Positions 1-60,401 of a stretch of 60,401 nucleotides of DNA are shown here, piece after piece (the stretch's first letter is position 1; the number at the start of each line of letters is the position of its first letter). The DNA is from Octopus bimaculoides (taxonomy: Eukaryota): the NCBI RefSeq assembly GCF_001194135.2, contig NC_069003.1:23854587-23914987 (forward strand). Direction: 5' to 3'. The notes beneath the pieces are model-generated. The model worked only from the letters and a program-made list of their open reading frames with translations, was not told where the DNA came from and searched no databases. The translations under genes and the position numbers were made by a program.

Positions 1-114
1 GTCAATTCGAACGCATTTACTAACACTTTTTCCTGCACAGCTGCTTGTGAGACGATGTCCGCCATCTTCACAAATATATTGTAGATATGCATATATATAT
101 ATATGGGAGAATGT

Positions 115-260
115 ACGAAAAAACAACAACAGACGAGGACAGGTGGTGTAAACAACAAAAGGATGTATTAGTATGACGCTCGGGAATACGGAAAGTCTTT
201 AACGTTTCGAGCTACGCTCTTCAACAGAAAGAATACGGAGACAAGGAGAAAAACACGGAG
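115..260 (-). mobile_element. Penelope-like element terminal repeat
   Basis: ~120 bp shared with 46577-46696. Contains a CTG(T)TGA..GAAACGT hammerhead-like motif on the minus strand. Confidence 0.5.
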
Positions 261-1059
261 AGAAAAAAATTGAATAGTGTTCAGTCAACGGTCAATATAT
301 CCTCTTCTCGAGATCTTTGGCTTCAGACCTTTTAAGGTCTAGCCACTGATCACACAAGACACACCCAGTTCCAGCGACAACGCCAGACACCAACACCCGT
401 CCAACAACAACACACCTAGGTTTCAACACACCACTGTTCGTGAATTACTTCACCATAGATCAACAGCATATATACAACCTGCGAGCCACACGACAACATC
501 CATCCAACAGTATTGCGGCAGTCTCTTTCTTTGTCACCACCATCATCTTCTTAACGCCGTCAACATCATCTCTTTACGTACACAGCTGAAGCAACACTGC
601 GCAGATTACAACATAGCATTGTTTGTGAATTACTTCACCATGGATCAACAGCGAATATACAACCTGTGCTAACTCCTGTACCAAAAGACCCAGGCAGCAG
701 CATTACAGCCACAATTTCACGTACGACATGTACGGCAACCAGCTCTGCATCATCGCTACAACTTCTTGATATAGTATTTCAATTACCGTGTACAATTGAC
801 TACGAAACTGGTATTCTCACTCTTGTGTCTATGAACATTCGTCTAACTTCTCATTATAGACTCTTTCACTGTTATCCCCTTATATGTACTTAACGCACAC
901 GCATACATCTATACCTACACACACATACGCTTTGTTCTCATGACGGCCTGTCTATTATTCTCTATACATGACGCACACAAAGACACATAATTTAAAATTT
1001 CAAATCTTCTCTTAAACATTCTACTCAGTTGTGCCTCTCTCTTTCCTTTCTGGTACATA

Positions 1060-1376
1060 CAGGGTGTATAAAGTATTTGAGGACATACCTTTTTGGGGTC
1101 ATTGCTGGACAAAAATATATATCACCTAACAAAACAAAATCACTCAGACAAAATGCACAAATAATAAAACTTGTATTGACAACACAGTAAACGTTTTTTT
1201 TAACAACACAATAAACTGCTTTTTGAAGAGAATGAGAACGACAAGAAACTTGATCATGACGAACAAAATAATAAAAGATCACCACCATGAAAGAAGTGTT
1301 TCTATGTGGAAGATGCACAGGAGCCATAAAGTTTATAGACACATGGGAGGAGAAAATGATTTTCTGAAATGCCCTG
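1060..1376 (+). mobile_element. 5' end of a related maT-like element (runs into N gap)
   Basis: TA|CAGGGTGTATAAAGTATTTGAGGACATACCTTTTTGGGGTCATTGCT matches the left end of the 6364 element. Confidence 0.7.
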
Positions 1377-1590
1377 NNNNNNNNNNNNNNNNNNNNNNNN
1401 NNNNNNNNNNNNNNNNNNNNNNNNNNNNNNNNNNNNNNNNNNNNNNNNNNNNNNNNNNNNNNNNNNNNNNNNNNNNNNNNNNNNNNNNNNNNNNNNNNNN
1501 NNNNNNNNNNNNNNNNNNNNNNNNNNNNNNNNNNNNNNNNNNNNNNNNNNNNNNNNNNNNNNNNNNNNNNNNNNNNNNNNACAGCTAAAT

Positions 1591-1829
1591 AAGGTGATGA
1601 GCTGGCAGAAACGTTAGCACGCCGGGCAAAATGCTTAGCGGTATTTCGTCTCTCTTTACGTTCTGAGGTCCAAATCCACTGAGGTTGACTTTGCCTTTCA
1701 TCCTTTCGGGGTCGATAAATTAAGTACCAGTTACGCACTGGGGTCAATGTAATTGACTTAACCCCTTTTTTCTGTCCTTGTTTGTCCCCTCTATGTTTAG
1801 CCCCTTGTGGGCAATAAAGAAATAAGAAA
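1591..1829 (+). mobile_element. tRNA-derived SINE with Meta-core-like block
   Basis: GAGCTGGCAGAAACGTTAGC head and CTTTGCCTTTCATCCTTTCGGGGTCGATAAATTAAGTACCAG core. Multiple copies in the window. Confidence 0.8.
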
Positions 1830-2348
1830 CAGCTGAATTTCTATCCCTGACGTCTTATATAGTTCAAACTACACAAGTTAATGTGTGATAAACAAAATAG
1901 GAATTTTGAAAGAAGTATCTATAAAATTAATTATTAAATATCGAATGGCCATAGGAGTGGGGTCCACCAGAATAAAATAATACCTTTATTCCTTTACTTG
2001 TATCTACCATTTGATTGCAGCCATGCTGGAGCTCTGGCTTGAACAAATGACCCCAAGACTTATTTCATAAGGCTAGTTCTTATTCTCTCGCCCTCGTTTG
2101 CCGAATCACCGGTTGTCAAGTGGTGATGGACACACACACACACACACATATATGGTGGGCTTCTTTCTATTTCCATTTACCAAATCCACTCACAAGGCTT
2201 TGCTTGACCCAGGACTATAGTAGGAGATACTTGCCCAAGGTGCCATGCAGAGAGACTGAATCAGGAATCAATGGTTGGGAAGCAAGCTTCTAACTACACA
2301 ACCACACCTGTGCCTCTAGATAAAAACTGGTTGAAATTCATTACTCCA

Positions 2349-2590
2349 GAGGAAGTAGATCATTTCTGTTACCTACGACCCAATTAGCAGCGGAGAAAGA
2401 TGTTCTGAAAGTGTAATTTCCAGAGTAAGAATGAGATGTAGAAAATTCCGAGAGCTCTTGCCTCTGTTGGCAAATAAATGTCTCTCTTTCTAAGTGAAAG
2501 GAAGACTGAATGATGCTTGTGTATGAAGAGCAATACTACATGGTGGTGAGACATGAGTCTTAAATGCTGAGAACATGCAAAGACGTCTTG
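2349..2590 (+). mobile_element. RTE-clade LINE RT C-terminal fragment
   Basis: EEVDHFCYL...CSESVISRVRMRCRKFRELLPLL...VKGRLNDACV*RAILHGGET*, with stops. Confidence 0.8.
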
Positions 2591-3405
2591 ACCACCCAGT
2601 TATTTAGTAGGTAATTTACTCACTTCAAACAATCCAGTCTAACACCTACTTTAATTTTCAAAGGATTAAGAATTTGTTTTTAGAATCTCCTTGCTTCTGC
2701 TCTTAATGACTTGTAGGGACACCATATGCCGTTATGCAACCATAATATTCAACAAAATATATTAAATGCTTTTATAAGTCAATATTGTCTTCTACTGTGT
2801 TAACAGTGCTATTAAATCACATGTTAAAGTCATCTCTAAAGATTTCCTAAAGATTTGCTTCAGATACGAAATGTCATAACAAACCACTGCTGGTTACAAT
2901 TTCTCGTGAAAATCTAAAGAGATAATCTTAACAAGCTCTTACTATGGTTGCCATTCATACTAATCTGAATTTTTTGTGGGGTGGGTTTCAGTTTCAGGTC
3001 TTGCAGGAATTTTCAGATGTTAAAGATGTAAAGAAAACTTCCAGGATATCTAGCACGACCATTTTATTCTTGATCTAACAATATCAGCTCCTTGATTGAT
3101 TAACATTCTCTCTGGGACACTAGCAATTCATCAACAGCATCCTCTATGACTTCTGTGAACCGTCCATCATTTGCAAGTGTCACAATATCTAATTGTGATG
3201 TAGACTTTGTGCTTGTGGAAAACTTATAAAATCATAGATGCAGCTAGCCTTTTATTTTTCTAAGCATCATAAATAGTTGAGGGTTCCACTTTATCCCATG
3301 ATGCCACAGTTATCCTTTCTGTTTATCATCAACTTCTGTTTATCTTCATTTAAATTCCAGCTTTTGAAAATTCAGAAAGACAAAAGAAATTCCTGAATCA
3401 TCAGT

Positions 3406-3585
3406 ATGGCAGCACCATATCGATTACCCTCCAATTACATAAGACAGCAAGGCAATTCTGGCAGACACTTTGTTGGACGACATGATGAGAGGGAAAAGCT
3501 GAAGATCTTGATCAAGGATGAAGATACTCAAATAATACAAGTTCATGGACTGCCTTATGTTGGCAAAACAAGATTTGTGAAAACT
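3406..3585 (+). CDS. STAND/NB-ARC-TPR gene exon 1 (FVGR..E motif and Walker A GLPYVGKT)
   Basis: ATG 3406 with in-frame TGA at 3394-3396. Encodes MAAPYRLPSN...HFVGRHDEREKLKILI...IIQVHGLPYVGKTRFVKT. Donor GTAAG at 3586, phase 0. Confidence 0.85.
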
Positions 3586-3875
3586 GTAAGAAATTTAATA
3601 TTGTTTTCTCTTTTTTTTTACGTTAACCTTTTTGCATTTTGCCTTTCTGTAGGTTATTAATGATCATTGAGGTTTTACAGTTAAGTTACCGTAAATCCCA
3701 TACAATGGCAGTCACTGAAGCCTTTGTACCATTTGGTGAGTTGATGGTTGACTTATGATCAAAGGAATTTCACCTGTAACCATCCTGTCTAATTAAAGGT
3801 GGCAAAGATTACATTATTTAATGTATCCTGAACTATGTTATGAAACAGACGGGCAGTTGACTGCTTTATATATTA

Positions 3876-4143
3876 TGACACATGAAATCTTCCGAGCGGA
3901 ATCGTTGCCGGTGCCCCTGGGCTGGCTCTTGTGCGGGTGACACATGAGGTTTTTCGAGCGAGATCATTGCCAGTGCCCCTGGACTGGCTCTTGTGCTGGT
4001 GACACATGAAATCTCTTCGAGCGAGATCGTTGCCGGTGCCCCTGAACTGGCTTTTGTGTGGGGTTGTTGTAGGATTTTCGAGCGANNNNNNNNNNCAACC
4101 CATGCTAGCATGGAAAGCGGACGTTAAACGATGACGACGACGA
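3876..4143 (+). mobile_element. RTE-type 3' tail repeat with ~62-bp internal tandem units
   Basis: Ends AACCCATGCTAGCATGGAAAGCGGACGTTAAACGATGACGACG. Contains 3+ copies of TGACACATGA...GCTCTTGTG. Confidence 0.7.
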
Positions 4144-4703
4144 CGTATGTATGTAAGTGGGTAGGGAGGTTGACTGAAAACTGGGGAGCTGCACCAGGTT
4201 CCAATCTAATTTGACATGGTCTCTACAGTTGAATGCCCCTCCCAACAGCAACCACTGCAAGAGTGTAAGGGGTGTTTTCTACGTGCCAATTATGAAACAC
4301 CAGCATTAGCCATGACTACGATCTCACTAGGCTTGACAGATCTCATGCATGAGACTAGTTAATTGATAGACAGAGAGTTAGAGAGGTAGATGAAATAAGA
4401 GATGGATAGTAAAAGAGATGAAGCAACTGTGCAATTAATAGAAAGATAGTTAAAGAGACAGAGTGGCAAACTGACAAACTGCTATCTAGAAAGATACTTA
4501 GACAAACTGTTAGATGAATATAAAGGAAGTCACTTAGATACACTGAACTAATGCATAGATAAAAGAATAGACAAAGAGACAGTTATTGATAGAGAATTAT
4601 ATAGTCAGACGGAGAAAGAGACAAACTGAGAGACCAATAAATTGATAAGTGAATCTATCAAAATCTTTGAACTTATTCTAATGTTATGTTTCTAATATGA
4701 CAG

Positions 4704-5884
4704 GTCTGTCAAGAATTGAAGGATGAAATTAACCCTGAAAGACTCCACATAAAANNNNNNNNNNNNNNNNNNNNNNNNNNNNNNNNNNNNNNNNNNNNNN
4801 NNNNNNNNNNNNNNNNNNNNNNNNNNNNNNNNNNNNNNNNNNNNNNNNNNNNNNNNNNNNNNNNNNNNNNNNNNNNNNNNNNNNNNNNNNNNNNNNNNNN
4901 NNNNNNNNNNNNNNNNNNNNNNNNNNNNNNNNNNNNNNNNNNNNNNNNNNNNNNNNNNNNNNNNNNNNNNNNNNNNNNNNNNNNNNNNNNNNNNNNNNNN
5001 NNNNNNNNNNNNNNNNNNNNNNNNNNNNNNNNNNNNNNNNNNNNNNNNNNNNNNNNNNNNNNNNNNNNNNNNNNNNNNNNNNNNNNNNNNNNNNNNNNNN
5101 NNNNNNNNNNNNNNNNNNNNNNNNNNNNNNNNNNNNNNNNNNNNNNNNNNNNNNNNNNNNNNNNNNNNNNNNNNNNNNNNNNNNNNNNNNNNNNNNNNNN
5201 NNNNNNNNNNNNNNNNNNNNNNNNNNNNNNNNNNNNNNNNNNNNNNNNNNNNNNNNNNNNNNNNNNNNNNNNNNNNNNNNNNNNNNNNNNNNNNNNNNNN
5301 NNNNNNNNNNNNNNNNNNNNNNNNNNNNNNNNNNNNNNNNNNNNNNNNNNNNNNNNNNNNNNNNNNNNNNNNNNNNNNNNNNNNNNNNNNNNNNNNNNNN
5401 NNNNNNNNNNNNNNNNNNNNNNNNNNNNNNNNNNNNNNNNNNNNNNNNNNNNNNNNNNNNNNNNNNNNNNNNNNNNNNNNNNNNNNNNNNNNNNNNNNNN
5501 NNNNNNNNNNNNNNTGGTATCGAGGAAGCTGTTGAAATGACTGATTCTTCTAGTCAACCAGCTTCCAAGATGCATGTTCTGATGCCGCTTGTTGAACAAG
5601 GTTTGATCAATTCAGATTTAGAATTACAGACTTTCCAAGTACAAGAATTAATACGTGCAATTACTAAACAACAGATAGACAATGTACACAGCAATGATTT
5701 GGTAAAGCTCAAATATACAAACATTATTGGGAAAAGTTTGCTGAAGGCTCAAAATATTTATGATAGAGGTCTCATGCATGAAGCACTTGGAATAATGAGC
5801 AATAACTGGGAAAATATTTCATTTCTGATGAAGAAAGGGATTGAAGCACCCTCAGATGGTAGGACATATGGAGTTTATTATGAG
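4704..5884 (+). CDS. STAND/NB-ARC-TPR gene exon 2 region (interrupted by N gap 4755-5514); NTPase core to winged-helix/helical region
   Basis: Acceptor GACAG| at 4703 gives VCQELKDEINPERLHIK in phase 0. After the gap: GIEEAVEM...LVEQGLINSDLELQTFQVQELIRAI...TYGVYYE, donor GTAAGA at 5885. Extra introns may be hidden in the gap. Confidence 0.75.
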
Positions 5885-6363
5885 GTAAGATATTTTGTCT
5901 TAAACAACATGTCTTGTATCTTGTGTTGTCAGTCTTTCATATGTCACATTTTAGTTTAACCTGTGTTATATCTTCCGACATCTTTACCATTGGTTCTCAA
6001 CTGAGGTCCATATAAATTTTTTCTGTCGTGGTGGTGGTGGTTGCAGTGATGGTGAGTGCATAGTGAAAAGTAATTTTTTTTTTAAATAAACTAAATTTTT
6101 TATATCACCTGTCACTTAACACATACGCATCCCAAACTTGCCATTCACCAGTTTCTCGTTTGCCTGTCACAAGGGTAGACGTTTGATAAAATGGGGCTGT
6201 TCTTGCCTGAACCTGTATTCAGCCATGGTCAGCTATTTGTTGCATTCTCAAAGGATCACAAATTATCTGACACTGACAAAAGAAAAGAAGAGGAAGAATA
6301 TACATGAAGAAAATAGTCTGCAAAGAAATATTAGATTGAAAGGTGTATGCAAATTGAAATGTA

Positions 6364-7622
6364 CAGGTTACATGAGGTATTTGAGGACATGCCTTTTTGG
6401 GTCATTGCTACATTTTTTGTTAATCCTATATAATCTTTGTTTCAGAAAATAATAATGGCAGACCCTCAGCTTACTCAAGAAATGAAGATGCATGCTTTTA
6501 TTGTGGTTAAAAATGTTGAGCATAGCAATTTAGAATTATCTCAATTTTTAAAAGTTACCAGATCTTTCATCTACAAAGTTTGTAAGGAGCTTACAGACTG
6601 AAGATGGAAATGTTTCACCAGTATCAAAGCATAAAAAGCATTTTAAACACTCTGAATTCATCAGAACACCTGAATTTATCCAGTAAGTTCAACAGACCAT
6701 TCATTACAATCACAGAAAGTCCTTGAGGTCAATTGCAAAAGATCTCCATGTGTCAGAAGGAACAGTCAGAAATATTGTCCACAAAGACATCAGATATAAG
6801 ACTTACATGATGAGGAAAAGTCAATTTGTCAGAAAAAGCAAAAGAAAATCATTACATCAGATCTCGTAAAAGGCTCTTAAACAAACTGAAAAATCCAGCA
6901 GCAGAAGATTTGATTTGGTTTTTCACAAACGAGAAAAACTTTGACCAAGATCTGAAAGTTAACAGAAGAAATGATAGATGGTTATATGCAGGCTCTTCTG
7001 AAGTTCCAAGTGTGATGCATACAAAATTTTCTGCAACTGTCATGGTTTTAGGGGTTGTCAACAATGAAGGACATGTTATGCCTCCTTACTTCTTTCCACA
7101 AGGCCTTAGAGTTAACTCTGCCACCTACATTGGGATCCTGGAAATGATTGTTAAGCCCTGGATAGACAGTGTATGCAATGAAAAGCCATATGTGTTTCAG
7201 TAAGACTCTGCACTATCACACATGGCTCTAGTAACATAGGAATGGGTGGCTGAAAATGTTCATGATCACAATTGGCCTCCAAATTCCCCAGATCTCAATG
7301 CATTGGATTATTACATGTGGAGCATTGTTGAGAGAGAGGTCAATCAACATGCCCATAACACCAAAGATTCTTTGAAAGCTGCCATAGTCAGAGTAATGTC
7401 CAAAATGAACCAAGAACAATTGACTCGAGCATGGAGATGATTTAGATCTCATATAGAAGCAGTTGCTGAAGTTGAAGGTGGTTTTATTGAATAACATTAA
7501 AGAAAAGAAGGTTCATTTTTTTTCCTCATAGCATTTTTTGATAAATGAAATTATTATCTGTTATTATATATCTGTTTTATTTTATAAACATAAATCTGTC
7601 CTCAAATATCTTATGCACTCTG
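6364..7622 (+). mobile_element. Full-length decayed IS630-Tc1-mariner transposon, maT (DD37D)-like
   Basis: ~28-bp imperfect TIRs (CAGGTTACATGAGGTATTTGAGGACA / TGTCCTCAAATATCTTATGCACTCTG) with TA on both sides. Frameshifted transposase with WFFTNEKNF, FQ*DSA and WPPNSPDLNALDYYMW motifs. Confidence 0.9.
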
Positions 7623-8197
7623 TATATTGGCTCTGAGAATGCCATGTTGCCTTAAATTTTTACTCCTATGAAATTATGATCCCTATATTTTACATATAAG
7701 ATATTTTTTTACTATAAAATTTTTGTTTTCTAGATATGAAATTGTGACCATGTGAATTTTAAAATGTAATTTTTCCTGTTTATGGGAAAAAAACGAAAAA
7801 ATAAGAGTGGATATTTAGTTTATGACTGCTGTGTATGAAGTCTATAAAATTGTGAATAAAGTCTATAAAGTATATACATATCTAGACAAATATTCTATAA
7901 TTATAAACATAATTATTGTTAGGGGTCAGCTAATTGCTTCACCACATACCGAATTTAGAAATAGGACTTTTATATATATATACATATATATATAAAGTGC
8001 ATTAAGTAATCATCGTATTCCAATTTCCTTCACTTTTCAATGAATAGCAGATGAGCGACTATCCTTTGATACAGACACAACACAGGATACACTTTCAGGC
8101 TTTTGGGATAAAGTTTTCAGGAATAACCCAATAGGTTTCCTATTAATTCTGTGAAATATTCATGGGCCCTGCTAGTTATTATTATTAATGTTATTCA

Positions 8198-8402
8198 AGG
8201 AGTAAACTGGCAGAATCGTTAGCATACTGGGCAAAATGCTTAGCGACATTTCATCTGTCTTTATGTTCTGAGTTCAAATGCTGCTGATGTCAACTTTGCT
8301 TTCCGTCCTTTCAGATTCAATAAATTAAGTACCAGTAAAACATTAGGGTCGATGTAATCGATTAGACCCCTTCCCCCAAATTTCAGGCCTTTAGTAGAAA
8401 GG
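8198..8402 (+). mobile_element. SINE, same family as 1591
   Basis: Degenerate head and core. Confidence 0.7.
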
Positions 8403-8697
8403 TTTATTATTATTATTATTATTATTATCATTATTATTATTATTATTATCATTATTCCTCTGGGGCAGTAGAGATTTGAAGTTATTATTTGTCAGAAAAA
8501 AATATTGATTTCAAATTTTGGCACAAAGCCAATAATTTCTGGAAAGAGGTAAATTGATTTGAACCCAGAACATGAAGACGGACAAAATGTCACCATGCAT
8601 TCTGCTTAATATGCTAATGGTTCTGCTGGCTCACCACATCATTTCTACATATTTCTAAATATTAATGCATGTTACTTGTTCTGTATTTGTCTCTTAG

Positions 8698-8854
8698 ATA
8701 ACATTAAAAGCCTCAGATATACTGATGCTATGTCACCCTAGAGATTCAAGGCAGTTTTTCCAAGCATGTCTACAAAACTCCATGTTGTTTGGCAATGAAG
8801 AAGAACAAGCTTTTATGAATATAGCATATGGTGTATCCTTGACAGATTTACCAG
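8698..8854 (+). CDS. STAND-TPR gene exon
   Basis: Acceptor TTTGTCTCTTAG|. Open frame ITLKASDILMLCHPRDSRQFFQACLQNSMLFGNEEEQAFMNIAYGVSLTDLP. Donor GTATGA. Phase 0 in, 1 out. Confidence 0.8.
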
Positions 8855-11469
8855 GTATGATATGACTATGGTGTGTAGATTTTGTCATTCCACTGATGTA
8901 GATAATATGCTTAACAGGAATACATATTGAGCATTTAGCANNNNNNNNNNNNNNNNNNNNNNNNNNNNNNNNNNNNNNNNNNNNNNNNNNNNNNNNNNNN
9001 NNNNNNNNNNNNNNNNNNNNNNNNNNNNNNNNNNNNNNNNNNNNNNNNNNNNNNNNNNNNNNNNNNNNNNNNNNNNNNNNNNNNNNNNNNNNNNNNNNNN
9101 NNNNNNNNNNNNNNNNNNNNNNNNNNNNNNNNNNNNNNNNNNNNNNNNNNNNNNNNNNNNNNNNNNNNNNNNNNNNNNNNNNNNNNNNNNNNNNNNNNNN
9201 NNNNNNNNNNNNNNNNNNNNNNNNNNNNNNNNNNNNNNNNNNNNNNNNNNNNNNNNNNNNNNNNNNNNNNNNNNNNNNNNNNNNNNNNNNNNNNNNNNNN
9301 NNNNNNNNNNNNNNNNNNNNNNNNNNNNNNNNNNNNNNNNNNNNNNNNNNNNNNNNNNNNNNNNNNNNNNNNNNNNNNNNNNNNNNNNNNNNNNNNNNNN
9401 NNNNNNNNNNNNNNNNNNNNNNNNNNNNNNNNNNNNNNNNNNNNNNNNNNNNNNNNNNNNNNNNNNNNNNNNNNNNNNNNNNNNNNNNNNNNNNNNNNNN
9501 NNNNNNNNNNNNNNNNNNNNNNNNNNNNNNNNNNNNNNNNNNNNNNNNNNNNNNNNNNNNNNNNNNNNNNNNNNNNNNNNNNNNNNNNNNNNNNNNNNNN
9601 NNNNNNNNNNNNNNNNNNNNNNNNNNNNNNNNNNNNNNNNNNNNNNNNNNNNNNNNNNNNNNNNNNNNNNNNNNNNNNNNNNNNNNNNNNNNNNNNNNNN
9701 NNNNNNNNNNNNNNNNNNNNNNNNNNNNNNNNNNNNNACAGCCTTTGAAAATTGCCAAGAATTAAGCGTACAGTAAATGTATGCCTCTTTTAGGTGTTTT
9801 TATTTCAATAGGTACACAAGATAAAGCAAGCACAATTTTTTTCCCTGTTATTTAGCATAGAGTTGACCATTTCTGAGCAATAACCATGTTAGTTACTATT
9901 ATGGGAGTGTCAGAATAATCTTTTGAGATATGTGCAATTTCAAAATTTCTCAAAAAATGCCCATTTTAATTCCCTTAGTTGACCATATGCGTAGTTTACT
10001 ATCATTTTGAAATTTTTACCACGCACTTTGACACTTTCGAAAATGATGTAACAGAAATTTGGTTTTGCTGCTGAACTTCTTTTTAGAGTTGTGAATTTTT
10101 AGAAATTCATTTGTCTGCACTTTGTACAGGATCAACTTATTCATAAAGCATGGATATAAAACAGCATATTACACATCAGTGATTTATTCAATATAGTATA
10201 AATAAACATCTTTTTAATTAATTGATATTTATTGATTCAACAAATGGCAAACTACTACATGTATATCCATAACCATGTTTTACATGATAGTGTACTGAGC
10301 CACACATAAAACATGGATGTTAAACAGTTAGAATTCACAAGAAATTCAACATAAATTCATTTTAATCAGATATAGAATACTATATTGCCCTTCATTGAAT
10401 TATTCAATACAGTACCTATTGAGTCATTGATGACAAACTTGAGCACTTTTNNNNNNNNNNNNNNNNNNNNNNNNNNNNNNNNNNNNNNNNNNNNNNNNNN
10501 NNNNNNNNNNNNNNNNNNNNNNNNNNNNNNNNNNNNNNNNNNNNNNNNNNNNNNNNNNNNNNNNNNNNNNNNNNNNNNNNNNNNNNNNNNNNNNNNNNNN
10601 NNNNNNNNNNNNNNNNNNNNNNNNNNNNNNNNNNNNNNNNNNNNNNNNNNNNNNNNNNNNNNNNNNNNNNNNNNNNNNNNNNNNNNNNNNNNNNNNNNNN
10701 NNNNNNNNNNNNNNNNNNNNNNNNNNNNNNNNNNNNNNNNNNNNNNNNNNNNNNNNNNNNNNNNNNNNNNNNNNNNNNNNNNNNNNNNNNNNNNNNNNNN
10801 NNNNNNNNNNNNNNNNNNNNNNNNNNNNNNNNNNNNNNNNNNNNNNNNNNNNNNNNNNNNNNNNNNNNNNNNNNNNNNNNNNNNNNNNNNNNNNNNNNNN
10901 NNNNNNNNNNNNNNNNNNNNNNNNNNNNNNNNNNNNNNNNNNNNNNNNNNNNNNNNNNNNNNNNNNNNNNNNNNNNNNNNNNNNNNNNNNNNNNNNNNNN
11001 NNNNNNNNNNNNNNNNNNNNNNNNNNNNNNNNNNNNNNNNNNNNNNNNNNNNNNNNNNNNNNNNNNNNNNNNNNNNNNNNNNNNNNNNNNNNNNNNNTGT
11101 TGTTGTTGTTGCTGCTGCTGCTGCACCTGTTATTGTTGCTGACCTTCAGGTCAGTTTTGATAGAATGACCTATGATCAAAGATGTTCTGTCTGATCGTAC
11201 TACCTGCTATGTATATCTAGGACTACATCATCTAGTGTGATATTCCTTTTTGTAAGAAAACTCAGTGTGATTTGAGGGAAATTTGGCTGTTATTTCTGAC
11301 AAATTTGAGTGACTGTGTAGAGGCTACCATTGCCAGTGATGTTGTCTGTTGCTTTTTATTGTTTGTAGATATTGCCGTTGATGTTGATGTTGTTGTTGTT
11401 GTTGGTGGTGGTGTTGCTATTACTTTGGGCATCATTATAACACAGAATATTTTCTTGTGTCTTCTACAG

Positions 11470-11617
11470 GTTATGGAGGATACAATGAAGCCATGGTGCA
11501 CTACAAGAAGGCTTTGGATGTATTGAAATCAAGAAACAGCCAGTACCGACAAGCGCTGCTGTACAATAGCATGGCTCTCAATGCCTATATGCAAAGCAGT
11601 TATGTGGAAGCCTTGAA
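11470..11617 (+). CDS. STAND-TPR gene exon (TPR-like)
   Basis: Acceptor TCTTCTACAG|. Encodes GYGGYNEAMVHYKKALDVLKSRNSQYRQALLYNSMALNAYMQSSYVEAL. Donor GTATGT at 11618 (phase 2) matches the next exon. Confidence 0.85.
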
Positions 11618-11674
11618 GTATGTTGTACAAGTCAGAGGAAAATCTCTCCCTCCCTCCTGCCCACTCATTTCACA

Positions 11675-11723
<49 letters not shown>

Positions 11724-12114
11724 ATCCATTATACTATCTCCCAACTGTCTTTTCTCTTATTCTCTGTTTTTCTTTCTTCCTCGTTCATTTCTAACTTTCT
11801 CTCACTTTCACTTTTGTCCTTTAGTATAGTGCACACTAATTAACATGTGATACTCATCTTATTAATTATATTAGATCCTATATTACTTACAAATTTATGT
11901 TAATTAAATATCATCATCATCCTCATTATTAATGTCCCTTTTTCCTTGCTGGCATGGGTTGGACAGTTTGACCAGAACAGACAAGCCAGAGTGCTCTGCC
12001 AGCTGCTATGCTTGCTTTTGCATGGTTTTATAGCTGAGTGCAAGATAAAACCCCTCAACTGAATGGAGTACAAACTGGAGAATAAAGCTCTGATAAAACA
12101 TTTTAGCAAAATAT

Positions 12115-12205
<91 letters not shown>

Positions 12206-12849
12206 NNNNNNNNNNNNNNNNNNNNNNNNNNNNNNNNNNNNNNNNNNNNNNNNNNNNNNNNNNNNNNNNNNNNNNNNNNNNNNNNNNNNNNNNNNNNNNN
12301 NNNNNNNNNNNNNNNNNNNNNNNNNNNNNNNNNNNNNNNNNNNNNNNNNNNNNNNNNNNNNNNNNNNNNNNNNNNNNNNNNNNNNNNNNNNNNNNNNNNN
12401 NNNNNNNNNNNNNNNNNNNNNNNNNNNNNNNNNNNNNNNNNNNNNNNNNNNNNNNNNNNNNNNNNNNNNNNNNNNNNNNNNNNNNNNNNNNNNNNNNNNN
12501 NNNNNNNNNNNNNNNNNNNNNNNNNNNNNNNNNNNNNNNNNNNNNNNNNNNNNNNNNNNNNNNNNNNNNNNNNNNNNNNNNNNNNNNNNNNNNNNNNNNN
12601 NNNNNNNNNNNNNNNATATATATATACACATATATATACATATATATAATTTCAAAAACACGTAAGTTTAAGATGTGGATTATTAAATCAATTAACAGAC
12701 TCCCCTAACTGAATATGTAAAACTGCCAAACCTTTTAAGTTTTAAATGAATATAACAAATCAATTAACTGTTTTCATAATGCTTAGCTAAATAAAAATCA
12801 ATTTTTACACTAAAAAGTAGTAAGGTATCTAATCCTATTTTATTTTATT

Positions 12850-13090
12850 GAAATTTCCTCTCAATTTATCAAAATTAAAGCATTCTATAAAAATTTCCTC
12901 ATAATTTATCAAAACTCCATCTTATTTTGTCAAGATTAAAACATTTTATCAAAAATTTCTCATAGTTTATCAAAATTTGTTCTCAATTAAAATGTTCCTC
13001 ACAATTTATCAAAATTAAAGCATTCTCTCAAAATTTCCTCATAATTTATCAAGATTATGATTTCTCATCTCACAAAATTCCCTCTTAATT
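12850..13090. repeat. AT-rich ~40-bp minisatellite
   Basis: AAATTTCCTC..AATTTATCAAAA recurs. Confidence 0.7.
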
Positions 13091-13384
13091 CATGTTCCAA
13101 ACATTAACTTGATAAAATGACAAAGTTATTCTATGAAATTCTTCATGATTTTCAAAATTAATTGAAACAAAGGTAGTACATTTTAATAGAAATATAATAA
13201 AGAAGGGGTTACATCTGGACCCCTATGAATTCATGTGTTGATGAGGAATATAATGTTAGAGATACTGATGATGATGATGATGATGATGATGAGAAGGAGG
13301 ATGATGATGGTGGTGGTGGTGGTGGTATCAATGATGATAATGATGATGATGATGATGATGATAATTGCTTGATTTGTTCATCAG

Positions 13385-13494
13385 TTTTGCAGAAAAGGGT
13401 TACAATATGACCATTACTGATGCGAGCCCACAAATGGTGAAGGATGCGAAGATCAAATGTGCCTCTACCCTGGCCTACAGTCTCTCATTCATTG
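13385..13494 (+). CDS. STAND-TPR gene exon (TPR-like)
   Basis: Acceptor TTTGTTCATCAG|. Joins as ...EALNFAEKGYNMTITDASPQMVKDAKIKCASTLAYSLSFI. Donor GTAATA. Phase 2 in, 1 out. Confidence 0.75.
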
Positions 13495-14489
13495 GTAATA
13501 ACTGTATTATGTCTCTCATGGTGGTGGTGGTGGTGGTGGTGGTAGTGGTGGTAGTTCTATTTGGTCCCAGGTCAACACTTGTTGAGCAGATCTATTATAA
13601 AAAAAGTCTACCTGCTATAAAAAAAAGTCTACCTGCTATAAAAAGTCTACCTTTTCCCTATGAGTAGGGAACCAAGGGGTACATTGTCTAATGTGCCATT
13701 TTATTAATAAGGCAGTGATTTACAGGGGAAATTTTGATTGTCATCTATTTCTAGCAAGTTGAGTAACCCCATAAAGGCTTCTTTGTTGATTTGTGGTTGT
13801 GGTCATGTATAATATGTGACAGAATGTGGTTTGTGTTTGGTAATAGTTGTGATGAGTGGAGGCACGGGTCTTAGTGTTAAACTCATGATCATAAGATTGT
13901 GGTTTCAATTCCTGAACTGGGCGATGTGTTGTAGTCCACTCAGCTGGCAAAAATCAGTAATCCTGTGACAGACTGGACAGGTGTGAAATATATATGCCAT
14001 GCAAACTGGGAAACTGCCCCTTATTAGTTGGCATGGCACAAAAAGTGGGGAAAAAGTAATTGCCATGCATGAGAAGATATGTAAGAATAGTAGTAGTGGT
14101 GGTGGTGGTGGTAGTGGTGGTGGTGGTGGTGGTGGTGGTTATGGTGGTGGTGGTGGTGGTGGTGGTGGTTATCATTGTGGTTGTGGTTGTGGATACACAT
14201 GGTAGTTGCTTGTTATATAACCCCAGGTTAACCCCTAATCCAGTAGACCTATGACAAAATGTGTGTCAAATCTTGTCTTTTATTCTGACATCATCAGGCT
14301 ACATGCTGATGGTGTTGTTGTTGTTGTTGTTGTTTAGTCAGACGCCTGTCTCCTGACTATGTGTGTCTCTGACATGTAGGTAAACTGACTGAAAGACTAG
14401 GTACAAACCCATAGTCCCACATGTACCATGTATGCAAATCTGAAGATTACATTATAGATTCTGTCATGTGGTTGTTAAGTGTATGCACA

Positions 14490-14703
14490 TGAGGGGGTGC
14501 TGAGAAGTTCCTGGCTTTGAGCAAAAGAAAATACAGGAGGATCAGTTAATTATGATTTTATTCAACATATTTCCCTCTGAAATTCACACACTTAGTGCAG
14601 TGGTCCTTCAGTTTTTCTAAGCCCTGTAAAAGAACTTGGAAGATTGGACCTTCAAACAGGCCTTTTGTGATATCCTTACAGCCAGAAACTTTTCAGCACC
14701 CTC
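14490..14703 (-). mobile_element. Mariner-derived MITE
   Basis: TIRs GAGGGGGTGCTGAGAAGTTCCTGGCT / AGCCAGAAACTTTTCAGCACCCTC. The interior is the reverse complement of the 33795 copy. Confidence 0.8.
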
Positions 14704-14760
14704 TAATAGAGTGTGGCTGTGTGAACATGTTTAATTTTCACCTGTCTTCTTTTTTTGCAG

Positions 14761-14874
14761 GTTATTATGATAAATGTGAGAAAATATTGAAAGAAAACTT
14801 AAAGGAAATATCAGTCATGAATACTCTTGTTTTATCTAAAATGTTGAATACAATGGGTGTTAATTACGAAAGGA
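14761..14874 (+). CDS. STAND-TPR gene exon (TPR-like)
   Basis: Acceptor TTTTTTGCAG|. Encodes GYYDKCEKILKENLKEISVMNTLVLSKMLNTMGVNYER. Donor GTAAGT. Phase 1/1. Confidence 0.85.
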
Positions 14875-15187
14875 GTAAGTATGGTACCAACATCCCTCTT
14901 TTTTTACCTCTAGATATTTTGTTACTTTCTATTTAAGCACAGGTGTAGCTGTATGGTTAAGAATTTTGTTTCCCAATCACATGTCTAGAATTGTTTGTTC
15001 TTAGCTTAGAACTTACCAACCAGTTGTTTCCCTAAAATATGACATGATTTTACATCCATGTTCAGATCCTGACTGCATCATATTCAAGTTTAGCTTATTC
15101 TAAATTAATTTACCTAAAAGTCTCACAACTGTATTCAAGGCTTTGTCTATACATTATTTATATTTTTTTCATTTTCTCTTTCAACAG

Positions 15188-15331
15188 ATGGTTCACAATG
15201 TGACAAAGCATTTGAATTCTATAATGCTGCACTTAGTGAAAGATTGAAAATTGTTACCGTAAATCCCAAAATATCTGTGATATCATACTGTAATGTAGCA
15301 AAGTTATTATCCCGCGAGTATGGCAGACACA
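15188..15331 (+). CDS. STAND-TPR gene exon (TPR-like)
   Basis: Acceptor CTCTTTCAACAG|. Encodes NGSQCDKAFEFYNAALSERLKIVTVNPKISVISYCNVAKLLSREYGRH. Donor GTAAGT. Phase 1/1. Confidence 0.85.
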
Positions 15332-15414
15332 GTAAGTACATAGTTTTAAGTTGTAAGTAAAATCTAAAACTACTTAAAATATCTGCTTGTTTTCTTTATT
15401 AATATTTCTCCTTC

Positions 15415-15780
15415 TTAAGATGGTGAACTGTCATAATTGCGAACACTTTGGGCAAAGTTCTTAGAGATATTTTGTCTGTTTATATGTTCTGAGTTCAAAT
15501 TCTGCCAAAGTTGACTTTGCTTTCCATCCTTTTGGGGTCAATAATCAGCGTTTCTCCTTTTTTAAGGCGGCAAGCGAGTAGAATCACTAGCATGCTGAGC
15601 AAATTTTTTTAGCAGTATTTTGTTCATTTTTACATTCTGAATTCAAATTCCACTGATGTTGACTTGACCTTACATCCTTTTGAGGTCAATAAAATATTAA
15701 GTACCAGTTGAACACTGGGGTTGATGTAATCAACTTACCCCCTCCCAGAAATTGCTGGGCTTGTGCCAAAATTTGAAAAT
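15415..15780 (+). mobile_element. Two tandem degenerate SINE copies, same family as 1591
   Basis: Two TTCTGAGTTCAAATT...GACTTTGC..TCCATCCTTTTG blocks. Confidence 0.7.
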
Positions 15781-15800
15781 AATATTTTTTCTTCCTCCAG

Positions 15801-15912
15801 GTAAAGCACTACAACTCCTGTTCAGTGCCAAGGATATCCAAAAGAAGCATAGATGGCTACACATGGACACCTCCTTGATATTGCGTTACATTAGTGATGT
15901 GTATTTGAGAAT
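15801..15912 (+). CDS. STAND-TPR gene exon (TPR-like)
   Basis: Acceptor TTCTTCCTCCAG|. Encodes SKALQLLFSAKDIQKKHRWLHMDTSLILRYISDVYLR. Donor GTAAGT. Phase 1 in, 2 out. Confidence 0.85.
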
Positions 15913-16641
15913 GTAAGTACTTTGGTTAGATCAGCCTCATTGGTTGAGTGCATTTGAGAATGGAAGTAGTTTCGTCTGACCAACCAGATTAACTGAGTGC
16001 ATTTGCGAATGTAAGTAATTGGTTGATTGTGAATGTGTGGCTGTGTGTAGTTTAGACAAACACTATTCCAAGAGTTAAACATAATTTTATTTATGCTGCT
16101 CAAGTTGGTCCTGAATTACAAAATTCTCTACATAGAGTCAACAAGATGTAAGAAACTTGATGTCACATGCGCGGTAGCTAGATAGAAAGGTTTAGCACGA
16201 GGGTTGGATTAAACATGGAGATGCCCACTACCTTACTGTACTGGCAGTTCAGCAAAAGACACTGATAGAACAAGTACCAGACTTTAAAAACTAAGTAGTG
16301 GGGTCAATTCATTTGACTAAAAAATTCTTCCGAGCAATACCCCAGCATAGCCATAGTCTAATGACTAAAGCAAATAAAAGATAACAGGTATGTAGCAAAA
16401 TAAATATCTTTTTTATTTGCTTTTATTTCGTTTTCACTCTGTAGAGTTTTTATCTACCAACCACCACCACCACCACTGCCACCACCATTGCCACCACTAC
16501 CACTGCTACCATTACTACTACCATCACCACCACTACCACCATAATTATTATTACTACTGTCACCCTCCACTGCCATCACCACCACCACCACTTTGGATGC
16601 AATTTCATCATCAAGCCACTACGGTCATCTTCTTATTCCAG

Positions 16642-16906
16642 GCAACAAATCTCCAACAGTCTGATATTTTTTCATGAGGCCTTGGCTATCTACAACCAGA
16701 TAAACCCAAATTACCTTGGAAAGATAAAGGTCATTCATGCAATTGCTCACTGCTATCTATTGAAAGAGGAATTCGGTAATGCCAAGAGTACTTTTAAGGG
16801 CATGCTGGAAAGTAAAAGCGACCATTTGTTGAGCGGCGTATCAGAAGTTGAAGTTTTCTCAATGGCTTTAGAACACCTGGTTTATCTCAATTTGGAAAAC
16901 CCTGAG
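16642..16906 (+). CDS. STAND-TPR gene exon (TPR-like); last exon identified, gene continues
   Basis: Acceptor CTTATTCCAG|. Encodes MQQISNSLIFFHEALAIYNQINPNYLGKIKVIHAIAHCYLLKEEFGNAKSTFKGML...LNLENPE. Donor GTATGG. Phase 2 in, 0 out. Confidence 0.85.
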
Positions 16907-16947
16907 GTATGGTTAATTATCACATATGTTGTAATAGTTGATTGAAT

Positions 16948-17442
16948 GCGGGATTGATTGATGGATTGATTGATTGATGGATTGATTGATTGATGGATTG
17001 ATTGATTGATGGATTGATTGATGGATTAATCGATGGACTGATGATGGTTTGATTGATGGATGGATTGGTGATTGATTGATTGATTGATTGATTGATGGAT
17101 TTATGGATTGATTGATGGATTAATCGATGGACTGATGATGGTTTGATTGGTGGATGGATTGGTGATTGATAGATTGATTGATTGATTGATGGATTAATCG
17201 ATGGACTGATGATGGTTTGATTGATGGATGGATTGGTGATTGATAGATAGATTGATTGATTGATGGATTGATTGATGGATTGATTGATTGATGGATGGAT
17301 TGAGTGATGGATTGGTTGTTGAATTGGTTGATGAATTGATTAATTGATGGATTAATTGATGGACTGATGATGGTTTGATTGATGGATAGATTGGTGATTG
17401 ATAAATTGATGGATTGCTTGATGGATAGATGAGTTGAGTTAC

Positions 17443-17445
<3 letters not shown>
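16948..17445. repeat. (GATT/GATG)n microsatellite with 4 higher-order blocks
   Basis: GGATTAAT(C/T)GATGGACTGATGATGGTTTG recurs at ~17023, 17117, 17191 and 17349. Confidence 0.9.
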
Positions 17446-17503
<58 letters not shown>

Positions 17504-18790
17504 TAATTACGGTTTTCTAAGGAACGCTTGCAATCACAAAAACACACACATCTGAGTTTATCGTAGGTCAGCCTATATGTCCGAATGCAACTTTCGTTAG
17601 GAAATTCTCTCTGAAGAAATACCCAAGTGAGTGGTTTCAAATATGGGAAATTGAATTTTATTTCAGTAATTGCATTGATTGGGTGTGGAAACAGCTGTAG
17701 GCAGGAATTTCCATGCATGAATTTGAATGTCTTTAAATAAATAACATTTGTACGTCAATTTTTTCTATTTTCTTCATTTTCTCATTCATATATATATAAA
17801 GTTAAACACACACACACACATACACATGTACACACGCATATGTGTGTGTGTGTGTGTGTGTAGCGGTAGCTAGATAGTTGAATGATCTCCCTTACAAGAA
17901 AGATCATAGAATAACCTTCCTTTTATAAGTTTCTCGAAGCATCTATGAGACATGATTTTTAACCCTTCAAGAAGCTTAACGTTTCTCTTGGAAGTTTCAA
18001 GACTGTCTAGCGTTCCATTAATAAAAACAGCTAGCTAACCCAGCTTTTCACTTCTTAGTCAATTAGACTTAGACCCATTCTCCTCATTTGCCATGTCCGT
18101 CTATGCCACATGACTGAAACCACCACTTAGCTGTTATTTTTAAATTTTCTTTCTCTGAACTTTCTTGCATAAATTACTTCATTCAACTAGATTCTACAAT
18201 GTGATTCTATATATATATATATATATATATATNNNNNNNNNNNNNNNNNNNNNNNNNNNNNNNNNNNNNNNNNNNNNNNNNNNNNNNNNNNNNNNNNNNN
18301 NNNNNNNNNNNNNNNNNNNNNNNNNNNNNNNNNNNNNNNNNNNNNNNNNNNNNNNNNNNNNNNNNNNNNNNNNNNNNNNNNNNNNNNNNNNNNNNNNNNN
18401 NNNNNNNNNNNNNNNNNNNNNNNNNNNNNNNNNNNNNNNNNNNNNNNNNNNNNNNNNNNNNNNNNNNNNNNNNNNNNNNNNNNNNNNNNNNNNNNNNNNN
18501 NNNNNNNNNNNNNNNNNNNNNNNNNNNNNNNNNNNNNNNNNNNNNNNNNNNNNNNNNNNNNNNNNNNNNNNNNNNNNNNNNNNNNNNNNNNNNNNNNNNN
18601 NNNNNNNNNNNNNNNNNNNNNNNNNNNNNNNNNNNNNNNNNNNNNNNNNNNNNNNNNNNNNNNNNNNNNNNNNNNNNNNNNNNNNNNNNNNNNNNNNNNN
18701 NNNNNNNNNNNNNNNNNNNNNNNNNNNNNNNNNNNNNNNNNNNNNNNNNNNNNNNNNNNNNNNNNNNNNNNNNNNNNNNNNNNNNNNNNN

Positions 18791-18827
<37 letters not shown>

Positions 18828-18837
18828 AGTCACTGCC

Positions 18838-19067
18838 TGGAATCGAACTCGGAATCTTGGGGGTTAGGAGCCAGCGCGCTTAACCACTACGCCATATGCC
18901 CACGGGCATATGGCGTAGTGGTTTTACGGCTGCATGCCCTTCCTAATACCAGCCATTCTGTAGAGTGGACTTAGTGCTTTTTATGTGGCACAGATGAGTA
19001 GTGGTTAACCGTTACGTAGTGGTTAAGAGCGCGGGCTACTAACCCCAAGATTCCGAGTTCGATTCCA
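18838..19067. repeat. Palindromic head-to-head tRNA-like element with a 91-bp insert
   Basis: The left arm 18838-18901 is the near-perfect reverse complement of 18904-18923 plus 19025-19067. Confidence 0.9.
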
Positions 19068-19070
19068 ATA

Positions 19071-19575
19071 ATAATTGTTGTATTCCTCTCGGGAACTCGC
19101 AGAGAAAATACAACGAGTTGTACAACTTAATCATTACATTATTTATCAACCATAACAAAAGACTCACTCACCGAATGTTAATTATCAAGAAACGTTTGTG
19201 TTTACAAGAATGTTTTCCTCGCCATATATCTCAATCCAGTTCAACTTTGACAGTCACTCAAAACAGCAACGAAACAGGGACCTCAGACGAACTACATTCA
19301 ACTATGGGACTTCAGACGAACTACATTCAAATATGGGACTTCAGACGAACAACAAATAAATCTAATAGTCCATATAACAATAATAATTATAACAACAACA
19401 TCAACATCGAAAAATACCTTAGGAATGAGAACCCAGGTTTGAAATTCCCCCAATACACCTGATGAAAACTGGAGGGTATATCAGCCAAAATGTTGTGTTA
19501 ACAACAAACAAGATGAGGACAAATGTCCGTCAATTGTAAATAATGTAAATAATGTCCTCATCTCTTAAATATAGA
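19071..19575 (+). mobile_element. Penelope-like 3' remnant
   Basis: Low-complexity ORF ending IEKYLRNENPGLKFPQYT*, overlapping ACACCTGATGA...CAGCCAAAATGTTGTGT. Confidence 0.45.
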
Positions 19576-21059
19576 ATTGTTGGAAAGCTATTCTTGTTAA
19601 AGAATAATAAATAAATACTCTAGAAAAAGTATTCAGTTTAATGTAAAATTATTGTCAGATAACCAGATATTGTATAGTTGGATGGTTATCTAAAACACAT
19701 GTTCTTCAGAGTCAGAGATGGAAGGCATAGAATAAATATAGTGACTGCTCTTTGTGGCAAGAGGTGACAAAATGCCACATTTGGTTTGTGGCTGTTGTTA
19801 AAGAAAGGAGAGGAAAGAATAAAGAACGAAATGAAGTCATGGAAAATAATTGTATGGAATTTACTAAGAGTTATGTCCCTTGGTCTCTAAACTCTTATCT
19901 TTGGCTGTAAGAATGCGAATCTGTTGGGTAGAAATATGTGTAGGATGTTTAGGGTTTGGTAAGTGTGTAGGGTTGATACATGTTTCGGAGCTCTTTGGTG
20001 GGGTTGGAATAGGGGCACAGATGCCTGAACCTTTAACCCCATGTTTGGGCACGTATGCATACGTGCGTTCGTATGTATATAGTTTTTTGAAGGCACGTGA
20101 CTTGGTGGCAAGGGGCATTCGTCTCACAGTCGTAAGGTCATTAGTTCGACTCCCATTGGCGCTTTGTGTCGTTGAGCAAGATACTTCATTTCAAGTTGCT
20201 CCAGTCCACTCATCTGGCAAAAATGAATAATGCCCATAGTTCAAAGGGCCAGCCCTATCACTCTCTGTGTCATACTGAAATCTCCCTGAGAACTACATTA
20301 AGAGGACATGTGTCTGTAGAGTGTTCAGCCGACCGAAGCTTTGTGATTGAATTTGGTAGGCGGAAGTTACTGCCGTGTGTGTATATGTCTGTGTATGTGC
20401 TTGTGCCTCTCTCCCAGAGNNNNNNNNNNATGTCTGTGTATGTGCTTGTGCCTCTCTCCCAGAGAGTGAGAGAGGGATATATACCAGCCTTAAAAGCGCA
20501 CTTTGGGTGGCATTCAGGTTAGCTTCTGTGGAGGGCACCTTTGAGGCCTTTGGCCCCACAATCTGGTCGCTTTGTGTCCCTCTACCCTTATGTAATGAAA
20601 CTTATTTCTGAAAATGTTCTAAGCACTGATGCTGAGCATAGTTTAGTCAATAAGCATAGGAGCAAGGTAAATGCAGTAAAAATAGGGGATTCAACGGGGC
20701 CCCATTTAAGTGGCCCTTCAGAAATTGAACCTCCTTATGATACTCCCCACGGGTTCATAGTATTAAAGTCATTGTCATTACTCCAATTTGGTCTCCAATA
20801 CCATTTAGTTTAAAATGCAGTAAAAATAGTGGGGTCATTGGGGCCCCAATTAGGCAGCCCTTAAAAAAAATAGACCCCTCAGAACATACCCTGAAATTAA
20901 GGGAGTTGCTGGTTCAAGTTTTATTGTTCTTGCACCAACGGTCTAGGAGGAGTTAGTGAACATAAAAATATAACAGATAGAGAAACATCACTCAAATTTA
21001 TATCAAGATATGGAACATCAGTGTTCAATGTGTGTGTGTGTGTGTATATATATATATTT

Positions 21060-21230
21060 AGGCACAGGAGTGGGGTGGCTGTGTGGTAAGTAGCTTGTTT
21101 ACCAACCACATGGTTCCGGGTTCAGTCCCACTGCATGGCACTTTGGGCAAGTATCTTCTACTATAGCCTCGGGTCGACCAAAGCCTTGTGAGTGGATTTG
21201 GTAGACGGAAACTGAAAGAAGCCCGTCGTA
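21060..21230 (+). mobile_element. tRNA-derived SINE (third family) ending in (TA)n
   Basis: GGCTGTGTGGTAAG...GGTTCAGTCCCACTG...GTGAGTGGATTTGGTAGACGGAAACTGAAAGAAGCCC. Other copies at ~2150(-), 39925(-), 40735, 42905, 50835(-), 55965, 58925(-). Confidence 0.75.
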
Positions 21231-21613
21231 TATATGTATATATATGTATATATATATATATATATATATNNNNNNNNNNNNNNNNNNNNNNNNNNNNNNN
21301 NNNNNNNNNNNNNNNNNNNNNNNNNNNNNNNNNNNNNNNNNNNNNNNNNNNNNNNNNNNNNNNNNNNNNNNNNNNNNNNNNNNNNNNNNNNNNNNNNNNN
21401 NNNNNNNNNNNNNNNNNNNNNNNNNNNNNNNNNNNNNNNNNNNNNNNNNNNNNNNNNNNNNNNNNNNNNNNNNNNNNNNNNNNNNNNNNNNNNNNNNNNN
21501 NNNNNNNNNNNNNNNNNNNNNNNNNNNNNNNNNNNNNNNNGTCGACTAAAGGCAGTGTTGCACCATGGTCACAGTCAAAATGACTGAAACAAGTGAAAGA
21601 GTAAGAGTAAAGA

Positions 21614-21656
<43 letters not shown>

Positions 21657-22029
21657 CACACATACACAATCATTGTCATTGTTTTAACATCCACTTTCCA
21701 TGCTTTCATGGTTGTCAGATTATTGAGGCAGATTTTCAATGACCAAATGTTTTTTATCTTGCTTTTTTTCAAGCAAAGTAATATTTCTTCATGGCCCAGA
21801 TATGTTCTTGCAGACTATTGGAAATGATTGACCCTGCTTGTATGGCAGTGATACTTCTTTACAGTTATCAATCAATGTCAAAACAAGAAGACACAAACAT
21901 ACATGTGTGCATGTATATACGTATGTCTGTAACACTTGTCTTGACATCAGGTGAGGACTGTAAATGAGCATCACTGTCATACAAGCAAAGCTACTTGTTT
22001 CCAGTCATGTGTGTTAAATGTTTCTGACT

Positions 22030-22500
22030 ACAGGAAAATGTTACCTTGCTTGGAAACAGGCGAGGGTTGGTGACAAGAAGGGTATCCAGCTGTAGAAAAT
22101 AATTTGTCTGACTCACTCAAGCATGGGAAAATATTACCTTGCTTGGAAACAGGTGAGGATTGGCAAAAGAAAGGACATCCAGCTATAGAAAATATACCTC
22201 AGCATGAGAAAATATTACCTTGCTTGGAAATAGGTGAGGGTTGTCAAAAGAATGGGCAACCTGCAGTAGAAAATATGCTTGACCATGGGAAAATGTTACC
22301 TTGCTTGGAAACAGGTGCAGGTCATTGATAGAAATGACAACCTGCTGTAGAAAATATGCCTGACCATGAGAAAATGCTACCTTGTTTGGTGACAGGAAGG
22401 GCAACCTGCCATAGAAAATATGCCTGAGCATGGGAAAATATAACAGGTGAGGGTTGGCAAGAGGAAGGGCATCCAGCTGTAGAAAATATGCCTCAACAGA
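22030..22500. repeat. 81-bp minisatellite, ~6 units
   Basis: CATG(G/A)GAAAA anchors at 22122, 22203, 22284 and 22365. Confidence 0.9.
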
Positions 22501-23087
22501 TTCTACTTGGCCTGTGCAAACATGGAAAAGTTGACATTAAATGCTGATGACAATGAGATCAATAGACAGATACACAGATATACATGTACATAAAAAAAAA
22601 AGCAGCTGTTTTTTTTTTAAAAATATTTTATTTATTTCAAACAAGTGCAACAAATTTTGTCAATCAGTTGACTATTTTTCCAAAGTAGAAATATCCATAA
22701 AATCAGCAATGAAACCGACTGACCGGAATTAGGGGTGTGCTGTGGCCACAATTCAGGGTGGATACATTGAAGTGGCTTCTAACTCCATGGGAGGATTTCA
22801 ACTAAGTAAATGTAATGACAATCTACTTACAGATATACTGGGCGTCAATACCTCCCCATGGTACCTATTGTTTTCCATGTGAACTTGGACTGAACCATTG
22901 AGAGTTAACTGTGTAAGTCAAAAACAGAGGCCATTGGATGTAAAGGGCATCAATACCACTGACCGAATGGCTGCTTGACCAGTTCTTGGGTTAGCTGTAG
23001 CTCTCAACTCTATGGGTGTATGGATGTGTGTGTGTATCTATGAGTATGTATGTGTGTAAGTATGTGCAAATATTTGTGTCTTTCAAT

Positions 23088-23126
<39 letters not shown>

Positions 23127-23233
23127 ATATTTAATTTAGCCAGTCAGTTTGTCTTCTATCTACCCACTTACCTACATACATAATAAATGTATACACACAT
23201 GCACACATATATATACATACAGACAGACATATA

Positions 23234-23277
<44 letters not shown>

Positions 23278-23336
23278 GGTATGTTGGTGCAAACAGGAAA
23301 AATAGAACTCAAAATATGAGTATATGTATATATTTA

Positions 23337-23442
23337 TTAATATTTAGCGGAAGTAACAGAATGACTACAGGTCAAAGAATTTCATTGCCAACGCTTGAAA
23401 CTCTTGGACCTTGAGTGATTCTGTTACTTCTGCTAAATATTA
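23337..23442. repeat. ~106-bp fold-back (MITE-like)
   Basis: TTAATATTTAGCGGAAGTAACAGAATGACTACAGGTCAAAGA pairs with TCTTGGACCTTGAGTGATTCTGTTACTTCTGCTAAATATTAA. Confidence 0.85.
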
Positions 23443-23739
23443 ATTCATATATATATAATATACACACACACACATATACATGCGCACACACACATACAGG
23501 TATATATACATATTATTAAATGAGTGAGTCAGAGGAGGCTAGGTGACAGCCATGACCGTTTCCCAGGTTCCCTGAGAGAAATTGAAACAATGGACTCAGT
23601 GATCCTCAGTTTGGACATCTGGCCTCAATGACTCAGCTAAAGGCACATGAGAGCCATGTGGTGGTTTATATATATATATAGTCTTGTGGTCTTATATACT
23701 TTTCTAGTCAAGTTTTTGGCTGCACATTTATATAGTCAG

Positions 23740-23960
23740 CCTTTTGGCCGTATATTTATATAGTCGTCTTTTGGAAATATCTACAACAGTCAGCATTGTG
23801 GAAATAATCATATAGGCAGTCTTTTGAAAATATTTATATAGTCAGCTGTTTAGAAATAATTATATAGGCAGTCTTTTGAAAATATTTATATAGTCAGCTG
23901 TTTAGAAATAATTATATAGGCAGTCTTTTGAAAATATTTATATAGTCAGCTTTTAGTAAA
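23740..23960. repeat. 52-bp (2x26) minisatellite
   Basis: CTTTTGAAAATATTTATATAGTCAGC at 23821, 23873 and 23925. Confidence 0.9.
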
Positions 23961-25487
23961 TATCTATCTATCTATCTATNNNNNNNNNNNNNNNNNNNNN
24001 NNNNNNNNNNNNNNNNNNNNNNNNNNNNNNNNNNNNNNNNNNNNNNNNNNNNNNNNNNNNNNNNNNNNNNNNNNNNNNNNNNNNNNNNNNNNNNNNNNNN
24101 NNNNNNNNNNNNNNNNNNNNNNNNNNNNNNNNNNNNNNNNNNNNNNNNNNNNNNNNNNNNNNNNNNNNNNNNNNNNNNNNNNNNNNNNNNNNNNNNNNNN
24201 NNNNNNNNNNNNNNNNNNNNNNNNNNNNNNNNNNNNNNNNNNNNNNNNNNNNNNNNNNNNNNNNNNNNNNNNNNNNNNNNNNNNNNNNNNNNNNNNNNNN
24301 NNNNNNNNNNNNNNNNNNNNNNNNNNNNNNNNNNNNNNNNNNNNNNNNNNNNNNNNNNNNNNNAAAAAAAAAAAAAAAGATTACTTCTCTCCCTTGAAAT
24401 TGAAGCTTAACTCTTCTTTTTTTCTCCATTTTGTCATTTCAAACTGTATGTGTGTGTGTATGTGTTTGAGTCTATGAAAGAAGTATGTGTGTGTGTCTAT
24501 GAGAGAAGTGTCATTTTTATAGGTGTTCAGAATCCCCAAAATAGAAGGGAAAATGAAAAGAATAAAACTACTAAGACAGGAACAAATAGATTATTAACAG
24601 ATAGAGATATCCATGGACAAATAGACAGATAGTCAAACACAGAGATAAATAGGTGGGAAAGAGGGTGACAAAAAGACAAATTTGGTGATTAAAAATAAAC
24701 AATAAAAAAATTGGGCACAAATGGTCTTATTGGAAACGGTAACTTGTCATTACATTATTTTTATTCATTCATTATTATTATTATTATTATTATTATCACC
24801 ATCATTAATTGTTATTTTTACATTAATATATAAAATGAACCATATACATGTAGATATTTATATGTATATATATAAAGGTGTGTAGTTGAAGGTGGGGCTA
24901 GTTGTGAGACTAGTGTGTATTTATATAAATGTATGCATACATATTTCTCTGTGCATGTGTGTGTGTGTGATTGTAAATATATTTATATATGTATGTATAC
25001 CTTTCAAACGAAATATTCTGCCTGAACCATTTGATATTAATTTTATCTTCTTTCTAACGACAGTTTATCCCACATTGGAAATGAGATCGACATATTCGTA
25101 TTGTCTCATCAGGGTACATCTATTATAAGAGTGTGTGTATATCAGAGATAACATAACTATGTACATGTATGTATATAATTACACACACACACACACACAT
25201 ACAGATTTGTTAATAGCTTATTATTCGCTCTTTGTTTCTTCGGAGTTGTCAGCTTGTGTGTGTATTTTCTCTGAAGCAACAAGAAAATACATCAACAAAC
25301 TCGGAGTGGATTATCATCTCCAAGCAAATGAATAAACTCTGCTACAGGGTGGGAGTACCTTCTGTACTGTTGCACACCCCAATATGTATAAATGCACACC
25401 CACACACATATATATGCATATGTATATATATATAAATACATACACATATCTATGCATATGCATACATACATACACATATCTATGCAT

Positions 25488-25538
<51 letters not shown>

Positions 25539-27109
25539 TAAATATACATACATCCTTTAAGTTTGTAAATTCCATCCAAAGTTTATTATTTTTATTACGA
25601 TATATAATAATAACAATAATAATGTCTTCACCAATGTAACTACATGTGTGCCATTGGCGATTCCTTCTCCATCTTTGAACTTTTCCCTTTCTTTTTTTCC
25701 AACAAAGAGCTATGCTCAAAACATCAAATTCTCTTCTTACTGAGTGTCAAGCTTATACATTTTTTGTGCATGTCCTCACATCCATTTTTTATTTTTGTTA
25801 TTTGAATTGTTTGTTTATATAAATTGACTATGTATGTATGTACATATATATATATATATCTGTGTGTGGTATGTATAAATACATATATATATACATACAT
25901 ACACACACATATATATACATACACATATATATACACACAGGTTTATGCATATACATATATATATATAAATACACACACACACACACACATGTATATATTT
26001 TAATCAGAAAATCAAAAATGTTAGTGTTTTCTGGAGTCAGCCATATCACTAAATCAATATCAAAAAAATGGAGGACAAATCTCTAAATTTTCCTCCCATA
26101 TAAAAGACAGGTAACAGAAGTTGTGATATTCATGCATTTACTAAACCAACTGGATAGTGATAATGTGATGTATATAATAAAGTTGATGTTGTTATTCATT
26201 GGATGGCAATAGTGGTGTTGGGGATATAGTATAGTAGTGGTGTATAGTGATAAAGTAGTGTTGTATATAGTACACTTGTTATAGGAAGGTGATAGTGTTA
26301 GGTTGTGTTGTAGCTCGGCAATGAACCAGTAGACATATATTTTGCCATGACCATCCTGAATTTTATTTGAAATCTGTCAAAGACAACAATTTAATAATAT
26401 CCTACGTTTTTTGAAAGACTGTAAATATAATTCCTGGGACATTTAGCTGCTATTTCTTGTAGGTCATGTGACCACATGGGTGTCCCCTTTGTTCCCTTGA
26501 ATATTAATAGTACAGTGTAATGTTGTGATATGTATAATGTATAGTGCAATACAGTGTAATAGTATATATGGGGGTACATCTATCGTCAGTTATCCCTGAT
26601 CTGGGATAACACAATACACTCAGTTGTGAATTGTGTCATGCTTATCACAAATTGACCCGTGATAACACAGGTCAGCAATCGGTCAAAAATATTTCTCGGA
26701 CTGCAAAGGCATGCTCCAGGAACCATCGACAATGCTCAGCTACCCAGAATGCACTAATTCATGTTCATGTTTTACATCACCATGCTGCAAGTCTGCATGT
26801 TTTTTTTGTTTTTTTTTTATATACAAATTTATATACATATACCCATCAACATGCAACCAGTGAACGGGAAAAATATTTTTCACTGTTAGATGTTATTGAA
26901 TTTCACTCTAAATATTTTTCCAACCATGAAACAATATATCATTTATTGTTTTTTTAAAAAACGGTTTTGAAATGTTCTGGGGGTAAATTAGGGGAACAAC
27001 ATGGGAGTCTTACAATGAAAATTTTATAATTCATTTATTACTGATTCATTTAACATGGTGTCTTTTTTTTTTCTTTTTCAACTGAACACCTGTGATAAAC
27101 GAGTATAGA

Positions 27110-27690
27110 TGTACACTGCTGTGAAGTGTCCTCCTACCTGGGAAGTAGTGATGTGCCAAGTAGAATTGGCAATGTAGTAGCCATATTCCAGCTTATGTGC
27201 TTGATCTGGACAACAGTAGCACTCTCACTGAAATAAAAGGCCAGCTATTGTAGTACAGTTGATCTGTCAACAGTTCTGTATGGCAGTGAAACATGAAAAA
27301 ATGATAAGAAAAGGTGGACAGAAAAACAGGACACATTGCACTAAAAGAGCCCATGGAAAATCCTTAAAGTCACCTGGCACCGACAGAATTGCAAATGAAG
27401 AAATCTTCAGTGAAGCAAAATCCAACTGAAGTATAACTTCTTACAGCTGGATCTATTCCACCTGGTAACTCATATATTAGCATTTGTACAGCAACAACAT
27501 GGAGAGTGGAAAAAGGGGGAACAGATAAAAGGGTTAGAGGGCTGACCCAATAACACCTGATGCTGGACATTCCAAGAAGACTTCACACATGAGGATCAGT
27601 TGGTCAGGAGCAGAGAGAACTGTGGAAAAGCCACTGGCACTGGTGAAAGCTTGTTGCCCTATATGTGTCACAATGGAGGAGAAACGTTTA
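27110..27690 (+). mobile_element. RTE-clade LINE 3' fragment
   Basis: SYLGS...SRIG...LIWNNS...VLYGSET*...ILKVTW/TDRIANEEIF...KRVRG*P, frameshifted. Confidence 0.8.
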
Positions 27691-27868
27691 GCATAATATA
27701 ATGTGGTACAGATACAACACTGAATTTCTGGACATTGGATGCTTGAAATTCTCGCAACCACAGGACTAATTTCCTGGTACTTTGCATAGACTGGCATCCT
27801 GTACAGGTCAGTATTAATAAACTTGTATCATTTATACTGACCTACAGGTATCTGAATTACATTTAATT

Positions 27869-28216
27869 CATCGTCGTTTAACGTCTGCTTTCCATGCTAG
27901 CATGGGTTGGACGATTTGACTGAGGACTGGTGAAACCCGATGGCTACACCAGGCTCCAATCTGATTTGGCAGAGTTTCTACAGCTGGATGCCCTTCCTAA
28001 CGCCAACCACTCAGAGAGTGTAGTGGGTGCTTTTACGTGCCACCGGCACGAAGGCCAGTCAGGTGGTACTGGCAATGGCCACGCTCAAAATGGTGTATTT
28101 TATGTGCCACCAGCACAAGAGCCAGTCCAGGGGCACTGGCAACGATCTTGCTCGAAAGTCCTTACACATGCCGTGGGCACAAGTGCCAGAAAGGCGACGC
28201 TGGGCACAGGTGCCAA
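27869..28216 (-). mobile_element. RTE-type 3' tail repeat
   Basis: Reverse complement of the same family. Confidence 0.75.
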
Positions 28217-29469
28217 AGTAAAATTAATATTTGTTTAATTTAACCCTCTAGCATTTAAACTGGCCATCACATGACCAGGCTATCAGAAGTTGTTACACAT
28301 CGCTGGTCACAATGTGCTTTGCATTGTTTTAGCATTCAAATGATGCCAACCTGAAAGGGGGACTGGAGCAACATGAAATGTGTTTTGCTCAAGAACACAA
28401 AGCACCGCCCAGTCAGGGAACCAAACCCAGAATCTAGCGATTGTGAGCGCAACAGCTTAAACACTAGGCCACGTGGCATATCTGGTTAAAACATTCTTCC
28501 TGCTTCAAATTGGCAAGATCCAGCCTCTCACACCTACCCTACAATGTTAGTATAAAAAATATACAGTCACATAATCAAAATCTCTAAGTTACAAGGTATC
28601 GTATGAGAAATTCAAGACAATGTGAATAGATAAATATTACATTTGATAGAATAATCTGAATGCTAAAGGATTAAAGTATGTTGACTAAAGTGACCTATCC
28701 TGGCTAAAAAAAAAAAAATGAGCAATCCAGAAAAGCTTGAGAACCAAAGATTTTGGAAAATCAATGTTGTACCTGTACAATGTAGCTTAGTTTAGTTAGG
28801 TGTGGTATGAAACTAGCACTGTGTTGGTTAAGACAATGAAGGGTTCCAGCTGATCTAATCAACAGAACAGCCTGCTCGTGAAATTAACATGCAAATGGCT
28901 GAGCTCACGATCCTCTGAATTATCTGCTCTTGACTGAACAACATATAAGTGGCTGAATATTCCACAGACATGTCTACCCTTAAAAGTAATTGTCTGTACC
29001 TTTTGGAATTACAGGTGCAGGTGCAATCCATCTGACAGGCTTCTATACAGTTTCCATCTACCGAATTTCACTCAAAAGGTATGGGCTTGTCACGAGGCTA
29101 TAGAAACGACATTTTGTTCAAGGTTGTTTGAAATTGAACCTGGAACCCCACGGTTGCAAAGTGAACTTCTTAAACATTTTACCACACTGCATGTAACGAA
29201 GTATATAATAAAAGGAATTAAAACAGAGAAAAAAAAAAAAATAAAAAGAGAAAACAGTCATCAGAACTTGATTCACCCAAGATATTTCCAACCACAACCA
29301 ACAGCACTGTTACACCAAGGCCACCACTAAAGAGAGGAGAGGGCTGTTATTTAAGAAAATTGCTATAATTTCCAACTAGCAATCATGATGCCTGGGAAGT
29401 AAGGAGTGGGGTGATGGCAGGGGATCACTACCTCACTGGCTATGGTACAACAACAACAACAACAATTAT

Positions 29470-29820
29470 AATAATAATAATAATTATAATAATTGACTTT
29501 ACAGTCCCAAATGATGAAAAAAAAATCAATAAGTATAGAAAAAATATCCAAATACCAGGACCTAGCCATTGAATTACAGAGTCTATGGAAAGTGCGGGTA
29601 AAATGTATCCCACTGGTTATAGGTGAACTGGGAACTATCCCTAAAGACTTGAACAGATGGATAGAGAAAAGGGGCATAAAACCCAGTTTAGTACAGCTCC
29701 AGAAAGTAGTGTTATTAGGGACAGCTAGGATACATAGGGAGGGTTCTTGGCATCTAAGGTTACTTGTTGTAGCCTAAATGTTTGGAATTTTTTTCTTTTC
29801 CAACAGTCTAATCTGTTGTG

Positions 29821-29873
<53 letters not shown>

Positions 29874-29880
29874 TAATAAT
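29470..29880 (+). mobile_element. R4/Dong-like (RLE-type) non-LTR retrotransposon 3' end with (TAA)n tail
   Basis: EKISKYQDLAIELQSLWKVRVKCIPLVIGELGTIPKDL...LQKVVLLGTARI, followed by (TAA)n at ~29822-29880. Confidence 0.8.
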
Positions 29881-30679
29881 GGCAATAATATAAAACATCA
29901 CAGCAGCAGCAGTGGACTACAGTGCAGCAGTCAAATATGAAAGAACTGGTTCTTTTTTGTATAACTTCATTTGTTGTAACTGGATCATAATGTCAATACA
30001 TATATATATATATATNNNNNNNNNNNNNNNNNNNNNNNNNNNNNNNNNNNNNNNNNNNNNNNNNNNNNNNNNNNNNNNNNNNNNNNNNNNNNNNNNNNNN
30101 NNNNNNNNNNNNNNNNNNNNNNNNNNNNNNNNNNNNNNNNNNNNNNNNNNNNNNNNNNNNNNNNNNNNNNNNNNNNNNNNNNNNNNNNNNNNNNNNNNNN
30201 NNNNNNNNNNNNNNNNNNNNNNNNNNNNNNNNNNNNNNNNNNNNNNNNNNNNNNNNNNNNNNNNNNNNNNNNNNNNNNNNNNNNNNNNNNNNNNNNNNNN
30301 NNNNNNNNNNNNNNNNNNNNNNNNNNNNNNNNNNNNNNNNNNNNNNNNNNNNNNNNNNNNNNNNNNNNNNNNNNNNNNNNNNNNNNNNNNNNNNNNNNNN
30401 NNNNNNNNNNNNNNNNNNNNNNNNNNNNNNNNNNNNNNNNNNNNNNNNNNNNNNNNNNNNNNNNNNNNNNNNNNNNNNNNNNNNNNNNNNNNNNNNNNNN
30501 NNNNNNNNNNNNNNNNNNNNNNNNNNNNNNNNNNNNNNNNNNNNNNNNNNNNNNNNNNNNNNNNNNNNNNNNNNNNNNNNNNNNNNNNNNNNNNNNNNNN
30601 NNNNNNNNNNNNNNNNNNNNNNNNNNNNNNNNNNNNNNNNNNNNNNNNNNNNNNNNNNNNNNNNNNNNNNNNNNNNNNN

Positions 30680-30714
<35 letters not shown>

Positions 30715-31261
30715 CACACACACACAGATACAAATATGCAATGTACATAGATAGAAACGTTTATTCACATTCACACATAAACACACATGTATATACACAC
30801 AGGCGTACATAGACATGCACATATGCACACACAAAAACATATATACTGGTATGCCCTTGATGAAGAAATTTGTATGTGTGTATGTGTATCCATATGTATA
30901 TCTGCATACAAACACAGACACACACACACAAAGACAAACAGATACACATGAACATATGGGCATTAATATACATATAATTCATATTTGGTCACACATTTCA
31001 GCCCAGGCCTCTAGAGTGTCAACAAATGAGGCCAGAAGCTTTGAGGATAAGGACCTGCCCCATGAAGAAGAGGGGTTACAAATGGAGGAATGATTGTTTA
31101 AGATCTGGAAGAAAGTGTAAGGTGAGAGATAGGTGAGAATTTAGTTGTACTGTGGAGTAGACAGAACTAAGGAATGGTAACACTGTGCAAGGAATTATTT
31201 AGCATAAAAACAACTGCAGACTAAGGGGTACTATTGTTATTTATTAGATCTGGGTATGTCT

Positions 31262-31308
<47 letters not shown>

Positions 31309-32639
31309 CTGGATACATCTCGTGGATGATAGCTAAACAAAGGAATATACTAGACCAAGTTAATCTGGGTACATATATATTGGTATAGACTCTTGTGGAC
31401 AAGTGGTAGTGTTATATAAAGTGTCTCGGTATATCTCAAGGTAGATACCTAAATAGAGAAAAGGAGTACACTTGATTGAGATAGTAGGGTACACATAGAT
31501 TGGGATAAACAATTGTATACATGTGCTATTGGAGGTGGGTACATAAACTCTGGAAAGTAACAGTTGTAGTGATGGGATGCTATTATAGATCTGTGTCAAC
31601 AGTTACAAAGAGAAGACAGATGGTGAATTCTCCATGAGTCTCCCTAATGCATGTTCAGTCGTTTGACAAACTAAATTCCTGGACACCTGTAGCCTTAACA
31701 AATAAATTCTCAGGTTACATCAGCGTGACACAATTACAATATGATAAGGCTGGTCGTTTGAATTACAGGTAGAAACCAAGGACAAACAAACAATCAAAGA
31801 ATCATCACCACTTGAAACTGGAGTGGTTCTTTATTTGTCAATCCTCAAAAGGGTGAAAAGGCGAAGTTGACTGTGGCAGGATTTGAACTCAGAGAGTGCC
31901 AGAACAGAAATACTGCAAGACATTTTATTGGACTCTCTAACAAGTCTGCCAGTTTGCTGCCTTACGGTAGGACACATAAAAAAGAGGAGTGCATTTTGGA
32001 CTGGAGATGATGGGCAGGTAGTGTTAGTGCTGAAACAGAGGTTTAAAGGTCAATTGAATTGGGAGATGTTCGAAGACATAACACAGAAATGCCAGAAGTC
32101 ATTGTCTAGCAGAGCAAGACACGATAAGGTGGGTAGAGGTATCGGAGGTGGTATCACTGGATCTAAGAACGGTGGTAGAAGGGAGTAGAAGTGGTGATGG
32201 TGATGACATGGGAGGTGTAAGTAAAGTGGTAAAGGAAGGTAGTAGGTGGTGTATAAAGAGATATAAAGAGGTGTAGGAGAGGTGTCGGGTGGTGCACTAA
32301 CAAAACAATGTATAAAAAATTCTTGGCTTCATTGAATTATCAACAATAACAATAACAATTAAAAAAAAAAATACAAACATTTCAAATGCAGAAGGTTTAT
32401 ATAAATTTTGCTTGTTTTTGTTTTATCAATAAATGTTTGAATATTTTAATATGATATATATATATATGTATATATACATACACACACACACACACAAACA
32501 CATGTAGGCATATATATATAAATATATGTATTATATATGTGTGTGAGTATACATATACGCACACACAATATGTATCAATATATGTATAAACAGATACATA
32601 TCACACTATCCAAAGAAACATAGGCATATATGTGTGTGT

Positions 32640-33030
<391 letters not shown>

Positions 33031-33481
33031 TTTAGAAAAAAATCACATCTCGTTGCTCATCCCATATTTTACACTCTGACACACACAGAGTCAACATCAT
33101 GCAGAATAATGAGATTTAAAACGAAAAAAAAATAAAAAATAAATCTCTCTGCATCTGTTCAGCTCAAATTACAATATATACAAATATACAGGTGTAAGTA
33201 CATGTATGTGTGTTTGTGTGCATGTGGTGTGTGTGTGTGTGTGTGTGTGTGCATAAGCATGCATCATACATATATATCCACACACACAGAGTTTTATATC
33301 ATGTTGGGTGGAAGTTCAATAGTTTTCCTCTTCCTCCTCCTCCTTTTCCTCATCATCATCATCGTTGTCAGTTAATCAGTTCTTCACTATCACATCCATA
33401 ACATTGCTTTGCTCCATCCATCCATCGACCCATCCATCAAGGAGGCTGAGTTGAGTTGAATGTAGCAGAAGACCAGGTGAC

Positions 33482-33613
33482 TTATTCAGAGGCCCACTGT
33501 AACCTCTCGACATGTTTGAAAATCTTCAGGGCCGGCCCTAAACAGATGTAGTCCCGCAGACCAACCAATACGTCATCGCGCTTCATCAGTAACAGCGATT
33601 TGCCATCAATTTC
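33482..33613 (-). CDS. Double-PHD/SAM gene terminal exon (SAMD1/atherin-like SAM C-half)
   Basis: Acceptor CTCTCTTTCAG|. Encodes [43 protein letters not shown], closely resembling the SAMD1-type SAM ([10 protein letters not shown]...LGPALKI) as recalled. Confidence 0.92.
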
Positions 33614-33794
33614 CTGAAAGAGAGAGAGAGAGTGAAATAATAAGATGCAACATTGAGGCCAGAGAACCGAAAAAAACATGTAGGTACCTGGTCCTTAACA
33701 AACGATGCAGATGAGTGTATTCCCTATAGCAGTGGTTCTCAACTGAGGTCAATATAAGATTTTTTATTAAAATCTATGAGCAATAAATTGCTTA

Positions 33795-33990
33795 CAGAAG
33801 GGGTAACTGGAAAGTTCCGGGCTTTACGGGTGTCAACCTTCTGTGTTCTGTTATAAGGCTTAGAAAAACTGAAGGACCGCTGCAATAAGTGTGTGAACCT
33901 GAGAGGGGAATATGGTGAATGAAATCATAATTAACTGATCCTCCTGTATTTTCTTTTACCTAAATCCAAGAACTTTTCAGCACTCCCTTA
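33795..33990 (+). mobile_element. Mariner-derived MITE (second copy)
   Basis: Similar TIRs. The interior encodes the mariner C-terminal remnant LKDRCNKCVNLRGEYGE*. Confidence 0.8.
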
Positions 33991-34934
33991 TACTTCTACA
34001 AATACAAGTATTTTAATATTTTTAATACAATTCCTTATAATTTCTAATAGGATTTATTTAAACATCAAATGGCTATAGGGGTCTACTGGAATAAAGTAAG
34101 AATCAAAGAAGGGCCTTCTCTCCGGGAAACATGAAGCAGTGCAGCAAAACCTGAAAGGATAGTGGGGCTGGATNNNNNNNNNNNNNNNNNNNNNNNNNNN
34201 NNNNNNNNNNNNNNNNNNNNNNNNNNNNNNNNNNNNNNNNNNNNNNNNNNNNNNNNNNNNNNNNNNNNNNNNNNNNNNNNNNNNNNNNNNNNNNNNNNNN
34301 NNNNNNNNNNNNNNNNNNNNNNNNNNNNNNNNNNNNNNNNNNNNNNNNNNNNNNNNNNNNNNNNNNNNNNNNNNNNNNNNNNNNNNNNNNNNNNNNNNNN
34401 NNNNNNNNNNNNNNNNNNNNNNNNNNNNNNNNNNNNNNNNNNNNNNNNNNNNNNNNNNNNNNNNNNNNNNNNNNNNGGGGGTGGTGGGTTGAAGGACTTT
34501 AACAAATAATAATGTCATCTTCAGACCAGGGACCTGGCAAGAGTATTCGCAACAATGTCATCTCTGCTAAAAGAAGCCTAGAAAAAGACAGACGATGATG
34601 ATGACTGGTGATAGAAACATAAACATCATCATCATCATTTAACATTCATTCTCCATACTGGCATGGATTGGGACAGTATGACAAGAGCTGGCAAGAGCTG
34701 GAGGCCTGCACCAAGCACCAGTCATCTGTTCTGGATATGGTTTCTATGGCTGGATGCCCTTCTTAACGCCAACCACTTCACAGAGTGTACTGGGTGCTTT
34801 TTATGTGTCACTGGCACAGGTGCCATAATGTGATGTGGGCACAGGTGCTTTTTACAAGCTCTGATGTCTGATGTTTCATGTTGGCAACCAGCTTAGTCTG
34901 CTACTCTCAGCCAATTCTTTAGTTCCGAAGGGCA

Positions 34935-35092
34935 TGGCATTAGGAAGGGCATCCAGCTGTAGAAACTCTGCCAAATCAGATTGAAGCCTGGTGTAGCCAT
35001 CTGGTTTCACAAGTCTTCAGTCAAATTGTCCAACCCATGCTAGCATGGAAAACGGACGTTAAACGATGATGATGATGATGATGATGATGATG
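34935..35092 (+). mobile_element. RTE-type 3' tail repeat abutting the exon F donor
   Basis: Ends CATGGAAAACGGACGTTAAAC(GAT)n about 10 nt from the donor. Confidence 0.75.
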
Positions 35093-35102
35093 AAAGACTC
35101 AC

Positions 35103-35241
35103 CTGTTCACTGAATGCTGAAGCTTCTTTGGTAAAACCCTTTGACTTGAAGAATTTGACGACATCTTCAATAGTATAGTCCGTGACATCAGGGTAAGGTC
35201 CTTCATAGAGATTACGTTTCCTTGGAAAATCTTGCTGCATT
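35103..35241 (-). CDS. Double-PHD/SAM gene exon F (SAM N-half)
   Basis: Acceptor TTTGTATCCCAG|. Encodes MQQDFPRKRNLYEGPYPDVTDYTIEDVVKFFKSKGFTKEASAFSEQ. Donor GTGAGT. Phase 2 in, 0 out. Confidence 0.9.
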
Positions 35242-37214
35242 CTGGGATACAAATGAAGAATAATATTGAATTTTTACTTTGGCAAAAGGCTAGAATCTAA
35301 GAAGGCAATAATATGTAGATAAAGACTTGACAGTTAACTGCATTCTATGACACAAACTTTTGATTTAACCCTTTAGCATGTGAACTGGCCATATCCAGCC
35401 AAAACATTCTACCTGTTGTACATTCCAAGAGATCAGATCTGGCCTCTTGTGCCTATCCAACAATATCATTTTTAAAATAAACTATCACATCATTGAAATC
35501 TCAAGTTATGAGATAATCCATGATTAATTAAAAAACAATGTGAATAAATGAGCTTTATACTTGACAGAATAATCTGAATGCTAAAGGATTAACTAATCTA
35601 AATTAAAAACTTTCCATCAAAATTTTACATTAATTTATGATCTAAAACACCAGATCAATAACGAGAAACTTATTTGACTTAATTCTTAATTGTTTTCAAA
35701 ATTGATTAAAACAAAGGCAGTGTATTTCAACAGGAATATAGAAACAAAAGGGTCAAATGTATTGGCAATGGGTAAAGACCCCCTTCAGTCATGAATGACC
35801 ATGGGATTGCACCAAGAAAGTTCCCTTCCAAGGCACAGGTCAAGGCAAGGTTGTTTATGGAAGACCAGCAATTGTCCATGCATACCACCCTCCCCTCACT
35901 AATGTTATCTAAGGGAAAGACAAACACTGATACAGCTTGGCACCAGTGACGTCATAACTCATTTCTACAGGTGAGTGAACTGGAGCAACGTGAAATAAAG
36001 TGTCTTGCTAAAGAACACAACACACAGCCCAGTCCAGGAATCGAACTCACTACCACATGACTGTGAGCCTGATGTTCTAACCACTGAGCCATGCACCTTC
36101 ATGTATTGGCAATAAACACAGTACAATGAACTGCACCACACTGCGATACATGTAGAGGTATTGGAGGTGGTATAACTGATACAGTGAACTATACAATATG
36201 GTGACACCTATTTACAGCTAAGTGAACTGCTGAAAGGTAAATGTCTTGGTTATGGTCAACAGTGAACTCTACCATACTGTGGTACCTACAGTGGACTGTT
36301 GATAGTTTAATGTGTTGGTGAGAGACACAGTAGAGTGAACTTATACAACACTGTGATTCCTAGTTATACCTAGGTGGCCTAAACTTTTGCACAGGTAAAT
36401 ATGTAGGTCACAGACATAGTAAAGTGAATTACAAAACTCTGTGGTACCAGTATAAAGCTAGGTGAACCAGACTGTTGGCATTTAGGTAGACTGGGTCAAA
36501 TACATCACCATTTAATGTCCATCTTCTACGCTGGCATGGGTTGGATGGTTTGACAGGAGGTGGTAAACCAGAGGACTGCACCAAGCTCAGCTCTCTCTCT
36601 CTCTCTCTCTCTTTTAGCATGGTTTTTACAGCTAGATGTCTTTCCTAATGCTAACCACTCTACAGAGTGAACTGGGTGCTTTTTATGTGGCACCAGCACT
36701 GGCAAGGTCTGTTTGGCAAAGTTTCTACGGCTGGATGTCCTTTCTCATGCTAACTATTTTATAGATTGGACTGGGTGCTTTTCATGTGGCATCAGCCCCA
36801 GTGAGGTCTGTTTTTGCATGGTTTTTATGTCTGGATGCCCTTCCTAATGCCAAATGCCTTACAACAAATTATATAATACTATGCAGAAAATGCATACTGT
36901 TTAGTAGGGGTGTCTGTATTAACAATGTCAATGGACCATTTCAGCAGAACATTCTATCTTCTCATGGCAGAGAGGATAAGGATAAAGATCTTTCCAAGTT
37001 CATGTAGATTCCTGGGGCTGGTTTCCGTGGCACTTTTACTTATACCCACAGGACAGGACGTCAGTTTGTGACAGGAAATAAGGATTTTTAGTCAGGTGAG
37101 TGTGGACTGGAGCAATGAAGTGTTTTGCTCAAGAACATAATGCATAACTCAGTCCAGGAATCGAAACCACAATCTTACTATTACGAGTCCAACACCCTGA
37201 CCAATGCACCTCCG

Positions 37215-37592
37215 TTGTTGGCACTCCATCGCTTACGACGTCGAGGGTTCCAGTTGATCCGATCAACGGAACAGCCTGCTCGTGAAATTTACGTGCAAGT
37301 GGCTGAGCACTCCACAGACACGTGTACCCTTAACGTAGTTCTCGGGGATATTCAGCGTGACACAATTTGACAAGGCTGACCCTTTGAATTACAGGCACAA
37401 CAGAAACAGGAAGTAAGAGTGAGAGAAAGTTGTGGTGAAAGAGTACAGCAGGGTTCGCCACCATCCCCTGCTGGAGCCTCGTGGAACTTTAGGTGTTTTC
37501 GCTCAATAAACACTCACAACGCCCGGTCTGGGAATCGAAACTGCGATCCTATGACTGCGAGTCCGCTGCCCTAACCACTGGGCCATTGCGCC
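37215..37592 (-). mobile_element. Long tRNA-derived SINE (second family), full length
   Basis: Head GGCGCAATGGCCCAGTGGTTAGGGCAGCGGACTCGC...GTTTCGATTCCCAGACC. Matches 60075-60401 (+) and partial copies at 42232 and 44020. Confidence 0.8.
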
Positions 37593-38453
37593 TTCACCAT
37601 GCACCTCCACATAGCAGAGAAAGAAGCATGAATATTCCTGTATTACATAACAATAATCTATAACTATGACATGAGGCTGTACATTTCAGATGTAGTTGAT
37701 TTCGCAGACCCCAGTATGTCACTGGTACTTATTTCCCCAGCCCTGAGGTTATAAGAGAACCTCTGCATTCAACATGCAGGATACTACAAAGTTAATCTCT
37801 TTCCAATCAAAAACACTGCCATCTTAAACAAAAAAAAAAGCAAAGAGAAGATTACATTAGGTAATATACACTAAGTTTGAAAAAAAAAAAAAAAGATGCG
37901 ATGGTCATGGTTAGAACGCCTTTGATGATAGGTTTGCATTATTTGGAGTTATATTCGGAGTTAACGATTCGAACAGAGAGGAGTAAGGGAGATAACTGCA
38001 CATCGACTAACTTCTTTTGGCTTTTTATAACCACTGTTTATTACATTTAACATTTCATCATAACTAATAATAATAGTTCAATGATTTCTTTAGAGCTGCC
38101 ACCACTGCTGTCACTGTCACTGCTGTCAGTGTCACCGCCGCCGCCACCACCACAAATTGAGACCAGGAAAGAAATACATGGACAGAATGGGTTTAAGGTG
38201 ACAGAAGTAACCGTCAAAATAACACGGTTACTTACTGAGTTGATAGGCAGATGAATAAAGATCTCCGTTGTCTCCAAGATTCAAACTTGGTAAATATATA
38301 AGGATATACGGCTGCATGGTTAACAGTTCAGTTTGTAACCATGCGTATCTAGGTTCAATCCACAGTATGGCACTTATATTAAATGTCTTTGGTTAGCCAA
38401 AACCTTGTGAGCAGAATTTGGTAGATAGAAACTGTAATGAAGCTCATCACATG

Positions 38454-38496
<43 letters not shown>

Positions 38497-38566
38497 NNNN
38501 NNNNNNNNNNNNNNNNNNNNNNNNNNNNNNNNNNNNNNNNNNNNNNNNNNNNNNNNNNNNNNNNNN

Positions 38567-38628
<62 letters not shown>

Positions 38629-38837
38629 CACATTTATATCCTTCAGTACATAACTGGTACTTTCTCTTCAGCCTGAAGTGATGAACAACTAAGTAAACTC
38701 CAGCAGGATTTTGATACCCAAAATAAAAAGGACCATGCAAAATACAATGGTCTTTAGTCCGACATTCTACTGTCTCCCCCACCACTACCACCACCACCAA
38801 CAACAACAAACTAATATTCAAACACAAAGGTACGCAC

Positions 38838-38895
38838 TCGGTAAGATTTGGTTCTGGAGACTCGGAAGGGGTTGGTGGTCCATAAGTACATGCTT
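38838..38895 (-). CDS. Double-PHD/SAM gene exon E (58-nt Pro/Ser linker)
   Basis: Acceptor TTTGTATTTCTACAG|. Encodes EACTYGPPTPSESPEPNLT. Donor GTGCGT. Phase 1 in, 2 out, which bridges exons D and F exactly. Confidence 0.7.
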
Positions 38896-39589
38896 CTGTA
38901 GAAATACAAACAGGAGAGAAACAACATTAATCTTAATGATAATGTTTACAGTGAGTTACTCTGATATGAGTTTTGAGCTTTAAGTAGCTGTTTTCAAACT
39001 GAAAAATGTAAGTTTTATGGTTGCTTAAATAGCAGAAGATTTTTTTTCTTACATGCAAAAAAACATATACACAAAAAAGGGTGAAAAATATTAAAAAGAT
39101 ATATATATATAAAAATTCAAAAGCATGTGTGAAGACTGACAACAAAAGAAGGAAGAAAGAAGGAAAAGAAGAAAAGGAAAAAGTAAATGAAATCAAGAAA
39201 AAATAAAAATAAATATATAAGTAAAAGTAAAAATAAAGGTAAGACTAATAGTAATTGAGAGGAGTGAGAAGGAGAGTTAAGTCCATCAAGAATAAAGAAA
39301 TGGAATATTTTGGAGTGGTCAATATTGATGTGTTCTTGTCAAAAGATGACCTGTGTGGTGCCTATTGATTTGTGGTCACCGATTCGCCTGTCTTTATGTT
39401 CTGAGTTCAAATACCACCGGGGTCAACTTTGCATTTCATCCTTTTGGGGGTCGATAAATTAAATACCAGTGAAACACTGGAGTTGATGTAATTGACTGGT
39501 CCCCTCCCCAGAAAGTAGAAAGGATTATTAAGATTAAAATAAAAATTATCCCCCACAAAAAAGCCACCTCTAACTCATATTTTTAAATA

Positions 39590-39890
39590 TATATATATAT
39601 ATGGTGGTTGTCTACTCCGTACACAGAGTTTGACCACCTCCTGTACCTACACCTTAGCCCTTTCATGGCGTCTGATGTGGCTTTTTAAACAAGACAATGT
39701 TCTGAAAAAACACCCACACAGATTGCACCTCTGATTTGAACTACCAATACCTGCAGGTAAGTTCTGCTCATTGTGGATACAAACATGTCTTTTAAGACCC
39801 CCATTGGATTTGCAAGCCCTCTGGCACACACCACATTCAAACGTGTGCACAGACATATAATCAGAATAGTTTGTTGAAGTTTGTTTTCCA
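39590..39890 (-). mobile_element. 5'-truncated LINE 3' end encoding two C2H2 zinc fingers
   Basis: CGVCQRACKSNGGLKRHVCIH and CNLCGCFFRTLSCLKSHIRRH, then a stop, a short UTR and a (TA)n tail. No plausible splice acceptor. Confidence 0.6.
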
Positions 39891-40204
39891 TGTACATATA
39901 TATATATATATACACATACAAGCTTCTTTCAGTTTCTGTCTACCAAATCCACTCACAAGGCTTTGGTTGGCCCGAGGCTATAATAGAAGACACTTGCTCA
40001 AGGTGCCATGCAGTGGGACTGAATGTGTAAACCATGTGGTTGGAAAGCAAGTTTCTTACCACACAGCCATGCTTATATCATCATCATCATCATCATTTAA
40101 TGTCCGCTTTCCATGCTAGCATGAGTTGGACGATTTGACTGAGGATTGGTGAACCAGATGGCTACACCAGGCTCCAGTCTGATTTGGCAGAGTTNNNNNN
40201 NNNN

Positions 40205-40246
<42 letters not shown>

Positions 40247-41089
40247 GCATATAATATATATATATATATATATATAAAATTTGTTTTTGGGAAGCGTTTT
40301 GAATATGCAAATAAAGCCCCTATTCCATTATGCTGGCCACAAACATGATCAACCTGATGTCCACAGATACTCTAAGGACTGCACTGTAATCATCCCAGAA
40401 ATACAAACTGGGATCTTAAGAGACATGTCATTTGTGGGAACACACATAGCAATGCATTAAATGTTTCTAAATTCCATCCAAGGATTATTGTTATTATTAC
40501 TATATATATATGCACAAGAGTGAATGGCTGTAAGAAAAGAGGTCTGTTATGAGCTGTAATCTCTGGGACACATGTGGCCAGAGCTTAGTCCAGATATCAT
40601 GGCATATAAGATTAAAACACTCCCCACTGGATAGGATACCAGTCCATCACAGGGTTAATTTCCCAACTGTTATTAGTATTATCCTTCTTGTTTGTTGTTT
40701 TAAACACTTGAGTGGTATTTAAGGTCTGAAATAAGGTGTGGCTGTGTGGTAAGAAGCTTGCTTCCCAATGACATAGTTCCATGTTCAGTCCCACTGCGTG
40801 ACACCTTGGGCTAGTGTCTTCTATTGTAGCCTCTGACCAACCTTGTGAGTGAATTTGGTAGACGGAAACTGAAAGAAGCCTGTCATATATATTTATTTCT
40901 CGCTAGATAGAGTACTTTTTTTTTGTTGAATTTTTTATCATGGATCAGTACATTATATATATATATGCTAAACCTACATGCTAAACTCACTGCTAACCCC
41001 TGCCTTAATGATTGCACCACTACCGTTAATCATCAATTACACCATTAATCATTGAGCCAAAATTTCCATAGTAACAACCAGACTAGAAC

Positions 41090-41520
41090 ATGTCCATACT
41101 CTAGTCAGGTGGTTATTAGGGAAAGCTATTTACCATGCTGATGACCTAATTTTAAAGGTCAATTCAATGAATGCTTCTTTAATTGAGTTGCTCAGGCTTC
41201 ACTAAATGCTTCCCTTGTATTCGTCTCTTTGGGGAGATAGCATGGGCAGTGCCTCTTTTGGAGCTGATTCTGTTCTGAATCATTTGTGCTAAGACTCTTT
41301 CTGCAACTTACACAATGCAGTCTACCAATTCTGGTGCATCTTATTTGTCTCTGTAGTAGTTTGCAATGATACTGTGATGTCACTCACTGGGTATGACCTT
41401 GTCCTCTGTTACCTGATTAATTATATCAATGACAAACATATGCCCTTACTTAACTAAATAACTTATTCATCTCCGTGACAATCCCTGAAGGTCCAGCAAC
41501 CTTTCTTTTATTCATATCCT
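41090..41520 (-). mobile_element. RTE-clade LINE RT N-terminal fragment
   Basis: The minus strand reads KVAGPSGIVTEM...VAERVLAQMIQNRI...GTAHAI, typical pre-RT/RT domain 0-1 motifs. Confidence 0.65.
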
Positions 41521-41567
41521 GTCTGACCTATGCAAGTATGGAGAACTGGATGTTGAAGAGATGAAAT

Positions 41568-41791
41568 CATCATCATCATCATCGTTTAATGTCCGCTTTC
41601 CATGCTGGCATGGGTTGGACGATTTGACTGAAGACTGGTGAAACCAGATGGCTACACCAGGCTCCAATCTGATCTGGCAGAGTTTCTACAGCTGGATGAC
41701 CCTTCCTAACGCCAACCACTCCGAGAGTGTAGTGGGTGCTTTTACGTGCCACCGGCACGAGGGCCAGTCAGGCGGTACTGGCACGGCCACA
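41568..41791 (-). mobile_element. RTE-type 3' tail repeat
   Basis: (CAT)n GTTTAATGTCCGCTTTCCATGCTGGCATGGGTTGGACG... Confidence 0.75.
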
Positions 41792-41792
41792 A

Positions 41793-41825
<33 letters not shown>

Positions 41826-42549
41826 TATGNNNNNNNNNNNNNNNNNNNNNNNNNNNNNNNNNNNNNNNNNNNNNNNNNNNNNNNNNNNNNNNNNNNNNNN
41901 NNNNNNNNNNNNNNNNNNNNNNNNNNNNNNNNNNNNNNNNNNNNNNNNNNNNNNNNNNNNNNNNNNNNNNNNNNNNNNNNNNNNNNNNNNNNNNNNNNNN
42001 NNNNNNNNNNNNNNNNNNNNNNNNNNNNNNNNNNNNNNNNNNNNNNNNNNNNNNNNNNNNNNNNNNNNNNNNNNNNNNNNNNNNNNNNNNNNNNNNNNNN
42101 NNNNNNNNNNNNNNNNNNNNNNNNNNNNNNNNNNNNNNNNNNNNNNNNNNNNNNNNNNNNNNNNNNNNNNNNNNNNNNNNNNNNNNNNNNNNNNNNNNNN
42201 NNNNNNNNNNNNNNNNNNNNNNNNNNNNNNNTCCCAGACCGGGCGTTGTGTGTGTTTACTGAGCGAAAACACCTAAAGCAGCATGAGGTTCTGGCAGGGG
42301 GTGGTGGCAACCCCCCATGTACCCTTTCACCCCAACTTTCTCTCACTCTTTCTTCCTGTTTCTTGAGTAACGCTGCGATAGACTGGCATCCTGTCAAGTT
42401 GGGAGGAACACATACGCCATAGAAACAGAGAAACCAGGCCCATGTCCTGTCAGCTATATTAGTATGAATTTTATACATTTCACACATTAGTAAGTTTGTT
42501 AAAAATACTAAGAACTGTAATATCGTTGTAGTACATACGTACAACTTAC

Positions 42550-42666
42550 CTTTCTTTATTGTCATCAGTTCCTCTGAAGAGGAGACAAGCTTGGAACTGT
42601 CATTGTCCTTGATGTCCTGTTTGCTACACATACTACAAACCCAATGACCCGCAATAGCTAGCTCAC
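42550..42666 (-). CDS. Double-PHD/SAM gene exon D (PHD2 WxCxxC and linker)
   Basis: Long polypyrimidine tract then CTTATCAG|. Encodes GELAIAGHWVCSMCSKQDIKDNDSSKLVSSSEELMTIKK. Donor GTAAGT. Phase 1/1. The exact acceptor is uncertain by 9 nt. Confidence 0.8.
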
Positions 42667-43696
42667 CTGATAAGAACAGAGAAGCAGAAGAAAACAAAAT
42701 TAGGAACAAGCTGAGGCAGAAGCTGAAATGTTTATCAGAAAAACACCATAAGTTGTTTATGTTAAGCAATGAATATGAAGAAGTAGATAGAACAACAGAT
42801 GCACTGATTATTAGCTGAATTGGTTGAGTAACTGATTACATGTGTAATTTAGTTACAAACCTTTACATTTGGAATTCAGATCTTTCCAAGGTCAATTTTT
42901 GCTTTTTAACCACATGATTCCGAGTTCAGTCCCACAGCATGGCACTTTGGCGAGTGTCTTCTACTACAGCATCGGCCCGATGAAAACCTTGTGAGTAGAT
43001 TTGGTAGATGGAAACTGAAAAAAGCCCATCGTGTATACATTTGTGTGTGTGTGTGTGTGTTTTCTCTACCCCACTGCTTGACAATCGGTGTTGGTGTGTT
43101 CATGTCCCCATCATTTAGTGGTTTGGCAAAAGAGACCAATAGAATAAGTACTAAAAATATTGAGGTTGATTCATTTGACTAATATTCCTCAAGACAGTGC
43201 TCCAGCATGGCCATGGTTTAATGATTGAAACAATAGAGAAGATAAAAGATATAGGGTTTTCAGCACAAAAGGCTAGTAAGGCCATGTGATTGCAACTAGA
43301 AAGTTACTCTCCGAGGCACAAGTCTGGGCAAGGTTGTTTATGGAAGACCAGCAGTCACACATGCCTACCAGCCTCCTCTCTCCACGCTATGGATGTTGTC
43401 CAAGGGAAAGGCAAAGGCCAATACAGTTTGGCACCTGTGACATCGCAACTCATTTCTACAGCTGAGTGAACTGGAGCAATGTGAAATAAAGTATCTTGCT
43501 CAAGAACAGAACACACAGCCCGGTCTGAGAATTGAACTAAATACCTCCTGATTGTGAGTCTGACACTGTAATGACGGAGCCGTGTGCTTTCACTGAATGG
43601 TACTGCAACAAGAAAACTAATATGTTGACAGGCAAACATGGAAAATGTATCTGAAGAGCCATGGAAATTTTTTTAAATCAAGGTTAGCGTACTTAC

Positions 43697-43778
43697 CTGA
43701 AGGACTTTTATCCAGAGGTGGGTACAAACACTGAACGTGGAAGCCTTTGTCACAAGAATAACAGACTAACATTGCAGG
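43697..43778 (-). CDS. Double-PHD/SAM gene exon C (PHD2)
   Basis: Encodes PAMLVCYSCDKGFHVQCLYPPLDKSPS. Acceptor TTGCAG|, donor GTAAGT. Phase 0 in, 1 out. Confidence 0.92.
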
Positions 43779-44095
43779 CTGCAATATAATTGAACAATAC
43801 AACATCATTACAGACTCTATGCATGTGTGGTGTGTGTGTGTGGGGGGGGGNNNNNNNNNNNNNNNNNNNNNNNNNNNNNNNNNNNNNNNNNNNNNNNNNN
43901 NNNNNNNNNNGGCAACCTGACAATTTCGTGCATGACAATTTGGTGCAAAGACAATTCAGTGCAACGTGTTTATGCATATGTGAAATTTAATTTAATTTAT
44001 TTTGTTTTCAAACACAAAGCCCAGTCTGGGAATCGAAACCGCAATCCTCCGACCACAAGTCTGCTGCTCTGACCACTGGGCCATTGCGCCTCCAC

Positions 44096-44138
<43 letters not shown>

Positions 44139-44326
44139 TAAAGTTTAATATAAACAGCCAAGCATGATACCAAAAAGGAAAAATTCAAAGCTAGAAATAA
44201 GAGTTAAAATACTCTTAATGTTGTAAGAAGAGTGCAAAAGATTATTTTAACTCTTATTTCTAGCAATGTAGGTGCTTCAGCATCCTTAGTCATACATATA
44301 GACATATATATATATATAAATATATA

Positions 44327-45685
44327 CACCCCTATCCAAAAGTTTAAGACAACCCACAAAAATTTGTGTCAAAGTGGAATTTTTAGTTCAATGTCATCAA
44401 TTTAAATCATTTTTTTGAGTATGAAAACATGGAATAGCATATTGCATGAAGTTTGGGGTTTATTTGATATGAAATAACACTATTTATACATATTTTATAT
44501 GCAAATAATCATGTCTTGACAGCAAGCCTGTTTGGGAATGTTGTCAAAATCATTTTAGTGTCCACTTTTAGGCAACATTGCAATACATTTTTATTATTTA
44601 CACTCCTTCTCTGTTACTATCGGTTGAGATGACATTACTTAATGACTGCATGAAATGTGTTATTTTTTGTTTGAGGTTCAATTATTAAAAATAAATAAAA
44701 TTAGTGAAATTCCTAAAAATCAACCTCAACATTGGCAAAGACCAGTAATTTATCACCTGAAAAGAGACAAAAGCATTGTCACTTTACATTGTGAAGTCTG
44801 TAGTTTTTGAGATGTAGCCAAAAAAAGTTGAAGTTTTCTACACTGCTGTCTGCTCTGCCATTGTATGGTATAATGAAACAGGAAAAAATAACAACTAAGT
44901 TCAATCAGGTCGTCCAAATGTGACTTCTGAATGACAGGATAAGTTCATCTGAGTCACCAGTCTTCAAAATAGGTGCCTGACAGCAAATGAAAATCGCTGC
45001 ACAAGTAAGTGAAGCTGGTGAAGCTAACGTGTCTCCTACAACCGTGAGGAGAAGACTTATTGCTGCCAATGAGTAACCTATGAATAAACAAAGCGACTCA
45101 TATGGGCCAGAAAACACCAAACCTGGAAAAGGGTCCCCTGGACTGATGAAACAAAGTTTGGAATCTCTGGATCCCCGTGTAGAGTTTATGCGAGGCAAAG
45201 AATTGCTAAACATGACTCCTGAGTGTATAGTTCCAGCTGGAAGAAGATGGATAAAAGAAAATGCTGACTGTAACAGAATAGCCAGCTCAATCCCTCGATT
45301 GCAATCCCATTGAAATTGTGTGGGGTGAATTGGATCACAGAGCCAAAAAGCGACAACCAAATAGTGCAGGAACCCTCTGGACACTCTTACAAGAGGAGTG
45401 GCAAAATATTACCAGTGAATATTTGCTTTCATTGGATGAAAGAATGCCTAGAGTATGCTCCGCAGTTATTAAGGGCAACGGCAGATATTTTGATGAATCT
45501 AAGACTTAGACTTTTTCTCTGATTTTTCACAGTTTTGCTTAGTTGCTGAGTTAATTATATCATCCAATAAATGTAAGTATACATACATGAATAAAATATT
45601 TCACCAGAATGTCTCCAGTTATTCCCATTTTGTAGATGCTTTTTCAAAATAAGTTTAGGTGATCTTAAACTTTTGGATAGTAATA
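44327..45685 (+). mobile_element. Decayed Tc1 (DD34E-type) transposon with internal deletion
   Basis: TIR core CTATCCAAAAGTTTAAGA at both ends. Remnants SGRPNVTSE, WTDETKF, CNPIEIVWGELD...GNGRYFDESKT*. Confidence 0.88.
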
Positions 45686-45750
45686 CATACAGTTGTAGTT
45701 TTTCCATGCTGGCAGTGTGGGCATACACACACACACACACACACATACAT

Positions 45751-45988
45751 CTTATTTCTTTATTGCCCACAAAGGGGCTAAACATAGAGGGGACAAACAA
45801 GGACAGACAAATGGATTAAGTCGATTATATCGACCCCAGTGCGTAACTGATACTTAATTTATCGACCCTGAAGGGATGAAAGATAATGTCGACCTCGGCG
45901 GAATTTGAACTCAGAACGTAATGGCAGACACGAAATACCGCTAAGCATTTCGGCTGGCGTTCTAACGTTTCAGCCAGCTCGCCGCCTT
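45751..45988 (-). mobile_element. SINE, same family as 1591
   Basis: Reverse complement of the head and core. Confidence 0.8.
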
Positions 45989-46546
45989 GTGTACGTGTGG
46001 ATGTGTAAATGTGTGGGTATGTGTGTGACAATATGAAAGAGATGATTGGTTTGCACAGGTCAAATGACATCCCCTCATCTGATAGAGGCAGCATGGTACA
46101 ATGAGTCGAAGAGACAGTGAGATGACGGAGAAGGAGTGAGACGATGGAGAAGGAGTGAGACGACGGAGAAGGAGTGATAGGGAGAGATAAGTGACAAGCA
46201 CACACAAACAAGTCAAAGAATAAACAACAAAGCATGACAAACAAGTCGTTAAACACTTGGGAAGATGAAATGGATACAGAGTCTCTTAATATCTGAGAGG
46301 TTAGTCTTTCCTCAGGAAGATAAAGAGAAACATACAGAAAGAGGGGGAAAGCTAGAGGGGAAGAGAGACAGAGAGAGAGGGGAGAAGATGATCAACCTAA
46401 TGTCCACACATACTACAGGCTGCACTGTAATCATCCCAGAAATACAAACTGGGATCTTAAGAGACATATCATTTGTGAGAACACACATAGCAATGCATTA
46501 AATGTTTCTAAATTCCATCCAAGGATTGTTATTATTATTATTATTT

Positions 46547-46576
<30 letters not shown>

Positions 46577-46577
<1 letters not shown>

Positions 46578-46696
46578 GGGAGAATTTACGAAAAAAACAA
46601 CAACAGACGAGGACAGGTGGTGTAAACAACAAAAGGATGTATTAGTTTAACGCTCAGGAATAGGAAAGTCTTTAACGTTTCGAGCTACGCTCTTCA
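46577..46696 (-). mobile_element. Penelope-like terminal repeat, truncated copy
   Basis: Near-identical to 115-222 (ATGGGAGAAT...AACGTTTCGAGCTACGCTCTTCA). Confidence 0.5.
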
Positions 46697-46859
46697 TATA
46701 TATGTAAATGTCGAATGTTGAAATGAGTGCTCAACACCGCATTGGTAGAAATATAATTTCTTTATTTTTGAATTAAGGCTACCATTGGTTTCATGTTAAG
46801 TGCACCCGAGCACTGTATACAATAAATTCATTATTTTCCCAATGTTGAAGGAAAAGTCG

Positions 46860-48070
46860 TACAATGTGGTGGTAATATTCCAGGTTTGAGAGAAATTCTG
46901 AAAGAAAGTGGCCATAATAATCCAGGTCTGAGAGGAATGGTGCTAGGATGTGGAAATAAATTCCATGTTTGGTAGGAATTATGTTAGAATGAGCCTGTAA
47001 TACACAATGCCAGATAGAAGCAATGCTTGAATGCGGTCATAATATTCCATGTATTAAAGGAAATGTGTCAGAATGTAATATTCCATAATTCAGAACAAGT
47101 GTGCTAGAAATCGGTTGTATATTCCAAGTTTGGAGGAACCATGCAAGAATGTGGTCATAAAATTCCATGTTTAAGAAGAACTGTATCCAAATGTCAGTGT
47201 AGTACTCCATATTTGAGAGGAATTCTGTAAGAAAGTGGTTGTAATATTCCATGTTTGAGAAGAATAGTATTAGAACGAGCTTGGTTCTTATAGTTCTGGG
47301 AGGAACTATGTTCAAATGTGGTCATAATATTCCAAGTTTAAGAACTGTATCCAAATGCCAGTGTAGTACTCCTTGTTTGAGAGAAATTCTGTAAGAAAGT
47401 GGTTGTAATATTCCATGATTGGGAAAAATAGTATTAGAACAAGCCTAGTTATTATAGTTCTGGGAGGAACTATGTTAAAATGTGGTCATAATATTCCAAG
47501 TTTGAGTAGAATTGTGTGAAAATGTTGCAATAATCCATGTTTGAGAAGAACGGTTTTAGAAAGGGGTTGAAAACTTCCTTGTTTTAGGAGAAATCAGAAT
47601 ACGTATGGAACCTTCCACATTTGGGAAGAACTGTATTACAATAATTTTTTTGTTTGGGGGAACTGTTTTAGAAAGAAGTTGTAATATTCCATGTCTGACA
47701 AGATCCATGTTAGAATGTGGTTGTATTATTCCATGTTTGAAAGAAACTGTAGCAGAATTTTTTTAATATTCCATGTTTAAGGAGAACTATGTTAAAATGT
47801 GGATGTAATGTTAAATGTTTGAGAGGAAGTGCTTTAGAATGTTTATTATTCAACATTTGTGAAGAATTGTCTAAAAACGAGGATGTAAAATTCTGTGTTT
47901 GAGATGATTTTTTTTTTTTTTTCTTAAATTGTAATATTCCATTTTTTGGAGGAATTATGTTAGAATGAACCTGTAATAAGCAACACCTGAGAGAAACTGT
48001 GTTCGAATATGATCATAATTCCATGTGTGTAATGAAATGCGTGAGAAGGTAATATTCCATAAGAGGAAGA
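46860..48070. repeat. ~41-bp degenerate minisatellite, ~28 units
   Basis: TAATATTCCATGTTTGAGAGGAA..G..AGAA.GTGG recurs contiguously. Confidence 0.9.
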
Positions 48071-48227
48071 AGAGGAACAGTAAGGGCTTTGAGAAAGAGG
48101 GAGGAACAGAGTGGGTAAGTTTCTTAAAGGTTGACGGGGATGGGTGTGGAATGGGTGTGAGTGTGAGTGAATAAAAAAAAAAGGAAAAATAGAGAAACAG
48201 AATAAAAAAGAAAAATTTGAAACTCAC

Positions 48228-48337
48228 ATTTCCTGGGTCTTTACATATGCTGCACACCTTACAGGTGGGACATTGCCACGGCGATTGATGAACACGAAGA
48301 GCAAGTTCTGGAGTGTAGTTCATACAGGAAGGGTGTG
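48228..48337 (-). CDS. Double-PHD/SAM gene exon B (PHD1 C-half, PHD2 start)
   Basis: Encodes AHPSCMNYTPELALRVHQSPWQCPTCKVCSICKDPGN. Acceptor TTTTTACAG|, donor GTGAGT. Phase 1 in, 0 out. Confidence 0.92.
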
Positions 48338-48768
48338 CTGTAAAAAGACAGTTACAGTATTACAGTACAGTACAGTGCAGTAGTGGTGGTGTGAAGTATG
48401 GTACATAGTGTGGTACTATGGTGTATAAGTATGGCACAGTGTGGTATACAGTATGGTGCACTTCTCTTCCCCACATTTCCACTTCATGCACTGGGTTTAT
48501 GTCCCGCTAAGCCTAATCCCGTTAGCTTCCGACCTGCGTGTTCCACCCATACCCTGTCTCACTGTATCATTGCCTATGCCCGGTACTTTGCCACCATCTC
48601 TACTCTGATGTCTCACCCACCTCTTTCTCTCTCTCTCCCCTCCAGTACTTCCCTCAGGTTGGGTAACTATGTATTTCTTTTCGGGTAACGCACCTGTTTT
48701 TGTCTTCATTCTTGATCTCTCTCTCTCTGGCCAGGTAACCTTGTACCTCCTCTACAGAAAGACACTTG

Positions 48769-49009
48769 TTTCTTATTTCTTTATGGCCCACAAAGGGGGC
48801 CTACACACAGAGGAGACAAACAAAGACAGACAAATGGTTTAAGTCAATAATATCGACTCCAGTGTGTAACTGGTACTTATTTAATTGACCCCGAAAGGAT
48901 GAAAGGCAAAGTTGACCTTGGCAGAATTTGAACTCAGAACGTCACGGCAGACGAAATACCGCTAAGCATTTCGCCCGGCGTGCTAACGATTCTGCCAGCT
49001 TACCGCCTT
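48769..49009 (-). mobile_element. SINE, same family as 1591
   Basis: Reverse complement of the head and core. Confidence 0.8.
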
Positions 49010-49434
49010 TCTGTCTCTCTGCTTCACCTTTCATCATCCGACACAAGATCACCTCTTCCCATGTCCCCTCCCCTCTAAAGAGAGTTTTTTTTTTTTTGTC
49101 TTTCAAGTTACTTGGTGATCCTATCACTGCAGGTACCACTTAAGCATCCAGTCCACACTGTAAAGTGGTTGACATTTGGAAGGGCATCCAACTGTAAAAA
49201 CCTTGCCAAAACTGATCTCACCTGGTGCTTGTGCCACATAAGAAGCAGTAAGTCCATTCTGCTGAGTGGTTGGTGTTAGGTAGGGCATCCAGCTGTAAAA
49301 ACCTTGCCAAAATCGACCTTGGCTGGGCTTGTGCCATGTAAAAAACATGAAGTCCACTCTGCTGAGTGGTTGGTGTTAGGAAGGGCATTCAGCTGTAAAA
49401 ACCCTGCCAAAACAGTTATAGAAGTCTACGGATC

Positions 49435-49780
49435 TAGATAAATAGCTCAGTGGTTAGAGTGTTGAGCTCACAATCATGAGGTGCTGAGTTCAATTCCCAG
49501 ACTGGACTGTGTGTTGTGTTCTTGAGCAAGACACTTTATTTCATGCTGTTCAGTTCACTCAGCTATAGAAACGAGTTACAACATCACAGGTGTCAAGCTG
49601 AACTGACCTTTGCTTTTCCCTTGGATAACATTGGTGATGCGGAGAAGGGAAGCTGGTATGCATGGGTGACTGCTGGTCTTCCATAAACATCCTTGTCTGG
49701 ACTTGTGCCTCGGAGGGTAATTTTCTCAGTACAATCCCATGGTCATTCAAAACCAAAGGGGATCTTTACCCTTTTTTATC
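49435..49780 (+). mobile_element. tRNA-derived SINE (fourth family)
   Basis: TAGCTCAGTGGTTAGAG...GAGTTCAATTCC head. Body shared with 35770-36100(-), 43270-43575(-) and 51375-51585. Confidence 0.7.
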
Positions 49781-49906
49781 TACCTCTCTATCTAGTTAGT
49801 TATCTAGAAAGTTAGATGCAGAGTGAGACATCAACAGGGACATACAGAGCTAGATAGGCTCTGTGTCTGTGTGTGTCAACAGTAAAAATTTATAATTAAA
49901 TCTGAC

Positions 49907-50060
49907 CTTTGGTGTTGCAGTCTTTACAGCAAAGCAGTTCCTCTTCTTGGTTACCACAGTTCATATCGGGAGGACGCTGGCAAAAATCACATTTGGTGAT
50001 GCCATGTATTGCAACCGGCATCTCAGCTTGAAAGTCAGGGCCATGGGTCTTGAGGAATTT
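49907..50060 (-). CDS. Double-PHD/SAM gene exon A (PHD1 N-half)
   Basis: Minus-strand acceptor TTTTCTTGCAG|. Encodes KFLKTHGPDFQAEMPVAIHGITKCDFCQRPPDMNCGNQEEELLCCKDCNTK. Donor GTCAGA. Phase 0 in, 1 out. Confidence 0.9.
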
Positions 50061-50249
50061 CTGCAAGAAAATATAAAAATAAGTCATTTTAAGATTTGAA
50101 GTCGTCGAGTAGGCATGCAGACAATTTTAGAAGTACATACTTGGTTCAAAATGTATAGAAAATAAAAGACAAAGACAGGTGAGGGGACAACAAGCAGGTG
50201 TATTAGTTTGATACTCTGGAAGAATGGAAAAGTCTTTGATGTTTCATGG

Positions 50250-50636
50250 AGTGCTAAGAGTACCATTCGAGTGTGATCGTTACCAGCGTCGCCTTCTTTT
50301 TCACTTGTGCCAGTGGCACGTGAAAAGTCATTCGAGCGAGATCGTTGCCAGTGCCGCTGAACTGGCTCCTGTGCAGGTGGCATGTAAAAGACACCATTTT
50401 GAGTGTAGCCGTTGCCAGTACCGCCTGACTAGTCTTCGTGTTGGGTGACACATAAAAGCACCCACTACACTCTCGGAGTGGTTGGTATTAGGAAGGGCAT
50501 CCATCCAGCTGTAGAAACTCTGCCAAATCAGATTGGAGCCTGGTGTAGCCATCTGGTTCACCAGTCGTCAGTCAAATCGTCCAACCCATGCTAGCATGGA
50601 AAGCGGACGTTAAATGATGATGATGATGATGATGAT
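50250..50636 (+). mobile_element. RTE-type 3' tail repeat
   Basis: Ends CATGGAAAGCGGACGTTAAAT(GAT)n. Confidence 0.75.
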
Positions 50637-52090
50637 ATATACATATGCTTAGTGATACAGATTCCATCAATGTATGCAAATTCCTCAGTGTTATGTTAGC
50701 AGTAGCGCTTCAAATATAAAGGTGTTGTGAAACTTTCTGCTTTGTCAGAAGCTTTCATATTTTCCCTTTTCTTTCCCTTCCTCGATATCACAATGCTTCA
50801 AGCGAACTACATCACCCTTACAATGAGCTTCTTTTGGCTTCCATCTACCAAATCCACTCACAAGGCTTTGGTCAGCTTGGATCTATTGTGTAAGACATTT
50901 GCTCACGGTGTCATGCGATAGGACTGAACCCAAAATCCATCTGGTTCAGAAGCAAATGTTTTACTCACACAGCCATGCTACAATCCATACATATTTTATT
51001 GAAACATAAAGATTACTGTTGATAGATTTAACAATGATATAATTCTGTTTAAACAGGATAAAAAAATATATATATATATACAACAGGTTTATCAGGGAAT
51101 GTAACCTATTTGAAAAATTCGGAAAAATATTGCATCAAATTTACATATTTGAGATTTGAATATACAATTAGCTAATTTGCACATTTAATTAAATATTGAA
51201 CGAGATGTAGTTTTAAAAGATACATTTTAACACAAGTAAGCAATATATCAAGTACACTCAGTCTGCTTTATACATATTTCATTTAAATTTCACTGAAAAT
51301 GAATACATTTAGCTCATATACATTAATTAGCTGCTTCTAGCCATTTCCCAATGCATTTACTAGATGAGAAGACAAGTAGCTTAGTGGTTAGGGTATTTAG
51401 ATTACGATTGTAACATTGTGAGTTCAATTCCCAGTGGTGTGTTGTGTTCTTGAGCAAGACACTTCATTTCCCATTGCTCCAGTCACTCACCTGGCAAAAA
51501 TGAATTGTACTTGTAATTGAAAGGTAACTTTGTAGACACAGTCCCATGGTCATTCCTGACCGAAGGGGATCTTTACCCTTTGCCCCTAGAACTAACTGAA
51601 TTAGTCTTGGGTCAGCTAGAGATGGCTGGGGTCAGGCTGGAGCAGGTAGAGCCAGTTAGAACTGGTTGAAGCAAGCTGCAACTATCTTGAGACACATTTT
51701 TTAGTGATATTAATGAAACAATCTCAAGGAATGCAGTTAATAGTTGCATGAAACCATAAAACTGTGATAAAACTATGAATTTCAATAAAACAAAGATTCC
51801 AGTGATACCAAGTGAAATTAGCAATGGAGCAGAAATGAACAGCATGTCTTGGCGTTTGTAACATGGCAACGCAGTTGGGGGTGACATCATTTCCACATCC
51901 TGTCTATCTATCTCTCACTCTGTGTGTGTGTGTGTGTAAGGTGTGAAAGAGAGAAAGCTTGCAAATTAATATATATGCAGAAAAAAAAAAATGAAGAAAA
52001 TATATAGAAAATAAAAAAAAATATAAAATGTATGCATGCATATGTATATATATATATATATAAATATATATATATAAATATATATATATA

Positions 52091-52124
<34 letters not shown>

Positions 52125-52342
52125 CACACACATGTGCAATATATATATTATATATATATTGATGCAGGTTAAGAGAATATCAATTGTTTCCTCTCTTTCC
52201 CACACATAAATCACATACACACACACACACATGCACACATACACACACACACTCACTCAAAAGATAAACAATGATAATCAAAAAAATTTTTCTACTTAGA
52301 AAAGATTAATACTGTGTGCTGTTGTCAACATATATATATGCA

Positions 52343-52381
<39 letters not shown>

Positions 52382-52646
52382 ATGCACACACACAAACACA
52401 CCCACATATAAATAAATACAGTTTGATAGTGAGAGGTGGGTGGCTGGCATATCTATTTGGATAAGGAATTAATTTCATAACAATGTGGATTTGGGTACCA
52501 TCATGCCTCTCGGCACCTTAGGTAAGTATGTTCTTGTATAGCCTTAGGCCGACCGATACCTTGTGAGAGATATTGGCTGAGAGAAACTGTACAGTAAACT
52601 CACTGCTTGTGTGTACATATGTGTGTATGTGTGTGTGTGTGTGTGC

Positions 52647-52701
<55 letters not shown>

Positions 52702-53369
52702 CAGGTAAACATACATGCAGAAACAGCTTTTTATCTACATCTATATAGATGTATATAAATAACTGTGTGTATATATAATTGCTTGTATGTGGGTGTATAC
52801 ACACACACACGCACACACATAAATATATCTACACACAGAGATACACTGACTATAAGAGGTGTGATTTAGGCCAGTACGTGCATGTATATATATATATACA
52901 TATATATACATACAGGTACACATACATGCAGAAACAGCTATTTATCTAAATGTATATAGATGTATATAAATAACTGTGTGTATATATATAATTGCTTGTA
53001 TGTGGGTATACACACACACACACAAATATATCTACACACACAGATACACTGACTACAGAGGTGTGATTTAGGCCAATACCTTTAATGATAGCAGAGTGTA
53101 AAGTTCAGCTTTTGATGAGGCCCACAAGTGTTATGTATGCACACACACACACACACACATACACACACACATCACCACCCTACTGCAACTATAAATTCGT
53201 TACTCTCATCTCACCCGCCTTCATCCCTTTATTCATCATCGTTGCTCATTCTTTAATCTATCCCCGCCCCCTAGTCATAGGGGAAACTTAACCTTTAGCC
53301 TTGCAAGATACAAAGAGGTTGCCACTAGCACTAGTGGAATCCAAAGGCACCCAGCATGCACAATAAGGT

Positions 53370-53530
53370 AGTTGGCATTAAGAAGAGTATGGAACATGGG
53401 GAAGAGGAAAACCCAGGAAGACATGAGACAAAGTATTGAAGGATGACCTCAAGACACTGATGCTTATGGAGGAGAAGACAAAGAACCAAAATATCTGGTG
53501 CCTTGCTGGGCTCAAGAAGACCCTTCCTCC
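53370..53530 (+). mobile_element. RTE LINE ORF 3' end
   Basis: GRGKPRKT*DKVLKDDLKTLMLMEEKTKNQNIW. Confidence 0.7.
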
Positions 53531-53706
53531 ACAGCAGAATTGTTAATGCCACCTCTCTCTGATGAAGAGGACTGACCTGCAAGAACCCTGTGCTGGTACC
53601 AAACAAAGAAGCACCCATGCCGGCACTACGTGCAAAGCACCTGTGGAGTTATGTAATAACACCTGTGCCAGCACCGTGCACAAAATACCTGAGCGGGTGC
53701 CATGTA

Positions 53707-54251
53707 CAGGGTGACCCCTCCATAAAAACAGAAGCCACAAATTTTTGAATAAAATGACGCAGAGGGATAGATTGAGATGAACAGTGGTTCCAGCAAGATG
53801 GGGCCACCCCCGCCGCATCAAATGATTCCCTAGCTTGGCTAAAAGAGCGGCTTCAGGAGAGACTGATCAGCAGGAAGTGTGACCTTGAGTGGATACTGCG
53901 TTCACTGGACTTGAACCTACCCACCCAGATTTTTATCTGTGGTGGGTATCTCAAGGAAAATGTTTACCAGAATAACCCCTCAAACAATTGGTGAACTGAA
54001 AGCCGAAATCTCAGCAGAAATCAGGGAAATCCCCAAAGAGCAATGTGGTTGAGTAATTGACAATTTTGCACAACGTATGCAAGTGTCTGCACGACGTATG
54101 CCATTGGGAGCATATTTTGAAAAGAACATGACCTTTATGCAAAGAGGGAATGATTGTACACAAGACCGAAGTTTAAGTCCTTTGTAGGATTTATTAAAAT
54201 TTTTATGAGTTCTGTTTTTTTTTTGGTGGCGGGGGGGGGGGAGTCAACCTG
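53707..54251 (+). mobile_element. Internally deleted rosa (DD41D)-like element
   Basis: TA-flanked ends CAGGGTGAC.. / ..GTCAACCTG. Remnants WFQQDGAT...RLISRKCDLEW..RS.DLN..DFYLW.GYLKENVY, with about 41 residues between the second and third Asp. Confidence 0.8.
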
Positions 54252-54389
54252 TATAAGCGCACAACATCCTTTGTAAAGTGGTTGGCATTTGGAAGGGCAT
54301 CCAGTCATAGAAACCATGCCAAATCAGACTGGGACCTGGTGCAGCTCTCCTGCTTGCCAGCCCTGGTCAAACCATCTTTTTGGTCCTTT

Positions 54390-54615
54390 CACAGAAACTT
54401 GCTGCTACGGTAGACATGATCGCTACCTCGTTCGTCTTTATGTAGCGTATGGTGCTTTAGTTGACAACATAATAGCGACCTACTGCAGTATAAATTTTAC
54501 CTTCTCGGAGCATATCCAGCAGTTGTGCCTTCTCATGGAGCATCATAACCTTTTTCTGGCACTTAAATTTACTGCCAGAAGCCTTAGAAGATGTAGGGTG
54601 CTTGGGTGGCATCAT
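54390..54615 (-). mobile_element. Tigger/pogo transposase N-terminal (HTH) remnant
   Basis: The minus strand reads MPPKHPTSSKASGSKFKCQKKVMMLHEKAQLLDMLREGKIYTAVGRYYVVN*STIRYIKTNE. Confidence 0.8.
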
Positions 54616-55140
54616 AGAGCTTTAATAACATGCTGCAAAAAACACAGCACTCAACAAAATACTGGAGATAGCTACTAGATGCAGTTTTTCCTCAAAAAAA
54701 AAAAAAAAAAAAAACCTACAAAAAATCTTCACTGCGTCTAATATGTGCACACTACCAATGGGAGATTGAGCAGAGATTAAAAATAATTATGGTTTTGAAA
54801 AATTTAGTTTGTATTACAACTAGATACAGTAATCTATACTATAATAATAATAATGAGATAAAGAGAGAGAGAGAGGGAGAGAAATAGAAAAGAGAGAGAG
54901 AGAGAGAGAGAGCGAGAGCAGCAGGTAACCTAATTTCAATGAGACTATATTGGCTCACGACCTTAAAAATTATCCTGTTGAAATAAATGTAGTGTGTGAT
55001 CAAACGTAGCGATGAATCTAAAAAGCACTGGTAGTTGCAATACAAATTAGCAAGCTTTGAATGAAAGCAGGAACAAGAGATACAAGATACAGTGCACTTG
55101 TACCTAAAAAGAAATCAAGCGACATGATGTGCAGCTATTC

Positions 55141-55602
55141 TTGTTTCTTTATTATTTCTTTATTACCCAGAAGGGGCTAAACATAGAGGGGACAAACAAG
55201 GACAGACAAAGGGATTAAGTCGATTACATCGACCCCAGTGCACAACTGGTACTTATTTAATCGACCCCGAAAGGATGAAAGGCTAAGTCGACCTTGGTGG
55301 AATTTGAACTCAGAACGTAGCGGCAGACGAAATACCACTAAGCATTTCACCCGGCGTGCTAATGTTTCTTATTTCTTTATTGCCCACAAGGGGCTAAACA
55401 TAGAGGGGACAAACTAGGACAGACAAAGGGATTAAGTCGATTACATTGACCCCAGTGCGTAACTGGTACTTAATTTATCGACCCCGATAGGATCAAAGGC
55501 AAAGTCGACCTCGGCGGAATTTGAACTCAGAACGTAGCGGCAGACGAAATACCACTAAGCATTTTGCCTGGCGTGCTAACGTTTCAGTCAGCTCGTCACC
55601 TT
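55141..55602 (-). mobile_element. Tandem dimer of SINE, same family as 1591
   Basis: Two ~225-bp copies head to tail. Confidence 0.8.
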
Positions 55603-55915
55603 TCAGCTGATGTGCAGCTATTCTAATGAGTGGGACCTTCAGCTGCAAAGGGACGTCCAGTAAACTGGAAAATACGGTATATTATTATTAATAATTTAGC
55701 CTTAAAAAGTGTGGAAAAGTATATATTACTATGAAAAATGCCATAAAAAATTGTGGATGATATTTACGATTCCATGAATATGCAGTGATTTCCGCAAGCA
55801 ATTATTAGTTCCGCGAATAACTGGGACCATGAATGCAGAATCGTGAATAAGCAGGGGTACATTATATATACATACATATGTTCATATATACATATGCATA
55901 CACACACACATATAC

Positions 55916-55967
<52 letters not shown>

Positions 55968-58900
55968 CCAACCACATGGTTCTGGGTTCAGTGGCACTTT
56001 GAGTAAATGTCTCCAACTACAGCCTCAGGTTAACCAAAGCTTTGCGAGTGGATTTGGTAGACAGAAACTGAAAGAAGCCTGTCATNNNNNNNNNNNNNNN
56101 NNNNNNNNNNNNNNNNNNNNNNNNNNNNNNNNNNNNNNNNNNNNNNNNNNNNNNNNNNNNNNNNNNNNNNNNNNNNNNNNNNNNNNNNNNNNNNNNNNNN
56201 NNNNNNNNNNNNNNNNNNNNNNNNNNNNNNNNNNNNNNNNNNNNNNNNNNNNNNNNNNNNNNNNNNNNNNNNNNNNNNNNNNNNNNNNNNNNNNNNNNNN
56301 NNNNNNNNNNNNNNNNNNNNNNNNNNNNNNNNNNNNNNNNNNNNNNNNNNNNNNNNNNNNNNNNNNNNNNNNNNNNNNNNNNNNNNNNNNNNNNNNNNNN
56401 NNNNNNNNNNNNNNNNNNNNNNNNNNNNNNNNNNNNNNNNNNNNNNNNNNNNNNNNNNNNNNNNNNNNNNNNNNNNNNNNNNNNNNNNNNNNNNNNNNNN
56501 NNNNNNNNNNNNNNNNNNNNNNNNNNNNNNNNNNNNNNNNNNNNNNNNNNNNNNNNNNNNNNNNNNNNNNNNNNNNNNNNNNNNNNNNNNNNNNNNNNNN
56601 NNNNNNNNNNNNNNNNGAAATCTGTCCAGACACCTTTTAAAGGTGATGGGATTCTTTTTCCTCTTTAATCAGTTTTGGGACAATGTTAAACAGGGCAGGG
56701 CCTGTTGAGGAAAAGAAATTATGTCGCAGTGTACCTATATGTTGTGATCCTGAATTGGGCAGGGGACGTATGGCCCGTGGTCCCAGCCTTGGATGAACCT
56801 TGAAACTAATGTTCAGGTCGTTTGGGTAATGCTGGCGGTATATTTTCTACATCGTACAAATGATGTACCGCTCGCGGCGGCGCTGGGGAGAGTAGAGTTT
56901 CAAGGCTTTAAGGCGGTCCCAGTAATCGAGATCAGTCATGCCTTCAATTCGTTATATATATATTTACTTATATACACATACAACACACATGCACAGAGAA
57001 GATCCACATTACACAGACATGTTATTATATTTATATACGCATGCTTACATATATGCACATACACTTTTCAACGACAACAGAAACACATACATATATACAT
57101 GCATTCAGCTATACACACCTACAGGACACGAAGATGAGCTTGATGATGACTATGAAGGTGATGATGATGATTATAATGATGATGACGATGACGATGACGA
57201 TGATGATTATGATGATGATGGTGGTGGTGAGGACGACGATGACAGCAATGTAACAGTCCACACTGAAAATAATAACAATAACAAAATCAATGAAACAGTT
57301 AATTGAAACAGGAAGATATAATGATGGATATGAAGGGGGGGAGTAGGGAGTGCAAGAAGTGTATTGTATGTTGCTTTACCACACCAACATCAATTGTCGA
57401 TCGGTNNNNNNNNNNNNNNNNNNNNNNNNNNNNNNNNNNNNNNNNNNNNNNNNNNNNNNNNNNNNNNNNNNNNNNNNNNNNNNNNNNNNNNNNNNNNNNN
57501 NNNNNNNNNNNNNNNNNNNNNNNNNNNNNNNNNNNNNNNNNNNNNNNNNNNNNNNNNNNNNNNNNNNNNNNNNNNNNNNNNNNNNNNNNNNNNNNNNNNN
57601 NNNNNNNNNNNNNNNNNNNNNNNNNNNNNNNNNNNNNNNNNNNNNNNNNNNNNNNNNNNNNNNNNNNNNNNNNNNNNNNNNNNNNNNNNNNNNNNNNNNN
57701 NNNNNNNNNNNNNNNNNNNNNNNNNNNNNNNNNNNNNNNNNNNNNNNNNNNNNNNNNNNNNNNNNNNNNNNNNNNNNNNNNNNNNNNNNNNNNNNNNNTA
57801 TATATATATATATATATGTATATATTTCATATGTCGAAGTGCTTAATTTTACTCATGGATCAATTTTCTTGAAAATCAATTCATTATTTTATTGTGAGTG
57901 AATTTTGACGATTTCTGCCTTTCACCAGTTTAATATTAATTCTCCTACATTACTCTGACCATAAACCTTACCTAAATATCAAATTTCATCAAAATTGGAT
58001 GAATTCTGTAAAAGTTACAGCATAAAATATTAATCCTATGGGTAATTCCATACAAAAAGCCTACTGATTTCTTAGAATCCCCCACTCACGCCCAGTTATT
58101 GATTTTTTTGTCAGCTCTTCACCTCATTAATAATAATAATAATAATAGTTTCAAATTTTGGCATCAGTTCAGCAATACTGGGGGAGGGAGTAAGTCGATT
58201 ACATCGACCCCAGTGTTCAACTGGTACTTATTTTATTGACCTTGAAAGGATAAAAGGCAAAGCTAACCTCGGCACAATTTGAACTCAGAATGTAAAGATG
58301 GACGAAATGCCACTAATCGATTTGCCTGGTGTGCTAATAATCCTGCCAGCTCGCTTACCTGAGAGCGATAATAATAACATCAAGAGTTATAATAAATAAT
58401 TGATTAACCCCTGTACCATGGCCCATTAACTCAACTGGCTGTGCAAGTTTTCACCAGCTTTCATTAGACGATACAGTAAGTTGATGAATTTGTTTTTCCA
58501 CAGATATGCTAAATGATAACAAACAAACATTAAAAAGATCAATATGTAACATCATTAGACATTAGGTAAACAAACATTAGCTGGAAATTACTTCTGATCA
58601 AAGGCGGGGCGAATTAATGAAATGTCTAATTCTTTCATGAGTTATTGCAGTTAAGGTCAAGGTTTTCCATGCATAAAGTAGGACCACGTGGTATACGCCC
58701 CCTACACAACTCAGGGTCATAACAGGTAAATTCACTGCAATGCAATTTCTTTTCCTCAACAGACCTTGCTTTATTTAACACTATCACTGCACCCCAGCAC
58801 TGCCCGGGTGTTATAACCTACAACCACATTGTATTATTTCTTCTTTTCTTATGGGCAGAATTGGTACACAAGGAGTATGAAGCAAACAGCTCTTCTTTAT

Positions 58901-59088
58901 AAACATGTTTTTCAGTCATTTTCTGATGAACAACACTGCAGTTTCCATCCACCAAATTCAGTCACAAGTCTGTGGTTGGCCTAAGGCTATAGTAGAAAAC
59001 ACTTGCCCATGGTACCATGCAGAGGGACTGAATGTGGAACCATGTGGTTGGGAAGCAAACTTCTCAACCACAGTCAATCATGTACCTA

Positions 59089-59128
<40 letters not shown>

Positions 59129-59809
59129 ATTTGTTGTTAAATCGAGTATTGTGGCCCACTATGTCTCAGAGTTAACAGTTCATCAAGCAGAGATCTATAA
59201 AATAAATGCCAGATTGAAATACATACTGAGGTCAGTATGATCAATTAAATTTTTGAAGGTGATACCCCATCGTGGCGACAATCAAAAAACTAAACCCAGT
59301 AAAATAATGTTTAGTCTTAAAATTTAAGGTAATGGATTACTAACCATAAGAGAATGAGTTCAAAACTTCATATTGAACTTCTACTCCATACGATAACATA
59401 TGTATATCTTAGTCTATTTGACTTCCAACAATTAATAATTGCAATTTGAAGTTGAATGGTTAGCAGTAAGACAGTTGTCCAGATTTCTTAAAAAATTATT
59501 GTACAAAATATTCTGAGAAAAAGTTTGTTTTTCACCAAAACAAAACACACACACAAAGAGGTGTCTTAGGCAGAATTACTTCCCTTAGCTAAAGATCTCA
59601 AAATTGTGCAACCTGACCTCGTTTTCAGGGATATTTTTATAGTAAAAAAGAGTTGTGTAAAAAACACACTTTATTTGGTAGCCGAAAGATTACTGAATCT
59701 TTTGCTATCTCATATGTCAAACTTGGCAGCTCAGTTTCCAAATCCAAAAGGAACAAACTCATGCACACACACAAACACGCAAACTCTGTTTTATATATTA
59801 AGACTATCG

Positions 59810-60045
59810 TAAAATAAATCAAAGAAAAAGATCCCATCACCTTCAAACAAAATCTGGACGAGTTTCTTCAAGGGATAACAGATACCTGAATACATCACAG
59901 TCAGCAACAACTGCCAACTAGAATAGGCCATGATATCAAAACTAGGCTTAAAAATGACTTAGCTGATCCTATCAGGTGGTGCTATTAACTTAGACATGGC
60001 CTGGCCCAATCTTTGGCCAAAAGATATCTAAGTTAATTAAGTTAG
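59810..60045 (+). mobile_element. CR1-like LINE 3' end
   Basis: KDPITFKQNLDEFLQGITD...SNNCQLE*, followed by a UTR with ATCAGGTGGTGCTATT...CATGGCCTGG. Confidence 0.6.
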
Positions 60046-60074
60046 CTAAGTGCAGGCGGATATTTCTTGTATGA

Positions 60075-60401
60075 GACGATGGCCCAGTGGTTAGGGCAGC
60101 GGACTCGCAGTTTCGATTCCCAGACCGGGCGTTGTGAGTGTTTATTGAGCGAAAACACCTAAAGCTCCACGAGGCTCCGGCAGGGGGTGGTGGCGAACCC
60201 TGCTGTACTCTTCCACCACAACTTTCTCTCACTCTTACTTCCTGTTTCTGTTGTGCCTGTAATTCAAAGGGTCAGCCTTGTCACACTGTGTCACGCAGAA
60301 TATCCCCGAGAACTACGTTAAGGGTACACGTGTCTGTGGAGTGCTCAGCCACTTGCACGTTAATTTCACGAGCAGGTTGTTCCGTTGATCGGATCAACTG
60401 G
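60075..60401 (+). mobile_element. Long tRNA-derived SINE (second family), cut by window end
   Basis: Reverse complement of 37250-37590. Confidence 0.8.

What the first reader, a model, noticed from the sequence alone, without database searches (positions are those of the whole stretch)
3406..16906. NLR-like STAND NTPase plus TPR sensor gene in a cephalopod-type genome
Seen: nine phase-consistent exon segments encode an FVGR..E..L pre-P-loop motif, a beta-strand plus GxxxxGKT, a winged-helix-like segment, then ~350 aa of tandem TPR-like helices. Established: FVGR/GKT NB-ARC plus TPR is the architecture of fungal NLRs, bacterial STAND defence sensors (Avs-type) and some invertebrate immune candidates. 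Inference: this is a non-canonical innate immune or cell-death sensor that uses TPRs instead of LRRs. Walker B lies in the N gap and cannot be seen.
Basis: partly seen in the sequence, partly recalled or inferred. Interest (0 to 1): 0.7.

Follow-up and report, generated by a model that had tools for sequence, protein, structure and literature searches.

The report
Octopus NB-ARC-like ATPase with TPR repeats
This is a real ten-exon Octopus bimaculoides gene for a switch-type ATPase (the kind found in Apaf-1 and plant resistance proteins) fused to TPR repeats; it belongs to a small, uncharacterised mollusc-wide family, and an immune role is plausible but unproven.

Summary
The window is Octopus bimaculoides chromosome CM046623.1. 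Positions 3406-16906 (+) carry nine GT-AG, phase-consistent exons of LOC106871096. The 760-N gap (4755-5514) lies inside exon 2. It hides about 202 codons, which in the same-genome paralogue and in O. sinensis orthologues carry Walker B (CIFDDF), RNBS-C, GLPGL and the start of the winged helix. The other gaps are intronic. A tenth exon (about 106 aa) is not readable and probably lies at the 18233-18790 gap.

Full-length relatives are about 855 aa. They have no N-terminal effector domain, an NB-ARC-type NBD-HD1-WHD module, about 12 TPR hairpins and a C-terminal tail with a conserved CxxC. A family profile matches plant NLRs, Apaf-1, AfsR and the archaeal TPR-STAND PH0952. The AlphaFold model matches PH0952 and CED-4. 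There is no match to NACHT or to Avs families; NPHP3_N scores only below its cutoff.

The family spans molluscs, with 3 or more clustered copies in octopus. dN/dS is 0.36-0.43 and never clearly above 1 in the TPRs. Exon 2 appears homogenised between paralogues.

So the architecture is right. "Immune or cell-death sensor" remains an inference. NB-ARC-TPR proteins are already known in other invertebrates, so this is a new member of a known kind.

The parts
3406..3585 (+). Exon 1 (60 codons, ends in phase 0): start codon, short disordered N-terminus, FVGR..E..LK pre-P-loop motif, beta-strand QIIQVH and Walker A GLPYVGKT
   Evidence: 83-88% identical to orthologue residues 1-61. In-frame stop 12 nt upstream of the ATG. 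This exon is missing from the NCBI model P0001.
4704..5884 (+). Exon 2, interrupted by the assembly gap 4755-5514. Readable parts are 4704-4754 (VCQELKDEINPERLHIK) and 5516-5884 (end of HD1, winged helix with FQVQE in the MHD position, first helices of the repeat region). The hidden part is about 202 codons of the NB-ARC core.
   Evidence: Exon 2 is a single 1029-nt exon in O. sinensis (L001 12224-13252). It is intact in the same-genome paralogue (L003 9905-10957). Motifs of the hidden part are shown.
4755..5514 (.). Assembly gap inside exon 2. Written as 760 N; the expected true length is about 605 nt.
   Evidence: The same gap is present in the public chromosome record.
8698..8854 (+). Exon 3 (starts in phase 0, ends in phase 1): helical repeat, ITLKASDILMLCHPRDSRQFF...
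   Evidence: 96% identical to P0002 residues 403-455.
11470..11617 (+). Exon 4 (starts in phase 1, ends in phase 2): TPR hairpin, YGGYNEAMVHYKKALDVLK...
   Evidence: The donor at 11618 is fixed by the annotated junction ...EAL-N-FAEKG.
13385..13494 (+). Exon 5 (starts in phase 2, ends in phase 1): TPR-like helices
14761..14874 (+). Exon 6 (phase 1 at both ends): TPR-like helices
15188..15331 (+). Exon 7 (phase 1 at both ends): TPR-like helices
15801..15912 (+). Exon 8 (starts in phase 1, ends in phase 2): TPR (TPR_12 match begins here)
16642..16906 (+). Exon 9 (starts in phase 2, ends in phase 0): TPR_12 region and the conserved ALEHLVYL motif. It has no stop codon, so the gene continues.
   Evidence: (TPR_12 E=4.9e-10). 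The NCBI model reads on into the intron here.
18215..19599 (+). Interval that should hold exon 10 (about 318 nt; C-terminal helices and the CxxC tail). It contains the gap 18233-18790 and SINE-like repeats. The exon is not readable.
   Evidence: Collinear blastn to O. sinensis brackets the last exon here. No tblastn or blastn trace is found in the readable part.

Best explanation
Positions 3406-16906 (+) hold exons 1-9 of a ten-exon O. bimaculoides gene, LOC106871096. The public model lacks the ATPase part because of the assembly gap.

The protein has about 855 residues in four parts:
- About 20 disordered residues at the N-terminus, with no effector domain.
- A divergent NB-ARC-type STAND module: nucleotide-binding domain, helical domain 1 and winged helix.
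- A solenoid of about 12 TPR hairpins.
- A short C-terminal helical tail with a CxxC motif that is conserved across molluscs.

The gene belongs to a small, clustered, fast-evolving family found across molluscs.

Inferred mechanism: a nucleotide-dependent switch. In the resting state the TPR solenoid and winged helix hold the NBD closed. A ligand or partner bound by the TPR region releases it, nucleotide is exchanged, and the NBD-HD1-WHD modules oligomerise. With no death-fold or TIR domain, the output would have to go through recruited partners or the C-terminal tail.

I put a role in innate immunity or stress surveillance at about 0.35-0.4. That role rests on analogy only. The stated confidence is for the gene structure, the domain architecture and the switch-type mechanism, not for the immune role.
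For: Shown:
- Gene structure and identity.
- Content of the gap, inferred from the same-genome paralogue and the orthologues: Walker B CIFDDF, V.PLS..dA..LF, GLPGL, LSYFPG.
- A profile of the N-terminal 392 aa retrieves 444 proteins. Among 36 hits chosen from that list for scanning, 26 carry Pfam NB-ARC and 34 carry TPR_12.
- The family profile against PDB sequences gives Sr35 at 1.5e-11, aligned motif by motif. It also gives PH0952 1.7e-10, NRC1, Roq1, Apaf-1 1.2e-8 (NBD to WHD), ZAR1 and AfsR.
- The AlphaFold2 model has pLDDT 85.6 and pTM 0.76. Foldseek gives PH0952 (STAND with TPR sensor) at 3.3e-11 and CED-4 with TM 0.62 over about 365 residues.
- TPR_12 scores above its Pfam cutoff.
- Paralogues are clustered. 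dN/dS is 0.36-0.43.
- A cuttlefish orthologue exists as an intron-less 2.9-kb transcript contig.

Inferred from established knowledge of STAND proteins (Apaf-1, plant NLRs, MalT): autoinhibition by the sensor repeats and ligand-driven oligomerisation.
Against: - Single octopus sequences score only 15-19 bits on Pfam NB-ARC (cutoff 23.5), and mostly over the P-loop region.
- In octopods the RNBS-B/sensor-1 Arg is absent (LSGG instead of TTR/TSR), and the MHD His is Gln. The nucleotide cycle may therefore be atypical.
- Several bivalve and gastropod relatives have degenerate Walker A and Walker B motifs. This suggests that the wider family can work without hydrolysis.
- No effector domain, no expression data for this locus, and no ligand.
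- The NB-ARC core and the last exon of this particular copy are unread.
Confidence: 0.78

Rival explanations
1. It is a non-immune TPR scaffold or adaptor (comparable in use to NPHP3 or kinesin light chain). The STAND module is a structural or slow regulatory element, and the gene serves ordinary cell biology rather than defence.
For: - No effector domain.
- The TPRs resemble kinesin light chain most closely by sequence.
- NCBI names a clam relative 'nephrocystin-3-like'.
- Walker motifs are degenerate in bivalve and gastropod relatives, and sensor-1 Arg and MHD His are lost in octopods.
- dN/dS is below 1 throughout the TPR exons.
- The family is small rather than massively expanded.
Against: - NPHP3_N scores below its cutoff and only over the P-loop.
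- The family is restricted to certain lineages, clustered, shows paralogue-specific TPR divergence, and has dN/dS of 0.36-0.43, which is high for a housekeeping gene.
- No orthologue was seen outside molluscs at high similarity.
Confidence: 0.3
2. It is an Apaf-1-type cell-death adaptor paralogue that builds an apoptosome-like platform for a caspase.
For: - The NBD-HD1-WHD fold is closest to CED-4 and Apaf-1 among animal proteins.
- 'Apaf-1-like' NB-ARC proteins with TPRs in place of WD40 are described in amphioxus, sea urchin and Nematostella (PMC2246300; PMC10959488).
Against: - No CARD or other death-fold domain at either end. The N-terminus is 20 disordered residues.
- No WD40 repeats.
- The nearest relatives also lack such domains.
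Confidence: 0.08
3. This particular copy is a decaying or truncated paralogue (pseudogene) rather than a working gene.
For: - The NB-ARC core and the last exon cannot be read.
- Exon 1 shows 10 non-synonymous against 1 synonymous difference to P0002.
- The residue after GKT differs from the family: R-F instead of S-L, at a position that is Leu in 90% or more of relatives.
- The NCBI model ends by reading into an intron.
Against: - All ten readable coding segments are open, and every splice site is canonical.
- Overall dN/dS is 0.43, and 0.22 in exon 2b plus exon 3.
- The unread parts coincide exactly with assembly gaps, so their absence is explained by the assembly.
Confidence: 0.1

Closest known systems
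Metazoan 'Apaf-1-like' / NB-ARC-TPR proteins of amphioxus, sea urchin, Nematostella, Hydra and Trichoplax
   Same: An NB-ARC-type STAND ATPase followed by TPR repeats in place of WD40 or LRR, multi-copy and lineage-specific (PMC2246300; PMC6321704).
   Different: Many of those proteins carry CARD, Death, DED or TIR effector domains. The octopus family has none, and instead has a conserved C-terminal CxxC tail. Direct orthology was not tested. The nearest relatives found are molluscan and one hemichordate.
Apaf-1 / CED-4
   Same: NBD-HD1-WHD fold and motif order. Profile E=1.2e-8 to Apaf-1 residues 124-445. Foldseek TM 0.62 to CED-4.
   Different: No CARD and no WD40. Sensor-1 Arg and the MHD-position His are replaced.
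Plant CC-NLRs (Sr35, ZAR1, NRC, MLA13)
   Same: The best sequence-profile matches. P-loop, kinase-2, RNBS-C, GLPL and RNBS-D (LSxFP) align one to one.
   Different: TPR instead of LRR. No coiled-coil or TIR N-terminal executor. MHD is VQE.
PH0952 (Pyrococcus STAND with TPR sensor, PDB 6MFV) and bacterial BTAD/kinase-NB-ARC-TPR regulators (AfsR, MalT-like)
   Same: Whole-protein architecture of STAND NTPase plus TPR sensor. This is the top Foldseek hit (3.3e-11, 749 aligned columns). Many bacterial proteins with an N-terminal extension before the NB-ARC-TPR module appear among the profile hits; BTAD was found in 6 of the 36 scanned.
   Different: Those proteins carry DNA-binding or kinase output domains and are prokaryotic. 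Sequence identity is about 12-15%.
Nephrocystin-3 (NPHP3)
   Same: A P-loop STAND-like N-terminal domain plus TPR_12-type repeats. NCBI names a clam relative 'nephrocystin-3-like'.
   Different: NPHP3_N scores 14-19 bits against a cutoff of 24.8, and only over the P-loop. The profile search of PDB sequences returned NB-ARC proteins.
Bacterial Avs (antiviral STAND) sensors
   Same: The general logic of a STAND ATPase with a helical-repeat sensor.
   Different: No match to any Avs model in PADLOC. No nuclease or other effector domain.

Membership tests
NB-ARC / AP-ATPase clade of STAND NTPases | Walker A GxxxxGK[ST] preceded by a beta-strand | tested here: met
   QIIQVHGLPYVGKT in window exon 1.
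NB-ARC / AP-ATPase clade of STAND NTPases | Walker B / kinase-2 hhhhDD | tested here: met
   Not readable in the window (it lies in the gap). Present as K(I/F)CIFDDF in the same-genome paralogue and in all octopod orthologues.
NB-ARC / AP-ATPase clade of STAND NTPases | RNBS-B / sensor-1 arginine (TTR/TSR) | tested here: not met
   Octopod members have ILILSGG / ILILNGG where relatives have TSR/TTR/TSQ. The alignment is at about 20% identity, so it could be offset by a residue or two.
NB-ARC / AP-ATPase clade of STAND NTPases | RNBS-C, GLPL and RNBS-D motifs in order | tested here: met
   V.PLS..dA..LF, CGLPGL and LSYFPG align to EPLS..LF, GGVPLAI and LSIFPE of Sr35. These lie in the window's gap, so they are seen only in relatives.
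NB-ARC / AP-ATPase clade of STAND NTPases | Winged-helix domain with MHD histidine | tested here: inconclusive
   The winged helix is present and is visible in the window (exon 2b; model H281-332 with a beta-hairpin). The His position is Gln (FQVQE), whereas some relatives have IH/MH.
NB-ARC / AP-ATPase clade of STAND NTPases | Pfam PF00931 above gathering score | tested here: not met
   14.8-19 bits against a cutoff of 23.5 for the window fragment and five orthologues. The cephalopod relative P0021 scores 22.4 bits over positions 2-203.
NB-ARC / AP-ATPase clade of STAND NTPases | Profile-level and fold-level similarity to solved NB-ARC proteins across NBD-HD1-WHD | tested here: met
   Sr35 1.5e-11, Apaf-1 1.2e-8, ZAR1, NRCs. 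CED-4 TM 0.62, with Apaf-1 and NRC3/4 also matched.
TPR repeat proteins | Pfam TPR_12/TPR_2 above gathering score; alpha-hairpin solenoid | tested here: met
   TPR_12 scores 39.9 bits on window exons 5-9 and 45-84 bits on orthologues. The model shows 24 helices over residues 340-800.
Animal NLR sensu stricto (NACHT-LRR) | NACHT domain and C-terminal LRRs | tested here: not met
   No NACHT or LRR hit in the octopus proteins. No NACHT protein among the listed PDB profile hits.
Apaf-1 orthologue | N-terminal CARD and C-terminal WD40 repeats | tested here: not met
   Neither domain is found. The N-terminus is 20 disordered residues.
Nephrocystin-3 | NPHP3_N domain above cutoff | tested here: not met
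   14-19 bits against a cutoff of 24.8, over the P-loop region only.
Avs antiviral STAND | Match to Avs family models; N-terminal effector | tested here: not met
   PADLOC gives only a generic TPR model and two weak PDC P-loop hits.
Immune receptor (functional class) | Induction on infection, ligand recognition, positive selection on the sensor surface | not testable with these tools
   Only pairwise dN/dS could be computed: 0.33-0.47 in the TPR exons. No paper mentions these loci.

The most novel reading that the evidence does not exclude
Molluscs possess their own effector-less NB-ARC-TPR-CxxC sensor lineage. In octopods it behaves like an NLR birth-and-death locus. The ATPase exon is kept uniform among clustered paralogues by gene conversion while the TPR sensor exons diverge. 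The switch has lost the sensor-1 Arg and the MHD His, which would make it a slow-hydrolysing, easily triggered switch. The conserved C-terminal CxxC tail would be a new output module.
Probability: 0.2. Interest if true: 0.6.

Novelty: new member of a known kind. Interest (0 to 1): 0.35.

Why it matters
Cephalopod innate immunity is poorly mapped, and intracellular sensors are among the least known parts of it. This locus shows that octopus has clustered NB-ARC-type STAND genes. The public annotation hides them: an assembly gap removes the ATPase domain, so the product is listed only as an uncharacterised TPR protein.

Recognising the family gives concrete candidates for expression and binding studies. 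The family runs from octopus and cuttlefish to abalone, limpets, scallops and clams. It also offers a natural series for asking how much a STAND switch needs its ATPase, because it contains members with intact and with degenerate nucleotide motifs.

It does not change what is known about the NB-ARC-TPR architecture, which has been reported in other invertebrates since 2007.

Tried and rejected
- Paralogues inside the window: tblastn of all exon peptides found none.
- The last exon: tblastn with three full-length relatives and sensitive blastn of 18791-19650 found nothing. That stretch is SINE-like repeat.
- My first donor for exon 4 (11630) broke the reading phase. It was replaced by 11617|GT, using the annotated junction.
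- Single-sequence Pfam and PDB searches could not place the ATPase. Pfam gave only sub-threshold P-loop hits, and PDB gave only kinesin light chain TPR. A family profile was needed.
- The two top PDB profile 'hits' are RecA concatemers. They score by six repeats of a 28-residue P-loop match and were disregarded.
- NPHP3, NACHT and Avs membership were considered and rejected.
- NCBIfam gave only generic TPR matches far below cutoff.
- The C-terminal tail has no Pfam match.
- A literature search for six LOC identifiers found no paper.
- The locus of P0003 is not on record.
- One Pfam call exceeded the size limit and was repeated with fewer proteins.
- Short minus-strand ORFs gave no Pfam hit at E<=0.01. 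They were identified instead by PDB sequence search.


Full report
**Source and observation**

The window has 37% G+C and 18 runs of N. Over the 26,945 bases compared, it is identical, gaps included, to Octopus bimaculoides assembly GCA_001194135.2, chromosome CM046623.1.

- An ATG at 3406, with an in-frame stop 12 nt upstream.
- The FVGR..E..LK motif, the strand QIIQVH and the Walker A GLPYVGKT in exon 1 (3406-3585).
- VCQELKDEINPERLHIK at the start of exon 2 (4704-4754), running into the N gap.
- After the gap (5516-5884), a segment that folds as a winged helix and then as helical repeats.
- Seven more helical-repeat exons: 8698-8854, 11470-11617, 13385-13494, 14761-14874, 15188-15331, 15801-15912 and 16642-16906.

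All junctions are GT-AG and the phases match. My first choice of donor for exon 4 broke the phase. The annotated product (P0001...YVEAL-N-FAEKGY...) shows that the donor is at 11618.

**It is a real gene**

A search with the joined segments returned NCBI LOC106871096 of O. bimaculoides at 99% identity. It also returned full-length relatives of about 855 aa in O. sinensis, O. vulgaris and Argonauta hians.

The public O. bimaculoides model (478 aa) begins at the first Met after the gap (window 5537). It ends by reading into the intron after 16906. It therefore lacks exon 1, the readable start of exon 2 and the whole ATPase core.

**The gaps**

Mapping the O. sinensis protein P0002 on its own locus L001 shows ten exons, with exon 2 a single 1029-nt exon covering residues 61-403.

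- In the window, exon 2 runs from 4704 to 5884 across the 760-N gap.
- Residues 78-279 of the orthologue (606 nt) fall in the gap.
- In the same-genome paralogue (L003), exactly 605 nt separate the points that match window 4754 and 5515.
- The written gap is thus about 155 nt too long. The apparent frame mismatch across it carries no information.
- The gaps at 4086-4095, 8941-9737, 10451-11097 and 12206-12615 are intronic. Orthologue residues continue without loss across exons 1-2, 3-4 and 4-5.

The tenth exon (residues 753-858) lies 5.2 kb after exon 9 in O. sinensis. Collinear blastn brackets its position in the window between 18214 and 19600. That interval contains the 558-N gap and SINE-like repeats, and no trace of the exon can be read.

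**What the hidden part holds**

The same-genome paralogue and all octopod orthologues carry the following, in order:
- Walker B: K(I/F)CIFDDF.
- KIILILSGG.
- V.PLS..dA..LF.
- CGLPGL.
- LSYFPGRF.

The window's own copy nevertheless remains unread.

**Which STAND family**

Single sequences do not reach any Pfam ATPase cutoff. NB-ARC scores 15-19 bits against 23.5. AAA_16, ATPase_2, NPHP3_N and nSTAND6 also fall below threshold, mostly over the P-loop. Only TPR_12/TPR_2 pass. PDB sequence search finds only the kinesin light chain TPR.

A profile of the N-terminal 392 residues from five cephalopod proteins (A1) was searched against 1.84 billion representatives.
- It found 444 proteins at E<=1e-3, but only 19 at E<=1e-10.
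- The nearest hits are cephalopod. Next come bivalves and gastropods (Solemya, Pecten, Mercenaria, Pinctada, Potamilus, Patella, Lottia, Haliotis, Batillaria) and one hemichordate. Further down the list are bacterial proteins with an N-terminal extension before the NB-ARC-TPR module.
- Of 36 of these that were scanned, 26 carry Pfam NB-ARC (best E=2.7e-23) and 34 carry TPR_12.

A wider profile (A3) was searched against PDB sequences.
- Setting aside RecA concatemers that score by repeated P-loops, it gives Sr35 1.5e-11, the Pyrococcus TPR-sensor STAND PH0952 1.7e-10, NRC1, Roq1, MLA13, Apaf-1 1.2e-8 (residues 124-445, from NBD to WHD), ZAR1 and AfsR.
- No NACHT protein is among the listed matches.
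- The Sr35 alignment matches P-loop, kinase-2, RNBS-C, GLPL and RNBS-D one to one.

An AlphaFold2 model of P0002 has mean pLDDT 85.6 and pTM 0.76. It shows:
- A Rossmann-like NBD.
- A helical domain.
- A winged helix (residues 281-332).
- About 24 repeat helices (residues 340-800).
- A C-terminal tail.

Foldseek places PH0952 first (3.3e-11 over 749 columns). CED-4 follows (TM 0.62, rmsd about 5 A over about 365 residues), then Apaf-1 and NRC3/4. PADLOC has no Avs match.

I conclude that the ATPase is a divergent NB-ARC/AP-ATPase-type STAND module.

**Departures from the canonical module**

- In octopods the RNBS-B position that is TTR/TSR in relatives reads LSGG, so the sensor-1 Arg is absent.
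- The MHD-position His is Gln (FQVQE). This is visible in window exon 2b.
- Several bivalve and gastropod relatives have GKA/GKQ/GKR in Walker A and TK/TN/SN in Walker B.
- There is no CARD, Death, DED, TIR or other effector domain in the octopus proteins or in the nearest relatives. The first 20 residues are disordered.
- The C-terminal tail has no Pfam match. It carries a CxxC that is conserved from octopus to abalone, limpets, scallop and Solemya. The ALEHLV motif is conserved in the same way.

**Family dynamics**

- The window gene lies about 270 kb from the paralogue LOC106874622 on the same chromosome. A third copy sits head to head with that one.
- In O. sinensis, two full copies 175 kb apart, a partial tandem duplicate of exons 4-10 and further LOC ids were seen.
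- Nei-Gojobori dN/dS of the window gene against three relatives is 0.36-0.43 overall. It is 0.33-0.47 in TPR exons 4-9 and 0.22-0.38 in exon 2b plus exon 3. It is about 1 or higher in exon 1, but that rests on very few changes.
- dS is mosaic. Against the same-genome paralogue, exon 2b has dS 0.05 while exons 3-9 have dS 0.7-1.1. This is the pattern expected if the ATPase exon is homogenised by gene conversion while the repeat exons diverge.
- A cuttlefish orthologue is present as an uninterrupted 845-codon ORF on a 2.9-kb Logan contig. Further members of its cluster sit on similar contigs of about 3 kb (one on 41 contigs). These look like spliced transcripts.

**Interpretation**

The functional claim is an analogy.

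NB-ARC proteins with TPRs in place of WD40 or LRR have been described in amphioxus, sea urchin, Nematostella, Hydra and Trichoplax (PMC2246300; PMC6321704). One of these papers remarks that NLRs with TPR, WD40 or ANK repeats seem not to be involved in PAMP recognition. Strict definitions of animal NLRs exclude such proteins (PMC3879445). No paper mentions the octopus loci.

The best-supported mechanism is a nucleotide-dependent STAND switch whose TPR solenoid is the sensor and autoinhibitor. This is inferred from the family and has not been shown for this protein. The output is unknown because there is no effector domain.

I put an immune or stress-surveillance role at about 0.35-0.4. I put a non-immune scaffold role at about 0.3, an Apaf-1-like death adaptor below 0.1, and decay of this particular copy at about 0.1.

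**Verdict**

This is a genuine, correctly read gene and a useful correction of the public annotation. It belongs to an uncharacterised mollusc-wide family with some interesting features: loss of the sensor-1 Arg and the MHD His, members with degenerate ATPase motifs, a conserved CxxC tail, and gene conversion of the ATPase exon. The kind of protein is already known in invertebrates, and nothing here shows function. It is a new member of a known kind, of moderate-to-low interest (0.35).

Noticed in passing
window 5516-5884 versus 8698-16906 (compared with L003): dS against the same-genome paralogue is 0.05 in exon 2b but 0.7-1.1 in exons 3-9. DNA identity is 96% over 5515-5901. This suggests gene conversion that homogenises the ATPase/WHD exon between paralogues while the TPR exons diverge.
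   Followed up: partly
window 3406-5536 and 16907-16945; L003 9893-10000: The NCBI models of both O. bimaculoides paralogues are N-terminally truncated. P0001 starts after the gap and reads into intron 9. P0010 starts at an internal Met of exon 2, although the exon continues upstream.
   Followed up: partly
window 6434-7440 (+): A degraded mariner/Tc1-like transposase (DDE_3, E=0.0012...PNSPDLNALDYYMW...) lies inside intron 2. A related copy is at L003 34049-35053.
   Followed up: partly
window 35043-35273 and 33485-33694 (-): Two open segments on the minus strand encode a SAM domain closest to SAMD1/Atherin (PDB 6luk, E=4.8e-18). This is probably the 3' end of a neighbouring gene.
   Followed up: partly
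window 49899-50126 and 47958-48359 (-): Open segments encode a double PHD finger closest to KAT6A/KAT6B and DPF proteins (PDB 5b78, E=2.2e-17). Whether they belong to the same gene as the SAM exons was not checked.
   Followed up: partly
window 39650-39928 (-): An ORF with two C2H2 zinc fingers (zf-C2H2, E=7.2e-8), flanked by repeats. It may be part of a transposon or a ZNF gene.
   Followed up: no
window 3797-4131 and 18830-19080; also 45282-45506 (+): SINE-like, tRNA-derived-looking repeats occur in intron 1 and downstream of the 18233-18790 gap, some in inverted orientation. A Tc1-like transposase tail is at 45282-45506.
   Followed up: no
L001 10575-11157 versus 11692-12274; L001 41635-52152: In O. 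sinensis, the 3' end of intron 1 together with the first 19 codons of exon 2 is tandemly duplicated. Exons 4-10 are duplicated again 21 kb downstream as a partial copy.
   Followed up: partly
relatives P0026, P0029, P0033, P0035, P0053, P0088 (alignments A3/A4): Some bivalve and gastropod family members have Walker A GKA/GKQ/GKR, and most have Walker B TK/TN/SN/LK, so they look like ATPase-dead STAND modules. Cephalopod members keep GK[ST]; octopods and cuttlefish also keep the DD Walker B (P0021 has KD).
   Followed up: partly
orthologue residues about 815-822 (exon 10, not readable in the window): A CxxC motif in the C-terminal tail is conserved across cephalopod, gastropod and bivalve members. 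It has no Pfam match. It may be a small metal-binding or interaction module.
   Followed up: partly
window 3568-3579 (exon 1): This copy has GKT-R-F where the cephalopod relatives have GKT-x-L, and His for the Tyr/Ile before the P-loop glycine. Exon 1 shows 10 non-synonymous against 1 synonymous change to P0002.
   Followed up: partly
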